Source: a virus
IMG/VR virus record: IMGVR_UViG_3300040856_003274
Coordinates: 32,001 to 96,000 of that record
Strand: one strand, 5' to 3'
Length of the DNA: 64,000 nucleotides
Notes under the pieces: generated by a model
Database searches by the model: none
Told to the model about the DNA's origin: nothing
The model's input: the letters and a program-made list of their open reading frames with translations, nothing else
In this document: one piece after another, positions 1 through 64,000 of the stretch
How positions within the stretch are numbered: the stretch's first letter is position 1
How the letters are laid out: each line of letters starts with the position of its first letter
Program-made: the position numbers and the translations under genes

Positions 1-2982
1 CTTAGAGTCCTTGAAGCACCTCTTACAGATGCCGCAGGTCTTAAGATTACGATTGACGGTGTTGAGCTTACAGGTGTAGACGGAGCACGTACTTCAGGCA
101 GTGCTGACTTCAACCTTTCTTTGGAGACTCCTTTCGCAGTAGCGCGAGAGATCGCTGAGGCAATCAACGATCCTGCTAACGGCTTCAATGGTATCTGTAC
201 GGCAACTGTGGGCTCACAGCCTGTCGTAAGTTTCACATCAACACAGGTAGGCGCTGAAGGTAACGGTATTGCTCTTACGAGCACCTTTACTGATCCCTCA
301 GGCCCGTCTATCGTTGTCGGTAATGATGAGCTGTTCGAGGACAGCACAGGGTTTACTGACCTCGACGCTTTCTTTGCAGGTGGCTACACTACGTCGGCTG
401 ATGACGTAGCAGAGAGCATCGTCTCTGCGATCAATGATGCTAATAATAGCTTTGGCGGTGTTGTCACGGCTTCTCTTGGTGAAGGTGCTGGTGAGGTTAT
501 CCTCACTTCAGTGTTCTCAGGCACTGCGGGTAACGGCACAACTGTTTTCCTTGAGACAGGTGCGATTTCTTCAACAGGTGACCTCAGTGGTGGCGTATCA
601 GGTTTTGCGCGAGACTTTAACATCCTCACAGGGTTTGACGTGGATGCTCAGGGCGGTGCTCAAACTAAGCTCTTACAAGCACCTATCGCACGTCTCGCTA
701 GCACTTCTTCAACAGGTACGGCTCGCACTGACCGCGTTGTGTTAAGAAACCGTATTCTCCCAGGCTCTCGCTCACATGGGATCGCTAACCAAACGGGAGT
801 CCGTGTTGTTGGTGGCAATGCTAATCTTACGCTTGGCTTGGCGACTAACAGCTTTAGAGGTGCGAACACCTCTGCAACTGTTAAGAACCCTAGCCTCTCC
901 TCTAAGATTGGCTTTACGGAGCTCGTTGATGGTCAGCCTTCGCTCAAATTCTATAATGGAGCAGGGTCAAACTCGGCTAATAACCAACTTGTGTTTACTT
1001 CTTTCGCTTCTCCAGGTGTTACTGTTACAGTTAACTTCAACTCAAGCGCAGAAGGTACGGCAACACCACTTGGCCCTGTAGACGTTCAAGGCACGATCCT
1101 TAATCAGATTGCTGAGGCGATGGTAGATGCGGGTCTTGCAGATAATGTCGCTGAGGTTATCAGTGAGGGTCTTGTTGTACAGGCTGGCGATAGCTTCCTC
1201 GTCTTTAATGCGAGTGCTAGCTCTACGTCTCGCCTTGTTGTTGGTGGCGGTAGCTCAAACACTCTCTTTACTCTCACTGAGAACCAAGAGAGCGTCCGTA
1301 CCCCTACCTCAGCAGACGAGATTTCTTCTGCTCTCCTTAACCACACAGGTACAGGGCTCTCTTACCTCCTCGACCCCTCTGATGTCTCGACAGACTTCTT
1401 TGCTGGTCGGGCGCTCTCGTTTGTTGTCACGGATGATGAGGGTGTGAGACAGCTCGGTTTAGAGTCACTTACCGCAGGTCTTGGCGGCGGCATCCTGCTT
1501 AACAATGCTCCTAATGCTAACGCGCTTAATATTGGCACAGGACTTATCGCTGACGTTAATCAACAGGTAATAGGCGCTGATCCTATCGTTGGTTTCTTCG
1601 TGACCTCTAATGTGGCTAATGGTAGCGGTAGTGTTAATAACTCCGCGCTTAATAACGGTGTGGGTCAAGACGGCATCATCGGTCAAACTTATGTTGATGA
1701 GGTAACAGGCTTCTCATTCACCATTCTTCCTGCGGAGGGTGGGATTGATTATCCTGAGGGAGCGACTGCGACCCTTACCTTTACCTCAAGTAAGACTATT
1801 CTTGCCGATGCTAATGTCCCTGTTCATGTGATCCCAGGTCTTCAGATGGTCGTTACAGACACTCTTCAGACTGCACAGGGTAACACGGCAGAGATTACGA
1901 CTTTTGAGAAGGGTGGCGCTGAGCCTGCTCTTGGAGACAGTTTCTTTATCTCTTACGAGTATGCAAAGCGTGACTTCTCTACGCAGATTTACACTAAGCT
2001 CTCAGCGGTTGAGGCTTCTTTCGGTAGTGCTGATCCTAATCACCCGCTCAGCCTCGCGGCTCGCCTCATGTTCCTTAACGGAGCGAGCGCGATTGCGATT
2101 AAGCAAGTGCCTAAAGCTATAGGGTCTACAGATGGTTCGCTTGAGTCTTACCTTGAGGCGATTGACTCTCTTGAGGGTCAGATCGCACCGAACGTCTACC
2201 CTCGCACGATTGTGCCTCTGACTCCAGCGACGAGTAACTTGCTTAACTACCTCGCTCGCCACTGTGACGTGCAGTCGAGCTTGCGCTTTAAGGCGGAGCG
2301 TACAGCGGTACTTGGCTTTACTGCGGGTACTCAACCGAGTGAGGCGCGGGCTCTCGCTGAGGAAGTTTCTTCTTCACGCGTGCGTGTTGTTTATCCTGAT
2401 ATGGCTCGTATTAATCTTACAGATGCTTTGGGGAACACTCAGGAGTATCTCGTAGACGGACGTTATGTGGCTTCTGCGCTTGTCGGTAACTGCGTAGCTT
2501 CTACTAACGATGTTGCGACTCCTTGGACGGGTAAAGAGATCGTAGGGTTCTCAAGTCTCGCACGTACTCTCGATCTTGTTGAGCAGAATAGAGTGTCTTC
2601 AAGCGGTATCACTGTCCTTGAGGATCGCCCTCCTTTCTTGCGTGTCCGTCATGGGCTCACAACAGACATGAGTAACGTCCTCACGCGTACACCTACTGTG
2701 AACACGATTGCTGACCTCGTACAGGCGCAGGCGCGAGCTGTGCTTGAGCGTTACATTGGCAATAAGTTTATCGCGTCATCGACCTCTCAGATCGAGATCA
2801 GCCTCTCTCGTATGTTTGCTGAGCTTCAGCGTCAGCAGATCATCAATAACTTTACAGGCATCACCGTTGAGGCAGACCCTAACGATCCAACTGCGATTAA
2901 TGTCGAGGCTTATTACCAGCCCGTGTTCCCTCTCCTCTACATCGTGATTAACTTCAACGTGAGAGCGGGTAGCCTGAGCTAA
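1..2982 (+). CDS. Contractile tail sheath protein, very large, 5'-truncated by the window edge
   Basis: Frame is open from base 1. The C-terminus has sheath-type motifs (RVRVVYPD, DVATPWT, LRVRHGLTTD, DPTAINVEAYYQPVFPLLYIVINFNV). The rest is G/S/T-rich inserted domains. Confidence 0.85.
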   Translation, partial: LRVLEAPLTDAAGLKITIDGVELTGVDGARTSGSADFNLSLETPFAVAREIAEAINDPANGFNGICTATVGSQPVVSFTSTQVGAEGNGIALTSTFTDPSGPSIVVGNDELFEDSTGFTDLDAFFAGGYTTSADDVAESIVSAINDANNSFGGVVTASLGEGAGEVILTSVFSGTAGNGTTVFLETGAISSTGDLSGGVSGFARDFNILTGFDVDAQGGAQTKLLQAPIARLASTSSTGTARTDRVVLRNRILPGSRSHGIANQTGVRVVGGNANLTLGLATNSFRGANTSATVKNPSLSSKIGFTELVDGQPSLKFYNGAGSNSANNQLVFTSFASPGVTVTVNFNSSAEGTATPLGPVDVQGTILNQIAEAMVDAGLADNVAEVISEGLVVQAGDSFLVFNASASSTSRLVVGGGSSNTLFTLTENQESVRTPTSADEISSALLNHTGTGLSYLLDPSDVSTDFFAGRALSFVVTDDEGVRQLGLESLTAGLGGGILLNNAPNANALNIGTGLIADVNQQVIGADPIVGFFVTSNVANGSGSVNNSALNNGVGQDGIIGQTYVDEVTGFSFTILPAEGGIDYPEGATATLTFTSSKTILADANVPVHVIPGLQMVVTDTLQTAQGNTAEITTFEKGGAEPALGDSFFISYEYAKRDFSTQIYTKLSAVEASFGSADPNHPLSLAARLMFLNGASAIAIKQVPKAIGSTDGSLESYLEAIDSLEGQIAPNVYPRTIVPLTPATSNLLNYLARHCDVQSSLRFKAERTAVLGFTAGTQPSEARALAEEVSSSRVRVVYPDMARINLTDALGNTQEYLVDGRYVASALVGNCVASTNDVATPWTGKEIVGFSSLARTLDLVEQNRVSSSGITVLEDRPPFLRVRHGLTTDMSNVLTRTPTVNTIADLVQAQARAVLERYIGNKFIASSTSQIEISLSRMFAELQRQQIINNFTGITVEADPNDPTAINVEAYYQPVFPLLYIVINFNVRAGSLS

Positions 2983-3023
2983 GAAAGCTGAAAAGCATAG
3001 CGCCGATGGTTGAGGCGAGAAGA

Positions 3024-4406
3024 TTAAATAATGAAGCCCTTTGAGATTAGGGTAATCTCACCTAACATTACAGAGTGGATGTCTTCGACAAACTTCGATA
3101 TTAACCGCTCGTCTTCTCCCTCAACCATGATCCGAGCTTTCTGTTCCGTACCAGAGTAACGGATAAGGACTCTCCCTCTGTCGGCTAATCTTTTCTCGAT
3201 GGATGCGATTATAGCGTTCGTCTTTAGGAGGCTCTCAAGGGGAGGCTTGGAAGACACCTTGAAGCTCTTTAGCACCTGAGGGTAACGCACCATCTCAGAC
3301 CCTAAAGCGTTTAGGGTTTTCTTCTCAGTAACCATAATGTTGAGGATAGCGAGGGCGGTGGCAAGACCGTCCCCTGTGGTCGAGAAATCTTTAAGGATGG
3401 TGTGTCCTGATTGCTCGCCTCCAAGATTAAGCCCTTCCTCTATCATCTTTGCCATAACGTGACGATCCCCTACCTGTACCCTCTCTACAGTCACGTTGTG
3501 CTTCCTTAAGGTAGTGTCGAGTCCTAGATTACTCATTACAGTTGCGACAACACGGTTACCTTTTAGCTGTCCGTTAGCATTCATCGTCCTGCCCAAGATT
3601 GCGAGCACTTGATCCCCGTCTAATACGGATTGCGTTTCATCAACAAGAATGACTCGATCTGCATCTCCGTCTAGAGCAATGCCGATATCCGCACCTTCTC
3701 GGCCTACTCTCTCGATTAGCTTCTCGGTGTTTGTAGCTCCACAGGAGTCGTTAATGTTAGACCCGTCAGGCGTAACGCCGATTGCAATTACTTCTGCGCC
3801 GAGGTCTTTTAACAGATTAGGGGCTATGCGGTAAGCCGCGCCGTGGGCGCAGTCCACGACTACTTTAAGACCCTGTAAAGAAAAGCTCTCAGGAAGGCTT
3901 TGTTTTATCTTCTTAGCGTAGAGAGAGATAGCATTGTCTATATGAGAGGTTCTACCGATATTCCTACCTGTGAGGCGAAGCTCCTCGCTACCTAGCTTGA
4001 GAGTATGGATGATGCTTTCAATCTTTCTCTCAGCGCCTTCTGTAAGTTTAAGTCCGTTTTGATCGAAGACTTTCACACCGTTCTCCTCAAAAGGGTTATG
4101 GGAAGCAGTGACCATAAGCCCTGCGTCTGCATAAAGACTTTGAGTGATGGTAGCTACCGCAGGAGTAGGGACGATCCCTGCAAAGAGAACATCCACTCCA
4201 GCCGAACAGAGCCCAGCAACTAGAGCGTGTTCTATGAGACATCCTGATAACCGTGTATCTCTTCCTAAAACAACCTGTGGTCGCCTCTCTTCGATGTGTT
4301 GATAGAGACTAAGCCCTATAGCGCGTCCTAATAAAAGTGCTGCCTCAGGGCTCATTACGCCAACATTAGCGAGCCCTCTAATACCATCTGTACCAAACAA
4401 CCGCAT
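3024..4406 (-). CDS. glmM: Phosphoglucosamine mutase
   Basis: LFGTDGIRG, TASHNP (phospho-Ser), DGDADR (metal loop), GGEQSGH and IRYSGTE motifs; 460 aa. Confidence 0.95.
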   Translation of the reverse strand: MRLFGTDGIRGLANVGVMSPEAALLLGRAIGLSLYQHIEERRPQVVLGRDTRLSGCLIEHALVAGLCSAGVDVLFAGIVPTPAVATITQSLYADAGLMVTASHNPFEENGVKVFDQNGLKLTEGAERKIESIIHTLKLGSEELRLTGRNIGRTSHIDNAISLYAKKIKQSLPESFSLQGLKVVVDCAHGAAYRIAPNLLKDLGAEVIAIGVTPDGSNINDSCGATNTEKLIERVGREGADIGIALDGDADRVILVDETQSVLDGDQVLAILGRTMNANGQLKGNRVVATVMSNLGLDTTLRKHNVTVERVQVGDRHVMAKMIEEGLNLGGEQSGHTILKDFSTTGDGLATALAILNIMVTEKKTLNALGSEMVRYPQVLKSFKVSSKPPLESLLKTNAIIASIEKRLADRGRVLIRYSGTEQKARIMVEGEDERLISKFVEDIHSVMLGEITLISKGFII

Positions 4407-4410
4407 TGAA

Positions 4411-5478
4411 TCACCTTCTCTTAGAAGCTATTTTCTTAACACCTTTGATTAAGTTATTTTCTAGAAGAGTCGGGCTTATATACCTTTTCCAAAAGTATGG
4501 TGTGAACACTGTCTCGAAGTTAAAAGAGCGGTCATGGTGGCTAATTTGTATTTCCTTAAGGGGACGTTGAAGACCCCAAGGTAAAAAAAGAATTACGTAT
4601 TTGGTTGTATGCTGGGCGAGAGGATCTTCTAAAAGGATTTTTATCTTAAGAGTTTGTTTTAAAACGGGGGATACAATCTCATAAGTACGAGATCGGGTTG
4701 TACTTCTAGAGAGCGTAGCTTTCCACATGTTGGGTTTAGGGGGGTCGCCCCACATCACTTCAATAGGGCTCTCGTCAGAGGCGATTTTTGTGCTACCGCT
4801 CCTTGGCTTTATCCTTATTACGCTACTTATTTCTTTCCAACCCTCACGGCTTTTAACCTTTTCAAACCATGCTTCTGCGGCATGAGTTAAGGTGGCTCCT
4901 GCATTGAACTCAAGCAACTCTGAATAGTAGTAGACCTGTAACTCCCACAGGTAGCTCTCTCTATCCATTGTGTGTATCTGAACCTTTAAGTATTTAGTAC
5001 CGCCTACATTTTTTCGGAAGTCTTTCGCGGTTATCCTTATCGGGCGCTCTATTAGTGGGCTATCTACGGTAAGGCTGAGTTCGTATTCGTCGTAAGAGGC
5101 TTTCCATATATTAGGTTTGGGTGGGTTTCCCCATTGGAGCTCAATCTTAGAAGAAGCGACTTTGTTAGGTGTCTTAAGCTCGTTGTGCTTCACTAGCATT
5201 CTTTTAACGGTGCTCCAAAACGCATGGGAGAGCACCGCTTCTCCATCATCAAGGTCTTCTGTAGGCGCATAGAGACTTTCTTTCCAACTGCCCTGAGCGC
5301 CATAAACAGCAACGAGAGAGATACCCTCTGAGGTACTTTTTTCAAGGGTAATAAAAATAGTCTCATGCCGAAGCGCGGGAGATTGGATGGTATAGGCTTT
5401 CCATCCAGTTTTTAGCTCTCTTACGGTAGCTTTCCACATGTTGGGTTTAGGGGGGTCGCCCCACATCACTCTTAACAT
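4411..5478 (-). CDS. WGDPPKPN-repeat protein (3 units)
   Basis: Three WG[DN]PPKPNxWKA units joined by KVAS/KIAS; ends KIASKRR; AGGAG RBS upstream. Confidence 0.85.
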   Translation of the reverse strand: MLRVMWGDPPKPNMWKATVRELKTGWKAYTIQSPALRHETIFITLEKSTSEGISLVAVYGAQGSWKESLYAPTEDLDDGEAVLSHAFWSTVKRMLVKHNELKTPNKVASSKIELQWGNPPKPNIWKASYDEYELSLTVDSPLIERPIRITAKDFRKNVGGTKYLKVQIHTMDRESYLWELQVYYYSELLEFNAGATLTHAAEAWFEKVKSREGWKEISSVIRIKPRSGSTKIASDESPIEVMWGDPPKPNMWKATLSRSTTRSRTYEIVSPVLKQTLKIKILLEDPLAQHTTKYVILFLPWGLQRPLKEIQISHHDRSFNFETVFTPYFWKRYISPTLLENNLIKGVKKIASKRR

Positions 5479-5523
5479 TAGTATTCTCCTTATGCTTAAG
5501 TAAAGTTAACACTTCTGAGTTAT

Positions 5524-6507
5524 ATGGAGATTATCATGTCCCAACTAGCGTTACTAAAAGCCCTCCCAAACATCATCCTGGGGCTTTGGATGTCTTTCTT
5601 AAGTTATAAAGCCTACGTGTATTACGGCGACTTAACAGCCCAAAAAACTATCTTGAGGCAGACTCAAGGGCTCTTGAATGAGAAAGAGCGAGAGATGCAA
5701 AAGGAGCACCGAGAGATAGGAGTGTTAAAGTCTAAACTGGTCAAAGACCTCAAAAGCCTAGAAGAAGATGCTTCCCGTCTTAGGCAAATGTATGGAGAAA
5801 GCTCTGAGAAGCTAGACAAGTTTATTGCGAAGCACAACCTGAGGCTCAAATCCTATCAGCGAGCTAACTTCTCCCTGAGGCAGAGGATTGAGTCTGCTAA
5901 GTCTAAACCAAAGGTGACTGTGGTTACCAAAGCGGGGTCGTGTGAAGAAAACACCGAGGTGTATTATCGTTATGAGGAAGAGAATGGGCGCGTAATCTTA
6001 GAGACTCCCAACTGCCTTAAGAATGGTGAAGAGGTCTTGACTCTTAACCAGTCCTTTGTGGTGTATGGAGAGGTTTTCCAACAAGATGGCGGGGCGCTTG
6101 AGGTATCCAGGTTAGTCTTAAAAGAGGTAGACCCTGACAACCCTAAGATCATTCTCGCAAAACCAAAGTTAGTAACAGGTGATTTTAAGTACCATCCTTT
6201 TACGCCTAAACCTAAGCCTGCTAAGCCCTTCAACATAGTGGCTGGAGTCGGGTTTGATAAAGACGGGTTCGCTAACGTCTCTTTAGGTATCTCTCCGCTC
6301 AGGTATCGCCAAGGGTTCTTATCTCTGTCCTATCAAATGTTTGAGCAAGCTAAGGGGATTGATAGGCACGCGATCTCAGCGCGAGTCGGCTGGCGACCTA
6401 AACTCTTTGAGGGAGATTTAAACTTCGGAGTCTCTTTGGGCGTTGGCACACCTGTAACAAGGCTAATCCCTCAATATACTCTGTCTTTTGATTTCTTTGT
6501 TTGGTGA
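5524..6507 (+). CDS. Membrane-anchored coiled-coil protein with C-terminal beta-strand domain (possible spanin-like)
   Basis: N-terminal hydrophobic helix, ~100 aa coiled coil, Gly/aromatic amphipathic strands ending YTLSFDFFVW. Confidence 0.55.
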   Translation: MEIIMSQLALLKALPNIILGLWMSFLSYKAYVYYGDLTAQKTILRQTQGLLNEKEREMQKEHREIGVLKSKLVKDLKSLEEDASRLRQMYGESSEKLDKFIAKHNLRLKSYQRANFSLRQRIESAKSKPKVTVVTKAGSCEENTEVYYRYEEENGRVILETPNCLKNGEEVLTLNQSFVVYGEVFQQDGGALEVSRLVLKEVDPDNPKIILAKPKLVTGDFKYHPFTPKPKPAKPFNIVAGVGFDKDGFANVSLGISPLRYRQGFLSLSYQMFEQAKGIDRHAISARVGWRPKLFEGDLNFGVSLGVGTPVTRLIPQYTLSFDFFVW

Positions 6508-6520
6508 GAGGCAAGTTGTT

Positions 6521-7612
6521 ATGGGTGATCTAAAAGCGCAGTGGGGTAATCCTCCTAAACCTAATATGTGGAAAGTGAGAGAGTACAACCACTCTTCAGA
6601 CAAAGACTACGTGGCTGTTGTCTCTCCTATCTTAAAGAACAACGGTGAGTTTTACGTAATGCGTAACGAAAAGCGAGAGTGGGAAATACGTTACCATGAC
6701 CGCTTCCACATATATATCTCCATTAAGCGTCTGAAAGAAACTCACAGCTTTTTAGAAGTGCGACATTACTTCTTAAGCTCTGTATGCTGGTCAAAAGATA
6801 TCGGGCCGTTCTTAAGAGACAACCGAAACTTCTTCGCAGACGGCTTTTCGACAAAAGTCGCGTCTTCTGTCCTTAAGGCAAAGAAGATTAAGCATCGAGC
6901 TATGTGGGGTGACCCTCCTAAGCCTAACATGTGGAAGGTCGATTTTAGGTGGTATGCTGGAGGTGGCGAGGAGTTTTCTTATTGCTCGGTAGAGTCCCCT
7001 GTCTTAAAAGAGGGGTCTTTTTTCCAGTTGATGTTCGACACCTCAAGTAAAAAATGGACTATTCAATACAGCGGGTCTACTACTTTCCACGTCCACACCT
7101 TTCATAATACAAATAAATTTTTAGAGGCGCGGGATATCTTTTTAAGTCGAAAGGGCTGGAAGATTATCAAGACCTTTGCGCTTATCGCGGGGACAGATTT
7201 CTTCCGCACTAAGGTAGCGTCGTCTTCTTCTAAACTCGAAGCGCATTGGGGTACTCCAGCCAAACCTAATATGTGGAAAGTTGAGGAGTACGAGGAGTTT
7301 GTAGAGGTCACTTCTCCTGTGTTAGGAGACGGTTCTCTTTTGTTAACCTCTCCTGCATATAATGGCACAATCAAATATCACATAGAGTATCACAATAAAA
7401 AACGACATCTTCGGAAACTAGTGATGGAGGTAGACAACTATCCGTATGAGAATGCTTTAAAATGGTTCTTAGGGAGTATGTTTTGGGATAGGAAGTTAAA
7501 AGAGTGGGCGAGTAAGCAACCTTTCCCAGTATTCACAAAAAATAAGATAGCTTCCTCTAACTTGCGGGTGATGTGGGGCAACCCCGTCAAATCTAATCTA
7601 TGGAAGGTCTGA
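6521..7612 (+). CDS. WGDPPKPN-repeat protein (3 units plus terminal stub)
   Basis: Four motifs; the last (WGNPVKSNLWKV) is followed directly by stop. ATG 6521 chosen over TTG 6488. Confidence 0.85.
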   Translation: MGDLKAQWGNPPKPNMWKVREYNHSSDKDYVAVVSPILKNNGEFYVMRNEKREWEIRYHDRFHIYISIKRLKETHSFLEVRHYFLSSVCWSKDIGPFLRDNRNFFADGFSTKVASSVLKAKKIKHRAMWGDPPKPNMWKVDFRWYAGGGEEFSYCSVESPVLKEGSFFQLMFDTSSKKWTIQYSGSTTFHVHTFHNTNKFLEARDIFLSRKGWKIIKTFALIAGTDFFRTKVASSSSKLEAHWGTPAKPNMWKVEEYEEFVEVTSPVLGDGSLLLTSPAYNGTIKYHIEYHNKKRHLRKLVMEVDNYPYENALKWFLGSMFWDRKLKEWASKQPFPVFTKNKIASSNLRVMWGNPVKSNLWKV

Positions 7613-7684
7613 GGACGAGCTTAGGATTTCTTTATTCCACTTATACCCGCCTTTAGGTAGGATCTACCTAACAAGGAGAAAAAA

Positions 7685-8170
7685 ATGAGAAGAACAGCTT
7701 CAGAAATACTATCTGACATTAAGGACCTTAAGATCAGAGTCGCTAACTTAAATTATTCCTCTATGGTTACGATTTCATCGGAAGCGCGGAAGCTCCTCGA
7801 CCATGCGCGTACTATACCTGATCTTGCTGCCTCGAATAAGAGTGATCTAGGGACTCTGATGCACATCGGGTTGCCCCCTATAATAACGAGGTTGCATAGA
7901 GCACTTAAGGCTAAGGCTAAGGGTGGTGAGTCCGTGACAGAAATGGATTTAGAGTTGCTTCAGTTCTGTGTGTATCTACACAACGAGCTGGCAAATGGCG
8001 GGGCGTGGACTCTTGAACCTGCACCTGTCAATCAGCAGTTGAACCCTAGAGCTTTTGATGAGGTTTCAGGGGCTCGGTCAGGTTGGGTAGTTGAGACTAT
8101 CGTTCCTAGCATCCCACAAGTAAGCGCACTTAGGGGGCTAGTCAAAGTGACAGCGCGTCGTCCTCAATAG
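7685..8170 (+). CDS. Hypothetical protein with N-terminal RRTAS/RVAN motifs
   Basis: AAGGAG RBS; 161 aa. Confidence 0.7.
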   Translation: MRRTASEILSDIKDLKIRVANLNYSSMVTISSEARKLLDHARTIPDLAASNKSDLGTLMHIGLPPIITRLHRALKAKAKGGESVTEMDLELLQFCVYLHNELANGGAWTLEPAPVNQQLNPRAFDEVSGARSGWVVETIVPSIPQVSALRGLVKVTARRPQ

Positions 8171-8214
8171 TTGTTCACCTTTCTATTCGTTCATTAAGAG
8201 CGACACTAGAAAAG

Positions 8215-8508
8215 CTAAAGACTCTTGAGTAGGTGAGGAGGGATCTCTTTCCCATAGATTTTCCTGAGTCTAAAAGATACGTCCTTGTGCGCGTCTTTAT
8301 ACTCAGTAAAGAATAAAGGGGCTCTTTGTTCCCATGCCTTGTAGCCGATTTCTTTGACGAGCTCAGCGATCTTGTAAGCATCTACTTGGTGTATGCAATC
8401 TTTAATCGCCTCAGAGCCTTTTACGGGCTCTAATGTTACAAACAGCATGAAGATTTGATTAGCCTGCTTGTATCTCTTAGCTACTCTGCGTGCTTGCTCT
8501 TTTCGCAT
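8215..8508 (-). CDS. Hypothetical protein (N-terminal RRVAKRY)
   Basis: 97 aa ORF filling the gap; GAGG upstream. Confidence 0.6.
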   Translation of the reverse strand: MRKEQARRVAKRYKQANQIFMLFVTLEPVKGSEAIKDCIHQVDAYKIAELVKEIGYKAWEQRAPLFFTEYKDAHKDVSFRLRKIYGKEIPPHLLKSL

Positions 8509-8629
8509 AGACTTCTAGCCTCTCAGTCATGGTGTTTATCAAAAGCTAATATCAGAGGTTTAGTGTTTGACAAGCGTAATCCCTTCCGATGTTATGAGCT
8601 TTATCAAGCCACGTCGGAAAGGAAAAAAA

Positions 8630-9214
8630 ATGGCGCTCACCTTTTATTACTCTACCGTTAATGCGGGTAAGACCGCGAAGCTCATCTTAGACGCGCACGC
8701 GCACAAGAGTCGAGATGTTAAGACTCTTGTCTTGCTACCTGAGATCGCGCTCTCAAGAGAAAACGGTAATACTCTCTCATCAAGAGCAGGGCTTTCTTGT
8801 GAGATTACATCTTTGCCTGACGGTGGTTGCCCTCACAGCCTTGTGAGCGATCTTAATGAGCTACCTGAAGTGGTCTTCATTGACGAGGCGCAGTTTCTCA
8901 CCCCAGCTCAGATTAGAGGTCTTTGTAATATTACAGACCTCCTTAACATCCCTGTATTTGCTTTTGGACTACGTACTAACTTTTACGGTGAGCCTTTTGA
9001 GGGGAGCATTTATCTCATGGCATGGGCAGATAGGATCGTAGAGATACCTACACCGTCAACGAGAGAAAAGCATGTTTTCGCGACAATGAACATTAGAGTG
9101 TGTCCTGAGACTAAAGAGCGCGTATCAGGAGAGAACGGGATTGAGGTAGGCTTTAACTTTGAGCCTGTAAGCAGAAGGTATTTTAATCTTAATGAGAGAT
9201 GGGAAGAAAAATGA
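8630..9214 (+). CDS. tdk: Thymidine kinase
   Basis: YYSTVNAGKT Walker A, SSRAG, FIDEAQFLT, FGLRTNF; ATG at 8630 follows AAGGA. Confidence 0.92.
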   Translation: MALTFYYSTVNAGKTAKLILDAHAHKSRDVKTLVLLPEIALSRENGNTLSSRAGLSCEITSLPDGGCPHSLVSDLNELPEVVFIDEAQFLTPAQIRGLCNITDLLNIPVFAFGLRTNFYGEPFEGSIYLMAWADRIVEIPTPSTREKHVFATMNIRVCPETKERVSGENGIEVGFNFEPVSRRYFNLNERWEEK

Positions 9215-9699
9215 TTGCACTAATCGCCGCTGTCGGCGCAAAACTAGGTATCGGCTTTAATGGTCAGCTCCCTTGGGGGCATATTAAGAAAGACATGTCG
9301 CACTTTAAGCGTGTGACAAAAAACAGCACGCTCATTATGGGACGCGCTACCTACGAGTCGATAGGCAGACCCCTCCCTGATAGAGAGATGTTTATTGTGT
9401 CGAGCACATTAGAGCCTAATGACCATATTCGAGTTTTTAAGGATATACCCACAGCATTAGAGGCTTGTAAGACCGAAGACATATTCTTTGCTGGTGGTGT
9501 CCGTATTTACGAGGAGGGTGCTAAATACGCAGATAGGATATACCTTACTATGCTCTCTTCAGAAGCTGAGGCAGACACTTACTTCCCTAAGCAAATACTT
9601 ACTCCTGAAGAGTGGGTAGTCATAGATCATTCGCATGATTATGACTCCGACTCAGATGTGAGGCTCAGCTTCTTCACATTTGAGCGAGAGGTGGCTTAA
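9211..9699 (+). CDS. folA: Dihydrofolate reductase
   Basis: IAAV...GIG..GQLPW, DMSHFK, IMGRATYESIGRPLPDR, GGVRIY, ADTYFP. Confidence 0.95.
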   Translation: MIALIAAVGAKLGIGFNGQLPWGHIKKDMSHFKRVTKNSTLIMGRATYESIGRPLPDREMFIVSSTLEPNDHIRVFKDIPTALEACKTEDIFFAGGVRIYEEGAKYADRIYLTMLSSEAEADTYFPKQILTPEEWVVIDHSHDYDSDSDVRLSFFTFEREVA

Positions 9700-9702
9700 G
9701 GT

Positions 9703-10497
9703 ATGTCAGAGCAAGGTTACATTAACTTAGCTAAGAAAGTGCTCTCAGAGGGCGAATACCGCGCTGATCGAACAGGTGTGGGTATTTATTCTCTCTTCGG
9801 TGAGCAAGTCAAGTATGATCTCACAGAAGGCTTCCCGTTGCTCACCTCAAAGAAAGTCTACTTTAAAGGTGTAGCATACGAGCTGATTTGGTTTTTGAGC
9901 GGAGATACTAATATTAAATTTCTGCAAGAAAACAAAGTGCGGATATGGGACGAGTGGGCTGACTCCGAAGGTAATTTAGGGCCTGTCTATGGCAAGCAGT
10001 GGAGAGATTGGAGCGGTGTAGATCAGATCGCTAATCTTATAGAAGAGCTTAAGTCTAATCCGACTTCGCGTAGGCATCTAGTGAGCGCATGGAATGTTAG
10101 TGAGTTAGCAGAAATGGCGCTCCCCCCTTGCCACATGACCTTTCAGTTTTATGTGCGCCGAGGAGAGTATTTAGACTGCCAGCTTTATCAGAGGTCTGCT
10201 GATCTTTTCTTAGGCGTACCTTTCAACATCGCCTCCTACGCGCTCTTAACTCATGTGATCGCTAAGCTAACAGGACTTAAAGCTGGCGTGTTTACGCATA
10301 CAATGGGTGACGTACATATCTACTCCAATCACCTAGATCAGATTAAGGAACAGATTAGAAGATTTGAGAACGAGCCTAGACCCCTCCCTCAGATAGAGCT
10401 TCAGCCGATTGATAACATAGACTCATTTTGCTACGGAGACATAAGAATAGCGGGGTATGATCCTCACCCTCCTATCAAAGGTACGGTGGCGGTCTAA
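9703..10497 (+). CDS. thyA: Thymidylate synthase
   Basis: [53 protein letters not shown]. Confidence 0.98.
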
Positions 10498-10547
10498 ATT
10501 CTATATACCTTCGATAGTCACAGACTAGTAAAAGACTAGGAGGTACT

Positions 10548-11624
10548 ATGAGACACCTGACAGCTCGACAAAGAAAATCAAAACTTAGGCTTCACTTAGA
10601 CACTCACGTTAGTAGGCTTGTGCGGGAGTTTAGAAGTCATCTTGATATGTACATTATGAGCAACAAGGACGCTCTGATTAAGAGTATAGGGGATAACTTC
10701 GACTCTCGTATCTCTCCCATCATTGACTCGATCCCTAGCCATGAGACAGACAGTGATTTTTTTAGAGGCGGTGTTTATGTGTCTCTCTCTTACTTCAACT
10801 CAAGAGATCCTATCCAATCTTACTTTAAAAACGGTTACGGGGTTGAGGAGACTCTTGCTAATCTAATAGAGCAGACCACAGATCGAGGAGATTTTTCTTT
10901 AAGCGATGCTTACGACAAGTGGTTTTACTATTACAGCCCTCTCTTAGCGCGGGCATTAGGTAAGGTTAAGATACAAACTAACCCTTTCCTTGTAGATGCT
11001 TACAAAGGTAAGGCGCTTAACTTCTTCTCTCATAGCGCACTCTCTGCCTTTTCGATTTTAAGCCACCTGCTGAGATTTTTTAAAGCACCTGGACTTGTGG
11101 TAGAGGCGGCTCTTGTTGCGCTCTTCGCACCTAAGAAGAAAGCTGTAGAGAGACACCTTAATATTAAGACTGCTTCTGTAAAGGTAGCCCAGCGATACCT
11201 AATCGCTAAGGCTCTCGAAGATGACGAGAAGCGAGACATCTATAACAGGTGGCATAAGCTCATCAACATGACACAGAAAGAGCTAGAGGATTGGGGGGAC
11301 AACCCTGAGCGCCTAAAAGCCTCTCTCAACAGGCAGAGAGCCAAAGAGGAAGGGGGCATACAGAGCGGTTATGACTCTTTCCGAAGAATAGTGCGTCGTA
11401 AGTCGAAGCCCTTCAAAGATTGGTCGCCACAAGACTTCCAAAACGCTCAACAAGAGATAAACTTTAACACTCGTATGCTTGGGAACAACCCGGGTCAACC
11501 TGTGAACAAAGACATTATGAAATCTAAGTGGGAGATTAGCCTGCTTAACTGGGGGCATGACCCGTCTAAGAAAAGCTCACCCTCATATGGTAAATGGAAG
11601 GCATGGAAAGATGACCTTGAATGA
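10548..11624 (+). CDS. Two-domain protein with C-terminal DUF3140-like domain
   Basis: C-terminal part has LINMTQKELEDW and SLLNWGHDP, recalled as the DUF3140 pattern; separated from the N-domain by KTASVKVAQRY. Confidence 0.6.
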   Translation: MRHLTARQRKSKLRLHLDTHVSRLVREFRSHLDMYIMSNKDALIKSIGDNFDSRISPIIDSIPSHETDSDFFRGGVYVSLSYFNSRDPIQSYFKNGYGVEETLANLIEQTTDRGDFSLSDAYDKWFYYYSPLLARALGKVKIQTNPFLVDAYKGKALNFFSHSALSAFSILSHLLRFFKAPGLVVEAALVALFAPKKKAVERHLNIKTASVKVAQRYLIAKALEDDEKRDIYNRWHKLINMTQKELEDWGDNPERLKASLNRQRAKEEGGIQSGYDSFRRIVRRKSKPFKDWSPQDFQNAQQEINFNTRMLGNNPGQPVNKDIMKSKWEISLLNWGHDPSKKSSPSYGKWKAWKDDLE

Positions 11625-11994
11625 GTATATCGAAAACTTTTACGAGCCCCGTGTAATCTTATCGCACAGCGAGACGGATTTTCCTGTGACTTATAACTTT
11701 CGAGACATCACGTTAGACCTCCTGAAAGATTACGATAAGATTGTCTTTTCGACAAAGCGTATGCGCACGCTGTCTGATGACGCTGTGTGGCAAGCGCAGG
11801 CTCTTCGTAAAGAGATTGAGGGTACACAAATAATAACTGACCGCTACGGACTTGCGCTTGTTTCTTCAAACCCGCAGAAGGTGGTTATGGGTTTCCTTGA
11901 CCTTATCTCCACAAGAGGGGAGTACGTAGATTACTTAAACAGCCTAAAAGCTCCGACCAAAGCTGTAAACGCCCTATTTTTTGATAAACCTTGA
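11611..11994 (+). CDS. Hypothetical protein
   Basis: ORF overlapping the end of the previous gene; start uncertain. Confidence 0.55.
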   Translation: MTLNEYIENFYEPRVILSHSETDFPVTYNFRDITLDLLKDYDKIVFSTKRMRTLSDDAVWQAQALRKEIEGTQIITDRYGLALVSSNPQKVVMGFLDLISTRGEYVDYLNSLKAPTKAVNALFFDKP

Positions 11995-12020
11995 ACCCGC
12001 ATAGCTAGGAGGAAGTAGCT

Positions 12021-12671
12021 TTGATTACCTACAAAAACAAGAATAGACGGTTATTCTCCGCAGATGATAATGAGAATGTGATCCTAATCTCCGCACCTCA
12101 GCAGAGTGGGGGAGGTGAGCCTAAGGCAAGAGAGATTGTGACGGAGGGGACTCACATCTATTTCTTCCAAGACGTGACCACGGAGAGTGTACAAGATTTA
12201 GTGGTGACTCTTAGAAGGATGACCGCGAGCATCTTAGAGTTTACGACGGATTTAGAGCTCCCTGAACCCCCTCCTATCCATCTCCACATCAACACCAACG
12301 GCGGGGACGCTTTCGCTGGTTTTTCAGCATCTTTCTCTATCGCTTCTAACCCGATCCCTGTTTACACCTACGTAGACGGTCAAGTTGCTTCCGCAGGTAC
12401 GTTTATGTCTCTCGCGGGCGCGAAGCGGTTCATGCAACCTCAGTCCTTCATGCTTATCCATCAAGTCTCATCGGGTGTGTGGGGTACTTATGCTGACATT
12501 GTGGACGAGAAGGAGAGCCTTGACCGCATCATGGAGAAGGCTAGAGAGCTCTACAAGAAATACACTAAGATTAGCGATGAGAGGCTCGATGATCTCCTTA
12601 ACGGCAACCTTTGGCTTAACGCAGAAGAGTGCTTAGAGCTGGGCTTCGTTGATGAGGTACAAAAAAGTTAG
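12021..12671 (+). CDS. clpP: ClpP-family serine protease
   Basis: HINTNGG, VASAGT (catalytic Ser), MLIHQ (His), WLNAEECLELGFVDEV; AGGAGG RBS with TTG start. Confidence 0.88.
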   Translation: MITYKNKNRRLFSADDNENVILISAPQQSGGGEPKAREIVTEGTHIYFFQDVTTESVQDLVVTLRRMTASILEFTTDLELPEPPPIHLHINTNGGDAFAGFSASFSIASNPIPVYTYVDGQVASAGTFMSLAGAKRFMQPQSFMLIHQVSSGVWGTYADIVDEKESLDRIMEKARELYKKYTKISDERLDDLLNGNLWLNAEECLELGFVDEVQKS

Positions 12672-12727
12672 TGTAGCTTTTGGGAGAGGTAGTGTATAGG
12701 GGACACTCTTAAGAAAGGAGTCCCAAT

Positions 12728-13321
12728 ATGCTACCGCCTATCGAGGCTATCAAAAACTTTGTCTTAATGACTCAACTCTTGTCTTCAAGCTGGGGTGTAC
12801 CTCCTCAGCAGATTGATGACGCACAATGTTACCTCTTTGAGCTAAGCCATGCTATCGCTCATTACTCTGAGGACAAAAACCAACAACTCATGTATTTGAC
12901 TATTGCGGCTCAGGAGTCAAAGTTTAGCTTTGACCACCCAAACGACGAGCCCTCAGTTAACCCGAAGTCAGGTGCTTGTGGCCCTTATCAAATCGTCCCG
13001 AAGTGGGCTGTACCTAAAGATTTACCTGCTGATTGCAACGAGCTTCACGACCCTTATGACGGCACTTGGAGACTCCGAGAGGCGCTCTCAGCCATAGCAA
13101 AGATGGTGAAGCCTAAGAATGTGATGTGCTATTATGCTACAGGTGACCTTGAGTGTACCCATGAGAAGACTCCTTACTCACGCGTACACTCAAGACTAAA
13201 GGAGAAAATACGCAGAGAACGTGCTAAGATAGATAAATACGGCAAGTACGCTTTAAAGATCGTAAGACTCACGCTTCAAAACAAGTGTTCGCGTGGGCAA
13301 AATTCAGAGCCACTCAGGTAA
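12728..13321 (+). CDS. SLT/lysozyme-like lytic transglycosylase
   Basis: IAAQESKF (catalytic Glu) and SGACGPYQI motifs. Confidence 0.7.
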   Translation: MLPPIEAIKNFVLMTQLLSSSWGVPPQQIDDAQCYLFELSHAIAHYSEDKNQQLMYLTIAAQESKFSFDHPNDEPSVNPKSGACGPYQIVPKWAVPKDLPADCNELHDPYDGTWRLREALSAIAKMVKPKNVMCYYATGDLECTHEKTPYSRVHSRLKEKIRRERAKIDKYGKYALKIVRLTLQNKCSRGQNSEPLR

Positions 13322-14143
13322 TATCTGAGCCTCTAAATCTAAAGCGTAAAGCAAGTCAGCAGTGCGCTTCCCATAGCCTTTATTTAAGACTTTCTTAGGG
13401 TCGTTGACAAAATCATGTGACCCTAGCTTCGACGTGTACTTGTCAAAGCTCCAAATGTTCGTCTGAGTCTTAATGTCTAAAGGTACAAAGTTAAAGTCCT
13501 TACAGACGACTTTCCGCTCTCCTTTAGAGAAGCCTTCAAGTAGCGGATTGAGCTTCCTTGTCATCTTGATGTCCATGTTGCGGTTAATGTCATCAGGCCA
13601 CAGCTTCCAGTCTGCTTTATCAAGAAGAGCTCTACTCACACATCTACCTAGACCTAAAGTTACACCGTAGTTGGAGTGACCTTTAGGGTAATAGAAGTGG
13701 ATCATCTTCTTTGTAGAGGACTCAAAGAAGTAAATGTCTTGTATACCAATGTACGGGTATCCTTGAAATAGGAACCTAGCGTAGAGAGCGATCAGATCAA
13801 CAGGGAGCAAGTCATCGGTGTCTACAAACAGCACCGCGTCTATCTCTACTTGCCAATCTCTAATCTTTTCGAGCGCCTGATTACGTTTAGCAGACACGGG
13901 AGTATTAGGGCGCTCCATATAGTTGTAGTTGTGCCTCGATGCCAAGGAACGACTGTACTCACCTTCAGACCCAACCGCGAAGAGATAGAGCCCTATATTT
14001 TTCTTTAAGAGCTCTTTTTGAACATGGTTAAACCACTTAAATGTAAAGTCCGTCAGCACTTGCCTGCGCCACATCGTGGTAAGTATTGCGATGTTGGTTT
14101 TTTGAGGCGCAGGGTTCTGTTCGGCGTGAGTATATTCAATCAT
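13304..14143 (-). CDS. GT-A (family 2-like) glycosyltransferase
   Basis: AILTTMWRR, SAKRNQAL, LFVDTDD (DxD-type). Confidence 0.7.
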   Translation of the reverse strand: MIEYTHAEQNPAPQKTNIAILTTMWRRQVLTDFTFKWFNHVQKELLKKNIGLYLFAVGSEGEYSRSLASRHNYNYMERPNTPVSAKRNQALEKIRDWQVEIDAVLFVDTDDLLPVDLIALYARFLFQGYPYIGIQDIYFFESSTKKMIHFYYPKGHSNYGVTLGLGRCVSRALLDKADWKLWPDDINRNMDIKMTRKLNPLLEGFSKGERKVVCKDFNFVPLDIKTQTNIWSFDKYTSKLGSHDFVNDPKKVLNKGYGKRTADLLYALDLEAQILPEWL

Positions 14144-14226
14144 GTCTTCGCCTTTATAAAAAATTGGGTGGTTTCTGAGATTTAAAGTGTAGATAGGTTG
14201 ACCCTATCACAATATGGAGAAAAGAA

Positions 14227-14610
14227 ATGGGTAACAACTTCCTCACCATCCAAAGACCTGTCGAGATCACAGAAGAGAGGTTTGAAGACCTTCTTTGCAA
14301 CGCTCTCGAAGGCGGAGTCTCTTACTGGGCTGACATCGACACGTCGATCCACCCTCCTCAAGAAGGCGATGAGAACATCGAGTTTCCTCACCTCGCGTTC
14401 ACTCATCCTAAGTACGTCATTCATGTCGTTGACCGTGAAGATGATGGGAACACCTTTAGGTTGAAGCTCGAAGACCTTAAGAAGGGTTTTGAGATTTGGG
14501 CTAAAGACTGTCCTTATCACTTTGAGAATTTTCTCAAAGAGGAAGATGACGCGATCACCGCAGATACTTTCTTCCAATGTTGTGTTTTTGGAGAGGTCAT
14601 TTACGGGTAG
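14227..14610 (+). CDS. Hypothetical phage protein
   Basis: GGAG RBS; ALEGGVSYWA and DAITADTFFQCCVFGEVIYG resemble a common small phage family. Confidence 0.7.
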   Translation: MGNNFLTIQRPVEITEERFEDLLCNALEGGVSYWADIDTSIHPPQEGDENIEFPHLAFTHPKYVIHVVDREDDGNTFRLKLEDLKKGFEIWAKDCPYHFENFLKEEDDAITADTFFQCCVFGEVIYG

Positions 14611-16168
14611 TCTTAGTCCTCTTAGTCCTCTTAGTGGACTTGGTACGCTTTGTCCTCTTAGTGGACTTGGTACGCTTTGTCCTCTTAGTGGACTTGGTAG
14701 CCTTAGTCCTCTTAGTGGACTTGGTGGACTTGGTAGTCTTAGTCCTCTTGGTGGACTTGGTAGTCTTAGTCCTCTTGGTCGCTTTTGGCGAGCCCCCTGC
14801 GCTCTGCAAGGCTTTTGTCAGAAAGACCTCAGGATCAAACCTAAGCTCAGTTTTCTGTTGAGTAAGTAAATCCTCTAGGTTGTCTTCTACAGCGCCCTCA
14901 GAGAGGAAACGCAAGAGCACCTGAGGGTTGATATAAGAAGAGTAAGTAGTCTTGACGCTCCTATGGCTCAAGTCTTGTTGTGATTTAGCATACGCTCTCT
15001 GTACCGCTTCCAAAACAGCAGTTGTGATCTCTTGCTTCATCTTCTTCTTAGCGAGCGCCTTAAAAGAGCCTACTTTGACATAGAGGTCAGCCTGCTCCTC
15101 TTTAAGGCTTTCCAAGATAGATCGAGTCGCCTTGAGCTTACGGAAGTCGGTCATCCTCAACCTACGGAGTTTCTTCTTTAAATAGGTGTTGACGATGGAC
15201 TGAGTGAGTACCTTTCCGTCATCAAAGACGAAGATAAACTTGCTACCTGCATCGCTACCCCTCTTTGTGCTCACTCTCCCTACCATGTCTTTTAAGACTT
15301 TGACGATCTGAGCGTCTCTCAGCTCAGCGACGTTGACTGTTGTCCTCTTCCCCACAAACTTGAGTTGGGCGACGTTAGCCCTCACAAACTTAATGTGTTT
15401 GGGCATAAGGGTGATCGCACCAAAAGTCTCCTCATACTCATCAGTGTCTGACTTGTAAACTTGGTTACCATGCTCACCTGGGCGGATACCAGTCTCCATA
15501 AGAATTGACACAACAAGCGCCTTAATCTTAAGAGAGCTGTCTGCGCTCCTAAGGTCTTTCAAGACGCTCTTTCTAATCTTAGCGTAGTTAGCTACCAGCT
15601 CCTTCTGCACCTCGATCTTCTCGCCTAAGTTTTCAAACTTCTCCCTAAAGCGATTGTAGAGCTTCGTGATCTTACCCGATCTGTCCGTCTCAACAACAAG
15701 ACTATCAGGAAGAAACTCAAAAAACTCTTCGCCTAGCTTCGCTTTGATATTGCGTGCGCTCTTCTCATTCTCCATGTCCCTATAGTTATTCTTCATGGAC
15801 GGAGCGATGCGCTGGAGCTCATCGTCTATGCTGAGCTCCCTAAAGTGGACGTTCCTGATCACATACGCGCACGCGCTTGTGCGACTAGACGCGCCCTTGT
15901 AGCCCTCACCGATATATCTCTTAGCGAAGTTGAGGAAATCTCTCTGCGTCACAAGATGCTTAGTGAAGATACGCTCTGCTTGACTAGGGGTCTTACCGAT
16001 TTTTTTCGCCGCTTGTAAGGTTTTCTTAGCGACAGGCTTGTACTTGTTAGAGAGCGTCTTCAGCGCCCTTAGCATAGCCTGATGGTGTCTCTCCCGCGCT
16101 TTCTCGTCGCGAGTATACATACGGCTATATTCTGTCTCTTCTCTAGCTAGTAAGTCCATCATTTGCAC
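14597..16168 (-). CDS. DNA topoisomerase IB with Lys/Thr/Arg-rich C-terminal tail
   Basis: Catalytic pentad visible: ETGIRPG (R), FVGK (K), DFRK (R), LSH (H), SSYINP (Y); also TFGAITL. Confidence 0.88.
   Translation of the reverse strand: MQMMDLLAREETEYSRMYTRDEKARERHHQAMLRALKTLSNKYKPVAKKTLQAAKKIGKTPSQAERIFTKHLVTQRDFLNFAKRYIGEGYKGASSRTSACAYVIRNVHFRELSIDDELQRIAPSMKNNYRDMENEKSARNIKAKLGEEFFEFLPDSLVVETDRSGKITKLYNRFREKFENLGEKIEVQKELVANYAKIRKSVLKDLRSADSSLKIKALVVSILMETGIRPGEHGNQVYKSDTDEYEETFGAITLMPKHIKFVRANVAQLKFVGKRTTVNVAELRDAQIVKVLKDMVGRVSTKRGSDAGSKFIFVFDDGKVLTQSIVNTYLKKKLRRLRMTDFRKLKATRSILESLKEEQADLYVKVGSFKALAKKKMKQEITTAVLEAVQRAYAKSQQDLSHRSVKTTYSSYINPQVLLRFLSEGAVEDNLEDLLTQQKTELRFDPEVFLTKALQSAGGSPKATKRTKTTKSTKRTKTTKSTKSTKRTKATKSTKRTKRTKSTKRTKRTKSTKRTKRTKTTRK
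14608..14780 (-). repeat. Coding 9-bp-unit tandem repeat (TKR/TKS/TKT)
   Basis: CTTAGTCCT/CTTAGTGGA/CTTGGTACG-type units on the + strand. Confidence 0.9.
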
Positions 16169-16203
16169 TCTCCTTTTGATGAGAGCACATTAGAGAGAGA
16201 TTA

Positions 16204-17418
16204 TTAAAACAAGCTCCCTTGTATGCCCCCTCCTGCTCTCATCTCGCCCCTGACCTCACTAAAGCGTGGTAAGTAGAAGTCGAGGCGGGGCTTCCACCCC
16301 ATATTGTCCTTGATGTATTGAGGCTCAGTCACTTCTTGCTTAGAGAAAGTCCCCCAAAAACGACATATGCTCATATAACGAACACCTCTGTTAACGTTAA
16401 GAACATAGCCGTTGTCATTTGCCTGCTTCAACACCCACCCTAAGAAATAGTACGGTAGCGTGTCTTGGTAAGGTTTAAACTCTAAGTGGTCTGCATCAAA
16501 ACCGTATCTGTTCCTAATGCTTATTCGGTTACGGAAGAGGGGGGCGTTGAGATATTCACCTCCAAAAGTCAGGAAGAATACACCCTTTTTGCGGAGGCGC
16601 TTCCATATAAGCTGGAGGAGGTCATACGAGTTAGAGAAAGGGTCGAGGTCTATGAAGTCATAAGTGCGCTTTGTGCTCTTAATAAACTCTATGTTGTCTC
16701 CCAAATGCCAAACCGCGCTAGGGCATCTCTGCTTACCTTCGTTATAAAACTCTTCCTTGATCTCTACTACGTCGATGTGAGCTTTAGGGAACGCTTGCCT
16801 GACAATCTCAGCAGAGTGTCCTAATCCTCCATAAGCATCTAAAGCAGACCGTATCTTAATGGGAGTGTCTTTTAGCTCCAGCTCGTTTACAAACCACTTA
16901 TGGTCTGTGGAGACTTGATTTCTCTTCTTGCCATGCCCTCGGTTGATCATCCTCTCCGAGACAAAAGTCAGCTCACAGTTTAGAGCGATAGAGATTTTCC
17001 ACAGAGGTAAGCCTGCTTCGTAGAGCTCATCGGCGCAGTCTTTGTTCCAGTTTTCTTTACTGTCGATACGGGCGCACTTAGTGTTTTTGAAAGTGTCCCC
17101 TCTAACCTTACAGATTGCGCTGATCGCCATTTGTAGGTCTTTAGGGTTACGGTTGTATTTACACACAAGGTCGAAAGAAGACATGCCTGCCTTCCAATCC
17201 GCGTAAGCGCCCTCTCGCTCAGTATTCGTCCACCGTTTTCTTGTCGGCGCGACCTTGAGCAGGTGCTCTTTCCCTGAGTACGGAATTCTATACTTATCGA
17301 GTATCTGTAAGACCAAAACTCGGCTCTCCTCTAAGATTAGGGCGTTTGAGACATCGCTTAAAAGCATAATAAACCAAGACCTGTAGCCTGTATAGCCTTT
17401 TAGAGAGGATGCTACCAT
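16204..17418 (-). CDS. SAM-dependent methyltransferase-like protein with N-terminal helical region
   Basis: LDAYGGLG motif I, VVEIKE, YDFIDLDPF (Trm1-like/DNA-MTase-like); start uncertain. Confidence 0.65.
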   Translation of the reverse strand: MVASSLKGYTGYRSWFIMLLSDVSNALILEESRVLVLQILDKYRIPYSGKEHLLKVAPTRKRWTNTEREGAYADWKAGMSSFDLVCKYNRNPKDLQMAISAICKVRGDTFKNTKCARIDSKENWNKDCADELYEAGLPLWKISIALNCELTFVSERMINRGHGKKRNQVSTDHKWFVNELELKDTPIKIRSALDAYGGLGHSAEIVRQAFPKAHIDVVEIKEEFYNEGKQRCPSAVWHLGDNIEFIKSTKRTYDFIDLDPFSNSYDLLQLIWKRLRKKGVFFLTFGGEYLNAPLFRNRISIRNRYGFDADHLEFKPYQDTLPYYFLGWVLKQANDNGYVLNVNRGVRYMSICRFWGTFSKQEVTEPQYIKDNMGWKPRLDFYLPRFSEVRGEMRAGGGIQGSLF

Positions 17419-17638
17419 GAAGAGAATAACTCTAATACTCCTAATCTCGTTAGGCGCTTGCGACGAGAGCGCCCAGCTTGAAGAACCTAAGACACTCTGC
17501 GAACAAGTGTCTGATAAACTCTACGAGTGTATCGGAGGCAGAGTACCTATTACCTACTGCTCACAAGAAACTGCGGATTATATACTCAACGCACCCTGTG
17601 AGGATGTGCTTGAGTTTATTAGAGGCTCTCAGCGGTAA
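17417..17638 (+). CDS. Small Cys-rich lipoprotein
   Basis: MKR plus hydrophobic stretch plus LGAC lipobox; four further Cys; GAGGA RBS. Confidence 0.7.
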   Translation: MKRITLILLISLGACDESAQLEEPKTLCEQVSDKLYECIGGRVPITYCSQETADYILNAPCEDVLEFIRGSQR

Positions 17639-20115
17639 TACCAAATATTAGGCTTAGCAGAAGTACCCCACATAGCTTTTAAGCCCTCAGAGGAAGCCAC
17701 CTTACGTCTCAGGTGAATATGAGGCTCTATTTTGCGCCAAAATGCTGTGCTCTTGAGAAGATACTCTATCTTGTGCTGTGGAGCATTTATATCGAACGCA
17801 TAGAGCTTTACATCAGCCTTACCTGGAGCGCCGTGATAGATCACATTGCCGTATTCAGCATAGTAAACAATGACCCCTACCATAAGAGGTGAGGTAATCG
17901 CCCAATTCCCGTAATCGTTAACATTGACTTTCCAAACGTTAGGCTTAGGGGGAGTACCCCATTTGAGCTCAATCTTTTTCTTATTTGGTGACGCTATGCT
18001 AGCAACCTTAGGGATAGTGAGATTAATCTTCCCTGACTGGATAGCAGGCTTAATGACATTCTTCCAAAGTGCAGGATGCGCCATTAGCTCTACGCTAAGC
18101 TTAAGACTATGCTTATCTAAGAGTTTGAGCGTAACTACTTCCCCGCCTCTCTCCATATACTCTAGCTTAGAGTAAGAGCCTTGCTTAAACGTGAGGAAGA
18201 TGCTCCCAACCATCGCAGGTGAGTGTACCACGTAGCCCTCTTCACCTCTACCCGTAAACTGTAGGAGCTTGTTCTCTACCACCTTCCACATATTAGGTTT
18301 AGGAGGGTCGCCCCATTGGAGCTTAATGTCTGTCGGAGGCGCAAGCCAGTCATTCGCGATCTTCATGGATTTCCACCCGCCAGTCATTTTTTCAGGATGC
18401 CTTTTCTTAAACAGTTTTACTAACTCCCAACCCTTAGGGCTCAAATAAAAATCAACGGCGCTCTGAAAGTCATCCTTAGTCCTGTGTCTTGAGAGGACTT
18501 CTCTCCCATAGCGGCTCTGATAACTGAGCTCCCAAGCACCTTGCCACCTGCCGATGCTAAACACGCTCTTATCAAACGCTGAAGAGATGATTAAACCAAT
18601 AGGTTGGCCTGCCTTTTCAGGGTTAGGGCTGTAGACTATCTTAGTCTTCCACATGTTAGGTTTAGGAGGATCGCCCCACTGAACCGTATAACTTCCGCTG
18701 TCAGAAGCTACTTTGGTATTAAACGCTTCTATCGAGAAGTTGCCTAGGGCGCTCTTTATCTGAGCCCAACCCTTTTCGCTCAAGAAGAAGTCTAGCGCCT
18801 CTTCAAAGTTAACACGCTCGCTCAGAAAACTATGTAAATCTTCATATGGGTCGCCGTCGTCTCCTTCAAAAATGATGTACCACCGACCACGAAACTTAGA
18901 CAAAGTAATAGATGTGTGGGGGAGGAGAACAGGAGAAGTTACCACTGCTTGCCCGTCATTCTCGCTAATCTTAATTACAGACACCTTCCACAGGTTAGGC
19001 TTAGGAGGGTCACCCCACATAGCTTTTAAGCCGTTAGAGGAAGCCACCTTGGTTTTAAAGATACCACCCTTCTTTCGCATAAAATCTTTAATCCAACTCC
19101 AGCCCTCTTGACTTAAGAAACGATCTCTCGCCCTCTCAAAAGTGTTAGCTTCAAACTCTATAATATGGTGCTCTTCGTTGTAAGGATTAAAAGATACCTC
19201 CCATGTACCCTCCGCTAGCTCCGTGAGCGTAATGTTCGACATATTTCCGCCGTAAAGATTAGGGCAAGTGACCTCCATCCACTCCCTCTCCCGATAAGCA
19301 CTATCACGATAAGTACCCGTTTTGACTTTCCACATGTTAGGTTTAGGCGGGTCACCCCACATAACTTTTAAGCCACTAGAGGAAGCTACCCTTGTTTTGA
19401 AGACCTGCTTTCCACCTCTCGATGACCTTATCGCTAACCAACGACCTATCATGTCCCAACCCTTTTCGCTTAAGAAAATAGATAACGCTTTCTCAAAGTC
19501 AGGAGCCGAAAACGTACCTATCCTTTCATAAACGTCGTCCATGCTAGGGGAATACTCTATCGACCACTTATCTAATCCTTCGAGCCACCGTAAATAAAAA
19601 GAAGTGTCTTCCCCCTCAAGGAGAGGCGACTCAACAACCGCTTGCCCTCCCCCAAGATCAGATCTGTCTACCCAAACCTTCCACGCATTAGGCTTAGGCG
19701 GATTACCCCAACGAGGCTTAAGATTAGGCGCAATATCCATAGATGCCACCTTCGAGCCCCCATGCGTTAACTTGATCCTCCCGTCAAAAATCTTAGGCTC
19801 GACGTAGGCTTTATAAAACTCATGGGACGTGATCTCGCTAAGAGGCATATTAGGATGGTTTCTAGGCTCTAAAGAGATCACGTCTGAGTAGTAATCCTCA
19901 ACGTATCCGCTACAAGCAGAGGCTCGCACCTTAGGGTCATGTACGATCCTAATGTAACCCTTTATCAAAGGGGAGCTCACTCGAAGCGTCTCGCTAATAA
20001 CAATGTGTCCAGGAGGCTTTAATTCTTGCTCCACTTTCCAAATGTTAGGCTTAGGGGGATCTCCCCATTGAAACTTAATGTCGTGTCTCGGCTTGAGCTT
20101 AGTATCATCCATCAT
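17629..20115 (-). CDS. WGDPPKPN-repeat protein (7 units plus terminal stub)
   Basis: Eight motifs; the last (WGTSAKPNIWYYR) is followed by stop; GAGGAG RBS before ATG 20115. Confidence 0.88.
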   Translation of the reverse strand: MMDDTKLKPRHDIKFQWGDPPKPNIWKVEQELKPPGHIVISETLRVSSPLIKGYIRIVHDPKVRASACSGYVEDYYSDVISLEPRNHPNMPLSEITSHEFYKAYVEPKIFDGRIKLTHGGSKVASMDIAPNLKPRWGNPPKPNAWKVWVDRSDLGGGQAVVESPLLEGEDTSFYLRWLEGLDKWSIEYSPSMDDVYERIGTFSAPDFEKALSIFLSEKGWDMIGRWLAIRSSRGGKQVFKTRVASSSGLKVMWGDPPKPNMWKVKTGTYRDSAYREREWMEVTCPNLYGGNMSNITLTELAEGTWEVSFNPYNEEHHIIEFEANTFERARDRFLSQEGWSWIKDFMRKKGGIFKTKVASSNGLKAMWGDPPKPNLWKVSVIKISENDGQAVVTSPVLLPHTSITLSKFRGRWYIIFEGDDGDPYEDLHSFLSERVNFEEALDFFLSEKGWAQIKSALGNFSIEAFNTKVASDSGSYTVQWGDPPKPNMWKTKIVYSPNPEKAGQPIGLIISSAFDKSVFSIGRWQGAWELSYQSRYGREVLSRHRTKDDFQSAVDFYLSPKGWELVKLFKKRHPEKMTGGWKSMKIANDWLAPPTDIKLQWGDPPKPNMWKVVENKLLQFTGRGEEGYVVHSPAMVGSIFLTFKQGSYSKLEYMERGGEVVTLKLLDKHSLKLSVELMAHPALWKNVIKPAIQSGKINLTIPKVASIASPNKKKIELKWGTPPKPNVWKVNVNDYGNWAITSPLMVGVIVYYAEYGNVIYHGAPGKADVKLYAFDINAPQHKIEYLLKSTAFWRKIEPHIHLRRKVASSEGLKAMWGTSAKPNIWYYR

Positions 20116-20482
20116 TAGACTCCTCTTTAGGTTCAGTAGGTTCTTTAGGTTCAGTAGGTATAACACCTGACACTATTAAGACTTTCTTCTTTAACACCTT
20201 CACTAAAAAAGCATTAAGCGCCCCCGCAGAAGCCCCTAACCACAAGTCAAGTACGTCATAGCTCAATGACCAACCCACAAAACCCCCCACAAACACAGCG
20301 GCTAATCTAATCACTGCGTCAGCCTTCTCATTACATGTCCTGAAGATAAAAGGCTTCACTGCCTGAGTCACCGCAAAACTCAACACCGAGGCTATACACA
20401 CTAAGTATACATGCCCCATGTGCGGCTCAACTGGCGCTGCCGATATGCCTGCTAATAACATCTCATTCCCCTTTCTTAACAT
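20105..20482 (-). CDS. Small multi-TM membrane protein (holin-like)
   Basis: 2-3 hydrophobic segments and a charged C-terminal tail with EPK repeats. Confidence 0.45.
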   Translation of the reverse strand: MLRKGNEMLLAGISAAPVEPHMGHVYLVCIASVLSFAVTQAVKPFIFRTCNEKADAVIRLAAVFVGGFVGWSLSYDVLDLWLGASAGALNAFLVKVLKKKVLIVSGVIPTEPKEPTEPKEESNDG

Positions 20483-20566
20483 TAAGGTCGTCTTTAACCC
20501 TTATATAGATATAACACTATTAGAGACACCTACCCCCAACACCACGCTAAGAAAAGACCCTCCCAC

Positions 20567-21268
20567 ATGATTGACAACCTCAAAATATCTATACACGGGT
20601 CATGCGTCACTAGAGATGCCTTCAACTACCCTCCCTTCGGTAAAGAACATATCCATTACTATCAGGCTCGGTCTTCTCTCTGTACAAAACATCTCCCCCC
20701 CGCTCAACCTCCCCAAGCCCTCTTAGACGCGCTCTCTAATAAGTTTAAAACAAAAATGCTCACCTTTGACCTCTCAAGAGCACCTATACCAAACCAATAC
20801 CCTGTCATCTTCGACCTCATAGATGAACGCTTTGAGGTATGTGAGTATCAAGGTGTCTCATACACCCAGTCTGAGAACCCACAAGGGATCACACCCTCCA
20901 TCATACACCCAAAACACTCTCAAGAGAGATTAGACCTCTTCTCTCAAGGTGTCTCTCACATATATCACCGACTCAAAGAAACTCCCGTTCTACTCCATAA
21001 AGCCCATTACGCTACACAATACCGTTGCTCTGTAGACTCTACCCTTAAACCCCTGCCTACAGATAAAGAACACATCAAAGCTATGAACGCATACCTCGAC
21101 ACCCTACACGACGCTTTCTTACAAGCTGTCCCACACGCTATCCCCATAGAGGTAGACCAGTCCCTTAGAGTCGCTAACCCAAACCACATATGGGGACTCG
21201 CACCCTATCACTACATAGATGACTATTACGCGTCCTTACAAAGGCTCATACTCGACGCTCTAAAATAA
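20567..21268 (+). CDS. DUF6270-like (SGNH-related) protein
   Basis: IHGSCVTRDAF, DLIDERF and HIWGLAPYHY motifs, recalled as this family. Confidence 0.65.
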   Translation: MIDNLKISIHGSCVTRDAFNYPPFGKEHIHYYQARSSLCTKHLPPAQPPQALLDALSNKFKTKMLTFDLSRAPIPNQYPVIFDLIDERFEVCEYQGVSYTQSENPQGITPSIIHPKHSQERLDLFSQGVSHIYHRLKETPVLLHKAHYATQYRCSVDSTLKPLPTDKEHIKAMNAYLDTLHDAFLQAVPHAIPIEVDQSLRVANPNHIWGLAPYHYIDDYYASLQRLILDALK

Positions 21269-21329
21269 CCCTCCGCCAGCCCCCCCCCTGCTCACTTCTC
21301 GCTTCTGACGAAATGTTTACAGCTAGGGC

Positions 21330-21530
21330 GCAAATTGTTTTCAAATTAATTTGACCCTCCGAGCAAATTAATTTGGGATCAGAGCAAATTGTTTTCAAAT
21401 TAATTTGACCGAGAACCCGCTTTAGTAAGCTATTCTTGCCCAAATTAATTTGGAGTAAGAGCAAATTGTTTTCAAATTAATTTGGGTTTTGGGGCAAATT
21501 AATTTGGGCTTAAGGCAAATTGTTTTCAAA
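21330..21530. repeat. Phased AT-rich palindrome array (candidate origin or bent-DNA site)
   Basis: CAAATTAATTTG at 21342, 21364, 21396, 21441, 21473, 21495; GCAAATTGTTTTCAAA at 21330, 21384, 21461, 21515. Confidence 0.85.
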
Positions 21531-21765
21531 CCCCAGTCAAAATGTTTTTAAAAACCTGTGTCCTGAGAGAGCCTCTTAGGGGGGTTTGTCCTTACCGCGT
21601 CTCAACGAGACGTAGGTCAGACCTTGAAAACCTTAAATCCGCAAGAAAAACGAAAAGGCGAAGAGTCTTGCGGATTTTGGGGTCTAGATTTCTTAGGGGA
21701 GAGCATGGGCTCGAAAAGCGCCGACTCAATTCTATATTTTGAGGTCTAAGGAAGCCTTGCAGGGG

Positions 21766-22320
21766 TCAGCGTTTGCGCCTCTTGTGGTTAGAGGTGAGGT
21801 TAGCGAGCGCCTCATAGGGTATGACGACCATTTGCGGATTTCTTGTGTCCCCTCGCGAGGGCTTTTGCTTAGGTTTATTGCTACGGTGAGGATAGACGTT
21901 GAGCTCCCATGATCTCCTCTTAGAGCTTATGGCTCTCTTGCGCCATCCGTTGAGACTAATCTCCTCAAGCTGGGTGTCATTCATCCCGCCGTCGAACATA
22001 GAGATGACCCTAACAGACGCGCCATGTTTCTCTGCGAGATCGAAGTAGGGTTTACACTCGTATTGGGTAGCGAAGATGTTGTGTACGATGACGGTAGAGA
22101 TTGTGTCGTCTTGTAGGGAGTCCTCAACGCGCTTTAAGCAGTCAGCGTATGCTTCAGGGAGCTTGTTAGGGTCGAAGATCGTTTCCTCACTCTCCTCGTC
22201 GTAGAAGAAATCTTCAATAGCGTGAGCTACGCAGTCATCGTTTCCCTGAACCATGATATCGGCTACCTCAGTTTTGCCTGCGGAGGGTAGCCCTCTTAAT
22301 ATGTAAAGTTGCTTGTCCAT
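21766..22320 (-). CDS. P-loop kinase (AAA_33 / polynucleotide-kinase-like)
   Basis: LYILRGLPSAGKT Walker A; VIVHNIF; PYFDLAEKHG. Confidence 0.75.
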   Translation of the reverse strand: MDKQLYILRGLPSAGKTEVADIMVQGNDDCVAHAIEDFFYDEESEETIFDPNKLPEAYADCLKRVEDSLQDDTISTVIVHNIFATQYECKPYFDLAEKHGASVRVISMFDGGMNDTQLEEISLNGWRKRAISSKRRSWELNVYPHRSNKPKQKPSRGDTRNPQMVVIPYEALANLTSNHKRRKR

Positions 22321-22376
22321 AATATCGTCCTTGGTTTGTGATTGGAGGGCGATTTTATGGGCGAGCTATCGGTAAG

Positions 22377-22940
22377 TCAAGGGTGCTGTTGCAGGTTACA
22401 GAGGGCTCCGAGCATATCTAAGAGAGTAGGGTCTTGGGAATTGAAGCCGTTGTTACGGACATACGTTTTGAGCTTTTCTTGAACCATTGCGATATTGTCG
22501 GATCGCTCGATTTGCTCCTGAGTGAGGATCTCTTTAATCTCCCATGTACGGAGATTAAAGGTAGCCTCGTTTCCGTGGAAGTCTTTGAGGAGGAAGACAT
22601 TTTCTTCGTCAGTGGCTTCCCAAGAGATTTGGGCTTGCTCTCCGCAGATTGTTGTACGCATGAACCCATTAGATGAGGGTACGAAGGGGTGTTCAGTGAG
22701 AAGGGTTTCCTCTCCGAGGTATGGGTAGGTAGTTGAGGGGTTGTATTTAGGGAGGTTAGCGCCTTCAGTCTCTACCTTAAGGGGCTTGATTGACTTTAGA
22801 GCTTCTTTAAAAGGGTCTTTGGTCGGGTAGGCTTGGAAGACTTTGAAGAAGAAAGGAGCGCCGTGGGTGTTTGGGAGCTCAAGGCTGACTTCAGCCTCAT
22901 AGTTTTTAGAGTTAACGGTGTCGGTGGCGAACAATCGCAT
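22377..22940 (-). CDS. Hypothetical protein
   Basis: 187 aa ORF co-oriented with the kinase. Confidence 0.6.
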   Translation of the reverse strand: MRLFATDTVNSKNYEAEVSLELPNTHGAPFFFKVFQAYPTKDPFKEALKSIKPLKVETEGANLPKYNPSTTYPYLGEETLLTEHPFVPSSNGFMRTTICGEQAQISWEATDEENVFLLKDFHGNEATFNLRTWEIKEILTQEQIERSDNIAMVQEKLKTYVRNNGFNSQDPTLLDMLGALCNLQQHP

Positions 22941-23035
22941 GGTTTCTCATCTTTCTTGATAAGTGAATGTGCGGTATAGATGGTGTCGAGCTTGTCTTAC
23001 TTGCTCTACACTTACTTAACGGGGGAGAGCCCAAA

Positions 23036-23548
23036 ATGATAACGCTGAATCGTAAAAAATATGTTGAAGACCTGATGGAGCTCTCTTTGAGCTTCGCAGA
23101 AAATTGTATAGGTCAAGTGACTTTACCCTTCGTTTTGTATGTGAACGAGGTGGAAGACCTGGACAACTATATTCTTAGCTCAAGTGTGCGGGTTTTTAAC
23201 TTTGAGGACGACGCGTGCCTCGAAGAGGACTGCCCCGTGTGTAAAGGGGAGGCGCTTCCTCATGCTTATTATGAGAGATTAGAGATTAAAGAGGTGTGTG
23301 AGAGCTCTTACGTGTATGGTTACTTGTTTGGAGCGACAGCTCGCGCTGAGATCGCGGGTCAAGAAGGGGAGATTTTGATTATAATCTACGAGGGGGAGTT
23401 TGAGCCTGCTGTTTTAGCGGTGATTTTAGAGGATGACGGGAGTCTAACCCCCTTACCGCCACTTGTAGGGGAAGAGGCGATCAAGACATCAGGAGAAGTG
23501 ACGAGTTGTTTTCTTGGGACATACACAAAAGACCTGACAGTACACTAA
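23036..23548 (+). CDS. Hypothetical acidic protein with CPVC motif
   Basis: GGGGGAG upstream of ATG 23036. Confidence 0.6.
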   Translation: MITLNRKKYVEDLMELSLSFAENCIGQVTLPFVLYVNEVEDLDNYILSSSVRVFNFEDDACLEEDCPVCKGEALPHAYYERLEIKEVCESSYVYGYLFGATARAEIAGQEGEILIIIYEGEFEPAVLAVILEDDGSLTPLPPLVGEEAIKTSGEVTSCFLGTYTKDLTVH

Positions 23549-23561
23549 CAGGAGCACGTAC

Positions 23562-23744
23562 ATGAGCTTTAAGATTAAGACAGAGCACTCAACAGGCCAT
23601 CAAATCGTGACATTCGGCGGTAAGAAAGCCTTAATTCGAGACGAATGGGTGCTTATTTGCGCTTTTGACGAGTCTAAGAAAGCATGGATACCGAAAACTT
23701 ATGATATCCAAGCGATCTTAGACTACTTTAACGGCTTAAGTTAG
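23562..23744 (+). CDS. Small hypothetical protein
   Basis: AGGAG RBS; 60 aa. Confidence 0.6.
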   Translation: MSFKIKTEHSTGHQIVTFGGKKALIRDEWVLICAFDESKKAWIPKTYDIQAILDYFNGLS

Positions 23745-24305
23745 GTAGCGGAGGGAGTCGAGGGTTTCAGAGGTAGCTCTCCACACGTTTTTAGGCACTT
23801 TAGATACGAGAGGAAGACCTCCTGCCTCTCTCTCGTTAAGAATACGGTTACGAGCGTGGTATTGAGCCCTTTGATGGGTTCTCTCGCGCTCAACACCTGG
23901 ATCATCGACGAGAGCATTAAATAATACGAACAAGATTAGAGCGATGCCCGCGCCAGGGATGAAATAGGCGAGTGTAGCCGCGACGACTGCAATGCCTAAA
24001 ACAGAGTTGCTGATCCCCAGCTCTTTACGGAAAAAGTGGGTAAAGAACTCCTTAACCTTCTGAAAAGAGCTCCGTGGAGGTACTTTTTCGAGGGATTTCA
24101 TAAACTCAGGGTTTCTTTGGAGCTCTCGGACAGCCTTTTTGATGTCTCGCTCAGGCATGTAGAGAAGAGCTTTCTCAACGCCTTTGCCAAAGGAGCTGAG
24201 CATAGACAGCACCTTTTCTTTAAGCCTTTGGAGGGCGGCTTCTTTCTCAATGTGGGCAACTCTGTGTTGGAGGCTAGCGAGCCTCATCATTTGTTGATTG
24301 TTCAC
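23736..24305 (-). CDS. Hypothetical membrane protein with RLAS/RVA leader
   Basis: Long hydrophobic hairpin; N-terminus MMRLASLQHRVAHIEKEAA. Confidence 0.65.
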   Translation of the reverse strand: MNNQQMMRLASLQHRVAHIEKEAALQRLKEKVLSMLSSFGKGVEKALLYMPERDIKKAVRELQRNPEFMKSLEKVPPRSSFQKVKEFFTHFFRKELGISNSVLGIAVVAATLAYFIPGAGIALILFVLFNALVDDPGVERERTHQRAQYHARNRILNEREAGGLPLVSKVPKNVWRATSETLDSLRYLT

Positions 24306-24355
24306 TATCTTAATCTTTCTTAAGTGGGTGTTTGAGGGGGATACAGCTACTAATC

Positions 24356-25123
24356 TTATAGAGACATTACTAATCTAGCGTAATCTTCTGCTTTAGCGAG
24401 CTCTACGGCGGTATTTACTCCGTGGAGCTCGCGAACGGCTTCTCCTCTCAAGATCGGACAAAGTATTTTAATTTTTTTCCTGTACGCGTATTCGATCATA
24501 TCTGTGAGGTAATACTCCCCCTGCGCGTTGTCTGTCCCTACCGTGTCGAGCGCCTCGAAAAGGAGCTTAGCGTCTACACGGTACAAGCCTGTATTGACCT
24601 CTTTGACTTCCAACTCTTCATGTGAGCAGTCTCTCGCTTCGCGGATAGCGCAGAGGTTACCTTTCTGATCTCTCAGTAACCGCCCACACATATAAGAGTA
24701 TTGGTCCCTCTCAGCGCCCACCACTAACATCTTACAGTCCTCAGAAGGTTTCTTAAGATCGAGCATAAGCTGTGCAGACAGGTTAGGTGTATCTCCTGAG
24801 ATGATCCACACATCGCCGTTAAGATTACCTAGCTCCTTACGAGCACTCATTACAGCATCTGCTGTCCCCCTCTGTTCTTCCTGTAGAGCCCATGAGATTA
24901 CATCGCTCTTAATGTGCTTTTGTACGGTGCGGATTACAGCATCTGCTTCATGTCCTACGACGATGATCACTTTCTCCATACCTGCTTTAAGGGCTGAGCG
25001 GGCAACTCTTACGATCATAGGAACACCGAGGACAGTATGTAAGACTTTAGGTTTGCTTGAGCCCATACGAGTACCTTTACCTGCGGCAAGAATAATCGCG
25101 GTTTGGGGTTGGGTTGTTTTCAT
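24356..25123 (-). CDS. glmU: GlmU N-terminal uridyltransferase domain only
   Basis: ILAAGKGTRMGS.KPKVLH, QEEQRGTADAV, EVNTGLY, NAQGEYYLTD, GVNT; the protein ends before the hexapeptide acetyltransferase domain. Confidence 0.88.
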   Translation of the reverse strand: MKTTQPQTAIILAAGKGTRMGSSKPKVLHTVLGVPMIVRVARSALKAGMEKVIIVVGHEADAVIRTVQKHIKSDVISWALQEEQRGTADAVMSARKELGNLNGDVWIISGDTPNLSAQLMLDLKKPSEDCKMLVVGAERDQYSYMCGRLLRDQKGNLCAIREARDCSHEELEVKEVNTGLYRVDAKLLFEALDTVGTDNAQGEYYLTDMIEYAYRKKIKILCPILRGEAVRELHGVNTAVELAKAEDYARLVMSL

Positions 25124-25176
25124 GCGGTTACTCCAAGATTAGGTTTACTAGAGCCTAAATAAGAAAAGTAGTAAAC

Positions 25177-25236
25177 TCCAGGCAGAAAGCCCCCCGCCGT
25201 AGCAATCCTAAGATCACTAGGGCGGGGGGCTTTCCT
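25177..25236 (-). terminator. Island-terminal hairpin (terminator-like)
   Basis: GAAAGCCCCCCGCC...GGCGGGGGGCTTTC stem right after the 25238 stop. Confidence 0.7.
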
Positions 25237-25237
25237 T

Positions 25238-25480
25238 TTAATCGTCTGACTCTTCCTCGTCCTCACCATCGTGGTCGTGGTCGTTCCACTCTTCGAGTGT
25301 ATCGACCATGCTACAGCCACAGCCACCCATGTAGCCGTGGTCGTTGTCGAGGATCATTTGCAGTTGCGCGACCCAATACGCGTTAGCGCGGGCTTGCGCG
25401 TGGTCAGGTACGAGGCTCGTAGCCTCTGAAGCGAGCTCTCTCATCTCTTGGATGATTTGCTCAAAACGATATGCGCTCAT
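25238..25480 (-). CDS. Small acidic hypothetical protein (island 1)
   Basis: AGGAG RBS following a hairpin element. Confidence 0.7.
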   Translation of the reverse strand: MSAYRFEQIIQEMRELASEATSLVPDHAQARANAYWVAQLQMILDNDHGYMGGCGCSMVDTLEEWNDHDHDGEDEEESDD

Positions 25481-25504
25481 AGTAGTCTCCTATGTGTGAG
25501 CTTT

Positions 25505-25593
25505 TAAGATTAAGGGAGTCTCTAGGACTCCCGACACCTTATCCCCCCACCGTCTGATCTGCACTAGGGCATCTCAGAGGGTGAGGGTTTAAG
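25505..25593 (-). repeat. Intercistronic double-hairpin element
   Basis: CCCTCACC-CTCTGAGATGCCCTAGTGCAGATCAGA-CGGTGGGGG...GGTGTCGGGAGTCCTAGAGACTCCCTTAATCTTAA; near-identical to 63018-63107. Confidence 0.85.
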
Positions 25594-25626
25594 ATTAGGG
25601 TGAGGGTTTCCTCGTAGAGGAAAAGG

Positions 25627-26010
25627 TTAAGGCTGTGTCGCCAACCTAACCTTGTCGATCTCTACGAGTATGGAAAAGCCTTCCTCAGCGATCTCCTCAA
25701 CGCTCTTGACTTGCTTGAGCGCGAGGTCTTCACGCTCAAAAGTCACCGTATCTGAAGATTTCGTGACTTTATAACCGACACAGAGCGCACGAACGCGCCC
25801 CATTACGGTTGCGCTCGCCCCGTTCCAACAGTCACCCTTGAAGGTGACTTTGAGTCCACCTTTAAGGGGCTCAATCACCGCCAAACGGCATTGGTAACAG
25901 TTGACGTAGATGACCTTATCAAGAGGTAAAACCTCTAAGTTGCCTTTCGCAAGGGAACCTGAGGTTTTACCCAAGATGTGTCTCCACATCTCTTTTTCCA
26001 CTTTTCGCAT
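25627..26010 (-). CDS. Hypothetical protein (island 1)
   Basis: AAGGAG RBS following a hairpin element. Confidence 0.7.
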   Translation of the reverse strand: MRKVEKEMWRHILGKTSGSLAKGNLEVLPLDKVIYVNCYQCRLAVIEPLKGGLKVTFKGDCWNGASATVMGRVRALCVGYKVTKSSDTVTFEREDLALKQVKSVEEIAEEGFSILVEIDKVRLATQP

Positions 26011-26028
26011 TTGATCTCCTTAAATGCT

Positions 26029-26121
26029 TTAAGATTAAGGGAGTCTCTAGGACTCCCGACACCTTATCCCCCCACCGCCCAACCTGCTTAGAGCAGATTA
26101 GAGGGTGAGGGTTAAGGTGTT
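26029..26121 (-). repeat. Intercistronic double-hairpin element
   Basis: ACACCTTAACCCTCACC...GGTGGGGGGATAAGGTGT-CGGGAGTCCTAGAGACTCCC-TTAATCTTAA. Confidence 0.85.
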
Positions 26122-26160
26122 TTAGACTCGGTAGCGGGCGCGGGTTAGAGGAGGTGCGTT

Positions 26161-26679
26161 TTACTTAACTTCCTTCACCCATAGGTTACCATCGCGAAGG
26201 TAACCTCGAATTTGAAAAAAATCCGAGGTTACCTTCACTTGGTACGTCCCCCTCTTGGTGAGTTGCTCACCTGGAGGAAGATCCTTCCTCACCATGTGCA
26301 AGACTGTCCCCCCTCGCGGAGTAACAAGCCTTTCACACATCTCTGCTATATCGGAAGCGATAGCTAATGTTGTTGTGTTCAAAACGTAGGTGCTGAACAC
26401 AATCTCAAACGAGTTTACAGGGAGCTTGTTAGAGACTCCCTCCCACCCACTCACATCATCTTCCCCGTTGAACGGGTCATACGCGTAAACGCGATGACCC
26501 ATCTTGCGGAGCGCATCAGCATGGCGACCATGCCCTGCGCCGAAGTCCAAGATGTACATACTGTCATCATAGTCTCCGAAAAACTCTAACAGCTCTTTAT
26601 TGGGCTTCGCATTTTTCATTGCGGTCTTGGCTGATGCCGCTTCAGAGTACAACTCCGAGTCCGTTTTTTGCTCGCTCAT
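26161..26679 (-). CDS. Class I SAM-dependent methyltransferase (island 1)
   Basis: ILDFGAGHGR, YAYDPF, FEIVFSTYVLN. Confidence 0.8.
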   Translation of the reverse strand: MSEQKTDSELYSEAASAKTAMKNAKPNKELLEFFGDYDDSMYILDFGAGHGRHADALRKMGHRVYAYDPFNGEDDVSGWEGVSNKLPVNSFEIVFSTYVLNTTTLAIASDIAEMCERLVTPRGGTVLHMVRKDLPPGEQLTKRGTYQVKVTSDFFQIRGYLRDGNLWVKEVK

Positions 26680-26770
26680 AGTAACTCCTATTAATGTGAG
26701 CGTTTTAGATTAAGGGAGTCACTAGGACTCCCGAAAACGATGGGGAGCGACCGCCCCCCTTTACTAACAT

Positions 26771-26794
26771 TACGGATTACTTTTTTCCCCCGAC
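26771..26794 (-). promoter_or_regulatory. 24-bp conserved promoter-like box
   Basis: Exact GTCGGGGGAAAAAAGTAATCCGTA; its final TA begins a TAnnnT hexamer, then a GGG hairpin, RBS and gene. Confidence 0.8.
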
Positions 26795-26911
26795 ATTACA
26801 GTTTCTCGCCACGGCCCACGCGCATACGCGCACGCGTGTACATGTGTGCGTCATGTACGCGAACGCACGCCAGCGACATGACGCTCAAGCGCGAGCGCGA
26901 GCCCCCCACGA

Positions 26912-26954
26912 CGTATAGAATTCAGACAGGCAATCCGTTTTAGAATTCTATACG
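26912..26954. promoter_or_regulatory. Central inverted-repeat hub
   Basis: CGTATAGAATT-N21-AATTCTATACG. Confidence 0.8.
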
Positions 26955-26995
26955 CGGTATAGCAGGCGCACCTACGCGTACACGCGTGTGGTTTT

Positions 26996-27019
26996 GTCGG
27001 GGGAAAAAAGTAATCCGTA
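26996..27019 (+). promoter_or_regulatory. 24-bp conserved promoter-like box
   Basis: Exact copy, divergent from the 26771 copy. Confidence 0.8.
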
Positions 27020-27093
27020 ATGTTAGTAAGGGGAGGCACTGAGCTTCCCATAACTTTAATGGCTCTCTGAGCCCATTTATGAAAGGTATTCGC

Positions 27094-28140
<1,047 letters not shown>

Positions 28141-28183
28141 GAGCGGAGCTGAGCTGAGCTAAGGTCGCGTGTGTTTGAGTGAG

Positions 28184-28275
28184 ACACCTTAACCCTCACC
28201 TTCTGAGATGTCCTAGACAGATCAGACGGTGAGGGCTTGAGGTGTCGGGAGTCCTAGAGACTCCCTTAATCTTAG
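28184..28275 (+). repeat. Double-hairpin element
   Basis: Same family; inner stem is TGT-CCTAG-ACA versus TGC-CCTAGT-GCA in other copies. Confidence 0.85.
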
Positions 28276-28314
28276 CTGAGGCGCGTGCTTACGATTACTG
28301 AACCTCCCACGAAA

Positions 28315-28382
28315 ACAGAAAGCCCCTCACCCTCTAATCTGCTCTAAGCAGGTCAGAGCGGTGAGGGGCTTTCTGTCGGGAC
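28315..28382 (+). terminator. Island-terminal hairpin ending TTTCTGTCGGGA
   Basis: ACAGAAAGCCCCTCACC...GGTGAGGGGCTTTCTGT stem. Confidence 0.75.
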
Positions 28383-28481
28383 TCGTTGCTTTTCTTACGT
28401 TACCGCGCCCCAATAATCTTTTGACTTTAATATTAAGAGTATGACCGCGAGGGGGATAGACTAGCTGAAAAGAGTGCTCTA

Positions 28482-29288
28482 ATGAAACCGACCTTTGTTA
28501 TTCTTGTGCTTATCGACATAGTAGACTCGACCAAGTTTATTGAGCGAGTAGGGGATATGCACGCCTCTGAGGTGATGAGAGTATATGACCGTATCTTTAG
28601 AGGTCTTCTTATCAAGTACGAGGGGCTAGAGATTGACAAGACGGACGGGGCGCTGTTGCTATTTGAGACAATGAAAGATGCGCTTAACTACATCCAAGCC
28701 TACCACAGTATGGTGGAGAGACATCTAGGGCTAAAGTCTAGGGCAGGTATTCATTGTGGTTATGTCATCATGCACTCTAACTCACAGTTGTTTGTATCTA
28801 GGGGAGCTAAGCCCATTGAGGTTGAGGGGATACAGAAGGCTATCGCGGCTCGGATTATGAGCTTAGCTGGGGGAGGTCAGACCTTTCTTAGCAAGCGTGC
28901 AGGTGAGTATGCCGCATCGGTGCGCGGTAAGCTCTTAATGAGGGATTTAGGTATGTGGAAGCTCAAGGGAGTTAAAGACCCTATGCAGTTGTACGCTATA
29001 GGTGATGATATCAACCGCCTCGCCCGCCCCAAAGAGACAGAGAAGGTTAAGCTAGTGAAACCTCCTAAGCTAACCCCTAGAGAGCGCCGTGATAGGTTTC
29101 TTAGGCGCTACGTATACTTCCCTATCGCCGTCTTTTCTTTTTACGTTTGGGTGTCGTGGTTAGCTTTCTTAGAGTATTTCGGCGCTTTCGGCTACGGGTG
29201 TGAAGTGTTCAAGACCACGAAGCTCGTTATGGACTATATGACGCTACCATTTTACAAAGCCTTTTGGGTGTGGCTGTTCAACCTGTAG
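28482..29288 (+). CDS. Class III nucleotidyl cyclase with C-terminal TM segment
   Basis: DIVDST and KTDG metal Asp residues, RAGIHCG, AARIMSLAGGGQTFLS, LKGV. Confidence 0.88.
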   Translation: MKPTFVILVLIDIVDSTKFIERVGDMHASEVMRVYDRIFRGLLIKYEGLEIDKTDGALLLFETMKDALNYIQAYHSMVERHLGLKSRAGIHCGYVIMHSNSQLFVSRGAKPIEVEGIQKAIAARIMSLAGGGQTFLSKRAGEYAASVRGKLLMRDLGMWKLKGVKDPMQLYAIGDDINRLARPKETEKVKLVKPPKLTPRERRDRFLRRYVYFPIAVFSFYVWVSWLAFLEYFGAFGYGCEVFKTTKLVMDYMTLPFYKAFWVWLFNL

Positions 29289-29334
29289 GCTCGTATTCTT
29301 TTTATAAGATTAGAGTGATAAAAGGAGTCTTTAG

Positions 29335-29856
29335 ATGAATAACAAGCAGTTTACTCAGAGCGAGAAAGCCAAGAGAGGCTGGTGGGCTAGTGTGGTGTTC
29401 ATGCTACTCATAGTCGTACTGATCGTTTTCTTATCTTACGTGGAGATACAGAAAGAGAACCGTGACATACTTATAGGTATTATTGGTATGTTGACGGGTT
29501 CGATTAGTTCAATGTTAGCCATCGCATCAGGCCGTGACCCGTCTGAGGTAGAGGAGCTAAAAGACAAGCTCGCGAGCGCCAATGCAGACAGGGAAGCCCT
29601 CATCGCGAGGCTCAGGGACGCTCAGATACAGATGCAACTCCTAAGAAGTCAGATTTTCGAGCTTCAAAACGCGGTAATCGAGAAGCTTTCTGTCTTCATG
29701 GGTAACTCCCCTATAAAAACAAAAGATGTTGGTGATGTGGAAGTCCCTGAAGTGGTTAAGGAGTGGCTACCGAAACCCACAAAAGAAACACCTCCTCCCC
29801 CTAAAAAGGAACAATCTAAGGAACAACCTAAGGAACCTGCTAAGAAAGGTAAGTAA
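29335..29856 (+). CDS. 2-TM plus coiled-coil membrane protein
   Basis: Two hydrophobic helices, coiled coil, Pro/Lys tail; AGGAG RBS. Confidence 0.7.
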   Translation: MNNKQFTQSEKAKRGWWASVVFMLLIVVLIVFLSYVEIQKENRDILIGIIGMLTGSISSMLAIASGRDPSEVEELKDKLASANADREALIARLRDAQIQMQLLRSQIFELQNAVIEKLSVFMGNSPIKTKDVGDVEVPEVVKEWLPKPTKETPPPPKKEQSKEQPKEPAKKGK

Positions 29857-29859
29857 GAC

Positions 29860-30843
29860 ATGGATCGCACAGCATATATGATGAAGAGAGCCTCTGCTCA
29901 GAACGAGTTAGCCTTTAAGATAGCCAACGGGCTATTTCTTACAGAGGCTGACAAGGCTTCTAATGAGATTTCCGACGAAGCTAAACAGGGCTTGGCTCTT
30001 ATCCGTAAGGGCGCTGGGTGCAACTCACTCTCTGCTTTCCTTAAGCAGACTGAAGGTAAGCAAGACATTGACGACACTGACCCAATACAGAAGCTCATAA
30101 AGGCACGTCTTCAAGGAGTCACTTCACCTGAAGAGGCTCAAGAGGTCATTGGCACTTTTGCAGTTGCTTATCAGAAGAAAGACATCGTGAAGATGGCTAA
30201 GATCGTGGAGATTGAAGCCAAGGTAATGTCTCTCATCTTGTTGTGGTACGTAAGAGATGATCAGAGCTTGTGGCAGAACAACTCTCCTATGGCAAGAACC
30301 GCCGCTAGTCGAGGCTATAACCGTCGTTATCGGTCACTTAAGAAAGTGCTCACCCTAATCTTAAAGGTTTCAGAGGGTACGCTTAGCTTTGTAGAGAAGA
30401 TTACAGGCGGTGTATCAGACTGGATCGTGCGTTTTCTTCCTGCTACTGCTGGCAAGTTAATCGGTAAGCCTATCAAGTGGGCTCTCTTGACAGGGATCGC
30501 TCTAAAAGCGTGGCCTACGATTACTCAGCTTGTAGCACTTAGTAAGCCTCTGTTCGCTCTAGCGGTGCTCAAGCTGAAGCTCTTAGTAGGGCCTATCGCT
30601 TTCGGCTCTGTAGTGTCTACCGCAGGGTTCGCTTTGGCGGTCTTGGCGGTCGCTTGGTTTGGTTACCAAGTCAAAGAATACCTCGCATGGGCGAAAGGTA
30701 AGCTCCTAGAGGCTATCAAGCTCCCTTTCGCATCGCTCCTGTTGATCCTTAAGACGGTGTTTAAGGGTGGCTACAGCCTTCTTAGATGGGCTTTTAGGGA
30801 CATTAAGGGCTACATTAGAGAGAACCGCGCTCTACTCACCTAA
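29860..30843 (+). CDS. Hypothetical protein with hydrophobic C-terminal half
   Basis: 327 aa; KRAS and RTAAS motifs bound its segments. Confidence 0.65.
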   Translation: MDRTAYMMKRASAQNELAFKIANGLFLTEADKASNEISDEAKQGLALIRKGAGCNSLSAFLKQTEGKQDIDDTDPIQKLIKARLQGVTSPEEAQEVIGTFAVAYQKKDIVKMAKIVEIEAKVMSLILLWYVRDDQSLWQNNSPMARTAASRGYNRRYRSLKKVLTLILKVSEGTLSFVEKITGGVSDWIVRFLPATAGKLIGKPIKWALLTGIALKAWPTITQLVALSKPLFALAVLKLKLLVGPIAFGSVVSTAGFALAVLAVAWFGYQVKEYLAWAKGKLLEAIKLPFASLLLILKTVFKGGYSLLRWAFRDIKGYIRENRALLT

Positions 30844-30864
30844 GAAACTTCAGGAGTCGAGGCT

Positions 30865-32598
30865 ATGGACAAGCGATCAGGCTTAATCAGACCCCCTCAA
30901 GGCTTAGTAGACCGTCTCACCGTTATCGGGCGAGGCGCGACGGCTAAATATTGGCTCGACAGGGAAGAGAGGGAGAGGGGTCAGAAGTGCCTCGATCAAG
31001 AAGATGTAGACGGCTTTGAGTGGGTTATCGAGGACATTGACGACCTCTGTCGTAACATAAGAAAAGGCGAGGTCAGCTTAGATGACGTTAAGTGGACTTT
31101 CCAAGCTAGTTTAAACACCACTAAACTTATCTTAGACAAGTGCGCCAGCATAGGGCTGACAATCCCTGCTCTTACTACAGAGCGCGTAATCTTAGCGCAT
31201 AAGAAACAGGAAGCGGCGCTAATCTTTGAAGACGAGCGGAGCTACCGCAATGAGCTTGCTGGGCTTGTGTCGAGGCTTGAGGCTATTCTTACAAAGACCC
31301 TTAAAACGCTAGTAGGTGAGCCTCTCTTCTCTGAGACTATGAGGGAGCAATACTTAGAGGCGAGTGCTCAAGTCGAACACAACGACCAGCAGTCATGGGT
31401 TGTCTTTGACTCTTTCTTAGGTGAGGTTAGACTTAATCTTATCATTAAGCGCACACCAACCTTAGGGAGCTATGTTTACAGGGGCTCTCAACATACGCTC
31501 CTGCTTTACGTGCATCCAGGTCGTGTAGGGTTTGACTTAGGAGAGATTAGAGACGTAGTGAGGCATGAGCTAGTCCACGCTATGCAAAAGCAGATCAGCC
31601 TTAATAACGAAGTCTCTCAAGCAGGGTTGCCACGCTCTAAGAGTGGCGTTTATCGCCAAGGTATGAGGGAGAAAGAGAAGGAGCTCAAAGTCGAGTACGC
31701 AAGAAAAGGGCTCGACCCTGAGGATGTGTCTATCCATGCGCTCGATGACATTGAGTTTTACTCGCGGCTACTTGATGAGGTGGTCAACTTCCAGCGTATT
31801 ATGGGCAGTAATCCGAGTAACGCCGATATACACAACCACATCTCTCGAAGGCTGTTCTTTAAGAGCCTCAAGCGCCAGCCTAAGAAATGGCGTAAAGCGG
31901 TAGGTATCTTCTCTTCTGAGGTGATGTCTCGTAATGTTAGGCGAGCCTCTGAGTTTAAGACTCCGCGCAAATGGAGTAAGGCTCATTGTGAGTCCAAGAG
32001 CTGTGACGAGATGGGCTTTTCTGAGAAAGCCTCTTGTCGTCCATATAAGAACTGCTATACCCCTAAAAGTACCTCTAAGAGGTCACATATTGACTCTAGC
32101 AACTTAAGGAAGCGCCTTGAACATGACTCAAGAGATGTTACTAGCCCACGTCCCTCACATCGTCAACCCTCAGCAAGAACCGCCGCCTTTAGCGACTTTA
32201 CCAAGACAGCGAGCGCGGAGGTGGTTCAGCTTCAACAGAGTCTTGAGCAGAGGTTTGAGGGACTCACCCTCTGGCTCACCCACTTCTCAGACTCCAACAT
32301 CCTAAGGATTAACGCGATCAGCTTCCCTAAGGATAAAAGAAAGCAAGGATCGGGCAGTCAAGTCATGGCAGAGATTGTCGCATGGGCAGACTCCCACAAC
32401 GCGATCTTGTCGCTGACTCCGAGCAAAGACTTCGGCGCGTCTTCAGTGAAGAGGCTTGAGAGGTTTTATCGACGCTTCGGTTTTAAGCCTAACAAGGGGC
32501 GCAACAAGGACTTTCGCACTAGAGACTCCATGCTGAGATATCCTGCCACAACAAAGATCGCCAGCCTTATGGACAGATACAGGAGACGTAAACCATGA
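30865..32598 (+). CDS. Multidomain protein: HExxH zincin-like + small Cys domain + GNAT acetyltransferase
   Basis: VRHELVHAMQ...EFYS; HCESKSCDEMGFSEKASCRPYKNCY; RKQGSGS...LERFYRRFGF. Confidence 0.7.
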   Translation: MDKRSGLIRPPQGLVDRLTVIGRGATAKYWLDREERERGQKCLDQEDVDGFEWVIEDIDDLCRNIRKGEVSLDDVKWTFQASLNTTKLILDKCASIGLTIPALTTERVILAHKKQEAALIFEDERSYRNELAGLVSRLEAILTKTLKTLVGEPLFSETMREQYLEASAQVEHNDQQSWVVFDSFLGEVRLNLIIKRTPTLGSYVYRGSQHTLLLYVHPGRVGFDLGEIRDVVRHELVHAMQKQISLNNEVSQAGLPRSKSGVYRQGMREKEKELKVEYARKGLDPEDVSIHALDDIEFYSRLLDEVVNFQRIMGSNPSNADIHNHISRRLFFKSLKRQPKKWRKAVGIFSSEVMSRNVRRASEFKTPRKWSKAHCESKSCDEMGFSEKASCRPYKNCYTPKSTSKRSHIDSSNLRKRLEHDSRDVTSPRPSHRQPSARTAAFSDFTKTASAEVVQLQQSLEQRFEGLTLWLTHFSDSNILRINAISFPKDKRKQGSGSQVMAEIVAWADSHNAILSLTPSKDFGASSVKRLERFYRRFGFKPNKGRNKDFRTRDSMLRYPATTKIASLMDRYRRRKP

Positions 32599-33386
32599 GA
32601 GCCTTAATCTTTCTTCTAATATTAGCCCCTACGTTAGCTTACGCTCAGGTCAACACTGAGGTGCTCAGGAGAGGAGGCCCGAAAGGCCACACAGGCTTTT
32701 CGAGCAGGTCATCCATAAAGGGCGACTACTCCACAGGCAACGTGGACTCTTCAGCTTTGGGGGCGAAGCTGAGGTTTGACTATCAGCTAGGCGACCACCA
32801 CTTCTTTTCTTATTCAGAGGGCGAGTACGGCTCGTCTGACAAGGGCGTGTTTAAAGAGAGTGGGTTTAGTCACTTGAGGTGGTCAGCCTTATGGTATGAC
32901 GATATGGGGACAGACCTTTTCGTCCAAGGTCAGTATGACCGCTTCCGTAATCTTAAGCTCAGAGCATTAGCGGGCGGGGGCTTCCGCATGGTAGGCTCAG
33001 CTCGTAAAGATTACCCTCAGCGCCCAGGTGCTCTTGGTACAGACACGGCTTACATTTGGGCTGTCGGTGTCGGTGCGATGGCGGAGTACGAAGAGCTGAG
33101 AGATGGTGATGGGGACGGGTTAGTGTTGAGGAGCACTAACTACGCTACGTTAGTGGTGGACTTAGATGAGGGACATAGCTTTACGGCTACCGCGTATTAC
33201 CAGCCCAAGTTTCAAGAAATCTCTGACTACCGCGTAACATTAGACATCACTTTAGAGTCTACTCTGTTCGGTATAGACTACCTGTTAGCTGGCCCTGTGT
33301 TCACTTACCGCTATGACTCAAGACCACCTGCGGGTGTCGAGCGTCAAGACACCGTGTTAAAGTACGCCCTGACCTTCCGCTACTAA
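32595..33386 (+). CDS. DUF481/YdiY-like outer-membrane beta-barrel protein
   Basis: Signal peptide (AYA-Q), GNVDS, QYDRFRNLKLRALAGGG, YYQP, YDSRPP, terminal YALTFRY beta-signal. Confidence 0.8.
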   Translation: MRALIFLLILAPTLAYAQVNTEVLRRGGPKGHTGFSSRSSIKGDYSTGNVDSSALGAKLRFDYQLGDHHFFSYSEGEYGSSDKGVFKESGFSHLRWSALWYDDMGTDLFVQGQYDRFRNLKLRALAGGGFRMVGSARKDYPQRPGALGTDTAYIWAVGVGAMAEYEELRDGDGDGLVLRSTNYATLVVDLDEGHSFTATAYYQPKFQEISDYRVTLDITLESTLFGIDYLLAGPVFTYRYDSRPPAGVERQDTVLKYALTFRY

Positions 33387-33479
33387 GATTTTTTAGCGAA
33401 AAAAGGGCGTATAGAATTGTGCGAACGATATGCGTGCGCGGGAGCGTGCGTACACGCGTGCGTGAGCACTAGGCTGAAT

Positions 33480-33503
33480 GTCGGGGGAAAAAAGTAATCC
33501 GTA
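33480..33503 (+). promoter_or_regulatory. 24-bp conserved promoter-like box (unpaired; hub half-site at 33408-33418)
   Basis: Exact copy preceded by a single CGTATAGAATT and an alternating purine-pyrimidine tract. Confidence 0.8.
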
Positions 33504-33580
33504 GTGTTATCAGAGGGGGGCGGTCGCTCCCCTGTTACTTCAATAGCTCACAGTGAGCTACTCTATGAAAGGTTAATGCG

Positions 33581-33961
33581 ATGTCTACGCATACCAACAC
33601 TACTACAGACTCTATCCGAATTGCACCTGCTGGCGAGTACCTCCGCTACTCAGGCATCGACGAGGCGCGTAAGGCGCTTCGCGAGGGTGAAGAGCTTTTG
33701 ATCGGCGGGTTCCCTAAGCACATCGTGACTGTGTGGGTGAACCCTAATGCGACTGACTCTACCCCCTCTGAGTTGCTCAACTTCGGTTTGGCAGAGGATG
33801 AGGTACAGGCCCAAGTTGTTAAGACTGATATGAGCCTCGCTCAGCTCGTTGAGCAGTTTGGTACTCTTGAGGCTAAGGCTAAGCTCGCAGAGATCGACCG
33901 CGATCTGAACCGCGTTTGCTTCAACCTCCACCTCATTGGAAAGCTCGGCTTCAACCTCTGA
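33581..33961 (+). CDS. Hypothetical protein (island 2)
   Basis: GAAAGGT upstream; sits between the promoter box and the terminal hairpin. Confidence 0.7.
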   Translation: MSTHTNTTTDSIRIAPAGEYLRYSGIDEARKALREGEELLIGGFPKHIVTVWVNPNATDSTPSELLNFGLAEDEVQAQVVKTDMSLAQLVEQFGTLEAKAKLAEIDRDLNRVCFNLHLIGKLGFNL

Positions 33962-34020
33962 GACTGAGCGAGCGAGACTGAGCGAAGCGCCTCACCTTGT
34001 GAGAGCGCGTCTGTGGTGAT

Positions 34021-34085
34021 ACAGAAACCCCTCACCCCCCAACCTGACTAGCAGGATGGGCGGTGGGGGGTTTTCTGTCGGGAGT
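34021..34085 (+). terminator. Island-terminal hairpin ending TTTTCTGTCGGGAG
   Basis: ACAGAAACCCCTCACC...GGTGGGGGGTTTTCTGT. Confidence 0.75.
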
Positions 34086-34099
34086 AAACCTGCGCGGTG

Positions 34100-34972
34100 T
34101 TAGCCCTGTAAGATTAGGGTGCGCCTCTCGTCTCTCACCTTGATCAACTCCTCTAGCTCAGCTTGAGCCTGCTCAACCTCCTCAGCTCTCATGAGGATTT
34201 CTTCTGTCAGCTCTGTCATAGGCATATCGTCAGAGGTGGCTTGAGACTCATAGTGCTCATAATGCTTAGAGGCATACTGACACGCGATAGGTGTGGAGTA
34301 GATGCCGTGTGTAGCGACCTCTTCCCAACTGTCGAGAGCATTGCTGAGGTGGTAAGCTACTCTCCTCCGAGTCTTAGTGTCTTGAGGCATTGAAGGTAGG
34401 GTCTGATCTGTCTTATAGCAGTAGTCTCTAACCTTATTCCTGACGGTCAAGGGCGAGAGCCCGCTAAACTCAGAGATCACCTTCCAACCTAAGCCACCTT
34501 TACGCGCCTCAAACATCTCTTCCTCTGTAGTGATCCAAGACTCCTTCTCTTTTGAAGCTACACCGTAATCAATCAAGAGACTTGGCATACTCAGTACGTA
34601 CTCTAATACACCGAAGTAGGATGCCAGCTCCTTCCATGTAAGGCTTGGCTCAACCCTCTTAATCTCTTCAGCGAGGGGCGGATAATTTTTGTAGCTTGTC
34701 TGCTCCAAAAGCTTCTGCCCTTTCTTCTTAGTGTAATACTCAGAAGAGTAGCTGTCCTTAATCTGATAGGTGCTGTAGAGGTCGTGTCTCTCTGCACTCA
34801 CCAAAACCGCCTTGATCCAACAGCGTAAGCGGAGAGGGTCTGTGAGCCGAGCGGAGACGGTATAACGCTCAACTGCTTGGCGAACCTGTGTTGTAGGTGA
34901 TTGGGTAATCTTAGCAAGGGTTTTGTAGGTCGCCCCCTTGACGATATGGTCGTATAGTCTCTTGCTGTTCAT
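34100..34972 (-). CDS. Hypothetical protein with several HTH-like segments
   Basis: GATYKTLAK, LTWKELAS, GLGWKVISEFSGLS, SWEEVA patterns. Confidence 0.6.
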   Translation of the reverse strand: MNSKRLYDHIVKGATYKTLAKITQSPTTQVRQAVERYTVSARLTDPLRLRCWIKAVLVSAERHDLYSTYQIKDSYSSEYYTKKKGQKLLEQTSYKNYPPLAEEIKRVEPSLTWKELASYFGVLEYVLSMPSLLIDYGVASKEKESWITTEEEMFEARKGGLGWKVISEFSGLSPLTVRNKVRDYCYKTDQTLPSMPQDTKTRRRVAYHLSNALDSWEEVATHGIYSTPIACQYASKHYEHYESQATSDDMPMTELTEEILMRAEEVEQAQAELEELIKVRDERRTLILQG

Positions 34973-35091
34973 TAACTTACCTCTTCGAGTAGACTTGGGT
35001 GATGTGCTTCAGGTCTTTATTGTTTTTTTTGCGGTTGTCGTTAAGTAGAGAACCGACTGCACACTTGCGCTTGCTCATTGGGTAGCCTTTC

Positions 35092-35583
35092 TTAGGTATT
35101 GAGATCGTCTGATCGGAGGCTGACTCTTGGTTTGCTCTCGCGAACGTCAAGATGAGAGAGCACCTCGCGATAAAGGTCATGGTTTTCTTTTAGCTTCTCA
35201 AGGGCTCCTCTCTTCAGATTGTACTTGGTGTCTACGAAAGAGTTAAAAGACGCGCCTAATATCCTTCTGAGAGGCTCTACGTCGTTGATTAGGTAGTTAG
35301 CCCGTTGTTTGCTGACTTTAATCCAGCCTCCGTTGGTGTTGTATACCCACTCGCCTTCATCGCGTAAGAAAGGTGTCGCGGTCTGTCGTGCGATCTCCTT
35401 GGTAGGCTCTACAGCCTTTGCGAGCTTTTGGCTCATGTCCCAAAGGAAGATCGCCAAGTCTGTCTTCATTGAGAAGGGTGTATCAGCATCGTTAAGCGTA
35501 TCGACCATCTCCTCTACGATGTCTTTGAGAGTCTCTTGGTCTTCTCGGTACGTCTTCATTGAGATGTCATCTGTGCCGTACAT
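35092..35583 (-). CDS. Hypothetical protein
   Basis: ORF 35092-35718; ATG 35583 taken as the likely start. Confidence 0.55.
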   Translation of the reverse strand: MYGTDDISMKTYREDQETLKDIVEEMVDTLNDADTPFSMKTDLAIFLWDMSQKLAKAVEPTKEIARQTATPFLRDEGEWVYNTNGGWIKVSKQRANYLINDVEPLRRILGASFNSFVDTKYNLKRGALEKLKENHDLYREVLSHLDVRESKPRVSLRSDDLNT

Positions 35584-35806
35584 GGGCTTTCTCTTTTCTG
35601 AGGAGAGTCTCCTCGGTGTGTAGCTGGCGAGTGTTTCCGCCTTCACAAACTTTACACTTGCGAGGCTAAAAGATGACCAAAAAAGTAAGCTCTGACTTTT
35701 CTTATCTAACAAAATCAAGCGGTTAGCCGTTTTACTGTTTTGAGGAGGCTTGACAGTTTTGCGGATAGTGTAGAAGATTTAAGTATAGCGCAAGTGAGGA
35801 GTGCCT

Positions 35807-35932
35807 ATGAGAGATCGTTACCCTAAGGCGTATGAAGAGCGTCCGTACCTTGAAATCCCACCTCCACCTCCACCACCTAAACAAGAAAACAAACCAAAAG
35901 AGCGGAAAAGGGTTATTATTATAGACCTTTAA
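35807..35932 (+). CDS. 41-aa proline-rich small protein (not in the ORF track)
   Basis: GAGGAG RBS; MRDRYPKAYEERPYLEIPPPPPPPKQENKPKERKRVIIIDL. Confidence 0.65.
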   Translation: MRDRYPKAYEERPYLEIPPPPPPPKQENKPKERKRVIIIDL

Positions 35933-35947
35933 TCACAGGAGACAGAC

Positions 35948-36268
35948 ATGACCGCCGTTGTATTTACTCAAGACATGCCCAAATACGTAAAGGTTCAAGA
36001 CTTCGAGGAGCTTTTAGACAACCACATCCTAGGCAAGAGCTTCGAGGTAACCGTAGGTAAGCCTCCGCCAGCTAAAAAACCTTACTACTTCCCTGACTCG
36101 GTAGCCGCCGCTTTAAGGGGCGGTAAGGATTTGCTCGCTGTCGTAGACTCGCACCTGTACGAGGATTATACTGTACGGGTAGAGTGGGTTAAGAAACGTG
36201 AGCATAATCAGAGAGTTATGAGACGGTTTAAAAAAATTGGGGAGCGCGAGCGCCGCTTTAGTGTATAG
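35948..36268 (+). CDS. Hypothetical protein
   Basis: AGGAG RBS. Confidence 0.65.
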   Translation: MTAVVFTQDMPKYVKVQDFEELLDNHILGKSFEVTVGKPPPAKKPYYFPDSVAAALRGGKDLLAVVDSHLYEDYTVRVEWVKKREHNQRVMRRFKKIGERERRFSV

Positions 36269-36317
36269 GGGATGTGGATGACCACACCCAACCCTAACAG
36301 ATGGAGCACACCAAAAA

Positions 36318-36788
36318 ATGGTCGTATACCAACTGATACACAATCTCTCGACGCAGACTTGTGGAGAGATTGACATTCTCCCCTTTACCCAGGCTTTCGC
36401 TACTAAAGCAGAGGCTGAGAAGAGAAGGCGCGAAATCTTGTCCTCGCTAAAGGCGCTCGCAAACGCTAACAAAGCGACCGTAAAAGAAAACTTCGAGTGT
36501 ACCCCTGCTGAGTACATGAAGTACGCTGGATTTCGTGTCTCTATCGTGAAGCATAAGGTCACGAAAGAGGAGCTGCTCTCTTTTATTTCATCTATCCCTT
36601 GTGGGGAGTACCAGTCGAGTATTCAATATGTAAGAAACCACGATGCGGCAGTCGTTGCGGTATGGGATGATATTCCTAAAGATGACCCTCTCGCACACAG
36701 TGACTTGTCGTGGACGCTTTATAATGACAACATACAACAGATTACCGTTGAGCCCCGTGAAGATGAGGCTGAGGAGTCGGTATTGTAA
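36318..36788 (+). CDS. Hypothetical protein
   Basis: GGAG RBS; coupled to the next ORF. Confidence 0.65.
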   Translation: MVVYQLIHNLSTQTCGEIDILPFTQAFATKAEAEKRRREILSSLKALANANKATVKENFECTPAEYMKYAGFRVSIVKHKVTKEELLSFISSIPCGEYQSSIQYVRNHDAAVVAVWDDIPKDDPLAHSDLSWTLYNDNIQQITVEPREDEAEESVL

Positions 36789-37027
36789 TGTACACCATAT
36801 CGCTAATGTCGAACCCTGATGAGAGTGGCTTTAGCCACGGAGTTACCCTCTCTAAACACCGCAAAAAAGAGCGGGCAGAGGAGAACCTGAAGAAATACCA
36901 GGCGATCTACGCAAGCGATGAAGATAAGAGTGTTGTGATGAGCCACACCATCTCTAAGTCAGCTCAGAGGAGAGCACGACAAGGTGCTTGCCCTGAGCTA
37001 AGAAAGCTGTTCGCGCCGTTCCTCTGA
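36788..37027 (+). CDS. Hypothetical protein
   Basis: TAATG stop-start overlap. Confidence 0.6.
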   Translation: MYTISLMSNPDESGFSHGVTLSKHRKKERAEENLKKYQAIYASDEDKSVVMSHTISKSAQRRARQGACPELRKLFAPFL

Positions 37028-37281
37028 AGGCAAATGAACGGGTAGTGGTTTACTGATAGCCACACCTGATCCTCTGAGACGATAAGCACCCCGTCAACCT
37101 CAAGCCTAAGCGCACAGAGGTCTGACAGGGTGCTTTTGCTATTATGGGATAAATGGGCGGTGCTCAAGTAGACGTTGCCCATGCACAAGTAGCGTAGCGG
37201 AGAGGCCACTTTACGGGCTAAATTGTAGTAGCTACTGCCGCGCTTCACGTAAACCTCAAGTGTGAGCACTAGCTCTTTCAT
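36964..37281 (-). CDS. Hypothetical protein
   Basis: Starts immediately after the SOD stop. Confidence 0.45.
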   Translation of the reverse strand: MKELVLTLEVYVKRGSSYYNLARKVASPLRYLCMGNVYLSTAHLSHNSKSTLSDLCALRLEVDGVLIVSEDQVWLSVNHYPFICLQRNGANSFLSSGQAPCRALL

Positions 37282-37282
37282 C

Positions 37283-37882
37283 TTAAGCGAACCGCCAGCT
37301 CAACAGGTTGTCGATGACCTCCTCAAGAAACTCCTCCCTCCCGTTGTCGTAGTCCTTGTAATAAGCGTGCTCCCAAAGGTCTATCGTGAGGATAGGTTTG
37401 TGACCTCTCATCATAGGTGTGTTCTGATTGAGCGTTGAGTAGACCCTCAGCTCTCCCTCTTGAGTCTCCGCGAGCCACACCCACCCTGAACCGAAGTGGC
37501 TTGTGCCTTTCTTTAGCAGCTCTCTGCGGAGCTCCGCGTACCCTCCGAAGGTTTGCCTGACTTTATTTTGGAAGGTGCGGGGAGTCTCTTCGTAGGGAAG
37601 GGGAGTAGGTGAGAGGCAGAGCCAATAAAAGGAGTGGTTCCATGCTCCGCCACCGAAGTCAATCACGGACTGCTTAATCTCTTGAGGCAACCATTTAGGG
37701 TTAGAGATTAGCTCATACAGAGAGCCCACACTTTTAAGCAGACCTGGACAGTCTTCGAGGGTTTTGTTGAGTTTGTCGATGTATCCCTTTTGGTGCGACA
37801 GGTGATGGAGCCTCATCGCCTCTTCAGAGATAAACGGCTCTAGAGCGCCGTAAGAATAGGGTAGCGGTTGTAATGTTAGCAT
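37283..37882 (-). CDS. sod: Fe/Mn superoxide dismutase
   Basis: LPYSYGALEP, LHHLSHQ, WNHSFYW, FGSGWVWL, DLWEHAYY; ATG 37882 follows AGGA. Confidence 0.95.
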   Translation of the reverse strand: MLTLQPLPYSYGALEPFISEEAMRLHHLSHQKGYIDKLNKTLEDCPGLLKSVGSLYELISNPKWLPQEIKQSVIDFGGGAWNHSFYWLCLSPTPLPYEETPRTFQNKVRQTFGGYAELRRELLKKGTSHFGSGWVWLAETQEGELRVYSTLNQNTPMMRGHKPILTIDLWEHAYYKDYDNGREEFLEEVIDNLLSWRFA

Positions 37883-37976
37883 GGTGAGTCCTCTTTCGGT
37901 TAGGTTTAGGTTAGCATAATCTCTCTTTACCTGAGAGAGGTTGTGTAGACGGCTTATCAAGGAGAGAAGGTAGCCC

Positions 37977-39314
37977 ATGCAAACCATAGTAATAGACACT
38001 TCGGTGTTCATCCACGATCCAAACGCGGTAGACAACTATCAAGGCCACAGGGTCGCTGTCCCCATCTACGTCATTATGGAGCTTGATGACTTAAAAGACG
38101 CTAAGAAAGGTGAGGTGTCACAGCTTGCTCGTAAAGCCTCTAACAAGATCCTAATGTACCTCAACGAGGACTCGTTCGACGGTGAGCTAGAGGTCATCGG
38201 TTTAACGGAAGCTGATTTAGGTGTGGACACGCTCGACAAGTCTTTTATGGACACCAACCGTAAGATGGACACTCTCATCTTACAGAGTGCGATTGGTCAA
38301 AAGCGAGCTGGACATGAAGTGCTGCTACTAACCAAGGATATTAATCTTAGGATACTCGCGCTCTCTGAGGGCTTGCAGGCTGAAGATTACGACATCGACC
38401 ATGTGTCTATGAACGAGATATGGAGAGGCTCTCAAAAGATTAACACTGACCAGCTTTCTTCTGACGCTTTCGCTGACGTGGTGGAGTCTTATTGGAAGGG
38501 CGCGGTTAACCTAGACACAGTTAGAGAGCACCTCAGAGCTGACCCTATCCAAAACGAGTTTATCGTCTTTGATGAGGGCGGTAAAACTCACTTGTTTAGG
38601 CACGACAAGGGCAAGTGCGTACCTATCGACAAGAAGGAGACGCATTGTAATCTTAAGGCGCGTAATCTTGAGCAGACAATGGCGCTTAATCTGCTAGGAC
38701 GTAGCGACATCGAGCTCTGCTGTATCATCGGCAAAGCGGGGACGGGCAAGACGATACTTGCTTTGGGCTCAGCCCTAGCTCAGCTCGGCAACGGCGCGGG
38801 TTATTACGACCGTATAATCTTAACCAAGCCCGTTGTAGATGTGGGGCGCGGTATCGGTTTTCTTCCAGGGGGCATCGGTGAGAAGATGGAGCCTTGGATG
38901 CAGAGCTTCTTCGACAACCTCGACCAGCTCCTCCCTCCTACAGGGTCTGATAAAGAGAAGGGGGCGCATAAGGCTGAGAGCACATGGCTACCACTCCTTG
39001 AGAGCGGTGTGATTGAGATACAGCCTATCAACACAATTCGAGGGCGCTCTCTGAGTAGGTCATTCATGATCATTGACGAGGCGCAGAACCTCACTAAGCA
39101 TGAGGTCAAGTCTATCATTACGAGAGCCGCAGAAGGCACTAAGGTAATCTTAATGGGTGATCCCTACCAAGTAGACAACCCTTACCTTGACAAAAACAAT
39201 AACGGGCTCGTCTATGTCGTGGAGCGCATGAAAGGTCAGGACTGCTTCGGCGCTACGATGCTCAAGCGGTCTGAGAGATCAAGACTGTCAGACCTCGCGG
39301 CTGATCTCCTCTAA
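37977..39314 (+). CDS. phoH: PIN-PhoH (PhoH2) protein
   Basis: VIDTSVFIHD and LLTKDINLR (PIN); GKAGTGKT, IGFLPG, IRGRSL, IIDEAQN, GDPYQVD (PhoH). Confidence 0.93.
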   Translation: MQTIVIDTSVFIHDPNAVDNYQGHRVAVPIYVIMELDDLKDAKKGEVSQLARKASNKILMYLNEDSFDGELEVIGLTEADLGVDTLDKSFMDTNRKMDTLILQSAIGQKRAGHEVLLLTKDINLRILALSEGLQAEDYDIDHVSMNEIWRGSQKINTDQLSSDAFADVVESYWKGAVNLDTVREHLRADPIQNEFIVFDEGGKTHLFRHDKGKCVPIDKKETHCNLKARNLEQTMALNLLGRSDIELCCIIGKAGTGKTILALGSALAQLGNGAGYYDRIILTKPVVDVGRGIGFLPGGIGEKMEPWMQSFFDNLDQLLPPTGSDKEKGAHKAESTWLPLLESGVIEIQPINTIRGRSLSRSFMIIDEAQNLTKHEVKSIITRAAEGTKVILMGDPYQVDNPYLDKNNNGLVYVVERMKGQDCFGATMLKRSERSRLSDLAADLL

Positions 39315-39453
39315 AAAAAATGGCTACGTCAGGGCTTTCTTAGTGTATAAAAAGCAAACCTAATACACTAAGGGAGGTCGTTTTGATCCCAGCTCTTATC
39401 GCAGGCTTCCTTGAGGTCGCCTTGATCCTCTACATTGTGGAGGTGTACCGCAG

Positions 39454-39684
39454 ATGACTAGCTATGATGAGCGAGAGCGCCAAGCTCTCAGTAGAGGCTA
39501 CTACTCTCTCAAAGAGGGTGAGTCCACCTCTGTAAAACCTACTAAGGTTGTTGCCTACATGGTGACTGAGGAGGACGCGGAGACGTTCTCAGTAGGGGAC
39601 GTTTTCACCGCCCGAAATGGGCAGTGGTACATCAAAATCGCCACCAACGATTACCGCCCTTGGGTGTGGGTATCTAACTCTTAA
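39454..39684 (+). CDS. Hypothetical protein
   Basis: GGAGG RBS. Confidence 0.55.
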   Translation: MTSYDERERQALSRGYYSLKEGESTSVKPTKVVAYMVTEEDAETFSVGDVFTARNGQWYIKIATNDYRPWVWVSNS

Positions 39685-39700
39685 AAAAGTGAGATAAGAA

Positions 39701-39856
39701 ATGTCTGTACTGTATAAAAACTGGACTGTCCACAACCTGATCGCTCACCCTTTGAGCGAGATCATTTGGCTCATCACCTTTGGCAAGGGTGAGAAGCTCT
39801 CTAACTATGTTCACGACGTAACCCTGCCCGCTAACCATGAGAACGGAAGAGGCTAA
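39701..39856 (+). CDS. 51-aa small protein (not in the ORF track)
   Basis: MSVLYKNWTVHNLIAHPLSEIIWLITFGKGEKLSNYVHDVTLPANHENGRG fills the gap between neighbours. Confidence 0.6.
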   Translation: MSVLYKNWTVHNLIAHPLSEIIWLITFGKGEKLSNYVHDVTLPANHENGRG

Positions 39857-39861
39857 TCAGC

Positions 39862-40329
39862 ATGAAGATTAACGACCTAAAACAAGGCTTCGCTCAGCGC
39901 GTAAAGTCACACATTAATAATCTAGATGACCTGCTCTCTGATGCTTCAGTGAAAGGCGACCATCGCGAGGTCGCGAGACTGTTTCATGAGAGCGTCGTTG
40001 CAGAGAACCTTCTAGAGTGTCTAGAGGGGGAAGACTTGAACAAAGACCATGTGAAGGTCATCGTCTATCCCTCTGACGCTAAGTCTACACCCTCTGTCCG
40101 TAAGGTGAAGACAAGACATGAGATTGGCCTCATTGTGGGAGGTAGCTTAGAGCTTGCCAAGTTTAACGCGAACAGCTTCAGCGTCATCATCAACGGAGAC
40201 GCTAAGAAATCTGTAAAGTTGAAAGGATTAGGTTTGTCCTATACCGCTCACCCCAACCCCTACTTGCCCCCCTATCGAGGCACTGTCGTGATGGTGTCTA
40301 ACGATTGGGAGAAACTACCTTTAAAATGA
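39862..40329 (+). CDS. Hypothetical protein
   Basis: 155 aa, operonic. Confidence 0.6.
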   Translation: MKINDLKQGFAQRVKSHINNLDDLLSDASVKGDHREVARLFHESVVAENLLECLEGEDLNKDHVKVIVYPSDAKSTPSVRKVKTRHEIGLIVGGSLELAKFNANSFSVIINGDAKKSVKLKGLGLSYTAHPNPYLPPYRGTVVMVSNDWEKLPLK

Positions 40330-40766
40330 GCCTCTCTCAAGGTGAACGTAATCTCGTTCACCTAGCGTTACAAGGAGGGATACCTTCTTTTAACATCGAG
40401 CTCCCCGAAGACGTGACTTTTTGGCACTACGCTAGCTCTCTTGAAGTGCGTCGTCACGGTGAGCGGGTGCTCACGGTACGTGATTTTGATGAAGCGCACT
40501 TGATGCTAATCTTACAAGGTAGAGCATGGAAGGATGCTACGCTCGGAGTTTTAGACCTCGCACAAATCTTCGCCCAAGGCTTCTCCCTCTCTCTGAAGAG
40601 AACAGCAGAAGGGACTGCCCTTGGAGTCTCAGCTCCTCCTCCATTAAAAGGCACTGCTCCCCCTTTGAAGAAGAGCGTCCTCTTGTCTCATGTAGAGAGT
40701 GAGGGCTACTCTCTCCTTGTACGTAAGCGAACCCTCGCGAGTCTCCTCACCCGCACCTGCCAATAA
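40326..40766 (+). CDS. Hypothetical protein
   Basis: ATGA overlap with the previous gene. Confidence 0.6.
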   Translation: MSLSQGERNLVHLALQGGIPSFNIELPEDVTFWHYASSLEVRRHGERVLTVRDFDEAHLMLILQGRAWKDATLGVLDLAQIFAQGFSLSLKRTAEGTALGVSAPPPLKGTAPPLKKSVLLSHVESEGYSLLVRKRTLASLLTRTCQ

Positions 40767-40796
40767 GAAAAGCCCGGGCGCTCGCCTGTAATATTA

Positions 40797-40860
40797 CTCC
40801 CGACAGAAAACCCCCTCACCGCCCAACCCGTCTAGGACAGGTGGGAGGTGAGGGGGTCAT
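40797..40860 (-). terminator. Island-terminal hairpin ending TTTTCTGTCGGGAG
   Basis: CCCCCTCACC...GGTGAGGGGG stem downstream of the vWA gene. Confidence 0.7.
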
Positions 40861-40909
40861 CAAACCAAGAGCAGGTTGTCGTCGTCAGCGCGTCAGCGCG
40901 TCTCAAGTC

Positions 40910-43006
40910 TCAGAGACGCGACTTGATCAGTGCGATGAGCACCTTAGCAAAACCCTCAAAGGGCAACGCGAGGCTGTCATCACCGAAGAGGTTCTGAAGT
41001 GTCGAGAGGGCGATGCCTGAGCCTAAGCCGACACCTACCACAATAACACCCTTTTCCCTCGCCCTTCTGACCATATAGCGCGTGGGTGCTTGGTGGTCAC
41101 CGTTTGCGGCTCCATCTGTTAGCACCAACAACACTTTGTGTGTCGCGTCTTGGGCGTAGAGCCCATTATTCGCTTCACCGTATAGTGCATAGTAGATGCC
41201 ATCAGCCGTGGGAGTGCCACCGTTCGCATACACCTCAGAGCAACGGCGCTTTGAGGTGAGGTCCCATTTTTCACTGAACCGCTTGTGGTAGCGGATAGTG
41301 GCCTCACAACGGCGCGTGTAATGATCACGCGTGCCGTAAAATGATCCACACATGAACGCGAGAGCCTCAGTACGCGCACCTATTGCGCTGAACGCATCCA
41401 TCAGTGCATACAGTCCTGAAGCGGTTGGCGAGGTGTGACCATCCATACTAGATGAACCGTCCACAACCACGCTAAGCGCGATGTTTGGCTTGATGATGTC
41501 AACGTCTTTTCGCATAGGGCGCGTAGGAACGACACCTTGGCTAAGCTCAACCTTCGACGGTACGAGTCTCCGGGTCGATAACTTCCCGCGCTTCGTACCA
41601 TGCCTAGTCTCACGGCGGAAGCCGAGAAACAATCGGTTGAGCTCCCGCTTCGCTGACCCGCTCTCTGCGCTCGCACGCTGAGATACTTGACACTGAATAA
41701 AAGTGGGCGCGACGTGCGCGTCACGCACGTCATCATCCTCATACGAGAAAGGTTGATATTGCTCCTCGTCAGCTTTCAACTCCGCTTGAGCTTCGTTGAT
41801 TTTTGAGTCAACAACATCTGTCCAATCAGGCTGAGAGATGTCCCAATCGTCCTCAAAGGGGCGAGGTTGTGGGTCATCAGACCCTCCCCCTATCCCCCCT
41901 TCAGAGTCAGAGTCACTGTCAGAGTCAGAGTCACTGTCAGAGTCACTGTCAGAGTCACCCTTTGAGTCACTGTCAGAGTCAGAGTCACTGTCAGAGTCAC
42001 TGTCAGAGTCACTGTCAGAGTCACCCTTTGAGTCACCCTTTGAGTCACCCTTTGAGTCACCCTTTGAGTCACCCTTTGTTGAGTCATCGTCGCTAGGTTG
42101 TGGATCACCTCCGCCTTGTTGATCAGACTCTTCACCTCCACCGCCACCACCTCCACCGCCACCCGTAGGAGGCTTAGGGGGGGGAGTCAGCGCGAGGTCA
42201 CGAGCGAGATCAAGCGCGATAATCCAAGGCATCCACTGATCACGCTCAGTCTTACCTCCGAGTGCATGGCAACGCGCCACGTACTCGTCAAGTTTAGGCC
42301 AAGCGTGTACCAACGGGTGATACTCAGTCAGCGCCTTAACTTGCTTAGGTGTCTGATAACCGAACCCTTTGTCTCTGATGAGGAAAAAGATGCTCTGCAC
42401 AAAAGCAGTGCGGTCATTCTCAGTCTCGATCTTCTGATAATGGGAAGACCGAGCGGTCGTTTCCATATCATACAATGAGTCTGCGAGCGCCTCAAGAGTG
42501 AGTCGCGCCCCTGGGAAGGTGGCGCATCCGAACCGCTCGATCCTAATGTCCTCGATGATGTTAGTCATCGACTGTAGCTGACTCTCAAGGCCAACATAGT
42601 TAAAGCCTTTCATCTTAGCCTCTGTCTCAGCTACGACCCAATCGGGTACGGAGCCGAGAGCAGAGAGCAGACTATGAAGCGCCTCATGTGTCGCTCCTCC
42701 GCGTAGGTAGAGCTCCACCTGAGCATTAACCTCTTCAGGAGTCGAAGCGATTGTCACCATCGGTGACACAGAGCCAATGCGACTATCCGCGTAGAGCTTA
42801 GCATCGGTAACCGACGCTTTGCGTGTGCAGATCGCATGAGTGAAAAATCGCATTGTCCAAGCATTCCTGTTGGAGTAGGACGAACCTTGACTCCTGATGG
42901 TCGGTGTGATCGCGTCTGAGTTATGCAAAATACTGATCAGGGTCTGTCGATGCGCTTGGCGCACAACAAACCCGCTTTTGGTTTTGTTTCGAGTTATCGC
43001 TTTCAT
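40910..43006 (-). CDS. CobT-like metallopeptidase-fold + acidic linker + vWA domain protein
   Basis: THEALHS...NIIEDIRIE; (DS)n linker; MIDAS VVDGSSSM, GGTPT, VLTDG. ATG 43006 lies downstream of the promoter box. Confidence 0.85.
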   Translation of the reverse strand: MKAITRNKTKSGFVVRQAHRQTLISILHNSDAITPTIRSQGSSYSNRNAWTMRFFTHAICTRKASVTDAKLYADSRIGSVSPMVTIASTPEEVNAQVELYLRGGATHEALHSLLSALGSVPDWVVAETEAKMKGFNYVGLESQLQSMTNIIEDIRIERFGCATFPGARLTLEALADSLYDMETTARSSHYQKIETENDRTAFVQSIFFLIRDKGFGYQTPKQVKALTEYHPLVHAWPKLDEYVARCHALGGKTERDQWMPWIIALDLARDLALTPPPKPPTGGGGGGGGGGEESDQQGGGDPQPSDDDSTKGDSKGDSKGDSKGDSKGDSDSDSDSDSDSDSDSDSDSKGDSDSDSDSDSDSDSDSDSEGGIGGGSDDPQPRPFEDDWDISQPDWTDVVDSKINEAQAELKADEEQYQPFSYEDDDVRDAHVAPTFIQCQVSQRASAESGSAKRELNRLFLGFRRETRHGTKRGKLSTRRLVPSKVELSQGVVPTRPMRKDVDIIKPNIALSVVVDGSSSMDGHTSPTASGLYALMDAFSAIGARTEALAFMCGSFYGTRDHYTRRCEATIRYHKRFSEKWDLTSKRRCSEVYANGGTPTADGIYYALYGEANNGLYAQDATHKVLLVLTDGAANGDHQAPTRYMVRRAREKGVIVVGVGLGSGIALSTLQNLFGDDSLALPFEGFAKVLIALIKSRL
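41898..42085 (-). repeat. Coding DS/KGDS low-complexity repeat
   Basis: GAGTCACTGTCA and GAGTCACCCTTT 12-bp units on the + strand. Confidence 0.9.
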
Positions 43007-43080
43007 GCGGATATCCCTTTGGTCAAAAGGCTCAGAGAGCCTGTTAAAACATGGGGAGCGAGCGCCCCCCTTACCTACAC

Positions 43081-43104
43081 TACGGATTACTTTTTTCCCC
43101 CGAC
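43081..43104 (-). promoter_or_regulatory. 24-bp conserved promoter-like box
   Basis: Exact copy upstream of the vWA gene. Confidence 0.8.
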
Positions 43105-43166
43105 ATTTGACTCTATAAGGTCGCCTGCGCCTAGCGTTATACGCGGGCGCTTGCGCCCGTGTAGGG

Positions 43167-43211
43167 ACGTATAGAATTGGCAATGGGATTTGGTGTCTGA
43201 ATTCTATACGT
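43167..43211. promoter_or_regulatory. Central inverted-repeat hub (core in reverse orientation)
   Basis: ACGTATAGAATT-N21-AATTCTATACGT. Confidence 0.8.
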
Positions 43212-43355
43212 GGTGGGAGGGGTCGGGCTCGCGTGTGTGGGTGTAATGTGCGGGTAATGTTACGCGCTATGCGAGCTCGCGAGCTCGCGCTACCTTAGGC
43301 GCTGGCTCGCGAGTCTGTATGCGAGCCCGTAATGTTACACCTACACACGGCTAAT

Positions 43356-43379
43356 GTCGGGGGAAAAAAGTAATCCGTA
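43356..43379 (+). promoter_or_regulatory. 24-bp conserved promoter-like box
   Basis: Exact copy; first of a tandem pair. Confidence 0.8.
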
Positions 43380-43461
43380 ATGTTAGTAAAGGGAGCGGGT
43401 AGCTGACCTACCGCTAACAAGGCGTTTGTGCTAGTCTTAGGGCTAACATTAGCGTTACGTT

Positions 43462-43485
43462 GTCGGGGGAAAAAAGTAATCCGTA
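43462..43485 (+). promoter_or_regulatory. 24-bp conserved promoter-like box
   Basis: Exact copy 106 bp after the previous one. Confidence 0.8.
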
Positions 43486-43567
43486 ACCTTATCAGATGGG
43501 AGGCACTACGCTTCCCTTGTTTCACTGTGCTCTCTCAGAGAGAGCCCTTAAACTTTAAGGAGTATAC

Positions 43568-44617
43568 ATGAGTAAGCATGTATGTCCGTTCTGTAACTCT
43601 CGCGTCAACACTACCCGCAACTGTTGCGATAGCATGAAAGCTGTCCGTGACAGCATGGTTGAAGGAATCAAGAGAGCGCCTCTTCAAGAGGCGCTTTTTG
43701 GCGTTCCTTTGAGCGTCAACCAAACGGCCTACTCCCAAGAGGAGTTGCTCCCGTTCGATCCGCACTTTCAGCTTCCCCGTCAAGGGACACCCGCGTGGAC
43801 TTCTATGCGGAGGGTCGTAAAGGCTTGGGAGTCTAACAAGCCCTTCGTCGTAACGGGAGGCATGGGGCGCAGTAAAGACGCGATCCTCGGATTGCTCAGT
43901 AACCTCACCAATAGGCCGTGTCTTCTCATTAGCTGTGCTCGCTCAACCGATATTGAGGGATTCCTCTATACTCTCGGCTTCAACGCAGAGGGTACTAGCT
44001 ACTCTTATGGGGCTTTATGGAAGGCCCTCACAGAGGGGCATCCCCGAACGGGGGAGCCAATGGTGATCGTCTTAACAGATTTCGACAGGATGAGCCCTGA
44101 TCAGCTCGAAAGGTTTCGCATGATCCTTGATACGACCGCAGGGCGCATTAATGCTCCCGATGGTCGCATCGTGCCTATCAAGCCAGGTACTCTCATTTGC
44201 GCTACCGCTAACTCGGTTGGTAGTGGCGCGGAAGGGTATGTTTGCGAGGTCATTGATGAGTCTATGAAAGACCGCTTTGCGCGGTTCATCGAGGCTGAAG
44301 CGATGGACTCCACAGACAGGGCGCGTATATGCTGTGAGCGTTACTCAGCGCCCACAGAGTGGGTTGAGCCTATCGCAAACTGTCTCAGTGCTCTTGAGTC
44401 TAGTATAGCTCAAGAGGCGCTAGAGTCATTCAATGACTTCAGCTTCCGCGCAACCTCAGCATGGGTCGAGAGCGCTATGCAGGAGCTTGAGCTAGGGAGT
44501 GGGCAACCGCTCCGTGACGCGCTTTTCGATGTCCTCGACAAGCGCGAGCCCGAAGTGAAGCAAAAGATCGAAAACTTATTCGATCCTCACCTCCCTCGCG
44601 ATCCCGCAGGGAGCTGA
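43568..44617 (+). CDS. MoxR/CbbQ-like AAA+ ATPase with atypical Walker motifs
   Basis: VTGGMGRSKD (Walker A-like), IVLTDFDR (Walker B-like), ATANSVG, IDESMKDRF, FSFR; AAGGAG RBS. Confidence 0.8.
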   Translation: MSKHVCPFCNSRVNTTRNCCDSMKAVRDSMVEGIKRAPLQEALFGVPLSVNQTAYSQEELLPFDPHFQLPRQGTPAWTSMRRVVKAWESNKPFVVTGGMGRSKDAILGLLSNLTNRPCLLISCARSTDIEGFLYTLGFNAEGTSYSYGALWKALTEGHPRTGEPMVIVLTDFDRMSPDQLERFRMILDTTAGRINAPDGRIVPIKPGTLICATANSVGSGAEGYVCEVIDESMKDRFARFIEAEAMDSTDRARICCERYSAPTEWVEPIANCLSALESSIAQEALESFNDFSFRATSAWVESAMQELELGSGQPLRDALFDVLDKREPEVKQKIENLFDPHLPRDPAGS

Positions 44618-44662
44618 GACGCTGACTGAGACGCTGACTGAGACGCTGACTGAGACGCTGAG
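44614..44662 (+). repeat. 12-bp tandem repeat CTGAGACGCTGA x4
   Basis: Begins at the AAA stop codon. Confidence 0.85.
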
Positions 44663-44665
44663 ATT

Positions 44666-44730
44666 ACAGAACGGTTGAGAGCCCCCCTTCCTGCGCTTGC
44701 GTAGGTCGGGGGGCTTCTCTGTCGGGAGTA
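44666..44730 (+). terminator. Island-terminal hairpin ending TCTGTCGGGAG
   Basis: AGCCCCCC...GGGGGGCT stem followed by TCTCTGTCGGGAG. Confidence 0.65.
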
Positions 44731-44733
44731 ATC

Positions 44734-44788
44734 CCCTAACCTTAAGCCCTAACCTTAAGCCCTAACCTTAAGCCCTAACCTTAAGCCC
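44734..44788 (+). repeat. 13-bp tandem repeat CCCTAACCTTAAG x4
   Basis: Read directly. Confidence 0.9.
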
Positions 44789-45032
44789 CTTGCTCGCCTC
44801 CTCTGTGGAGGTCAGCAAGGGGCTTTCCTATACGGACTACTACCTAAAATCTGTATGAGGGTCGGGTCTGAGGTGGCTAGGTGAGGTGTGCGATTGCCTA
44901 GCCACTATGAGCACTTAGCCCCTAGAGCTTTTTGTGCTTATTTGCAAGCGAGGCGAACGAAACATGAGGGCTAGTGTGTATAGGAGATAGCAGGTGGCAA
45001 TCAGGCCACCGCTTCGACACAGGAGACAGCCC

Positions 45033-45647
45033 ATGAAGGCTACCCTAACTAAGTGCGAGCGTTTCGGCGCTGACCATAAGATGATTGATCACGGCTTCAG
45101 TAAGTACGCGATGCCAAGGCTCGGCACAGATGAGCAAGGTTCGCCCGTGGTGGTCTTACAGGTGTGGGATTACGATAACCCTATCCGTGAAGAGCAGATA
45201 CACCTCACACATCATGAGGTCGAGAGCGTGTCTCTCAGCAAGGGCCACGGCTCTTACTCAGAGGAGGGAGTCACGGCACACTATGCAGAGTGGACGTACA
45301 CGCTGACACTCACAGAAGAGGCGGGCTATGTTGTCTTAAAGGGAGTGGGTGATGAGATGGTGTTCATCTCTTGGACTGCGCTTTATGGAGACGGTCAGCG
45401 GAGCTTCCAAGACCAAGAGGGCAACGCGGTTATGTGGAGCGCGGGAGGCTTTCATGAAGAGCTCCCCTCGGTGGAGGATGAGGCTAGGGCGCTGGCGCGT
45501 CGGCTTAACCCGCTCACCGATCTTGACCTCATCTCTAGCCTCCGTGGTCTTTGGGAGCGCAAGCAAGGGTTGCGTCACCAAGCCTGCGACATACTACGCA
45601 AGGGGACTGCTAAGCTCCTCTTTGATGGTAAGCCACCTGAGGTCTAA
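45033..45647 (+). CDS. Hypothetical protein
   Basis: AGGAG RBS before ATG 45033. Confidence 0.65.
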   Translation: MKATLTKCERFGADHKMIDHGFSKYAMPRLGTDEQGSPVVVLQVWDYDNPIREEQIHLTHHEVESVSLSKGHGSYSEEGVTAHYAEWTYTLTLTEEAGYVVLKGVGDEMVFISWTALYGDGQRSFQDQEGNAVMWSAGGFHEELPSVEDEARALARRLNPLTDLDLISSLRGLWERKQGLRHQACDILRKGTAKLLFDGKPPEV

Positions 45648-45648
45648 T

Positions 45649-45792
45649 CTCTCGGAGCGTCAGCTCTCGGAGCGTCAGCTCTCGGAGCGTCAGCTCTCGG
45701 AGCGCCTGCTCTCGGAGCGTCAGCTCTCGGAGCGTCAGCTCTCGGAGCGCCTGCTCTCGGAGCGCCTGCTCTCGGAGCGTCAGCTCTCGGAG
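45649..45792 (+). repeat. 15-bp tandem repeat CTCTCGGAGCG(TCAG/CCTG) x9.5
   Basis: Read directly; starts just after the 45647 stop. Confidence 0.92.
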
Positions 45793-45799
45793 GATTTCT

Positions 45800-48700
45800 T
45801 ACTGTCTAAAATCTGTATGGGGGGTCGCGGGTGCAGGTACGGGGGAGGAGGTTGGAGGTACTCATACACTCGCGAGGCTGAGGAGGTCTTGAGGTTGAAG
45901 GCGCTCATACACTCGCGAGGCTAGACCGCTTGAGGCTTGGGAGTGTTCATACAAGTAGAGAGTGTGGCTACCTTGTGGAGGTGCTCATACAGAGGTGGCG
46001 GGTGGCGGGTGGAGCTAGACTGTGAGAGTGTTCATACAGAGAGGGAAGAGGAGGAGGGGAAGATGGAGGCACTCATACAGAGAAGGTGAGGGGAGGGGGA
46101 AGGTGGAGGCACTCATACAGAGAGGGAAGAGGAGGAGGGGAAGATGGAGGCACTCATACAGAGAGGGAAGAGGAGGGGGAAGGTGGAGGCACTCATACAG
46201 AGAGGGTGAGGGGAGGCTTCGGTGAGGGTGTTCATACAGAGGCGGTGGGCGAGGGTGAGGTTGGGTGAGGTTGGGTGAGAGTGTTCATACATTACTCTCT
46301 TCAGTCCTCCAAGACGTGTGGGTGCTCATACAGAGTAGAGGAGGACGAGCTACCCGCTGACCTTAGGGAACAGGGGAGAGGGAGGAGGGGGAGAGGGGGT
46401 CGCGTATGTGAGGTGTAGGTGTTCATACTCGCACGCGTACAACGCTCAACGCTCAACGGTTGACCTTAGGGAACAGGGGAGGTGGTGCAACCCTCAACGC
46501 TCAACGGTTGACCTTAGGGAACACACCCAATAACGCTCAACGGTCGCAACGCTCAACGGTATGTGTTGACGCTAGGGAATGAGCACAACCTCCAACGCTA
46601 ACATTAGATGTGGGTGTTCATACATACGCGAAGCCGTGGCTCTGTATGAGTTGACCTTAGGGAACAGCAGAGAAGCTAGAGGCGCGTTGACCCTGTAGCA
46701 TTAGGTGTGGGTGTTCATACAGAGGCTGGCTAAAATCTGTAACGCGTGCGCGTATGCGCCATGTGCGCCTGACCCTCAACGCTATAAGTTGACCTTAGGG
46801 AACAGGTGACCGCCTGAGTAGTTGAGCTAGAGGTCAGGTGAGGACTCGGCCCTGTAATATTAGATGTGAGCGTTCATACAGGGTGGGGGGGCTGTGGTGA
46901 TCTCGCATAGCCTTGTGTGACGTTAGGGAATGGAGAGGGCTCAACCCTAACATTAGATGTGGGCGTTCATACAAGGTGGGGGGCTAGGCGCGTGAGCCAG
47001 CTTGACATTAGGGAATGGGAGGAGGTGAGAGGGCCTCTCAATCAATCAACGACAAAGCCCTCTCATGTACAGGTTCTAGCCAGGCAGGTTTTCCAACACC
47101 GCGCTTAACGAGTCTTTAGAACCTGTATAGCGCACAAGAGAGGCTCGGTCGCCTCTCAAAATCGGCTGAGCTAGAGTAGTTTAAGTGGGGACATTCATAC
47201 ACGCGTGTGTCTCAAAAGCCCCATTTTACGGCACTTAGGAAGTTGCCGATTTTGATAGGATGAGCGAGGCGAGGGCTAGAGAGGCTCAAAAGGGGCTCAG
47301 AGAAGGCTCTAATGTTATGTAGGTGTTCATATAACGAGGGGTGGGCGGGTGCGGTGAGTGAGGCGCGAGTGGAGGTGGCGCGAGGGTAACCCTAATAACC
47401 TACTTAGAACCTGTACAGGCTGTGGTGGGGTGTAGCTGAGCTGAGCCGAGACACGCTGACGTTAGGGAACAGGTTATGGCTTACTGAGCCTGTGGAGGCT
47501 GACATTAGATGTGGGCGTTCATACAGACAGGGTGTTTAGAACCTGTAGCGCGGAGGCGAGCTCTCGCCTCTTACTGACTCGCTCAACACTATGAGCTGAC
47601 GTTAGGGAATGGGTAGCGGGCTTGAGCTGAGCTTGGGCCTAACTGAGTCTGACATTAGGGAACAGTTGGGCGGGAGGGGTCGGTGGCGACCCTAACGTTA
47701 GATGTGGGCGTTCATACTACTCTTTATCTAAAATCTGTATTAGGGGGTTCGGGCGCATCTGTAGAGGCGGGCTCTCGTATGTGTTGACGTTAGGGAACAT
47801 CTAGACAGGGGGCAGAGCTGAGAGCAGACACGCTCAGCCCAACTCGCAATATTAGATGTGGGCGTTCATATAATGAGCGGTGGGCTGGTTGGGCTCACTC
47901 CTTGTACACTTGACGTTAGGGAACAGCTCGCTTGTCTTGAGCGCCCCGCGCCACCTCTCGCTCCTATGTGATGTGGGCGTTCATACAGACAGGCGGGGCT
48001 CGCCCTTAAGACACGCTCCTTGACATTAGGGAACAGGGAGACAGGTTGCGCTCTCTCCTGTCACGCTCTGAGACACCTTGACTCGTTCGCTCAAGGCTAC
48101 TAGAACCCGTATAGTTAGAACCTGTATAGGTCGCGCTCAGCCTCTCTGCTTGAGCCTTGAGCAGGGCTCTAGTGGGTGGATGATGGGGACATTCATACAC
48201 GCGTGGGGGGCTCAAAAGCCCCAAAATAGGGCTCAAAATGGTTGCCGTCTTTGATAGAGAGGCGTTTTGCCCCCTCTGAGCCTCTCTCTGAGCCCTCTAG
48301 CGGTAGCTGTTATAGGTATTCATATAAGAGTGGTGGCTGTGAGGCTGAGCGAGCTTGCGCAGGCTCGCGTGGAGTCTCCTAGTGCTTCCGCGAGCTGTCG
48401 AGAGAGACGCGAGGGTGACCCACCCGTTGGCTTGACGTTAGGGAATGGGCAGAGGCTATTTAGAACCTGTATGATGAGCAAGCACCCGCCCTCTGACATG
48501 ATGTCGGTATTCATATAATGAGCGGTGAGCCCCGCCTCGCCTCCCTAACCTTAGTTTGACATTAGGGAACAGTGGGCGAGGGTGGGCGAGGCGGCACAGC
48601 ACCCCTAATGTCATGTCGGCGTTCATATAGCGAGCGGTGGGCTGTCTCCTTCAAGGCAAGCTGGCTTGACGTTAGGGAATGGTAACGGGAGCTGACCTTG

Positions 48701-51700
48701 ACCCTCACCTGCTGTGGCTTGACATTAGGGAACAGTGGACGAGCTCTCCTGAAGCTAGGCTAGAACCTGTATAATCTAAAATCTGTATTAGGGGGCTCGG
48801 AGGGCTACCGACCCCTCCCGTAATATTAGATGTAGGCGTTCATATAAAGACGATCTCGCCTTGCCCCTCTAGACTGGTAGACGCTAGGGAATAACTAGCC
48901 CTATCTAAAATCTGTATTAGGGGGCTCGGAGGGGCTATCGCACCCTCTACGGTCTGATGAGAGCGTTCATACAAGGTCGGTGCTGAAGCAAGGCTCTCGT
49001 ATGTGTTGACGTTAGGGAACAACAGGTCGGCTCGAAATCTCCCTGTGGCGAGCGCCCCTTTACAGGTTCTAGCTAGCCTTGTACGGCTGAGGGCGGGTCG
49101 AGTAGCTCAAGCAGCACCCCACAGGCTAAGTTGACATTAGGGAACATTACAGCGGCCTTAGCGTCAGCGTCTCTAACATTAGCCTAATATCATGTCGGCG
49201 TTCATATAAGGGCTGAGCCGAGATCGTCCTAGCTCGTATCTGCCGTGGCTTGACGTTAGGGAACAGGCGGGCAGAGGTGAGCCAACCTAAGAGATAAAAT
49301 GTAAACATTCATACAAGGAGCTAGGGCTACGCTCAGATGACCCAATATACCTGACGTTAGGGAATAGCTCAGCCTGACAGGTAGCCCTTTTGCCTCGCTT
49401 GATGTTAGGGAACATCAGGGCTACCCTCGCGCTTGTCTGAAGTCGGCTTGAGATACGCGGAGCGCCCCTCTCACGTTCGGATGTAAACCGCGCCCACACG
49501 CTAAGCTCTACTAGAACCTGTATAGAGCCCGACTCAGAGTGCTTTGTTGGGGACATTCATACCCGTAGAGAGGGCCAAAACACCCTCCAAGAGGGCTATT
49601 TTTGTTGGCGACTTTGATAGGATGGGGCTCAAACCCCCGAAAATACGGTACTTTTTGTTGGCGACTTTGATAGACCTATTTTTCGTGGGATCATTCATAG
49701 CGTGTGCGGGTGAGAGCGGCTTTTTGGCTCGCCTTTTGGAGAGACTAGAACCTGTATAAACTAGAACCTGTATGGTACTAGAACCTGTATAATACTAGAA
49801 CCTGTATGGTACTAGAACCTGTATAATCTCTCTTATGTGGGACCATTCATAGCGTGTGCGGGTGAGGGTGGCCTTTTGGCTCGCCTTTTGGAGAGACTAG
49901 AACCTGTATAATACTAGAACCTGTATAATACTAGAACCTGTATGGTACTAGAACCTGTATGGTACTAGAACCTGTATAATACTAGAACCCGTATAATCTC
50001 TCTTATGTGGGATCGTTCATAGCGTGCGTATGTGAGAGGACGCGCTCCCCCTCCTAGACGATGTAGGCGTTCATACATACTTAGAACCTGTATGGTACTA
50101 GAACCTGTATAATACTAGAACCTGTATGGTACTAGAACCTGTATGGTACTAGAACCTGTATAATACTAGAACCTGTATGACCTGAGCCTCCCCCTAGGTG
50201 ATGTAGGTATTCATACAGGGGGGGCTGACCCCCCCCCTCCCCTGTGAGTTGACCTTAGGGAACAGCAGACAAGCCTAGAACCTGTATAATATTAGAACCT
50301 GTATAATACTAGAACCTGTATAATACTAGAACCTGTATGACCTGAGCCTCCCCCTTGTCCCTTGTGTTGACGTTAGGGAACAGGGGGGGTGAGCCTCCCC
50401 CTAGAGGATGTCGGTATTCATACAAGGAGGGCGAGCCCCTTTTAGTTGAAGGTTAGGGAACAGTAAAACGTCTCAGATCGCTCTCTGAGGCGCTTTAGCT
50501 CTCAAGCCTGCTCTACCCCTAGCTTAAGGACTCTAAAGAGCACACGAGCGAATTTAGAGCCCTCCCTCGAAGGCTTTAAGCTGGTTATGCGACCCGCCAA
50601 AAGACCCCCTAGATGATGTAGGTATTCATACAGGGCGGGCTGAGGGTGGCTCAGGGCAACCCCTTGTGTTGAGGTTAGGGAATGGGAGAGGCTGTTTAGA
50701 ACCTGTATAATATTAGAACCTGTATGACCTGACCCGACCCTGCCCCTTGTGTTGACGTTAGGGAACAGGTGGCCTGAGCCTCCCCCTAGATGGTGTCGGT
50801 ATTCATACAGGGCGGGCTGAGCCTCCTCCTCCCTTGTTGAGGTTAGGGAATGGAAGGAGCTGTTTAGAACCTGTATGGTACTAGAACCTGTATGACCTGA
50901 CCCGACCCTGCCCCTTGTTGACATTAGGGAACAGGTAGCCTGACCCTCCCCCTAGATGGTGTCGGTATTCATACAGGGCGGGCTGAGCCTCCTCCTCCCT
51001 TGTTGAGGTTAGGGAATGGAAGGAGCTGTTTAGAACCTGTATGGTACTAGAACCTGTATGGTACTAGAACCTGTATGACCTGACCCGACCCTGCCCCTTG
51101 TTGACATTAGGGAACAGGAGGCTAGGCTGACCCCCTAGAGGATGTAGGTATTCATACAAGGCTCCCCCTAGGCGCTCCCCCTCCCTTGTTGAGGTTAGGG
51201 AATGGGAGAGGCTGTTTAGAACCTGTATGGTACTAGAACCTGTATGACCTGACCCCCCCCCTCCCCTTGTTGACATTAGGGAACAGGAGGGCTAGGCTGA
51301 CCCCCTAGAGGATGTAGGTATTCATACAGGAGGGCTGAGCCTCCCTCTAGGCGCACCCTCTTGTTGACATTAGGGAATGGGAGGAGCTGTTTAGAACCTG
51401 TGTAATATTAGAACCTGTATGACCTGACCCCCCTCCCCTTGTGTTGACATTAGGGAACAGGAGGCTAGGCTGACCCCCTAGACGATGTAGGTATTCATAC
51501 AGGGTGGGCTGGGGGTGGCTCAGGACGCACCCTCTTGTTGACACTAGGGAACAGGGGGCTGTTTAGAACCTGTATAATATTAGAACCTGTATAGCATGGG
51601 CTCCCCCTAGGCGCTCCCCCTTGTGTTGAGGTTAGGGAACAGGAGGGCTAGGCTGACCCCCTAGATGGTGTCGGTATTCATACAGGGCTCCCCCTAGGCG

Positions 51701-52960
51701 CTTCCCTTGTGTTGAGGTTAGGGAATGGGAGAGGCTGTTTAGAACCTGTATGGTACTAGAACCTGTATGACCTGACCCCCCCTCCCCTTGTGTTGACGTT
51801 AGGGAACAGGAGGGCTAGGCTGGCCCCCTAGACGATGTAGGTATTCATACAGGGTGGGCTGGGCCTCCCCCTAGGCGCACCCTGTGAGTTGACATTAGGG
51901 AATGGGAGGAGCTGTTTAGAACCTGTATGACCTGAGCCTCCCCTCCCCTTTGTTGACGTTAGGGAACAGGCGGCTAGGCTGACCTCCTAGATGGTGTCGG
52001 TATTCATACAGGGTGGGCTGGGGTGGCTCAGGACGCACCCTGTGAGTTGACATTAGGGAATAGGAGAGGCTGTTTAGAACCCGTATGACCTGAGCCTCCT
52101 CCTCCCCTTGTTGACGTTAGGGAACAGGTGGCCTGACCCTCCCCCTAGGCGCTCCCCTGTGAGTTGACGTTAGGGAACAGGTGGCTAGGCTGACCCCCTA
52201 GATGGTGTTGGTATTCATACAGGTGGCCTGAGCCTCTCAGGACAGCCCCTCCCTTGTTGACATTAGGGAATGGGAGGAGCTGTTTAGAACCTGTATGACC
52301 TGAGCCTCCTCCTCCCCTTGTTGACGTTAGGGAACAGGCGGCCTGAGCCTCCCCCTAGAGGGTGTCGGTATTCATACAGGTGGCCTGAGCCTCCCTCTCC
52401 CCTGTGAGTTGACATTAGGGAACAGGTGGTCTGACCCTCCCCCTAGGCGCTCCCCCTTGTTGACATTAGGGAACAGGTGGTCTGACCCTCCCCCTAGAGG
52501 GTGTCGGTATTCATACAGGTGGGCTGGGGGTGGCTCAGGACAGCCCCCCTTGTTGACGTTAGGGAACAGGAGGGCTAGGCTGACCCCCTAGAGGATGTAG
52601 GTATTCATACAGGGGGGGTGGGCCTCCCTCTAGGCGCTCCCCTTGTTGACGTTAGGGAACAGGGGGGGTGGGCCTCCCCCTAGGCGCTCCCCTTGTTGAC
52701 GTTAGGGAACAGGGGGGTGGGCCTCCCTCTAGGCGCTCCCCTTGTTGACGTTAGGGAACAGGGGGGTGGGCCTCCCTCTAGGCGCTCCCCTTGTTGACAT
52801 TAGGGAACAGGGGGGGTGAGCCCCTGTGGAGCCTCCCCCTTGTTGACGTTAGGGAACAGGGGGGGTGAGCCTCCCCCTAGAGGATGTCGGTATTCATACA
52901 GGGGGTGAGCCCCTGTGGAGCCTCCCCCTTGTTGACATTAGGGAACAGGGGGGGTGAGGC
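45800..52960 (+). repeat. About 7-kb non-coding polarised multi-motif array
   Basis: Dozens of TGA(C/G)NTTAGGGAAY, ..RTTCATA(C/T) and TAGAACCTGTAT boxes, nearly all on +; no credible gene. Confidence 0.9.
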
Positions 52961-53364
52961 CGATTGGAACACGCGGGGCGCTCCCCAGCCCCCCCCAAAT
53001 AGCCATATTAAACCTGCATGGAAAATGACAACCTTAATTTGAAACCCTCTTTAAGAAAGGTATTTCCTCTCAGAGAAGGGGGTCAAATGCAGGCGCATGG
53101 GACTTTCTCGCGGAGGGAAGGGGGGTATGCTTATATATTATTGGGTTTTGAGCGCGGAGGTATGGACTTATTAAAGGGGTTTGTCTCAGGGAGGGGGGTC
53201 ATATAGGGGGGCTTTTTGGTTTTGGTTTTACGGGGAAGTGGATCTTAAATTTCTTTTGGCTAATTTTTTTTGAGGTTGTTTTTGAAAAGGGGTGTGTGGG
53301 TGTTAGAGCTCCTATAACGTGACTAAGGTAAAACCTTCATTAAGACGAGAGGTAAGGTTACGCT

Positions 53365-54387
53365 ATGAGTGCTAAACATAAGAGAGACGTGGAGTTGCTT
53401 TTGTCTTATATGCCTGACAATGGTTTCTTACAGGGCTTATCAAACAGACTAAGGACAGGTATGAGCTTGACACCTAAGCAGGTGAGCGCCTTGGAGGGTA
53501 TTAAAGCTCGAATGTCGTCTAAGCAAGCTAAGATTAAGCGAGACAAGGCGAGGGTATCAGAGGCTCTAAGGGTATATTCAGAGAACCCTTTCTTGCAGAG
53601 TCTCTTGGAGCATTTAAGTGACGGCAAGTCTATGAGCGCGAAGCAAGACGAGGCGTTAACGGCAATCGAGGAGAGAGCCGCTCGTAGATTAGCGAATATG
53701 GAGAGGCGGTCTGCTGGAGTTAAGCGTGAGATGTTGAGTGTCTTGAGGGGTTTATCTAGAGTGTCTGACTTGAGCCCTGAGGAGAGTGAGTTTGTGAGGC
53801 GCATGATGAGTCTAGTGGAGGGCGACCTTAAGATTAGCGTGAGGCAGAAGAGTTACATTAGGGGTTTATGTAGTAGGCATTTGGACTCGGCGCGTGGTCG
53901 TAGCTCTGCGGATAAGTTTGGTGCTAAGGTGAAGAAGCATTTTGGTGGGAGGGGTAAGAAAGCGTCGGTGAGTCGTGCTTGGGATTATGACAGGGGGGAG
54001 TGGGCATATCGTGTGGGTGGTGGTAAGATTAAGTATGCGAGTGAGGAGGTCTTAGATTACAAGGTTGAGTGGGGTGATCCGCCGAAGCCTAATGCGTGGA
54101 GAGCAATACTTAAAGGTAGGATGTCAGATGGTCGTATTGAGGTCACTTCGCCTTTGATTGTGGGGAGGATTATGTTCAACATCTTCCCTCATGAGATAGA
54201 TGTTTCTTACAGACGTAAGGGTTACTCTGCTGTTGACCTTGGGACGATCAGGAGGCATGGCGACATGGACAGTATTTTCAGTCATGCGACGTACACTAAG
54301 TATATTAAGCCTGCGATTTTGAGTGGTGCGCTTGAGCTGGGGAGTCAGGGGAAGAAGATCGCTTCAGGAGAGGGGTTTGAGGGATGA
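53365..54387 (+). CDS. Basic helical-repeat protein with one C-terminal WGDPPKPN unit
   Basis: Repeated FLQxL...G.S[LM][TS].KQ helices, then KKAS, KYAS-WGDPPKPNAWR unit ending KIAS. Confidence 0.8.
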   Translation: MSAKHKRDVELLLSYMPDNGFLQGLSNRLRTGMSLTPKQVSALEGIKARMSSKQAKIKRDKARVSEALRVYSENPFLQSLLEHLSDGKSMSAKQDEALTAIEERAARRLANMERRSAGVKREMLSVLRGLSRVSDLSPEESEFVRRMMSLVEGDLKISVRQKSYIRGLCSRHLDSARGRSSADKFGAKVKKHFGGRGKKASVSRAWDYDRGEWAYRVGGGKIKYASEEVLDYKVEWGDPPKPNAWRAILKGRMSDGRIEVTSPLIVGRIMFNIFPHEIDVSYRRKGYSAVDLGTIRRHGDMDSIFSHATYTKYIKPAILSGALELGSQGKKIASGEGFEG

Positions 54388-56144
54388 GCACTTATAGTCT
54401 TAAAGCTCAATGGGGAGCACCCCCGAAGCCTAACTTGTGGAAGGTAGAGCACAGTGAAGACCATCAAGGTCATAATAAATGGACGGTCACGTCCCCTGCG
54501 ATGGCAGGCGCTGTAATGCTAATTCACTCTAAGAAAGCCTATCCTGAATGGTGGGTAAACTACTATAGGGATAGGAAAGAGACGCATAGTAGGTCTACTA
54601 ACTATAAACGGATTTATAGTTATTTTGCCCACGCAAATGGAGAAATGACGGACGCTGAATGTTTCAAGCATTTTTTTAGTGAGGGGTTTTACAGGGAAGT
54701 AATCACAGGTTTTATTAAAAACGGTTTGATTGAGCTCAAAGTGCCTAAGGTAGCTTCTTCTAACCTTGAGGCTCAATGGGGCGACCCTCCTAAACCTAAT
54801 GTGTGGAAAGTAGAGTACGATAAGGCTTTTACTCAGTACACGATCAAGTCGCCTGTGTTAGAGGGTCATTTCGTTGTGAAGATGTACCCACCTAGCTCGG
54901 CGGAGATAAAATTCTTTGACGCTACAAGAGGAGTGACTTGGGCGAGGTATCTCAGCCCTGTAACGATAGAGGATATCTTGTCTCGTCAATTCTATCTTGA
55001 GAGCATTAAACCTGCGATTTATTTGACGCAGGAGATAAGACTTAAGAAAGGCTTAAAAGTGGCTTCTTCAGAGATTAAACTTCAATGGGGCGACCCTCCT
55101 AAACCTAATGTGTGGAAGGTAAAAGAGAGGCCAGGGAGAGGTGTTAAACACCGTGGTTACATCTTCGACATCTCTACACCTTTAGACCCTTATCTAGGGA
55201 TAACGATCCATCAAAGTCCATCTAACTGGGGAACAAGAAAAGCCTATAGGACAGCCGTGTATTACGGGTCTAGCTGTCTTATTGAGAATGCGGCTGGCTT
55301 TCTTGTCTCTGAAGGTGCTCATCCCGCAGATACTTTCAGCACTCAGTCTTTTTGGGATCGCATAAAAGATGAGATTAGAGATAAGACACCTACTTCTATG
55401 AAGGTAGCTTCTTCTAACCCTCAAGCTCAATGGGGCGACCCACCTAAGCCTAACATATGGAAGGTGGAGACGCTTCAACGCTCTAAGATGGTCGCGCTAA
55501 CTCGCGTAACTTCACCTGTCTTACAGGGCTCAATATGGCTTGGCGTATATGGGGCGGTTTTTTACTGCCCACATGACAAGATGCCCTCACCTCTTACAGA
55601 AGAAAAGATGGTAGAGTTTGAGAACAATCTTGATCCGACGAAAGACCATGTTGATATTACAAGGATCATGGGGATCAATCCAAAGAGACTTTTCCTCTCT
55701 AATAAGTTTTATTTAGAGCACTTAGCGCCTAAGATTGCAGGCGGGATCATTAGGTTAAACGGTAATGTTAAGGTTGCTTCAGGAGAGGCTCTCAAAGCGA
55801 TGTGGGGCGACCCCCCTAAACCTAACGTATGGTCGGTTGAGGAGGTTAGATATGGCTGGGAGCCAATGTATCGAGTGTTCTCACCTTTGATGGAGGGTGA
55901 GGTATGGTTAAGCGACTCGCTTCTCGTTTACTACTTCCCCAAGGGCTTAGGTCTTCCTCAAAGAAAACTAGGGCCTGACTGTGACCTGCGAAGCCTATCG
56001 TTAGTAGACGGTAACTACCCGTTGCAGAGGTTAAAAAGCGCCAAGAGCAAAGAGCACTTCTTGTCTCAAGCGTTTTGGTTAGAGCACCTTAAGAGCAATA
56101 TACATCTTAAAACAAGTAAGCTGGCTTCTAAGAGAGGTAAATAA
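54384..56144 (+). CDS. WGDPPKPN-repeat protein (5 units)
   Basis: Five motifs joined by KVAS; ends KLASKRGK. Confidence 0.88.
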   Translation: MSTYSLKAQWGAPPKPNLWKVEHSEDHQGHNKWTVTSPAMAGAVMLIHSKKAYPEWWVNYYRDRKETHSRSTNYKRIYSYFAHANGEMTDAECFKHFFSEGFYREVITGFIKNGLIELKVPKVASSNLEAQWGDPPKPNVWKVEYDKAFTQYTIKSPVLEGHFVVKMYPPSSAEIKFFDATRGVTWARYLSPVTIEDILSRQFYLESIKPAIYLTQEIRLKKGLKVASSEIKLQWGDPPKPNVWKVKERPGRGVKHRGYIFDISTPLDPYLGITIHQSPSNWGTRKAYRTAVYYGSSCLIENAAGFLVSEGAHPADTFSTQSFWDRIKDEIRDKTPTSMKVASSNPQAQWGDPPKPNIWKVETLQRSKMVALTRVTSPVLQGSIWLGVYGAVFYCPHDKMPSPLTEEKMVEFENNLDPTKDHVDITRIMGINPKRLFLSNKFYLEHLAPKIAGGIIRLNGNVKVASGEALKAMWGDPPKPNVWSVEEVRYGWEPMYRVFSPLMEGEVWLSDSLLVYYFPKGLGLPQRKLGPDCDLRSLSLVDGNYPLQRLKSAKSKEHFLSQAFWLEHLKSNIHLKTSKLASKRGK

Positions 56145-56145
56145 A

Positions 56146-58332
56146 ATGAGCATTCAGTTAAGAGTTATGTGGGGCGATCCTCCCAAGCCTAATGTGTGGC
56201 AGATTAAGCATACTCCTGCAATCCCTGCTAGGAAGAAGTCTGAGAGTTGGGTCATTCAGTCGCCTTTGCTCCTTACTAGCTTCACTGTCTACAAGAGAAA
56301 GCAGACAGGCAGGTTTGTTGTTTACTACGGCGAAGGTCTTAATACAGGTAAGGTTTCAGGTAATAACGGAGATTGGTATTTAGAGTACATCTTGTCTAAT
56401 GAGTGGTACATGGAATACATAAAGCCTCTTATAGAGAGCGGATATATTAGGAAGCGAGATGATAACCTCAAGATCGCGAGTGAGATGAAGGACGCAGAGG
56501 TCATGTGGGGCGATCCTCCTAAGCCTAATGCGTGGAAAGTCTTCTTTGAAGACGGCTACGGCGCTAGAAATGACCGATGGAGGGTAGTGTCGCCTCTTAT
56601 TGTGGGACGTATTTTGATAGTGGAAGACGGCCCTTACTTCCGCTTTTCTTATGTCGTCAGCCTCAAAAATTATGTTACTATGTTTAGTGTGCCTAAGAAT
56701 AAAGTGAAAGGTAATACGCTCGGCAAGGCGCTGTTTAGTCACGCGATGTGGGAGAAGATAAGACCTTATGTTACGGACGGGACGATTGTCCTCAACGTAC
56801 CCAAGATTGCTTCAGAGCAACTTCCAGGTAATCTCGAAGCTCATTGGGGGACTCCTGCTAAGAAGAACATATGGAAGGTAAGAAACATCTTCAACAACCC
56901 TGATATGGTTGAGGTCACGTCACCTTTTATGGAGGGTGCGATTGAGGTGCATACTAACCAAGGTTATTCTAACGGGATTTACTACCCTGATTTGAATAGC
57001 ATTGAGGGTAAAGTGGCGCTTTGGAAAATAGAGAGGGGAGATTTAAGCTACGTCTTGAGCTCAGAAGGTTACAAGAACCTTATAAAGAAGCATATCGACA
57101 TGGGAGTTATTAAGATTAAGAGAGGCTCTAAGGTAGCGTCCTCAGAGATTAAGCTCCAATGGGGTGACCCCCCTAAGCCTAATATGTGGAAAGCAGAGCG
57201 GATAAAAGGGAGCACTCAATCTCGTTTAACGTACTTAATAACCTCACCTCTATTTAGGAGGACAATAGACGGTGATCGGTTTGCGCTAAAGGTACAAATC
57301 GACCCGTGGGCTAACGAGGCTATCATCAACCTATTTTACCAATATAACGCTAGAACAGGGATGCCTTTAGGTACTTATCAACTGTCAGAAGACTACTTCC
57401 ACAACATCGACCATTTACTTGCTCATTCTTCTACATGGGCGCTTGCGATAAAGCCAGCTTTAGCTCGCGCTGAGAGAGAATGGAGTCAGTCGATATTAAC
57501 AAGTAAAGTAGCGTCTACTGCTGTTAAACTCCAATGGGGTGATCCCCCCAAGCCTAATATGTGGAAGGTTAGACGCTATTTGGGTCAAAACAACTTTATT
57601 ATCACATCGCCTTTATTTAGTGATGTTTATAACTACGGTGGCGACGTTACGGCGCTAAGGGTAAGCATATCAAGAAGCACCAACCCCAATCGCGGCACGT
57701 TTATACCCAAAGCATCTTTCAGCTTCGGGTTGTTGGAAGAAAACGGCAACTTTATAAATAAGGTTAGCGGAGGTGAGAAGTTTGATAAAGACTTTGAGCT
57801 AGAGGTGGTCAATAATCGAGTCCTTCTAAACTCTGAAGAAGTGTTGAAATCACATAGCTTTTGGAAAAATGCCGTAAAACCTGCATTAGAGAACATAAGC
57901 ACAGGATGGTCATACGGAGAGGTTTTCAAAAGTAGAGTAGCCTCCCTCCGCACTAACTGGTTTCCTGACCATGTAACAAGTAACCCCCAAGTTAAGCTAA
58001 ATTGGGGGAGCCCTGCGAAGCCTAACATTTGGAAGGCTTGGAGAGGCGATAGCGGAGACTCTTTCTTTTACTACATAGAGTCACCTTTGTTGAAAGACAC
58101 TTGCATAGAGATCCGTGTAGACCAAAGGAGCACTGTGGCAGAGGTTTTCTTCTATGATGACAATGATGGGGACATGCGAAAAGTTAAGCATATAAGTCTT
58201 GCTTCTAGAGGGACTGACCCCTTTGAGTTAGATGAGGATGTTCGATCAGAGGAGTTTTGGAATTTTGTGGTTAGCCCTCAGCTTAAGGGACACGGGCATC
58301 TCAACAATGTTAGGATCGCCTCTGAGTTTTAA
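56146..58332 (+). CDS. WGDPPKPN-repeat protein (6 units)
   Basis: Six motifs joined by KIAS/KVAS/RVAS; ends RIASEF. Confidence 0.88.
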   Translation: MSIQLRVMWGDPPKPNVWQIKHTPAIPARKKSESWVIQSPLLLTSFTVYKRKQTGRFVVYYGEGLNTGKVSGNNGDWYLEYILSNEWYMEYIKPLIESGYIRKRDDNLKIASEMKDAEVMWGDPPKPNAWKVFFEDGYGARNDRWRVVSPLIVGRILIVEDGPYFRFSYVVSLKNYVTMFSVPKNKVKGNTLGKALFSHAMWEKIRPYVTDGTIVLNVPKIASEQLPGNLEAHWGTPAKKNIWKVRNIFNNPDMVEVTSPFMEGAIEVHTNQGYSNGIYYPDLNSIEGKVALWKIERGDLSYVLSSEGYKNLIKKHIDMGVIKIKRGSKVASSEIKLQWGDPPKPNMWKAERIKGSTQSRLTYLITSPLFRRTIDGDRFALKVQIDPWANEAIINLFYQYNARTGMPLGTYQLSEDYFHNIDHLLAHSSTWALAIKPALARAEREWSQSILTSKVASTAVKLQWGDPPKPNMWKVRRYLGQNNFIITSPLFSDVYNYGGDVTALRVSISRSTNPNRGTFIPKASFSFGLLEENGNFINKVSGGEKFDKDFELEVVNNRVLLNSEEVLKSHSFWKNAVKPALENISTGWSYGEVFKSRVASLRTNWFPDHVTSNPQVKLNWGSPAKPNIWKAWRGDSGDSFFYYIESPLLKDTCIEIRVDQRSTVAEVFFYDDNDGDMRKVKHISLASRGTDPFELDEDVRSEEFWNFVVSPQLKGHGHLNNVRIASEF

Positions 58333-59891
58333 GGGAGAAACTTGGCGAAGTTTTCGCTAAACAACCTTGAGAGCTTCTCTGCCTCACAAATATATTCTTC
58401 TCTGCTAGCCCATGCTTTAACTGGGTCTAATGTTAGGGAAACTCCCTCAATGTTTAACGGGTAGTTAAGACTAAACACAGGGTCTGCCCCTGTCTCACAG
58501 TCTCTAAGAGCCCCTGCTAGGATCGCGCTGATAATCTTTCTTGTCTCTCTCAGAGAGATGCGCTCCGCGCCACTAGAAGCACTTGCGCCCGACCATCCCG
58601 TATTAACCAAGTAAGCCTGAGCGCCGTGTGTCTCTAACTTTTGTTTGAGAAGCTCAGCATACCTTAACGGGTGCAGAGGTAAGAAAGGCCCTCCGAAGCA
58701 AGGAGAGAAAGTAGCTTTGGGCTCTGTTACACCCAACTCCGTACCTGCGATCTTAGCGGTGTAGCCACTGATGAAATGATACATCGCTTGCTCAGGAGAC
58801 AACACGCTTACAGGAGGCAGGACACCAAAAGCGTCACAGGTTAAGAAAATGACCGCTTCAGGATGCCCTGCCATGCTTGGCAAGCCTCTCGACGCTAGAG
58901 AGCTTTCAATAAACTCGATGGGGTAAGAAACACGCGTGTTCTGTGTCTTAGAGGTGTCTCTGTAATCTACCTCTCTTGAAGCCTCATCAAGCACGACGTT
59001 TTCAAGCTGAGCGCCGAAGCGGATCGCGTTATAAATGAGAGGCTCATCTTCTGCGCTGAGGTCAATCACTTTAGCATAACAGCCCCCCTCAAAGTTAAAC
59101 ACACCCTCATCACTCCAACCGTGTTCGTCATCGCCCACTAAAAGCCTCTCAGGGTCATTTGAGAGGGTAGTCTTGCCTGTACCACTCAAACCAAAGAAAA
59201 GGGCGCTAGAGCCTGTTTTGAGGTCTACATTACAGGAGCTGTGCATGGGGAGCACTCCCTTGAGGGGGAGCAGGTAGTTTAAGACTGAGAAAATCCCTTT
59301 CTTCATCTCACCGCCATACTCCGTACCTCCGATGAGCGCCACGCTTTTTCCTAGATGGAAAGCGACGAATGTCTCTGAGTGCATCCCTGACGCTTTGTAG
59401 TTAGCGTTCTTCACTGCTGAGGCATTAACGATGGTGAAGTCGGGCTCAAACCCTTCAAGCTCTTCAGAGGTAGCTTGGATGAACATATTAGAGACAAAGT
59501 GAGCTTGCCACGCGAGTTTTGCGATCACCCTAACCTTAATGCGGTGTTTTGGGTCAGCTCCTGCGAACCCTTCAAAAACGTATGTCGGTTTGCTTGTAGT
59601 AGCGTCATATTCAGAGCAGACGAGATCGTAAAGCTCCTTGAAAGTTTCTTCAGAGATCGGCTGGTTTACCTCGCCCCACCATATCTCGTCTTTTGATCCA
59701 TGCTCTTCGACAAAGTATTTATCTTTAGGGGAGCGTCCCGTGTATTTACCCGTATCAACTGCGATTGCCCCTGACTTCGTAAGTACACCTTTCTTCTCTG
59801 AGAGGTTTGCTTCTACTAGAAGAGGGGTACTCAAGTTGTACCGAGTCTCGCTTCCAAGATTAACACGATGGATATACTCATTAGGGGTCAT
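58329..59891 (-). CDS. pckA: Phosphoenolpyruvate carboxykinase (ATP)
   Basis: TGRSPKDK, GTEYGGEMKKGIF, FFGLSGTGKTTLS, GDDEHGW, NFEGGCYAK, DAFGVLPP; ATG 59891 follows AAGGAG. Confidence 0.96.
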   Translation of the reverse strand: MTPNEYIHRVNLGSETRYNLSTPLLVEANLSEKKGVLTKSGAIAVDTGKYTGRSPKDKYFVEEHGSKDEIWWGEVNQPISEETFKELYDLVCSEYDATTSKPTYVFEGFAGADPKHRIKVRVIAKLAWQAHFVSNMFIQATSEELEGFEPDFTIVNASAVKNANYKASGMHSETFVAFHLGKSVALIGGTEYGGEMKKGIFSVLNYLLPLKGVLPMHSSCNVDLKTGSSALFFGLSGTGKTTLSNDPERLLVGDDEHGWSDEGVFNFEGGCYAKVIDLSAEDEPLIYNAIRFGAQLENVVLDEASREVDYRDTSKTQNTRVSYPIEFIESSLASRGLPSMAGHPEAVIFLTCDAFGVLPPVSVLSPEQAMYHFISGYTAKIAGTELGVTEPKATFSPCFGGPFLPLHPLRYAELLKQKLETHGAQAYLVNTGWSGASASSGAERISLRETRKIISAILAGALRDCETGADPVFSLNYPLNIEGVSLTLDPVKAWASREEYICEAEKLSRLFSENFAKFLP

Positions 59892-60063
59892 AACGTCTCC
59901 TTTATTTATTAAATACTTACAGAGCATATCGAAGGATATGCTGCGCTTCGTTATGTAAAAAAACAACAGTATTATGGCTACCTTTTCTCTCTCGTAGTGT
60001 AGAGGTTTTGCAGGAGCTTTTCTTGCACTACACTACCTATTTTCCGAATGGAGGGAAAATAAT

Positions 60064-61065
60064 ATGGCTACAATGAGTTTTGGTGAGAACAACGCGGCAC
60101 ACGGTAAGTGGAATGTGTTCACAACTATGTTGAGCGTCGAGGACTTGATCGAGTTACTTTCTAAGAATGTCTCCCCTAACGAAGAGATTTGGAAGACTGA
60201 CTTTTACAGCGGTAATAAGAAAGCAGGAGTGACCGCGCTTCAACGCGAACCAACAGCATCTCGTATTGACCCTCTCAAGCGTTATATCGAGAGCAATATC
60301 GTGGATGACAATGCTGTGTTTGCAGGGGCGCTCCCTGCGCTATCCGTGGCTGTGATGGGTGATCTTAAGCCTTCTCCTAACGGCGGTATTATCGTTAAGT
60401 GGGATAACGACTTTAAGGCTGTCCTCGTTGACGGTATGGGGCGCTATTCTTCACTCTCGGCGCTCTTCGCGAGTGATCGTAAGAAATATAACATTAACGT
60501 ACCTGTAACCTTTTACACGATGGAGGGTCTTGAAGAGGACGGGTGTCGTCAAATCCTGCATGACTTTAACCGTTATGCGACAACCATGCGCCCTGTGTCT
60601 GCGTCTCAGTTTGATAGCAACGACATCTTGCGCCCCTTTGCAGATAGCTTGTATGAGAAGCTCACGCAAGCAGGTTTCCGTGTCTCTAAAGGACACATGG
60701 CGAACGCGTCTTATATGTTTTATACATCGACAGACCGCTTCTACTCCGCGACTAAGGAGACAAAGAACAGGAAGCACCTGTTAACGGCTGAAGTCGTCAA
60801 TGACAAGGGCGATGTAGATACAATCGCTCAGTGGGTTGTCGATTGCATCAATATCCCTTCTGCCAAGAAGAATAAGCTCAAGGCGACAACTGTGCAGAAC
60901 CTCTTGCATGGGTTAAGCCAGGTGCGTGGGGTTTCCGCTAGCGATGTTCGGGTAGACTTCACAAAGCCTTTCGTGAGCACTTTAGGGTGGAATGACTCGC
61001 TCCGCGTTAAAGATCAGTTTGACCGTAACCAACGTCTGCTCAATCTCCGCACTTTCGCACCCTAA
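60064..61065 (+). CDS. DndB/DGQHR-like (ParB superfamily) protein
   Basis: LQREPTASRIDPLKRYI, LPAL, LVDGMGR (variant of IDGQHR), RQILHDFN. Confidence 0.6.
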   Translation: MATMSFGENNAAHGKWNVFTTMLSVEDLIELLSKNVSPNEEIWKTDFYSGNKKAGVTALQREPTASRIDPLKRYIESNIVDDNAVFAGALPALSVAVMGDLKPSPNGGIIVKWDNDFKAVLVDGMGRYSSLSALFASDRKKYNINVPVTFYTMEGLEEDGCRQILHDFNRYATTMRPVSASQFDSNDILRPFADSLYEKLTQAGFRVSKGHMANASYMFYTSTDRFYSATKETKNRKHLLTAEVVNDKGDVDTIAQWVVDCINIPSAKKNKLKATTVQNLLHGLSQVRGVSASDVRVDFTKPFVSTLGWNDSLRVKDQFDRNQRLLNLRTFAP

Positions 61066-61080
61066 TAAGAAAAGCTGGAA

Positions 61081-61201
61081 GTCCCGACAGAAAAGCCCCC
61101 ACCGCCCAACCTGTTAAAAGCAGGTTAGAACGGCGGGGGCTTTTGCTTAGTCTCTACCATCCGATCTGCACTAGGGCATCTCAGAGGGTAGAGGCTTAAG
61201 G
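61081..61201 (-). terminator. Two adjacent hairpin elements closing island 4
   Basis: 61146-61201 CTCTACC..TGCCCTAGTGCA..GGTAGAG, then 61081-61146 AAAAGCCCCC..GGGGGCTTTTCTGTCGGGAC. Confidence 0.75.
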
Positions 61202-61230
61202 TTTACAACATCAGCTTTTCGGGTGTGCTA

Positions 61231-61815
61231 CTACAGGATTACGACCGCATGAGGGTCGTCAATCTTGTAGGTTCTGTATTGCTCGGTGAGGAGCTTTCCG
61301 CGTGTTCGGATCACGCTCTTGAGCGCGTCTTTGACATACGTCAGACGACGCTTATTTGGAGCGGGCGGGTCTTGATCCTTAACGACAATCGAGCTTGAGA
61401 GCTTCCTACCTCTCAGGTAGAAGGACCCGTTGTGCTCTGTGAAGTTAATCCCGTTGATGATAACACTATTGCCCCATGTTACTTGGGGTTGAAGGTCGTT
61501 TGCGGTGAGCACAAGGCTCTCTAGCACACCTTTAGTGCGAACCTTGGAGGCGCGGTCGCCAATGAAGGCTACCGCCCACTCCTCATCGCTACAAGGCGCG
61601 TGACCCTGTGCGACGAGGATCGCGTCTGTCTCAGCGCGTACTGCTACAGCATCTGCTTGGATGCTTTGCAGATGCGCTAAGTCTTTCTCAGCGTCACCCT
61701 TGTAATCGGGTGAGAGATCTAGACTAACCTTAACGACGTGCTGTCCATATCGGACTTTAGAGCCCGCCTTACCGCGCTCGACTCCCTTTAGCTGTGTTTG
61801 AAAAGTCACGATCAT
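61231..61815 (-). CDS. Hypothetical protein (island 4)
   Basis: AGGAG RBS following a hairpin element. Confidence 0.7.
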   Translation of the reverse strand: MIVTFQTQLKGVERGKAGSKVRYGQHVVKVSLDLSPDYKGDAEKDLAHLQSIQADAVAVRAETDAILVAQGHAPCSDEEWAVAFIGDRASKVRTKGVLESLVLTANDLQPQVTWGNSVIINGINFTEHNGSFYLRGRKLSSSIVVKDQDPPAPNKRRLTYVKDALKSVIRTRGKLLTEQYRTYKIDDPHAVVIL

Positions 61816-61860
61816 GTGACAACTCCTGTAATGTTAAGGGGCTCGTAATGAGCCTCTGTT

Positions 61861-61952
61861 TAAGATTAAGGAAGTCTCAGAGACTCCCGACACCTCAAGC
61901 CCTCACCTCCTAAACTGCTTAGAGCAGAATAGGTGGTGAGGGTTAAGGTGTT
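61861..61952 (-). repeat. Intercistronic double-hairpin element
   Basis: ACACCTTAACCCTCACC...GGTGAGGGCTTGAGGTGT-CGGGAGTCTCTGAGACTTCC-TTAATCTTA. Confidence 0.85.
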
Positions 61953-61962
61953 GGCCTTATTA

Positions 61963-62337
61963 TTAGCGGTAAAGATCGACCATAGCGAGCACAACAAAGA
62001 TGTAGAGCGCCTGATAAGCGTCCTTGTCGCTAAGAGCGCTGAGACGCTCAGCGTGCTCAGGGGTCACGTCGCTATACTCGCCATCAAGTCCTCCGAGCCA
62101 CTCGATAAGCGTGTCTTGAGGATAGTGTCTTGTATCCATAGACATGATCTCGTTTACGCAATCATAGACCACATAATCGTTACCGTACCAATCTATGCCC
62201 ACAAGAGCCTCCCACTGCTCGTAAGGTGGAGGTGCGGTCTTGCTCTTCATTTCGTGTATGAGGCGCAGGTTGATGTTGCCGACTTTGGTCTTAAGACCTT
62301 GAAGCGCGTACTTGCGCTGTCCGTTGTGTGTAGCCAT
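61963..62337 (-). CDS. Hypothetical protein (island 4)
   Basis: GGAG RBS directly downstream of the promoter box. Confidence 0.7.
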   Translation of the reverse strand: MATHNGQRKYALQGLKTKVGNINLRLIHEMKSKTAPPPYEQWEALVGIDWYGNDYVVYDCVNEIMSMDTRHYPQDTLIEWLGGLDGEYSDVTPEHAERLSALSDKDAYQALYIFVVLAMVDLYR

Positions 62338-62394
62338 TGGTTATCTCCAAGTGTGGCTGTTATGGGGAACGGTATTGCCCCCCTATACCTACTC

Positions 62395-62418
62395 TACGGA
62401 TTACTTTTTTCCCCCGAC
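62395..62418 (-). promoter_or_regulatory. 24-bp conserved promoter-like box
   Basis: Exact copy. Confidence 0.8.
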
Positions 62419-62439
62419 ATTTAGGCCGAGAGCGCACTG

Positions 62440-62530
62440 GCGTGTGCGCGTACCCATGCGCGTGTGCGCGTACCCATGCGCGTATGCGCGTACCCATGCG
62501 CGTATGCGCGTACCCATGCGCGTATGCGCG
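62440..62530. repeat. 20-bp tandem repeat CGT(G/A)TGCGCGTACCCATGCG x4.5
   Basis: Read directly; mostly alternating purine-pyrimidine. Confidence 0.9.
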
Positions 62531-62540
62531 GTAATATTAA

Positions 62541-62583
62541 CGTATAGAATTGAGACATTTAATCGGTTTGTTAATTCTATATG
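62541..62583. promoter_or_regulatory. Central inverted-repeat hub
   Basis: CGTATAGAATT-N21-AATTCTATATG. Confidence 0.8.
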
Positions 62584-62624
62584 TGTGCTATGCGGGCGCG
62601 TGCGTATCGAGCGTGAGCCTTAAT

Positions 62625-62648
62625 GTCGGGGGAAAAAAGTAATCCGTA
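62625..62648 (+). promoter_or_regulatory. 24-bp conserved promoter-like box
   Basis: Exact copy. Confidence 0.8.
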
Positions 62649-62719
62649 ATGTTATTAGAGAGGGGGGACAATCTTCCCTAACATTAACCGACCTAGGGTC
62701 GTTACATGAGGAGCTACGC

Positions 62720-62998
62720 ATGAAAGCGCAACTCAAAACACTTGCTACACTTTTCCTGATGGTTGTTTCAGCAACAACCATTATCGTGCATAAATATCGG
62801 GAGTACGCCGACAGTGACGCGCACACTTGTGTTGAAGCGTACCGCACTAGCGGTCACGCCCACATCAAGTTTAAAAGTGTTTCGCACCATTACAATTGGT
62901 GCGACTTGCACATTAACGATTGGTATGAGTTATCAGTACCAATCGTCCAGATCAAAGCTGACGAGATCCGAGCCCGTAAGGGATATGTGAGCAAGTAA
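62720..62998 (+). CDS. Small exported or membrane-anchored protein (island 4)
   Basis: GAGGAG RBS; N-terminal hydrophobic helix; two Cys. Confidence 0.7.
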   Translation: MKAQLKTLATLFLMVVSATTIIVHKYREYADSDAHTCVEAYRTSGHAHIKFKSVSHHYNWCDLHINDWYELSVPIVQIKADEIRARKGYVSK

Positions 62999-63017
62999 AC
63001 CTAAACCTTAACCCTCA

Positions 63018-63107
63018 CCTTAACCCTCACCCTCTGAGATGCCCTAGTGCAGATCAGAAGGTGAGGGCTTGAGGTGTCGGGAGTCCTCGCGACTCCCTTA
63101 ACCTTAA
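63018..63107 (+). repeat. Intercistronic double-hairpin element
   Basis: Near-identical to the reverse complement of 25505-25593. Confidence 0.85.
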
Positions 63108-63148
63108 ACGTGGGCTCATTACGAGTCCTAACCTTACAGGAGAGTAGC

Positions 63149-63505
63149 ATGAGCGCGACCTTCGATAAGCCAAATGATCCTCATCGTGTCGTCTTAGACG
63201 ACGAGGGCAATCCCCTCTCGGAGGACACTATCGTATATGTGTCTCTGTATACTACAGTGCGCCTCTATGGAGGCCCTGAAGAGGGTGGTTGGTGGTATAA
63301 CCACCACGATTTATCTCTTACAATCCCTGTGCGCAACCGCGCTGAGGAGATCGCAAAGCTCCACGATTATATGGAGCAATACGCTACTGAGCAGGAGTTG
63401 TTCGGTGGCGATATATACTCCGTTTGCGGAGGGCAAGAGGCGTGGAGTTGCGTGGAGGCCCGCCCAGGGGAGTCTCAAACTACAGAGCGCCCACGATACG
63501 AGTGA
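63149..63505 (+). CDS. Hypothetical phage protein (YGGPEEGGWWY motif)
   Basis: AGGAG RBS before ATG 63149. Confidence 0.75.
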   Translation: MSATFDKPNDPHRVVLDDEGNPLSEDTIVYVSLYTTVRLYGGPEEGGWWYNHHDLSLTIPVRNRAEEIAKLHDYMEQYATEQELFGGDIYSVCGGQEAWSCVEARPGESQTTERPRYE

Positions 63506-63529
63506 TCAACAACCCTTCATCAAGGCTTA

Positions 63530-63598
63530 ACACCTCAAACCCTCACCTTCTGATCTGCTTTAAGCAGTTTAGACGGTGGGGGTTTAAGTGTCGGGAGT
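63530..63598 (+). repeat. Hairpin element closing island 4
   Basis: AAACCCTCACC..CTGCTTTAAGCAG..GGTGGGGGTTT..GTGTCGGGAG. Confidence 0.8.
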
Positions 63599-63644
63599 TT
63601 AAATATTTCTTTTGTAATCTTACTCACACAGAGGAGGTGCTACC

Positions 63645-64000
63645 ATGTTAGACCCGAAACACCTAGTAGACTTATACTTAACCAAGACCGCAGGCAAGAA
63701 ACCTAAGCGAGCTGTGCCTAGTAAGTACACGAAAGGCTTACCTAAGAGCGTAAAAGAGAAGCGCGAGGGTCAGATTAGAAATAGATTAAAAGGCAAGGCT
63801 AAGGACATATATAAACCTTTAGCAGGTGATAATGTTAAGACGAAACCTTCTCAATACAGTAAAACTAAGTTTGCTGAGAAGGTGCGCGAGGAGATGACAA
63901 GCAACACGAAAGACGGTTTCTTATCAGCCGCGAGTAAAGTCTCAGGTATCTCTAAAGCGATATTGACTCAAGTGCATGAGCGAGGCTCAAAGGCATGGGC
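63645..64000 (+). CDS. Basic protein, DUF5824-like, 3'-truncated
   Basis: GAGGAGG RBS; translation MLDPKHLVDLYLTKTAGKKPKRAVPSKY...SGISKAILTQVHERGSKAW; family recalled, not searched. Confidence 0.55.
   Translation, partial: MLDPKHLVDLYLTKTAGKKPKRAVPSKYTKGLPKSVKEKREGQIRNRLKGKAKDIYKPLAGDNVKTKPSQYSKTKFAEKVREEMTSNTKDGFLSAASKVSGISKAILTQVHERGSKAW

What the first reader, a model, noticed from the sequence alone, without database searches (positions are those of the whole stretch)
25505..25593. Family of about 13 covarying hairpin elements, nearly all ending in TGTCGGGA
Seen at 25177, 25505, 26029, 28184, 28315, 34021, 40797, 44666, 61081, 61146, 61861, 63018 and 63530, plus the small hairpin alone at ~26710. 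All lie in the sense of island transcription. The long bulged stem shows compensatory changes (TGC/GCA vs TGT/ACA; CCTCACC/GGTGAGG vs CTCTACC/GGTAGAG; ACACC/GGTGT vs ACAGA/TCTGT) and G-U pairs. The intercistronic type adds GGGAGTC-N5-GACTCCC plus TTAAYCTTA before the RBS; most terminal copies have a T-rich 3' arm. TGTCGGG also starts the promoter box. Inference: structured RNA processing and stabilising sites (RNase III-like), or attC-like single-strand recombination sites.
Basis: partly seen in the sequence, partly recalled or inferred. Interest (0 to 1): 0.76.

Follow-up and report, generated by a model that had tools for sequence, protein, structure and literature searches.

The report
Phage gene-cassette hairpin punctuation marks
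A large uncultured marine phage marks the end of each small accessory gene in four islands with one conserved ~65-nt hairpin; this probably acts on the mRNA (terminator or intercistronic stabiliser), and related phages have cut, flipped and reshuffled these genes at the same repeats.

Summary
The window lies in a 168-kb fragment of an uncultured estuarine or marine myovirus-like phage. It carries 13 copies of a 58-69-nt bulged hairpin, plus one mini-hairpin alone. All copies sit in four accessory-gene islands, and all are co-oriented with the genes. Eleven end in TGTCGGGA, where 1.4 are expected by chance.

A covariance model finds no copy in the other 104 kb. It finds about 60 unique copies in homologous islands of related metagenomic phages. 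Pairing is kept through compensatory changes: 122 doubly changed cells against 48±8 in shuffles. G·U pairs outnumber A·C. The sense strand folds better in 42 of 51 copies, which points to a single-stranded sense molecule, most simply RNA.

There are two classes. Terminal type B has a U-rich 3' arm plus a downstream T-run and looks like an intrinsic terminator. Intercistronic type A lacks the U-tract and adds a mini-hairpin, TTAAYCTTA and a Shine-Dalgarno sequence.

Between relatives, one inversion, one gene-order permutation, one translocation and several cassette gains or losses have breakpoints in or at the elements. No integrase, transposase, RNase III or phage RNA polymerase was found, but the record is only about 40% complete.

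The closest analogues are T4-type PeSL cassettes, phage morons and T7 RNase III sites. RNA cleavage and site-specific recombination remain untested.

The parts
25505..25597 (-). Type A composite. Long hairpin 25529-25597, mini-hairpin 25514-25532, TTAATCTTA 25505-25513. Lies between the 127-aa and 80-aa genes.
   Evidence: R1 75.2 bits. Fold -46.3 kcal/mol, z -5.3. Terminator-like scan hit on the mini-hairpin.
26030..26121 (-). Type A composite after the methyltransferase gene. Left breakpoint of the inversion relative to L010, L014 and L017.
   Evidence: R1 86.1 bits. blastn blocks overlap at 26028-26118.
26707..26732 (-). Mini-hairpin GGGAGTC-N5-GACTCCC plus TTAATCT, with no long hairpin, in the 5' leader of the methyltransferase gene. 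Joined to the promoter leader at ...ATCGTTTT|CGGGAGTC.
   Evidence: It is the only such solo copy in the own 168-kb record and the nine relative loci scanned.
28183..28274 (+). Type A composite after the 353-aa gene. Right breakpoint of the inversion, exactly after TTAATCTTA at 28274.
   Evidence: R1 91.7 bits. Fold -57.5 kcal/mol, z -8.75. Breakpoint.
28314..28381 (+). Type B terminal hairpin with U-rich 3' arm GGGGCTTTCTGT, followed by GCTTTTCTTA.
   Evidence: R1 74.8 bits. Fold -49.2 kcal/mol, z -9.4. Class features.
25177..25240 (-). Diverged type B terminal hairpin ending in TGCCTGGA. It closes the left arm of island 1.
   Evidence: Fold -43.1 kcal/mol, z -7.1. Aligned by eye and by MAFFT. 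Not found by R1.
34020..34083 (+). Type B terminal hairpin of the one-armed island 2.
   Evidence: R1 45.5 bits. z -4.5. Orthologous copies in L010, L014, L079 and L103.
40798..40865 (-). Type B terminal hairpin after the VWA-domain gene (island 3, left arm).
   Evidence: R1 46.4 bits. z -5.3.
44670..44727 (+). Diverged type B terminal hairpin after the AAA_5 gene (island 3, right arm). Followed by CCCTAACCTTAAG x4.
   Evidence: R1 19.9 bits, E 0.015. z -4.3. Tandem repeat.
61082..61149 (-). Type B terminal hairpin (island 4, left arm).
   Evidence: R1 36.3 bits. z -6.1.
61152..61193 (-). Truncated type A hairpin (CTCTACC/GGTAGAG variant) fused to the flank of the type B copy. A deletion scar where relatives carry one or two extra genes.
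   Evidence: R1 37.5 bits, model positions 12-52 only. L018 and L020 comparison.
61861..61952 (-). Type A composite between the 124-aa and 194-aa genes.
   Evidence: R1 86.8 bits..
63014..63106 (+). Type A composite between the 92-aa and ~120-aa genes.
   Evidence: R1 84.2 bits..
63529..63622 (+). Variant copy: long hairpin plus TGTCGGGA, then a T-rich tract and TAATCTTA in place of the mini-hairpin. Lies before the DUF5824 gene. Relatives carry different extra cassettes at this slot.
   Evidence: R1 67.8 bits..
26765..27025 (.). Context, not part of the family. Two divergent copies of the 31-nt box TGTCGGGGGAAAAAAGTAATCCGTAATGTTA around an inverted-repeat hub. Other copies start at 33479(+), 43075(-), 43355(+), 43461(+), 62389(-) and 62624(+). 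Every arm runs box -> genes -> type B hairpin, except the right arm of island 4, where no type B copy was found.

Best explanation
The elements are transcript-level punctuation for a self-contained expression kit. The kit drives four accessory-gene ('moron'-like) islands of a large marine myovirus-like phage. Each island arm starts at an invariant 31-nt promoter-like box.

Inferred mechanism:
- Type B copies are intrinsic terminators with an unusually long stem and close seven of the eight arms; no B copy was found after the right arm of island 4. The stem is G+C-rich, its 3' side is GGGG(C/U)UUU(C/U)UGU, and a second U-run lies 10-30 nt further on.
- Type A copies are the same hairpin with the U-tract replaced by (C)UUGAGGUGU. 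I infer that RNA polymerase mostly reads through them.
- A type A hairpin stays as the 3' end structure of the upstream cistron. It would act as a barrier to 3' exonucleases and, at ~27 bp, is a plausible RNase III substrate.
- The attached mini-hairpin, TTAAYCTTA and Shine-Dalgarno sequence form a standard leader for the next cistron.

Shown here:
- The 35-100 nt of each copy are nearly identical between copies.
- Recombination between copies has inverted, permuted, deleted and inserted gene cassettes in related phages. This is the pattern described for PeSL cassettes of T4-type phages.
For: Structure:
- All 13 window copies fold far better than shuffles, z -4.3 to -9.4.
- On 54 unique copies, 82% of cells are paired against 75% in shuffles. 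There are 122 doubly changed cells against 47.9±7.6 in shuffles (0 of 500 reach it) and 20-50 when partners are slid by 1-3 columns.

Strand:
- On the model-based alignment, sense rows have 94 G·U and 36 A·C pairs. Antisense rows have 34 and 73.
- Twelve pair columns have two or more G·U; six have two or more A·C.
- The sense fold is more stable in 42 of 51 copies, mean -3.6 kcal/mol.

Position:
- 55 of 58 copies have a same-strand ORF ending upstream, at a median of 18 nt.
- The next ATG lies a median of 51 nt after TGTCGGGA.
- Copies occur only inside the box-driven islands.

Two classes:
- Of 21 copies without a folding mini-hairpin, 17 have a TTT[TC]TT run within 45 nt downstream. None of 35 type A copies does.
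- The 3' arm holds 5.6 T in type B and 4.1 T in type A.
- The mini-hairpin plus UUAAUCUUA scores as terminator-like.
- The mini-hairpin keeps its pairing in the most distant relative through changed bases and G·U pairs: GGGAGGCU/AGCUUUCC in L022.

Recombination:
- Window 26028-28274 is inverted relative to L010, L014 and L017. Both breakpoints lie in inverted type A copies.
- L015 has the order fam7-fam8-MTase where the window has MTase-fam8-fam7, transcribed in the same direction.
- A family-6 gene sits in opposite arms in L021 versus L018-L020.
- The slot at 63529 holds no gene in the window, related 153- and 167-aa genes in L018 and L020, and an unrelated 202-aa gene in L021. The crossover lies inside the hairpin.
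- The 5' stem base travels with the upstream gene. TAATCTTAAACCC follows fam8 in all four genomes.
Against: - No RNA data exist, so termination, read-through, stabilisation and cleavage are all inferred.
- Stems of 22-27 bp are much longer than ordinary intrinsic terminators need. That hints at an added or different function.
- CCCTCACC/GGTGRGGG and TGTCGGGA are conserved beyond what pairing requires, down to a relative with 60% protein identity. This suggests a sequence-specific protein partner that this model does not name.
- GGGA is conserved in type B although it has no pairing partner there.
- Some covariation may come from swapping whole apical modules between copies (gene conversion) rather than from independent compensatory mutations.
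- The copies are related, so the shuffle statistics overstate independence.
- Host and RNA polymerase are unknown.
Confidence: 0.5

Rival explanations
1. The primary function is endonucleolytic mRNA processing. The long stems would be cut by host RNase III, as at T7 R-sites. Alternatively, a dedicated phage nuclease would recognise the stem plus UGUCGGGA. Either way, polycistronic island transcripts would be cut into monocistronic mRNAs that end in a hairpin stub and begin with the GGGAGUC mini-hairpin.
For: - The stems are ~27 bp, above the ~20-bp length RNase III needs (established knowledge), and sit between cistrons.
- Sense-strand wobble bias fits an RNA element.
- Similarity between the classes stops exactly after TGTCGGGA.
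- In type A, GGGA opens a 5' hairpin that would protect a processed 5' end.
- Conservation of sequence as well as pairing points to a protein partner.
- A PIN-PhoH protein, a possible RNase, lies in the window at 37977-39314.
Against: - No RNA ends are available.
- No RNase III gene is found in the 168 kb, and the host is unknown.
- Internal loops, which steer single cuts in T7 sites, are not conserved. Some copies have an almost perfect stem.
- A double cut in the stem would remove the protective 3' hairpin.
Confidence: 0.25
2. Type A is a composite terminator plus internal promoter, a true PeSL analogue. TGTCGGGA-N15/16-TAATCTTA would be a weaker promoter of the same class as the 31-nt box, which reads TGTCGGGG-N15-TAATGTTA. 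Each cassette would then bring its own promoter.
For: - The layouts run in parallel: TGTCGGGR, 15-16 nt, TAATSTTA, 3-7 nt, a G+C-rich hairpin (GGGGGGC..GCUCCCC or GGCUCAUUACGAGCC), (C)TAACATTA, then the Shine-Dalgarno sequence.
- PeSLs have exactly this stem-loop -> promoter -> SD order (PMC2839356, PMC4122927).
Against: - The invariant core of the box, AAAAAAGTAATCCGTA, is absent from type A.
- In relatives the TGTCGGG-to-core distance varies through G-run length.
- In type A the TGTCGGGA-to-TAAT spacing ranges from 13 to 18 nt.
- TAATCTTA and TAATGTTA are genome-wide motifs on both strands and inside genes, so they are not promoter-specific.
- The spacer is itself a conserved hairpin.
- No sigma-70-like promoter is detected.
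Confidence: 0.15
3. The elements are attC-like single-strand DNA recombination sites of an integron-like cassette system. A recombinase, still unfound, would fold the sense strand, cut in TGTCGGGA, and move [leader-gene-hairpin] cassettes.
For: - The hairpin travels with the upstream gene, as attC does.
- Gene order is permuted while orientation is kept, which is hard to get by simple inversion or deletion.
- The same slot holds unrelated cargo in different relatives.
- The solo mini-hairpin junction falls at T|CGGGA, and TGTCGGG recurs at the box.
- A one-strand folding bias would also fit ssDNA.
Against: - No tyrosine recombinase, Y1 transposase or TnpB-like hit in the 168 kb.
- None among the Pfam hits on record for the relatives' called genes.
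- The core is unlike GTTRRRY.
- At least two junctions are imprecise. One leaves a 32-nt remnant of the 163-aa gene's 3' end; the other cuts inside the 3' arm at 61152.
- The inversion is what plain homologous recombination between inverted repeats gives.
- TGTCGGG lies upstream of the box, so an insertion there would not be expressed from it.
Confidence: 0.07
4. The elements are selfish miniature mobile palindromes (REP/REPIN- or MITE-like) that have spread in the phage genome and have no role in expression.
For: They form a repeated, imperfect palindrome family with a conserved flanking motif. Copy number and positions differ between relatives.
Against: - They are strictly co-oriented with genes and lie a median of 18 nt after stop codons.
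- They occur only in box-driven islands and not in the other 104 kb.
- No RAYT/Y1 transposase or TnpB-like hit in the 168 kb.
- No target-site duplications were seen.
- The type A signature gave only three chance matches in the bacterial and archaeal genomes scanned, and no family member turned up in unrelated viral or metagenome contigs.
Confidence: 0.04

Closest known systems
PeSL (promoter-early stem-loop) cassettes of T4-type phages (Arbiol et al. 2010, PMC2839356; Comeau et al. 2014, PMC4122927)
   Same: - A conserved composite intergenic motif of about 100 nt: stem-loop, then a conserved segment, then the Shine-Dalgarno sequence and start codon.
- It flanks small ORFan genes in hyperplastic regions of a large myovirus.
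- Copies serve as crossover points for indels and swaps between close relatives.
- No dedicated recombinase is known.
   Different: - There is no sequence similarity.
- The stem is 22-27 bp with mismatches, against short polyG/polyC stems in PeSLs.
- No sigma-70-like promoter is detected.
- The promoter-like box sits only at the head of each arm.
- A second mini-hairpin and the invariant TGTCGGGA are present.
- A separate terminal class (B) exists.
- The phage lineage is unrelated to T4 as far as tested.
RNase III processing sites of phage T7 early and late mRNAs (R0.3-R18.5; from my own knowledge of Dunn & Studier 1983)
   Same: Long, imperfect intercistronic hairpins in polycistronic phage mRNAs. 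They are co-oriented with transcription and would leave a 3' hairpin on the upstream message.
   Different: - T7 sites have a defined upper stem, asymmetric internal loop and lower stem. Here the internal mismatches vary between copies.
- Cleavage is untested.
- T7 sites are not known as recombination junctions.
- T7 sites are not a near-identical repeat family.
Phage 'morons' (autonomous promoter-gene-terminator units; from my own knowledge of Juhala et al. 2000 and Hendrix et al. 2000)
   Same: The islands are self-contained units with their own promoter-like box and hairpin terminator. They carry accessory genes and vary between relatives.
   Different: Morons use unrelated, ordinary sigma-70 promoters and terminators. 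Here one standard kit is reused in every unit, and it includes an intercistronic form.
Integron attC sites (from my own knowledge)
   Same: Imperfect hairpins of 57-141 nt that follow each promoterless cassette gene. They are conserved mainly in structure, have a short conserved core at the 3' end, and fold in one strand.
   Different: - There is no IntI.
- The core is TGTCGGGA, not GTTRRRY/RYYYAAC.
- Some junctions are imprecise.
- The array is divergent and driven by a box on each arm.
REP/BIME elements of enterobacteria (from my own knowledge)
   Same: Transcribed extragenic palindromes at 3' ends and between cistrons. They stabilise upstream mRNA, attenuate transcription, and promote rearrangements.
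   Different: REPs are ~35 nt, occur genome-wide, carry a GTAG head, and are linked to RAYT transposases. Here the elements are 65-95 nt, confined to four islands, and no RAYT is found.

Membership tests
Intrinsic (factor-independent) terminator | G+C-rich stem-loop directly followed by a U-rich tract | tested here: met
   Met for type B only. The stem ends in GGGG(C/T)TTT(C/T)TGT, and 17 of 21 copies have a further T-run. In type A the long stem has no U-tract; only the mini-hairpin plus TTAATCTTA passes a lax scan.
Intrinsic (factor-independent) terminator | Sits at the end of a transcription unit, and RNA 3' ends map there | tested here: inconclusive
   Position is met: type B closes seven of the eight arms of the four islands; none was found after the right arm of island 4. 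RNA 3' ends could not be tested, because no RNA run was listed.
T7-type RNase III processing site | Intercistronic dsRNA stem of about 20 bp or more | tested here: met
   Predicted stems of 22-27 bp between cistrons.
T7-type RNase III processing site | Conserved internal loop that directs a single cut; cleavage by RNase III | tested here: inconclusive
   Internal mismatches differ between copies, from 1x1 plus 2x2 loops to nearly perfect stems. Cleavage is not testable here. No RNase III gene is found in the 168 kb.
PeSL cassette | Stem-loop plus Shine-Dalgarno sequence in the intergenic space of ORFan-rich hyperplastic regions | tested here: met
PeSL cassette | Strong sigma-70-like early promoter inside the motif | tested here: not met
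   No sigma-70-like site in 25100-28500, where shuffles give 1.8. The TGTCGGGA..TAATCTTA promoter idea is weak.
PeSL cassette | Recombination between copies causes indels and swaps between relatives | tested here: met
   An inversion, a permutation, a translocation and slot-specific cargo, all with breakpoints in the elements.
Integron attC site | R''/R' core sites RYYYAAC...GTTRRRY | tested here: not met
   The conserved 3' motif is TGTCGGGA, and there is no inverse core at the 5' foot.
Integron attC site | Adjacent IntI tyrosine recombinase and attI | tested here: not met
   PF00589 gives no hit in the 168 kb at E<=1 and is not among the Pfam hits on record for the relatives' called genes. 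The record is only about 40% complete, so absence from the whole phage is not shown.
Integron attC site | Cassette boundaries always at one position in the core | tested here: not met
   Two of the five junctions examined are imprecise.
REP/REPIN with RAYT | Y1 (RAYT) transposase, and genome-wide extragenic spread | tested here: not met
   PF01797 gives no hit. The elements are confined to window 25-64 kb.
Any Rfam family | Score at or above the gathering threshold | tested here: not met
   No hit in the whole window. Only a sub-threshold miRNA-like hit elsewhere in 25100-28500.

The most novel reading that the evidence does not exclude
The hairpin plus TGTCGGGA is the recognition site of an undiscovered phage-encoded enzyme, either a single-strand DNA recombinase or a sequence- and structure-specific RNA endonuclease. 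If so, the four islands form a phage-borne, integron-like cassette platform. [Leader-gene-hairpin] units would be excised, re-inserted and expressed from a standard promoter box.
Probability: 0.12. Interest if true: 0.85.

Novelty: new variant of a known kind. Interest (0 to 1): 0.55.

Why it matters
Large uncultured phages carry many small accessory genes, and how these are expressed and exchanged is poorly understood.

Here one compact, standard kit appears to do both jobs. The kit is a promoter-like box, an intercistronic hairpin module and a terminal hairpin. It gives each cassette the same expression signals. Its repeats are also where cassettes are flipped, permuted, lost and gained between close relatives.

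This extends the PeSL idea of regulatory repeats as engines of modular shuffling. PeSLs are known from T4-type phages. This lineage is unrelated, and the motif has a different architecture.

The finding offers three practical things:
- A covariance-model handle for finding hyperplastic islands in metagenomes.
- A clean natural system for testing whether long 3' hairpins act as terminators, stabilisers or RNase III sites.
- Candidate parts (insulating hairpins, terminators) for synthetic operons.

Tried and rejected
- **RNA evidence.** The look-up of sequencing runs listed no RNA holder, so RNA ends could not be examined.
- **Read laying.** Read laying on four DNA runs showed 90-95% relatives and repeat-associated joints, for example 26702->26029 and 28210->25565. 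It gives no contig sequences, so per-element variants could not be read.
- **Exact pattern scans.** The type A signature and the box gave nothing in viral contigs, and the box gave nothing in metagenome contigs. Three genome-contig hits are chance, because R1 scores none of them.
- **Looser pattern.** CACC-N-GGTGRGGG-N-TGTCGGGA returned 7 viral loci. In the metagenome scan it matched at least 120 stretches, of which the 80 returned loci were scored. R1 confirms only L024, L040, L044, L079, L088, L091, L094 and L103, all marine relatives. The rest are chance.
- **Related loci by protein.** The search for related loci with the AAA_5 protein found nothing in IMG/VR.
- **Enzyme families in the 168 kb.** No hit for T7-like RNA polymerase (the control genomes did not ring either, so this one is uninformative), RNase III, tyrosine integrase, sigma70_r2, Y1 transposase or TnpB.
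- **Large proteins.** Pfam and PHROGs gave only tail sheath, baseplate and tail hits.
- **Alignment quality.** The MAFFT alignment misplaces the outer stem in diverged copies. I therefore also used the model-based alignment A5, which is fitted to the structure.
- **T3 promoter resemblance.** The 5' arm (TTAACCCTCAC) resembles the T3 promoter as I recall it. I rejected this because the AT-rich initiation part is missing.
- **Literature.** A string search for the motifs found only unrelated primers.
- **Failed call.** One tblastn call failed on a frame error.

Full report
**Context**

The window is bases 32001-96000 of a single 168,266-bp virus record. The record is classed as linear and about 40% complete. 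It encodes a tail sheath domain, a baseplate wedge and tail proteins. It has no close cultured relative: the best hit for its exonuclease is 31% identity to an acidobacterial jumbo phage. Near-identical DNA occurs in estuary and seawater metagenomes from many studies. The host is unknown.

**The observation**

- TGTCGGGA occurs 11 times in the window, against 1.4 expected. Each occurrence is at the 3' foot of a long hairpin read in the direction of the neighbouring genes.
- Covariance model R1, built from six copies (27 bp), recovers 12 of the 13 listed copies.
- The 13th copy (25177-25240, minus strand) is a diverged copy ending in TGCCTGGA. It folds at -43.1 kcal/mol, z -7.1.
- The copy at 61152-61193 is truncated. 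One mini-hairpin stands alone at 26714-26732.
- R1 finds nothing in the remaining 104 kb of the record. Rfam has no match.

**Two classes**

Type A is intercistronic and reads roughly as follows:
- ACACCTTAA-CCCTCACC-(apical module)-GGTGRGGG-C-TTGAGGTGT.
- Then CGGGAGTC-N5-GACTCCC, TTAAYCTTA and often a third hairpin, GGCTCATTACGAGCC, with CTTAACATTA.
- Then AGGAG and the start codon.

Type B is terminal:
- The outer stem is ACAGAAAG/CTTTCTGT, so the 3' arm is U-rich.
- It has no mini-hairpin.
- In 17 of 21 unique copies a TTTTCTT run follows within 45 nt. None of 35 type A copies has one.

Seven of the eight island arms run from a copy of the 31-nt box, through one to three genes separated by type A copies, to a type B copy; no type B copy was found after the right arm of island 4.

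**Relatives**

Homologues of two island proteins led to contigs of related phages. R1 finds elements in every homologous island. A motif scan added a few more marine contigs. Its many hits in soil and other metagenomes were chance, with no R1 score. In all there are about 60 unique copies, every one on the gene-sense strand.

TGTCGGGA, CCCTCACC/GGTGRGGG and TTAAYCTTA persist down to a relative whose marker protein is 60% identical (L022).

**Is the structure selected, and on which strand?**

- On 54 unique copies, 82% of cells pair, against 75% in shuffles.
- There are 122 cells changed on both sides, against 47.9±7.6 in shuffles (0 of 500 reach it) and 20-50 when partners are slid.
- Examples: AU 28 / GC 16; CG 32 / UA 13; UA 34 / CG 11; and the loop-closing pair UA 26 / CG 23.
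- Further variants include CTCTACC/GGTAGAG and CCCCCGTCC/GGGCGGGGG.
- On the model-based alignment, sense rows have 94 G·U and 36 A·C. Antisense rows have 34 and 73.
- The sense fold is more stable in 42 of 51 copies, mean -3.6 kcal/mol.

Caveats: the copies are related. Apical modules seem to be exchanged between copies as units. The model-based alignment leans towards the structure. With those limits, the data support a hairpin formed by the sense strand, most simply the transcript.

**Position**

- 55 of 58 copies have a same-strand ORF ending upstream, at a median of 18 nt.
- In several copies the stop codon is the first TAA of the stem.
- The next ATG lies a median of 51 nt after TGTCGGGA.

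**DNA rearrangements**

- Relative to L010, L014 and L017, window 26028-28274 is inverted. This segment holds both boxes, the methyltransferase gene and the 353-aa gene. The homology blocks overlap within the type A copy at 26030-26121 and end exactly after TTAATCTTA of the inverted copy at 28183-28274.
- L015 transcribes fam7 -> fam8 -> methyltransferase. The window transcribes methyltransferase -> fam8 -> fam7.
- A family-6 gene lies in the right arm in L018-L020 and in the left arm in L021.
- The slot at 63529 is empty in the window. It holds related 153- and 167-aa genes in L018 and L020 and a 202-aa gene of another family in L021. The window's single copy matches both flanking copies of L018.
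- Other junctions are imprecise. The window keeps about 32 nt of the 3' end of a 163-aa gene that L010 has between types A and B. The truncated copy at 61152 is fused to the flank of the type B copy where relatives have one or two genes.
- The 5' stem base follows the upstream gene across contexts, and the leader after TTAAYCTTA follows the downstream gene. This places the exchange zone in the conserved TGTCGGGA-mini-hairpin-TTAAYCTTA segment.

**Enzymes**

No T7-like RNA polymerase, RNase III, tyrosine recombinase, sigma-70 region 2, Y1 transposase or TnpB was detected in the 168 kb. No recombinase family appears among the Pfam hits on record for the relatives' called genes. The record is incomplete, so absence from the whole phage is not shown.

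**Interpretation**

My preferred reading (0.5) is as follows.
- Type B copies are intrinsic terminators with extended stems.
- Type A copies are the same hairpin without the U-tract. They are kept as the 3' structure of each cistron and joined to a standard leader for the next one.
- The repeats are also substrates for homologous recombination that reshuffles cassettes.

This is the logic of PeSL cassettes in T4-type phages (PMC2839356, PMC4122927) and of morons, but with an unrelated and more elaborate motif.

What is shown: family, structure, strand bias, position, the two classes, and breakpoints at the elements. What is inferred: termination, read-through, stabilisation and the recombination mechanism.

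Alternatives, partly overlapping:
- RNase III or a dedicated nuclease as the main function (0.25). The stem length and the sequence conservation favour this.
- An internal promoter in the 3' half of type A (0.15).
- attC-like site-specific recombination (0.07).
- Selfish palindromes (0.04).

The strict conservation of TGTCGGGA is not explained by any of these. It includes GGGA, which is unpaired in type B, and the same heptamer recurs at the start of the box.

**Side observation**

TAATCTTA, the core of the TTAAYCTTA segment, is the most over-represented 8-mer of the whole record:
- It occurs at 114 sites against 6.7 expected.
- TAATGTTA, TAATATTA and TAACCTTA are also enriched.
- The sites lie on both strands, inside genes and between them.
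- The motif is likewise enriched in relatives.

So this part of the element is an instance of a genome-wide DNA motif of unknown role. That weakens any reading of it as a promoter -10 element.

**Verdict**

This is a real, well-supported element family. Its kind is known: regulatory stem-loop repeats that punctuate and shuffle phage accessory genes. Its architecture and lineage are new. Interest is moderate.

Noticed in passing
whole 168-kb record; in the window e.g. 25505, 26030, 28266, 61861: TAATCTTA/TAAGATTA is the most over-represented 8-mer, with 114 sites against 6.7 expected. TAATGTTA (67), TAATATTA (66) and TAACCTTA (42) are also enriched. Other TAA-NN-TTA variants and control patterns are not. 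Sites are evenly spread on both strands, equally in sense and antisense of genes, and enriched 10-30x in relatives. This is a DNA-level motif of unknown role.
   Followed up: partly
window 26765-26795(-), 26995-27025(+), 33479(+), 43075(-), 43355(+), 43461(+), 62389(-), 62624(+): A 31-nt box, TGTCGGGGGAAAAAAGTAATCCGTAATGTTA, occurs in 8 copies that are exact over the first 25 nt. Each is followed after a few nt by a GGGGGGC..GCTCCCC hairpin. In relatives the core AAAAAAGTAATCCGTA is invariant while the G-run varies from 4 to 7. It is a likely phage-specific promoter. No sigma-70-like promoter is detected.
   Followed up: partly
window 26800-26990, 43200-43340, 62430-62620, 33405-33475: Divergent boxes flank an inverted-repeat hub, GTATAGAATTC..GAATTCTATAC. 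Long alternating purine-pyrimidine tracts (Z-DNA-like, partly tandem 20-mers) lie around it. The one-armed island has a single half-site.
   Followed up: no
window 26183-26247: A near-perfect hairpin lies inside the 3' part of the methyltransferase gene. It gives a weak sub-threshold miRNA-like Rfam hit on both strands.
   Followed up: no
window 44734-44788, 25580-25610, 63005-63031: Pieces of the hairpin's 5' arm and of the TAACCTTA motif are tandemly duplicated next to elements. Examples are CCCTAACCTTAAG x4 after the 44670 copy and CCCTCACC..CCCTCACC upstream of the 25529 and 63014 copies. This suggests slippage at the repeats.
   Followed up: no
window 45649-52960: A ~7-kb almost ORF-free array of several tandem and dispersed repeat motifs, such as TAGAACCTGTAT and TTGACGTTAGGGAAC. 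It starts about 0.9 kb downstream of island 3, and earlier notes on this genome also flag it.
   Followed up: no
window 37977-39314: A PIN_4 + PhoH fusion protein (putative RNase/ATPase) is encoded between islands 2 and 3. It is a candidate RNA-processing factor, with no tested link to the elements.
   Followed up: no
L014:10001-10536: In relative L014 the methyltransferase gene is split into 125-aa and 52-aa ORFs, so it is probably broken. Its flanking elements are intact.
   Followed up: no

What the first reader, a model, noticed from the sequence alone, without database searches (positions are those of the whole stretch)
45649..52960. 7.3-kb gene-free array of three polarised motifs
Seen: box A TGA(C/G)NTTAGGGAAY, box B (GATGTGGGCG/GATGTAGGTA/GGTGTCGGTA)TTCATA(C/T) and box C TAGAACCTGTAT recur dozens of times on +. 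The only inverted C boxes I noticed are at 47068 and 49061. Spacers grade from fairly unique (46.3-49.5 kb) to homogenised (50.2-52.9 kb). This much non-coding DNA is very unusual in a gene-dense phage. Inference: a multi-protein binding platform (iteron origin, segregation centromere, packaging or ejection end, or host-factor sponge), or a processed small-RNA array.
Basis: partly seen in the sequence, partly recalled or inferred. Interest (0 to 1): 0.8.

Follow-up and report, generated by a model that had tools for sequence, protein, structure and literature searches.

The report
Conserved three-motif non-coding phage array
A very large uncultured marine/estuarine phage carries 7.3 kb of gene-free DNA made of more than 150 copies of three short, same-direction sequence boxes; related phages keep the boxes while the DNA between them drifts, so they are probably docking sites for proteins, but what reads them and why is still unknown.

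Summary
Window 45649-52960 has no conserved reading frame. It holds 55 box A, 34 strict box B (about 46 by the TTCATA core) and 49 box C, against 0.1, 0.08 and 1.3 expected by chance. All are on the + strand except two C boxes.

It is not an assembly artefact. Five independent assemblies reproduce the region, at 99.9, 94, 90 and 85% identity, plus a genus-level relative whose neighbouring protein is 65% identical. A relative at 35% protein identity keeps the array's start.

Box columns vary about 2-3 times less than spacer columns. Spacers drift at about the neutral rate. I found no support for structured RNA, a known RNA family, tRNA, CRISPR or coding.

The boxes are private to this locus. 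Outside the array, the 168-kb contig has one C-type box, upstream of the 204-aa gene that abuts the array. That gene and the array are inherited as one block.

Best reading (about 0.4): a multi-site protein-binding array that works through its many copies. Box C acts as an operator- or promoter-type signal, and the 17-bp C runs form an iteron-like core. A transcribed RNA decoy or small-RNA array is nearly as likely.

No binding factor was identified, and no known family fits. Other first-stage notes of this scan cover parts of this same stretch; no look-alike on other DNA turned up.

The parts
44734..44788 (-). Inverted mini-array of A-like boxes: CTTAAGGTTAGGG x4.2 when read on the - strand. 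It lies between two hairpins, upstream of the 204-aa gene.
   Evidence: Tandem Repeats Finder; sequence. The same element is present in L030 and is expanded to about 750 bp in the distant relative L161.
44844..44856 (+). C' box (CTAAAATCTGTAT), about 190 nt upstream of the 204-aa gene. It is followed by a G-run and a 9-bp-stem hairpin. It is the only C-type box outside the array in the 168-kb contig.
   Evidence: It is conserved at the same place in L030. C boxes also stand before genes in L030 at 8310 and in L161.
45033..45647 (+). 204-aa gene that abuts the array. The protein is an Ig-like beta sandwich plus a C-terminal helix, is acidic, and has no known family.
   Evidence: It shares the array's divergence level against L032: 93.8% identity at 4-fold sites against 94.0% for the array.
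45649..45792 (+). 15-bp minisatellite (CTCTCGGAGCGTCAG x9.6) that starts right after the stop codon. Copy number differs between strains.
   Evidence: L033 carries 120 bp more and L032 has fewer copies. L030 and L161-L163 have CTCGG-type minisatellites at the same place.
45807..45817 (+). First C' box inside the array.
   Evidence: L163 has CTAGAACCTGTAT at the same place, followed by a GCTCATACA box.
45861..46331 (+). About 13 units that carry only box B, with a 38-53 bp period. The + strand is purine-rich (G 42%, C 14%).
46358..49413 (+). Alternating A and B boxes with mostly unique spacers. Solitary C and C' boxes are interspersed.
47059..47335 (+). Composite element P1: inverted C box, then C box, hairpin, GGGGACATTCATAC, GTTGCCGATTTTGATAG, and a B box. 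The first inverted C box (47068-47078) lies inside it.
   Evidence: 72% identical to L030 12266-12484, in the same order along the array. Copies listed. The hairpin loop is inverted in L032.
48100..48330 (+). Composite element P2.
   Evidence: 70% identical to L030 13385-13744.
49061..49071 (-). Second inverted C box.
   Evidence: A syntenic inverted C box is present in L030 at 14492.
49512..49700 (+). Composite element P3, with a duplicated GTTGGCGACTTTGATAG. It falls in the AT-richest part of the array (GC 0.446 at 49.5-50.0 kb).
49746..50337 (+). Four runs of tandem C boxes (5, 6, 6 and 4 copies; 17-bp period) separated by conserved spacers: the iteron-like core.
   Evidence: Runs stand at the same place in L030 (16-18 bp period) and in L090 (16 bp).
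50200..52608 (+). Homogenised higher-order repeats of about 160-185 bp, in the order B, A, C, C, A.
50440..50620 (.). Unique insert inside the homogenised part, carrying a terminator-like hairpin at 50472-50489 with its T-tail on the - strand.
   Evidence: The homologous hairpin in L030 (15694-15716) has A- and T-runs on both sides.
52609..52960 (+). Repeats of 49 bp that carry only box A (5.5 copies). This is the right end of the array.

Best explanation
What it is. The stretch is a conserved, non-coding array of more than 150 oriented recognition boxes. Box A is GTTGACNTTAGGGAAY. Box B is ATGTNGGYRTTCATAY. Box C/C' is CTAGAACCTGTAT or CTAAAATCTGTAT. Three composite elements add further conserved sequence.

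How it formed (inferred). The array grew by tandem duplication and unequal crossing-over. Only the boxes are under purifying selection; spacers and exact spacing are free to change.

Its relation to the neighbouring gene. The array forms one inherited block with the upstream 204-aa gene, whose own 5' region carries a C' box.

Most likely mechanism (inferred). Each box type is the docking site of a sequence-specific protein, and the array works through its many copies, as a high-avidity platform or sink acting on the DNA it sits in.
- Box C is the operator- or promoter-type signal of this module.
- The 17-bp C runs next to the AT-richest segment (49.5-50.35 kb) form an iteron-like core, so the leading specific role is control or initiation of DNA replication, or maintenance of the phage DNA.
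- Because C boxes point the same way as the genes and no gene-end hairpin follows the 204-aa gene, the array is probably also transcribed rightward.

Shown versus inferred. Shown: the feature exists, is non-coding, is conserved box by box, is private to this locus, and is linked to the 204-aa gene. Inferred: protein binding, action at the DNA level, and the replication or maintenance role.
For: 1. Counts far above chance and confined to one locus.
2. The same architecture, in the same order, in independent assemblies and in relatives down to 65% protein identity; the array's start is kept at 35% identity.
3. In the three-strain alignment, variable or gapped columns are 6.7% for A, 9.9% for C and 12.5% for B, against 21.6% for spacers. 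In L030 the spacers cannot be aligned but the box cores are kept.
4. Against L032, the array is 94.0% identical and the 4-fold sites of the 204-aa gene 93.8%, while the next gene upstream is 54% at 4-fold sites. So spacers are about neutral, and the gene plus array form one exchange block.
5. Each box also occurs in tandem runs of its own kind (C at 17 bp, B at about 41 bp, A at 49 bp), so each is a unit in its own right.
6. C or C' boxes stand in the 5' regions of genes of this module in three lineages, always pointing the same way as the genes.
7. GC content dips to 0.446 beside the C runs.
8. An inverted C pair is conserved at the same relative position.
Against: - No binding protein was identified. 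The adjacent 204-aa protein models as an acidic (pI 5.25) Ig-like sandwich with no DNA-binding fold detected.
- No Rep, ParB_N, sigma70_r2 or T7-type RNA polymerase was found in the 168-kb fragment, and there is no DnaA box in the array. The contig is only about 40% of the genome, so these absences are weak.
- There is no GC-skew inflection at the array on the contig scale.
- C-run spacing varies from 15 to 18 bp within and between lineages. That is unlike phased iterons.
- At 7.3 kb and more than 150 sites, the array is far larger than any origin or centromere I know of (my own knowledge).
- Nothing here separates binding on DNA from binding on an RNA copy.
Confidence: 0.4

Rival explanations
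1. RNA-level array. The C and C' boxes are promoters of a dedicated polymerase or factor. The array is transcribed rightward into one long non-coding RNA or many short ones. The A and B boxes then act as linear binding motifs on that RNA, as a sponge or decoy for a host or phage RNA-binding protein or nuclease, or as a many-copy small-RNA family.
For: - All boxes point the same way as the flanking + strand genes.
- C and C' boxes precede genes, always in the gene's orientation, and are followed by a G-run and a hairpin.
- None of the phage's TGTCGGGA gene-end hairpins (11 copies elsewhere in the window) follows the 204-aa gene or occurs inside the array.
- GC skew is positive, as in + strand genes.
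- L030 has hairpin-plus-T-tail sites on the + strand between B and A: 10 found against 4.0 +/- 2.0 in shuffles.
- Flexible spacing and neutral spacers suit a string of independent sites.
- Segments just after B fold slightly better than background.
Against: - No Rfam family or tRNA was found.
- Folding z-scores equal those of the coding flanks: -0.70 against -0.78.
- There is no copy-specific complementarity around A, no A-B covariation, and no consensus structure of the P elements.
- The window itself shows no excess of terminators: 3 found against 7.1 expected.
- A 17-bp spacing is too dense for independent promoters.
- The upstream A-like arrays are inverted relative to the C boxes.
- No expression data could be obtained.
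Confidence: 0.3
2. Promoter farm. The boxes are stacked promoters, or loading sites for RNA polymerase, whose purpose is very high or prolonged transcription of the downstream polyprotein genes (53365-58332).
For: The boxes have one orientation pointing at the downstream + strand genes, with no strong + strand terminator in between. Eight A copies have TTGACA, 16-17 nt, then TAGGCT.
Against: - Only 8 of 48 A boxes, all from one repeat subfamily, have a -10-like hexamer; 0 of 36 do in L030.
- The sigma-70 scan finds no excess: 3 found against 4.8 expected.
- None of the boxes precedes any other gene in 168 kb.
- The phage's own promoter-like box, invariant in 8 copies, is different.
- A 400-bp AT-richer leader separates the array from the gene.
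- The right flank could not be examined in any relative.
Confidence: 0.1
3. Genome-end or packaging region. The array would be a terminal repeat, a pac-type recognition zone, or the segment that is ejected first or held back during ejection.
For: In known large phages, long gene-poor repeat regions lie in or next to the terminal repeats (T5, T7; my own knowledge). Assemblies of relatives break inside the array.
Against: The array is internal to a continuous 168-kb contig with unique sequence on both sides. Contig breaks are expected in any repeat. No read data were available.
Confidence: 0.08
4. Functionless or selfish satellite DNA, kept by duplication and gene conversion rather than by selection.
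For: Spacers drift neutrally, copy numbers differ between strains, and the right part is homogenised.
Against: Box cores, and the order of landmarks along the array, persist in L030 and L163 where the spacers are unrecognisable. Box columns vary 2-3 times less than spacers.
Confidence: 0.07

Closest known systems
Iteron clusters of plasmid and phage replicons (P1 incC/incA, RK2, R6K, lambda ori; my own knowledge)
   Same: Oriented direct repeats of about 17-22 bp in several clusters; an AT-richer neighbouring segment; a related site in the promoter region of the adjacent gene.
   Different: This array has 17 or more C boxes plus two other box families spread over 7.3 kb. Spacing is not phased (15-18 bp). 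No Rep-type initiator or DnaA box was found. The neighbouring protein has no winged-helix fold.
Repeat arrays of large eukaryotic DNA viruses: baculovirus homologous regions (hrs) and the family of repeats in EBV oriP (my own knowledge)
   Same: Kilobase-scale arrays of short protein-binding repeats in a large viral genome. They work through many copies, as enhancer, origin or maintenance elements.
   Different: Those use one repeat type, often palindromic; hrs are dispersed in several copies; the binding proteins are known. Here there are three asymmetric boxes at one locus, and no binder is known.
Stoperators of mycobacteriophage L5 and cluster A phages (my own knowledge)
   Same: Asymmetric sites of about 13 bp, present in tens of copies, in one orientation relative to transcription.
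   Different: Stoperators are scattered in intergenic regions across the whole genome and are bound by the phage repressor. Here the sites are packed into one gene-free array.
PeSL (promoter-early stem-loop) cassettes of T4-type phages
   Same: Repeated regulatory modules (signal plus hairpin) in a hyperplastic region of a large myovirus, which promote recombination.
   Different: PeSLs flank small genes and carry sigma-70-type early promoters. Here there are no genes between the boxes, and boxes A, B and C are not sigma-70 promoters.
Protein-sponge RNAs (CsrB/RsmZ) and repeat-array antitoxin RNAs (ToxI) (my own knowledge)
   Same: Many copies of a short motif on one transcript that titrate a protein; copy number matters.
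   Different: Those are 0.1-0.4 kb long, and their motifs sit in defined hairpins or pseudoknots. No such structure or partner gene was found here.
CRISPR arrays
   Same: Conserved repeats alternating with unique segments, with one end of the array more uniform than the other.
   Different: There is no single repeat, no constant repeat or spacer length, and no cas gene among the neighbours scanned. Spacers match nothing else in the contig.

Membership tests
CRISPR array | One direct repeat of constant length (about 23-47 nt) separated by spacers of nearly constant length | tested here: not met
   Three different boxes; distances between successive boxes range from 7 to 172 bp; Tandem Repeats Finder finds periods of 15, 17, 41, 49, 93, 158 and 183 bp.
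CRISPR array | cas genes nearby, or spacers that match targets | tested here: not met
   The Pfam and PHROG scans of ten neighbouring proteins returned no Cas family. Against the rest of the contig there is only one 18-nt match, in a purine-pyrimidine tract.
Iteron-type replication origin | Clusters of oriented direct repeats of about 17-22 bp | tested here: met
   C runs of 5, 6, 6 and 4 copies at 17 bp, 49746-50337. Runs stand at the same place in L030 and L090.
Iteron-type replication origin | Adjacent initiator (Rep) gene | tested here: inconclusive
   The adjacent 204-aa protein has no Pfam or PHROG family. Its model (pLDDT 79.5) gives only generic Ig-like matches, Z 6.5 or less. Only about 40% of the genome is in hand.
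Iteron-type replication origin | DnaA boxes, an AT-rich unwinding element, and a GC-skew switch | tested here: inconclusive
   No TTATCCACA (1 mismatch or fewer) within 45.6-53.0 kb. GC dips only to 0.446. No contig-scale skew inflection.
ParABS-type centromere | parS repeats next to parA/parB genes | tested here: not met
   No ParB_N domain in the 168-kb contig, with the control genomes positive. The gene at 60064 matches DndB only. ParA was not searched.
Sigma-70-type promoter cluster | A -35 and a -10 hexamer 16-18 bp apart at most boxes | tested here: not met
   The scan finds 3 sites against 4.8 expected. Only 8 of 48 A boxes have TAnnnT at the right distance, and 0 of 36 in L030.
Structured non-coding RNA family or small-RNA array | A conserved secondary structure supported by covariation, or an Rfam match | tested here: not met
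   No Rfam hit at E of 1 or less. Folding z-scores equal the coding flanks. No covariation. This does not exclude unstructured RNA motifs.
Type III toxin-antitoxin (ToxI-like repeat RNA) | Tandem repeats of 34-45 nt followed by a toxN-type gene | tested here: inconclusive
   B-only repeats of about 41 bp exist. No ToxN_toxin match was found in the contig, but the control genomes were silent too.
T4-type PeSL cassettes | Early promoter plus stem-loop flanking small ORFs | tested here: not met
   There are no ORFs between the boxes. The boxes differ from the phage's own promoter-like box and from its TGTCGGGA hairpins, which are absent from the array.

The most novel reading that the evidence does not exclude
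The array is a new kind of phage device that works purely through the number of its copies. On this reading it is a private landing pad or sink with three kinds of site, on DNA or on a 7-kb untranslated RNA. It would titrate host factors such as RNA polymerase forms, nucleoid proteins or defence nucleases, or organise the huge genome inside the cell. Its copy number would be tuned by unequal crossing-over in an arms race with the host.
Probability: 0.15. Interest if true: 0.85.

Novelty: new variant of a known kind. Interest (0 to 1): 0.62.

Why it matters
Huge phages are known almost only from metagenomes, and their non-coding DNA is essentially unstudied. This is a kilobase-scale cis-element array that is conserved, evolves fast in copy number, and uses a sequence vocabulary private to one locus.

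If it is an origin or maintenance element, it would be the first such element defined for this clade and a handle for building replicons. If it is a decoy or sponge, on DNA or RNA, it would be a new type of host-takeover or counter-defence device.

It also explains why assemblies of these phages break at this place, and it gives motifs by which related genomes can be recognised.

Tried and rejected
- **Nucleotide search of the phage collection**: no match. Protein searches with the flanking genes found nothing in IMG/VR or the phage collection.
- **Metagenome scan for tandem TAGAACCTGTA**: 120 loci, but almost all are coding repeats with a 9-bp period, collagen-like or Pro-Glu-Val type. Only L090 and L152 are true relatives. 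My brief idea that box C is universal was wrong.
- **A-box pairs in bacterial genomes**: two small tandem duplications in unrelated metagenome-assembled genomes, probably chance. One viral contig with a single A-to-B match is also chance.
- **Array more conserved than coding DNA**: rejected. The 94% against 82% contrast with L032 is a recombination mosaic. The AAA gene is 54% identical at 4-fold sites, and the 204-aa gene is 93.8%.
- **RNA structure ideas**:
  - a hairpin presenting box A;
  - A-B pairing through GAAC/GUUC;
  - a consensus fold of the P elements;
  - global folding z-scores.
  None is supported.
- **Coding readings**: box B as the start of short peptides (ATG TGG GCG TTC ...) fails because many copies read ATG TAG or ATG TGA, or lack ATG. 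The repeat periods of 17, 41 and 49 bp are not multiples of three.
- **Resemblances recalled from memory** were left as leads:
  - T7/K11/SP6-type promoters, with no T7-type RNA polymerase in the contig, although the control genomes were also silent;
  - SPO1 late promoters;
  - the FliA -10 element;
  - TorR boxes (TTCATA);
  - LexA, PhoB and NtcA sites;
  - CsrA GGA motifs;
  - the T7 class II pause site (ATCTGTT);
  - rrn boxA.
  None fits in spacing or in the conserved positions.
- **First structure model** of the 204-aa protein (4 sequences): too poor to use, pLDDT 42.
- **Protein atlas**: scores under 0.9, so leads only.
- **Nearest large phage** (LR745208, 485 kb): no homologue of the 204-aa protein.
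- **Literature searches**: nothing comparable found.


Full report
**Setting.** The window is bases 32001-96000 of a single 168,266-bp virus contig. The record is classed as linear and estimated at about 40% complete. The contig encodes a long tail sheath. Its nearest relative in the phage collection is an uncultured 485-kb phage, at 42% identity. This is therefore a fragment of a very large myovirus-like phage. An earlier follow-up note of this scan calls it estuarine/marine. The finding lies in the middle of the contig.

- Box A (TGACNTTAGGGAAY, 1 mismatch or fewer): 55 copies, all on the + strand, against 0.10 expected from shuffles.
- Box C (TAGAACCTGTA): 49 copies, 47 on + and 2 on -, against 1.27 expected. 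The two inverted copies are at 47068 and 49061, exactly as reported.
- Strict box B (TGTNGGYRTTCATAY): 34 copies against 0.08 expected. About 12 looser (C/T)TCATACA units lie at 45861-46331.

Across the whole contig the boxes are confined to this stretch. The single exception is a C variant at 44844.

The stretch is non-coding:
- The longest ORF is 140 aa on the opposite strand, across the repeats, and eight ORFs reach no Pfam family cut-off.
- The repeat periods of 15, 17, 41 and 49 bp are not multiples of three.
- Among three strains, only 3 of 34 indel events are multiples of three.

The gradient from unique to homogenised spacers is also real.

**Anatomy.**
1. A 15-bp minisatellite starts at the stop codon of the upstream gene (45649-45792).
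2. A C' box follows at 45807.
3. About 13 units carrying only box B follow, with a purine-rich + strand (45861-46331; G 42%, C 14%).
4. Then come about 3 kb of alternating A and B boxes with mostly unique spacers, with solitary C or C' boxes among them.
5. Three composite 'P' elements lie at 47059-47335, 48100-48330 and 49512-49700. Each has C box(es), GGGGACATTCATAC, a small hairpin with a CAAAA loop, GTTGCCGAYTTTGATAG and a B box.
6. Four runs of tandem C boxes (5, 6, 6 and 4 copies, 17-bp period) lie at 49746-50337, in the AT-richest part of the array (GC 0.446).
7. Homogenised repeats of 160-185 bp, in the order B, A, C, C, A, run to 52608. They are interrupted by one unique 180-bp insert with a terminator-like hairpin.
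8. Repeats of 49 bp carrying only box A run to 52960.

C boxes come in two discrete forms with no intermediates: TAGAACCTGTA and TAAAATCTGTA. Upstream of the neighbouring gene, at 44734-44788, there is also a small inverted array of A-like boxes (CTTAAGGTTAGGG x4 on the - strand).

**Relatives.** The collections hold no nucleotide match. The 204-aa protein encoded just upstream, however, has relatives, and their contigs carry the array:

| Locus | Source | Relation to the window |
|---|---|---|
| L033 | JGI | 99.86% identical over 5.7 kb; 120 bp more minisatellite |
| L032 | Logan | 94.0% identical over 46103-48586 |
| L152, L090 | found by motif scan | 90% and 85% identical |
| L030 | ENA | neighbouring protein 65% identical; 6 kb of array running to the contig end |

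The L030 array has the same landmarks in the same order: the minisatellite, C', B-only units, A/B units, three P elements at 70-75% identity, two inverted C boxes, C runs, and homogenised units. Its box cores are kept: TAGGGAA, GGCGTTCAT, and an identical CTAGAACCTGTA. Its spacers cannot be aligned.

A profile search found a protein only 35% identical (P0008). All three contigs that carry it end shortly after the gene. Just after its stop codon they show a CTCGG-type minisatellite. One contig then shows CTAGAACCTGTAT and a GCTCATACA box. In that lineage C boxes also stand upstream of the genes, and the inverted A-like array is about 750 bp long. The feature is therefore neither an assembly artefact nor a strain oddity.

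**What is under selection?** In the alignment of the window with L152 and L090, variable or gapped columns make up 6.7% of box A, 9.9% of box C (mostly copy-number indels) and 12.5% of box B, against 21.6% of spacers.

At first the array looked more conserved than the coding DNA next to it: 94% against 82% in L032. This turned out to be a recombination mosaic. Four-fold degenerate sites are 54% identical in the AAA gene but 93.8% identical in the 204-aa gene. Two conclusions follow:
- The 204-aa gene and the array form one inherited block.
- The array as a whole diverges at about the neutral rate. The spacers are essentially free, and only the boxes and the P elements are held.

Spacing is also free. 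C to C is 15-18 bp, A to C is 20-23 bp, B to C is 12-19 bp, and A to B is 43-78 bp. Two hairpins have their loops inverted between strains (47145 and 47561). This is a sign of turnover at palindromes at the DNA level.

**RNA-level tests.**
- No Rfam family at E of 1 or less, and no tRNA.
- Sliding-window folding z-scores in the array (mean -0.70 on +, -0.68 on -) equal those of the coding flanks (-0.78 and -0.87).
- Flank complementarity around box A is no better for true pairs than for permuted pairs by any useful margin.
- The tempting GAAC/GUUC pairing between A and B shows no covariation.
- The P elements have no consensus fold.
- Segments after B fold slightly better than background.
- L030 has an excess of + strand hairpin-plus-T-tail sites between B and A (10 against 4.0 +/- 2.0). 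The window has none in excess (3 against 7.1).
- Spacers do not match the rest of the contig.

Structured RNAs and guide-like spacers are therefore not supported. Unstructured RNA motifs cannot be excluded.

**Signs of transcription.**
- C and C' boxes occur in the 5' regions of genes of this module in three lineages, always pointing the way of the genes: the window at 44844, L030 at 8310 and 9777, and L161 twice. Solitary C' boxes are typically followed by a G-run and, in several cases, a hairpin.
- The phage ends its island genes with a hairpin family ending in TGTCGGGA (11 copies in the window). None follows the 204-aa gene or occurs in the array.
- GC skew is positive, as in + strand genes.

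These points suggest rightward transcription into the array.

The boxes are not sigma-70 promoters. The scan finds no excess. Only 8 of 48 A boxes, all from one repeat subfamily, have TAnnnT at the right distance, and none of 36 does in L030. The phage's own promoter-like box, invariant in eight copies, is a different sequence.

**Who reads the boxes?** Unknown.
- The 204-aa protein has no Pfam or PHROG family.
- With seven sequences in the alignment it models well (pLDDT 79.5) as a beta sandwich plus a C-terminal helix.
- Foldseek finds nothing at E of 0.001 or less. The wide structural search gives only generic Ig-like matches at Z 6.5 or less.
- The protein is acidic, with pI 5.25.
- The contig fragment has no ParB_N, sigma70_r2 or T7-type RNA polymerase match, and the array has no DnaA box.
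- Contig-scale GC skew shows no inflection at the array.

**Conclusion.**
- *Established:* a conserved, non-coding array in which only short oriented boxes are constrained. The boxes are private to one locus, and the array is linked to a small gene that carries one of the boxes in its own 5' region.
- *Best reading (about 0.4):* docking sites for sequence-specific proteins that work through their many copies on the DNA. Box C would be an operator- or promoter-type signal, and the C runs an iteron-like core, suggesting a role in replication or maintenance.
- *Main rival (about 0.3):* the same boxes act on an RNA copy, as a decoy or a many-copy small RNA. This is nearly as likely.
- *Less likely:* a promoter farm for the downstream polyprotein genes, a genome-end or packaging region, or a functionless satellite.

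No known family fits when its defining features are tested (see the membership table).

**Relation to earlier notes of this scan.** Other first-stage notes describe parts of the same stretch: the 17-bp runs, the B-A-C-A unit, the punctuation elements, and the sigma-70-like A copies. My results agree with the first three. They restrict the fourth to one repeat subfamily. No look-alike stretch in another genome was on record.

Noticed in passing
window 26771-27030, 33480, 43081-43490, 62395-62660: Eight copies of an invariant box of about 30 nt, TGTCGGGGGAAAAAAGTAATCCGTA(A/G)TGT. It reads as a -35-like TGTCGG, an 18-nt spacer and a -10-like TAnnGT hexamer. The copies face outward in the four accessory-gene islands. 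The sequence differs from boxes A, B and C.
   Followed up: partly
window 25529-63596 (11 sites): TGTCGGGA, the end of a conserved gene-end hairpin, occurs 11 times against 1.4 expected. It marks the island genes but is absent from 44.8-61.0 kb apart from the site at 44720.
   Followed up: partly
window about 44620-45030, against L032: There is a recombination breakpoint between the AAA (MoxR/CobS-like) gene and the 204-aa gene. Four-fold sites are 54% identical on the left and 94% on the right, so these phages are mosaics at this point.
   Followed up: yes
window 47145-47150 and 47561-47562: Two GC-rich hairpins have their loops exactly inverted between strains (TCGGTC against GACCGA in L032; CT against AG in L090) while the stems are kept.
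   Followed up: partly
window 58329-59966 (-): A full-length ATP-dependent phosphoenolpyruvate carboxykinase gene (Pfam E = 2e-206) in a phage contig. This is an unusual auxiliary metabolic gene.
   Followed up: no
window 37977-39314 (+) and 40910-44617: A PIN-PhoH fusion protein, and a divergently arranged VWA plus AAA_5 (MoxR/CobS-like) gene pair. L030 and L033 keep both with the same synteny.
   Followed up: no
L161 1163-1920: A distant relative has a 750-bp pyrimidine-rich array (CCCTAACCTTAC... on the + strand), bracketed by two C boxes, upstream of its copy of the 204-aa-family gene. This is the expanded form of the four-copy repeat at window 44734-44788.
   Followed up: partly
L037-L156 (metagenome loci): The 11-mer TAGAACCTGTA in tandem is common in metagenomes, as 9-bp-period coding repeats (collagen-like Gly-X-Y on the opposite strand, or Val-Glu-Pro). 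This is a trap for motif scans.
   Followed up: yes
L157 3079-3130 and L158 1268-1337: Two unrelated bacterial metagenome-assembled genomes (Chthoniobacterales, Bacteroidota) each carry 2-3 tandem copies of TGAC(A/G)TTAGGGAAY in short intergenic duplications. This is probably chance.
   Followed up: partly
window 50440-50620; L030 15681-15850: One unique insert of about 180 bp inside the homogenised repeats is kept in L030 and L090. It carries a hairpin flanked by A- and T-runs, which looks like a bidirectional terminator. It could mark a small transcription unit on the - strand.
   Followed up: partly

Follow-up and report, generated by a model that had tools for sequence, protein, structure and literature searches.

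A family of tandemly arrayed small modules joined by a K-V-A-S motif in an uncultured huge phage, a candidate polyprotein system

The T4 internal proteins IPI-III are made from one gene per protein and have a capsid-targeting sequence that is removed by gp21; like the Dar proteins of P1, they are delivered with the DNA against host defences. Polyvalent proteins, which Iyer et al. 2017 are said to have described, are long polypeptides of phages and conjugative elements that are reportedly cut into separate effectors after delivery. The C70 peptidase AvrRpt2 recognizes the site PxFGxW, and LEKTI and the plant type-II inhibitor precursors are cut into paralogous units. We know of no example of tandem paralogous units cut from a precursor in a bacterial virus. 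For SPN3US gp245, a cleavage motif A/S/G-x-E with a preference for Ser at P1' has been described (PMC10052503, PMC5694885), and the Drosophila Baramicin polypeptide is a multi-unit precursor (PMC8423362).

The window analyzed here, a stretch of 64,000 nucleotides, comes from a 168-kb contig of an uncultured huge phage, approximately 40% complete; the whole genome would be approximately 400 kb. Six array genes lie in the window, and two further convergent array genes beyond it add 11 modules. The genes discussed below are as follows, with coordinates of the window unless the contig is named.

4411..5478, minus strand: array gene with three modules, ending in KIAS plus KRR (orthologues P0029 and P0031)
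6521..7612, plus strand: array gene with three full modules and a 21-residue C-terminal stub (KIAS-SNLRVMWGNPVKSNLWKV-stop); the position of the start codon is consistent with homologue P0027
12021..12671, plus strand: ClpP-family head maturation protease (PF00574, E 2e-25; phrog_94 'head maturation protease', E 6.5e-40)
17629..20115, minus strand: array gene with seven full modules and a 22-residue stub (KVAS-SEGLKAMWGTSAKPNIWYYR-stop; homologue P0010)
20567..21268, plus strand: DUF6270 gene (PF19786, E 3.5e-33), divergent neighbour of the eight-motif array
53365..54387, plus strand: one-module gene with a helical N-terminal domain (approximately 225 aa), KYAS, the module and KIAS plus GEGFEG; 4-nt overlap with the next gene (homologues P0048, P0049 and P0052)
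54384..56144, plus strand: array gene with five modules, ending in KLAS plus KRGK (orthologues at 53-79% identity)
56146..58332, plus strand: array gene with six modules, ending in RIAS plus EF
contig 159717-160271: stand-alone C39-like cysteine peptidase of 184 aa (PF13529), 7 nt upstream of the next gene
contig 160278-162620, plus strand: array gene outside the window with six modules, convergent with the following gene
contig 162632-165382, minus strand: array gene outside the window that also encodes a non-homologous basic insert and, at the C-terminus, a Cys-rich domain

A six-frame regular-expression scan of the window for WG...K.N.W found 27 motifs, exactly the number given in the earlier note, divided as 3, 4, 8, 1, 5 and 6 among the genes at 4411, 6521, 17629, 53365, 54384 and 56146; in 50 mononucleotide shuffles of the window the motif turned up 0.02 times on average and never more than once. 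Since the last motifs of 6521 and 17629 are C-terminal stubs that carry no domain, the window holds 25 full modules and two stubs. The library is larger than that note stated, as the whole contig has 38 motifs in eight genes, corresponding to 36 full modules and the two stubs. The pairing of a DUF6270 gene with an array recurs in two distant contigs (L022 and L023).

Modules are approximately 115 residues long (range 100 to 140). The 36 modules are 22 to 39% identical to one another and share, in the alignment, the invariant residues W, G, P, K, N and W together with the Ala of the junction. Of the 35 full modules scored contig-wide, 25 of them in the window, 32 have an S-P-hydrophobic element 12 to 22 residues after the motif. 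AF2 modelled a single module of the 54384 gene at high confidence (pLDDT 94, pTM 0.85) as a five-stranded antiparallel sheet with an N-terminal WGxPxKPNxW cap and a C-terminal amphipathic helix; helices were placed at residues 71-74 and 77-89, and the alignment consensus at the aromatic helix reads S..xW..IK. The S-P element, the aromatic helix and the massive paralogy of one small fold, all proposed from a first reading of the letters, are thus borne out. The modules are predicted to fold autonomously, because the single-unit model is confident, the number of modules differs between orthologues (five versus six) and single-module proteins exist. Their median pI is 9.3, versus 7.1 in other proteins.

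The units had also been called hypervariable, which is correct between paralogues but not among orthologues. For array orthologues the overall omega was 0.20 to 0.38, and outside the motifs it was 0.23 to 0.43. These dN/dS values of 0.2 to 0.43 indicate purifying selection, so the variability lies between old paralogues, and positive or diversifying selection among the orthologues is ruled out.

The modules form a new protein family, with no curated counterpart and no fold match in the searches below, in keeping with the failure to recognize it at first sight. None of the six array proteins scored above cut-off against Pfam or NCBIfam (best 16.8 bits versus 27), and they contain no Pfam domain, only the one repeated non-enzymatic module. 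Gene 53365 reached E 0.0014 at best against PHROGs, tblastn with a 586-aa array protein found no match in 50,697 GenBank phage records, and Foldseek returned nothing at E <= 0.001 from the PDB or BFVD. The wide VIA-align comparison gave a best Z of 5.8 with one unit and 6.3 with the two-unit model, and every row covered one unit only. In no case did a PDB chain extend over both units of that model, which speaks against a known solenoid or fibre repeat, one of the outcomes that the earlier note had named as fatal to its proposal. In the ESM Atlas, the shape search reached TM values of at most 0.59 and the feature search with one unit gave no usable match. PsiB, the KhtT N-domain, the Mis12 head and some anti-CRISPRs were rejected as relatives, as were TriTu immunity and staphostatin, since the likeness is a generic sheet plus helix (Z <= 6.3) and none stands out. 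Just 41 clusters among 1.84 billion protein representatives match the family, all of them metagenomic.

Every internal junction of the array genes reads [KR][VILY]A[SN], as had been seen before, and family-wide 136 of the 140 borders of non-first modules read K/R-V/I/L/Y-A-S/N/T. The logo over these 136 junctions (K123/R13, V108/I18/L7/Y3, A136, S127/N7/T2, S80) has variable flanks. Four window genes indeed stop 2 to 7 residues past the motif (KIASKRR, KIASGEGFEG, KLASKRGK and RIASEF), and 32 of the 55 family proteins stop 3 to 9 residues past it. The motif also lies between the helical N-domain and the module in gene 53365, brackets both the basic insert and the Cys-rich domain of the gene at contig 162632-165382, and forms the end of short N-terminal leaders, for example MTSPLRLRRDYGEDRVAT. 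Because it occurs at C-termini, around inserts, after an N-domain and at the end of leaders, KVAS is more than an inter-module linker, although some N-terminal leaders and both stubs resemble decayed modules and so are not fully independent evidence for processing. The 41 junctions examined at the nucleotide level comprise 37 distinct 12-mers and use all four Ala codons as well as Ser codons of the TCN and the AGY type. Synonymous codons thus vary freely, which points to selection on the protein rather than the DNA and rules out homogenization of the junction by gene conversion.

We propose, as the likeliest reading, that the six window genes and the two others on the contig encode polyprotein-like arrays of autonomously folding modules linked head to tail, in which the strictly conserved K/R-V/I-A-S(-S) junction would be the recognition and cleavage site of a phage-encoded protease. 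Each array would then be cut into separate small proteins of 12 to 15 kDa, mostly basic. We consider the chances evenly balanced that the arrays are processed at KVAS into single modules in this way. Natural N-termini of the form M-x5-9-WG match in length those expected from a cut after KVA. Of 151 non-array proteins, 12 carry [KR].A[SN] within their first 25 residues, compared with 3.9 for interior windows and 2 to 6 for the 11 permuted orders of the motif, which hints that a genome-wide processing signal may exist.

Two enzymes on the contig could make the cut. The first is the ClpP-family protease at 12021-12671, which contains the motifs GQVASAG and IHQ and whose synteny with an array gene is retained in L023; were this protease responsible, one would expect the arrays to be cargo inside the prohead. 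Against this role, its gene sits amid nucleotide-metabolism genes. No capsid, portal or scaffold gene was recognized on this approximately 40%-complete contig, where searches for HK97-type capsid (PF05065) and for S78 and S77 prohead proteases found none; three large upstream proteins, considered as possible portal or capsid, had no phmmer match in the PDB. In G001, a related 105-kb fragment, neither T4 Gp23 (PF07068) nor a ClpP-like protein was found.

The arrays resemble giant-phage prohead substrates (SPN3US gp245, phiKZ and 201phi2-1 inner body) in belonging to a large phage that encodes a head maturation protease, in forming paralogous non-enzymatic families, and in the repeated use of a short strict motif with several sites per polypeptide, the cuts here being presumed. 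They differ in that gp245-type cuts strip N-terminal propeptides from single-domain products, whereas K-V-A-S separates up to eight complete, homologous modules that are each predicted to fold independently, and in that the protease here is ClpP-type rather than T4 gp21-type. The giant-phage substrates are internal and ejection proteins of the virion, whereas the arrays are known from genes. As in T4 IPI-III and P1 Dar, a conserved short N-terminal element heads divergent small basic proteins; unlike in the T4 proteins, the WG cap belongs to the predicted fold and the modules are concatenated.

The second candidate is the C39-like peptidase upstream of the contig 160278 gene (PF13529, E 8e-10, 39.9 bits versus a cut-off of 24), which also matches C70/AvrRpt2 (22.4 bits versus 19) and in which Q24, C30, H116 and D133 are invariant across 40 homologues. 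Its neighbours are methyltransferases and array genes, and in L009 the peptidase again lies beside an array gene. The likeness to C39 and C70 systems lies in a papain-fold Q/C/H/D peptidase encoded beside its presumed substrates and in small residues at the presumed scissile bond. However, there is no double glycine and no amphipathic leader, the junction being K-V-A-S-S or alternatively W-G; the enzyme stands alone, with no ABC exporter fused or paired; and the substrates would be folded domains rather than peptides. The peptidase family is also common in phages that lack arrays. It is much wider than the module family (at least 319 clusters versus 41), and in other phages the peptidase adjoins terminase- and portal-like genes in regions free of KVAS arrays. 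In LR745208.1, which by sheath and peptidase is the closest complete relative, there are neither arrays nor a KVAS pattern around the peptidase, and G001 has a convergent array pair yet no peptidase match anywhere. Complex prediction of the peptidase with 45-residue junction fragments, run without controls, scored 0.00 and counts neither way on binding. The 'RKVAK' near the peptidase N-terminus was rejected as an autoprocessing site, as it belongs to a family-wide conserved N-terminus, K-x-A-K-A-x-V-x-P-V-RQ.

Among other processed precursors, polyvalent proteins join different enzymatic domains and usually carry a peptidase in the chain, whereas the arrays consist of a single non-enzymatic fold in repeat, with the candidate proteases in genes of their own. 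Multi-unit precursors of eukaryotes are similar in their tandem paralogous units, their short invariant protease site (presumed here) and the repertoire encoded per gene, but differ in being secreted and cut by furin-type enzymes.

One possibility, on the improbable side yet to be taken seriously, is that the arrays stay uncut and act as multidomain proteins, shaped either like beads on a string or like a semi-rigid rod, with K-V-A-S as a structural cap or linker and the whole array acting as a multivalent binder or scaffold. A semi-rigid protein of this kind, with K-V-A capping each module, would fit the two-unit AF2 model of the 54384 gene (pTM 0.67), whose linker is fairly ordered (pLDDT approximately 79 to 86) and has beta-bridges at residues 96 and 104. 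KVA terminates every module and hence could belong to the fold, and no protease is specifically co-inherited with the module family. Against this, the motif also flanks non-homologous inserts and short leaders, the tails after the C-terminal motif are short and unconserved, and the last three residues of the single-unit model are poorly defined (pLDDT 57 versus 89 to 98 elsewhere). Furthermore, a structural linker would rarely need four near-invariant residues between modules that have diverged so far.

Cleavage might instead fall at the W-G bond (..L-x-A-x-W-G followed by D-P-P-K-P-N..), with the C39-/C70-like peptidase as the enzyme, on the model of double-glycine leaders and of the AvrRpt2 site, and spacers of 7 to 21 residues discarded. 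The double match of the peptidase, natural N-termini that resemble short leaders ending in WG, and a hydrophobic pattern at -6 and -4 before WG are consistent with this. We nevertheless regard it as very improbable, since W and G are packed where the model is confident (pLDDT 96) and G9 takes part in a bridge, the site reads W-G and not G-G, G-A or G-S, and the conservation of KVAS past terminal modules and around inserts lacking WG would be left unexplained. Equally hard to credit is that the arrays are virion surface or fibre parts, decoration or receptor-binding repeats of the kind seen in Ig-like arrays: gene 4411 lies less than 1.5 kb from a tail sheath gene and the domains are small, beta-rich and in tandem, but none matched an Ig, fibronectin, BACON or fibre fold in the structure comparisons, the array genes lie dispersed among genes for metabolism and replication, away from the tail/baseplate module (contig 96-152 kb), and there is no trimerization or anchor domain.

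If processing at K-V-A-S does occur, our leading guess is that the released modules would form a binding or inhibitor repertoire with a common WG-cap handle and differing surfaces. The fullest version, that the eight genes yield at least 36 mini-proteins released by a phage protease at K-V-A followed by S, an effector or anti-defence library that may be packed into the capsid and leave it together with the DNA, seems to us rather unlikely. In such a library, the invariant WGxPxKPNxW handle would serve packaging or a common partner, while the surface would be individual to each module. Virion packaging of the modules is speculative: for the earlier note's suggestion that units are packaged and injected there are indirect hints only, from the basic character of the modules and the head maturation protease nearby.

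Arrays take up approximately 14 kb of this 168-kb phage fragment, a large investment in proteins without a match to any functionally known family. Should the junction be cut, we know of no earlier phage in which tandem paralogous domains are freed from polyproteins, a strategy found typically in RNA viruses and in the peptide precursors of eukaryotes. Cutting would further establish a new protease specificity, K-V-A before S, usable for predicting processed proteins across this uncultured huge-phage clade. A common cap with divergent surfaces is the expected look of a binder or inhibitor repertoire against varied host targets, so that anti-defence proteins might be sought in this family. The architecture of the arrays is unusual and strongly selected even if they are not cut.

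A six-frame scan found 27 WG...K.N.W motifs in six genes of the window, against 0.02 in shuffled windows, with the same per-gene counts that the earlier note had reported. Across the contig the total rises to 38 motifs in eight genes, the 11 extra ones lying in a convergent pair. These array genes, in which modules headed by a WGxPxKPNxW cap are joined in tandem by a K-V-A-S junction, are listed here.

Window 4411-5478, minus strand: array gene, three motifs
Window 6521-7612, plus strand: array gene, four motifs
Window 17629-20115, minus strand: array gene, eight motifs
Window 53365-54387, plus strand: array gene, one motif
Window 54384-56144, plus strand: array gene, five motifs
Window 56146-58332, plus strand: array gene, six motifs
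Contig 160278-162620, plus strand, and 162632-165382, minus strand: convergent array genes

Full modules of 102-143 residues are headed by 36 of the 38 motifs; the other two belong to C-terminal stubs 21-22 residues long. The end of the 17629 protein (...NIWYYR) corresponds to that of its orthologue P0015 (...FDYYR), a comparison that suggests a deletion remnant as the origin of this stub. The 36 modules share 22-39% identity, with W, G, P, K, N, W and the junction Ala invariant and S-P nearly so, and they are basic (median pI 9.3, 30 of 35 above 8; median of other proteins 7.1). The module had no match in Pfam, NCBIfam or PHROGs. Exhaustive profile searching across 1.84 billion representative proteins returned only 41 clusters and a word-indexed search of 5.8 billion gave 40; all matches were unnamed metagenomic proteins, most with at least two modules. 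The module family and its array architecture are new.

AlphaFold2 modeled one module by itself with high confidence from an alignment of the 36 paralogues (mean pLDDT 94, pTM 0.85) as a run of five antiparallel strands and then two helices, the first short and the second long; local pLDDT was 96 in the WG segment and 57 in the final three residues. Foldseek against PDB and BFVD gave no match at E <= 0.001, VIA-align against 48,161 PDB representatives reached a top Z of 5.8, lower than the background normally seen when a model has no relatives, and the ESM Atlas yielded TM <= 0.59 with no feature match. The module thus has no detectable relative. A two-unit construct, modeled from 117 natural unit pairs, had pLDDT 85 and pTM 0.67. 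No PDB chain aligned across both of its units, and a known continuous solenoid or fibre, the alternative that the earlier note had set against a protease-processed polyprotein, is therefore probably not what the units form.

All module borders on the contig read [KR][VILY]A[SN]. Family-wide, the motif lies at most 30 residues upstream in 136 of 140 non-first modules (K123/R13, V108/I18/L7/Y3, A136, S127/N7/T2, then S80; the flanks vary). The remaining four carry KVAA, KVAP, RIAG or similar. Between junction and Trp, one subfamily has a spacer of 7-9 residues and another a spacer of 20-21, so junction and WG cap are separate features. Codons are diverse at both motifs: the 41 junctions comprise 37 distinct 12-mers, each of the four Ala codons appears, and Ser is written with TCN as well as AGY codons. 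Conservation thus acts at the protein level and does not stem from homogenisation of the DNA. The motif also occurs where a module is absent on one side. In 32 of the 55 proteins of the family, 3-9 residues follow it before the C-terminus. It flanks a lysine-rich insert of ~105 residues on both sides, it borders the Cys-rich C-terminal domain of gene 162632-165382, and it separates the helical N-domain of gene 53365 from its single module. Short N-terminal leaders are closed by it as well, some of which look like decayed modules and carry less weight. First modules begin naturally with M plus 5-9 residues before WG, a length that matches internal modules if these are cut after K-V-A.

Cleavage at the junction is the best single explanation, and we regard it as an evenly balanced proposition. 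Its main rival, that the arrays remain uncut multidomain proteins, appears less likely, yet it stays alive because the linker is fairly ordered in the two-unit model (pLDDT ~79-86).

When the array genes were compared with orthologues on four other contigs (L014, L008, L015 and L016), dN/dS was 0.20-0.38 overall, 0.23-0.43 outside motifs and 0.03-0.20 within them, with 0.22 for the neighbouring phosphoglucomutase. The module bodies are thus constrained. The middle that had been called hypervariable does vary between paralogues, but this is ancient divergence rather than ongoing diversifying selection. In a side comparison of window 4411-5478 with the adjacent phosphoglucomutase (3024-4406) against L015 and L016, the array gene was the more diverged, synonymous sites included (dS against L015 0.58 versus 0.13 on the same contigs), a several-fold difference that suggests the array locus underwent allele exchange or holds an older polymorphism.

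The window spans bases 32001-96000 within a 168,266-bp IMG/VR virus record, ~40% complete by CheckV. The record is a tailed phage encoding sheath and tube initiators, PhoH, DnaB, SNF2 and numerous metabolic genes (phosphoglucomutase, PEP carboxykinase, ThyA, DHFR, TK). Its tail sheath domain ends an unusually long ORF of 1894 residues (contig 29298-34982, window 1-2982). By sheath, the nearest GenBank phage is the uncultured 485-kb LR745208.1 (42% identity); given this relative and the incompleteness of the record, the arrays lie on part of a huge phage genome of about 400 kb. Several other features of the contig were recorded (L001-L004 denote parts of it; L022 and L023 are other contigs).

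Window 3024-4406 and 58329-59966, L004:526-2274, L002:2566-3792: host-like metabolic genes (phosphoglucomutase, at 3024-4406; ATP-dependent PEP carboxykinase; GlmS-like amidotransferase, GATase + SIS; UDP-glucose dehydrogenase)
L003:5306-6343 (contig 25306-26343): actin-like Volactin, PF25216, E 1.8e-76
Window 20567-21268, L022:9281-9961, L023:292-987: DUF6270 gene, immediately adjoining an 8-motif-type array gene in all three contigs, where the array proteins are only 25-31% identical
Window 45649-52960: ~7.3 kb without an ORF >= 150 aa, directly upstream of gene 53365, with strong GC skew and full of tandem and interspersed repeats (15-mer CTCTCGGAGCGTCAG x9.6; arrays of 17-mer TAGAACCTGTAT..; 93-352-bp units with GTTGAC[GA]TTAGGGAA and TATTCATAC)

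No Rfam families or tRNAs were found in the window.

Two candidate proteases are encoded.

Window 12021-12671: ClpP-family protein, PHROGs class head maturation protease (PHROGs E 6.5e-40; Pfam 2e-25)
L001:218-772 (contig 159717-160271): stand-alone C39-like papain-fold peptidase, 184 residues (Peptidase_C39_2 E 8e-10; also above the C70/AvrRpt2 cut-off)

The ClpP-type protein has visible Ser and His motifs, and its gene is located between the array genes carrying four and eight motifs, a layout that recurs in L023. It stands among nucleotide-metabolism genes (TK, DHFR, ThyA, DUF3140), not by recognisable head genes, in an order also repeated there. The C39-like gene ends 7 nt upstream of the six-module gene at contig 160278, an adjacency that recurs in contig L009, and 40 homologues all keep Q24, C30, H116 and D133. 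Its family, very conserved and nearly confined to uncultured phage contigs (sole GenBank phage match LR745208.1), is far broader than the module family, with 319+ clusters at 65-80% identity; other phages carry it upstream of genes resembling terminase and portal, accompanied by neither arrays nor a KVAS pattern. A convergent array pair occurs in the related fragment G001, which yielded no peptidase match anywhere. The link of this peptidase to the arrays is therefore adjacency only. That modules might be packaged in the virion and injected is speculation, suggested only by the proximity of a head maturation protease, the basic charge of the modules and a comparison with internal proteins of T4, P1 and phiKZ/SPN3US.

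Substrates may extend beyond the arrays. [KR].A[SN] occurs within the first 25 residues of 12 of 151 non-array ORFs, an approximately 3-fold enrichment over interior windows (3.9 +/- 1.7 proteins; 0 of 2000 samples reached 12), although counts are low and the 12 include a pair of paralogues. The same residue classes can be arranged in 12 orders, of which this one is the most frequent (12 versus 2-6). Examples are as follows.

Window 7685: MRRTAS
Window 23736, minus strand: MRLAS
Window 29860: MMKRAS
Window 36964, minus strand: RKVAS

An orphan protein of 620 aa (L002:7209-9071, contig 7209-9071), which matched neither a family nor a PDB entry, contains four sites resembling the junction (RVAS, KLAS, RVAS, KVAS) and may be a further substrate. 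The N-terminal enrichment is suggestive of short leaders ending in K-x-A-S, and many such leaders would be expected if a phage protease of this specificity has many substrates.
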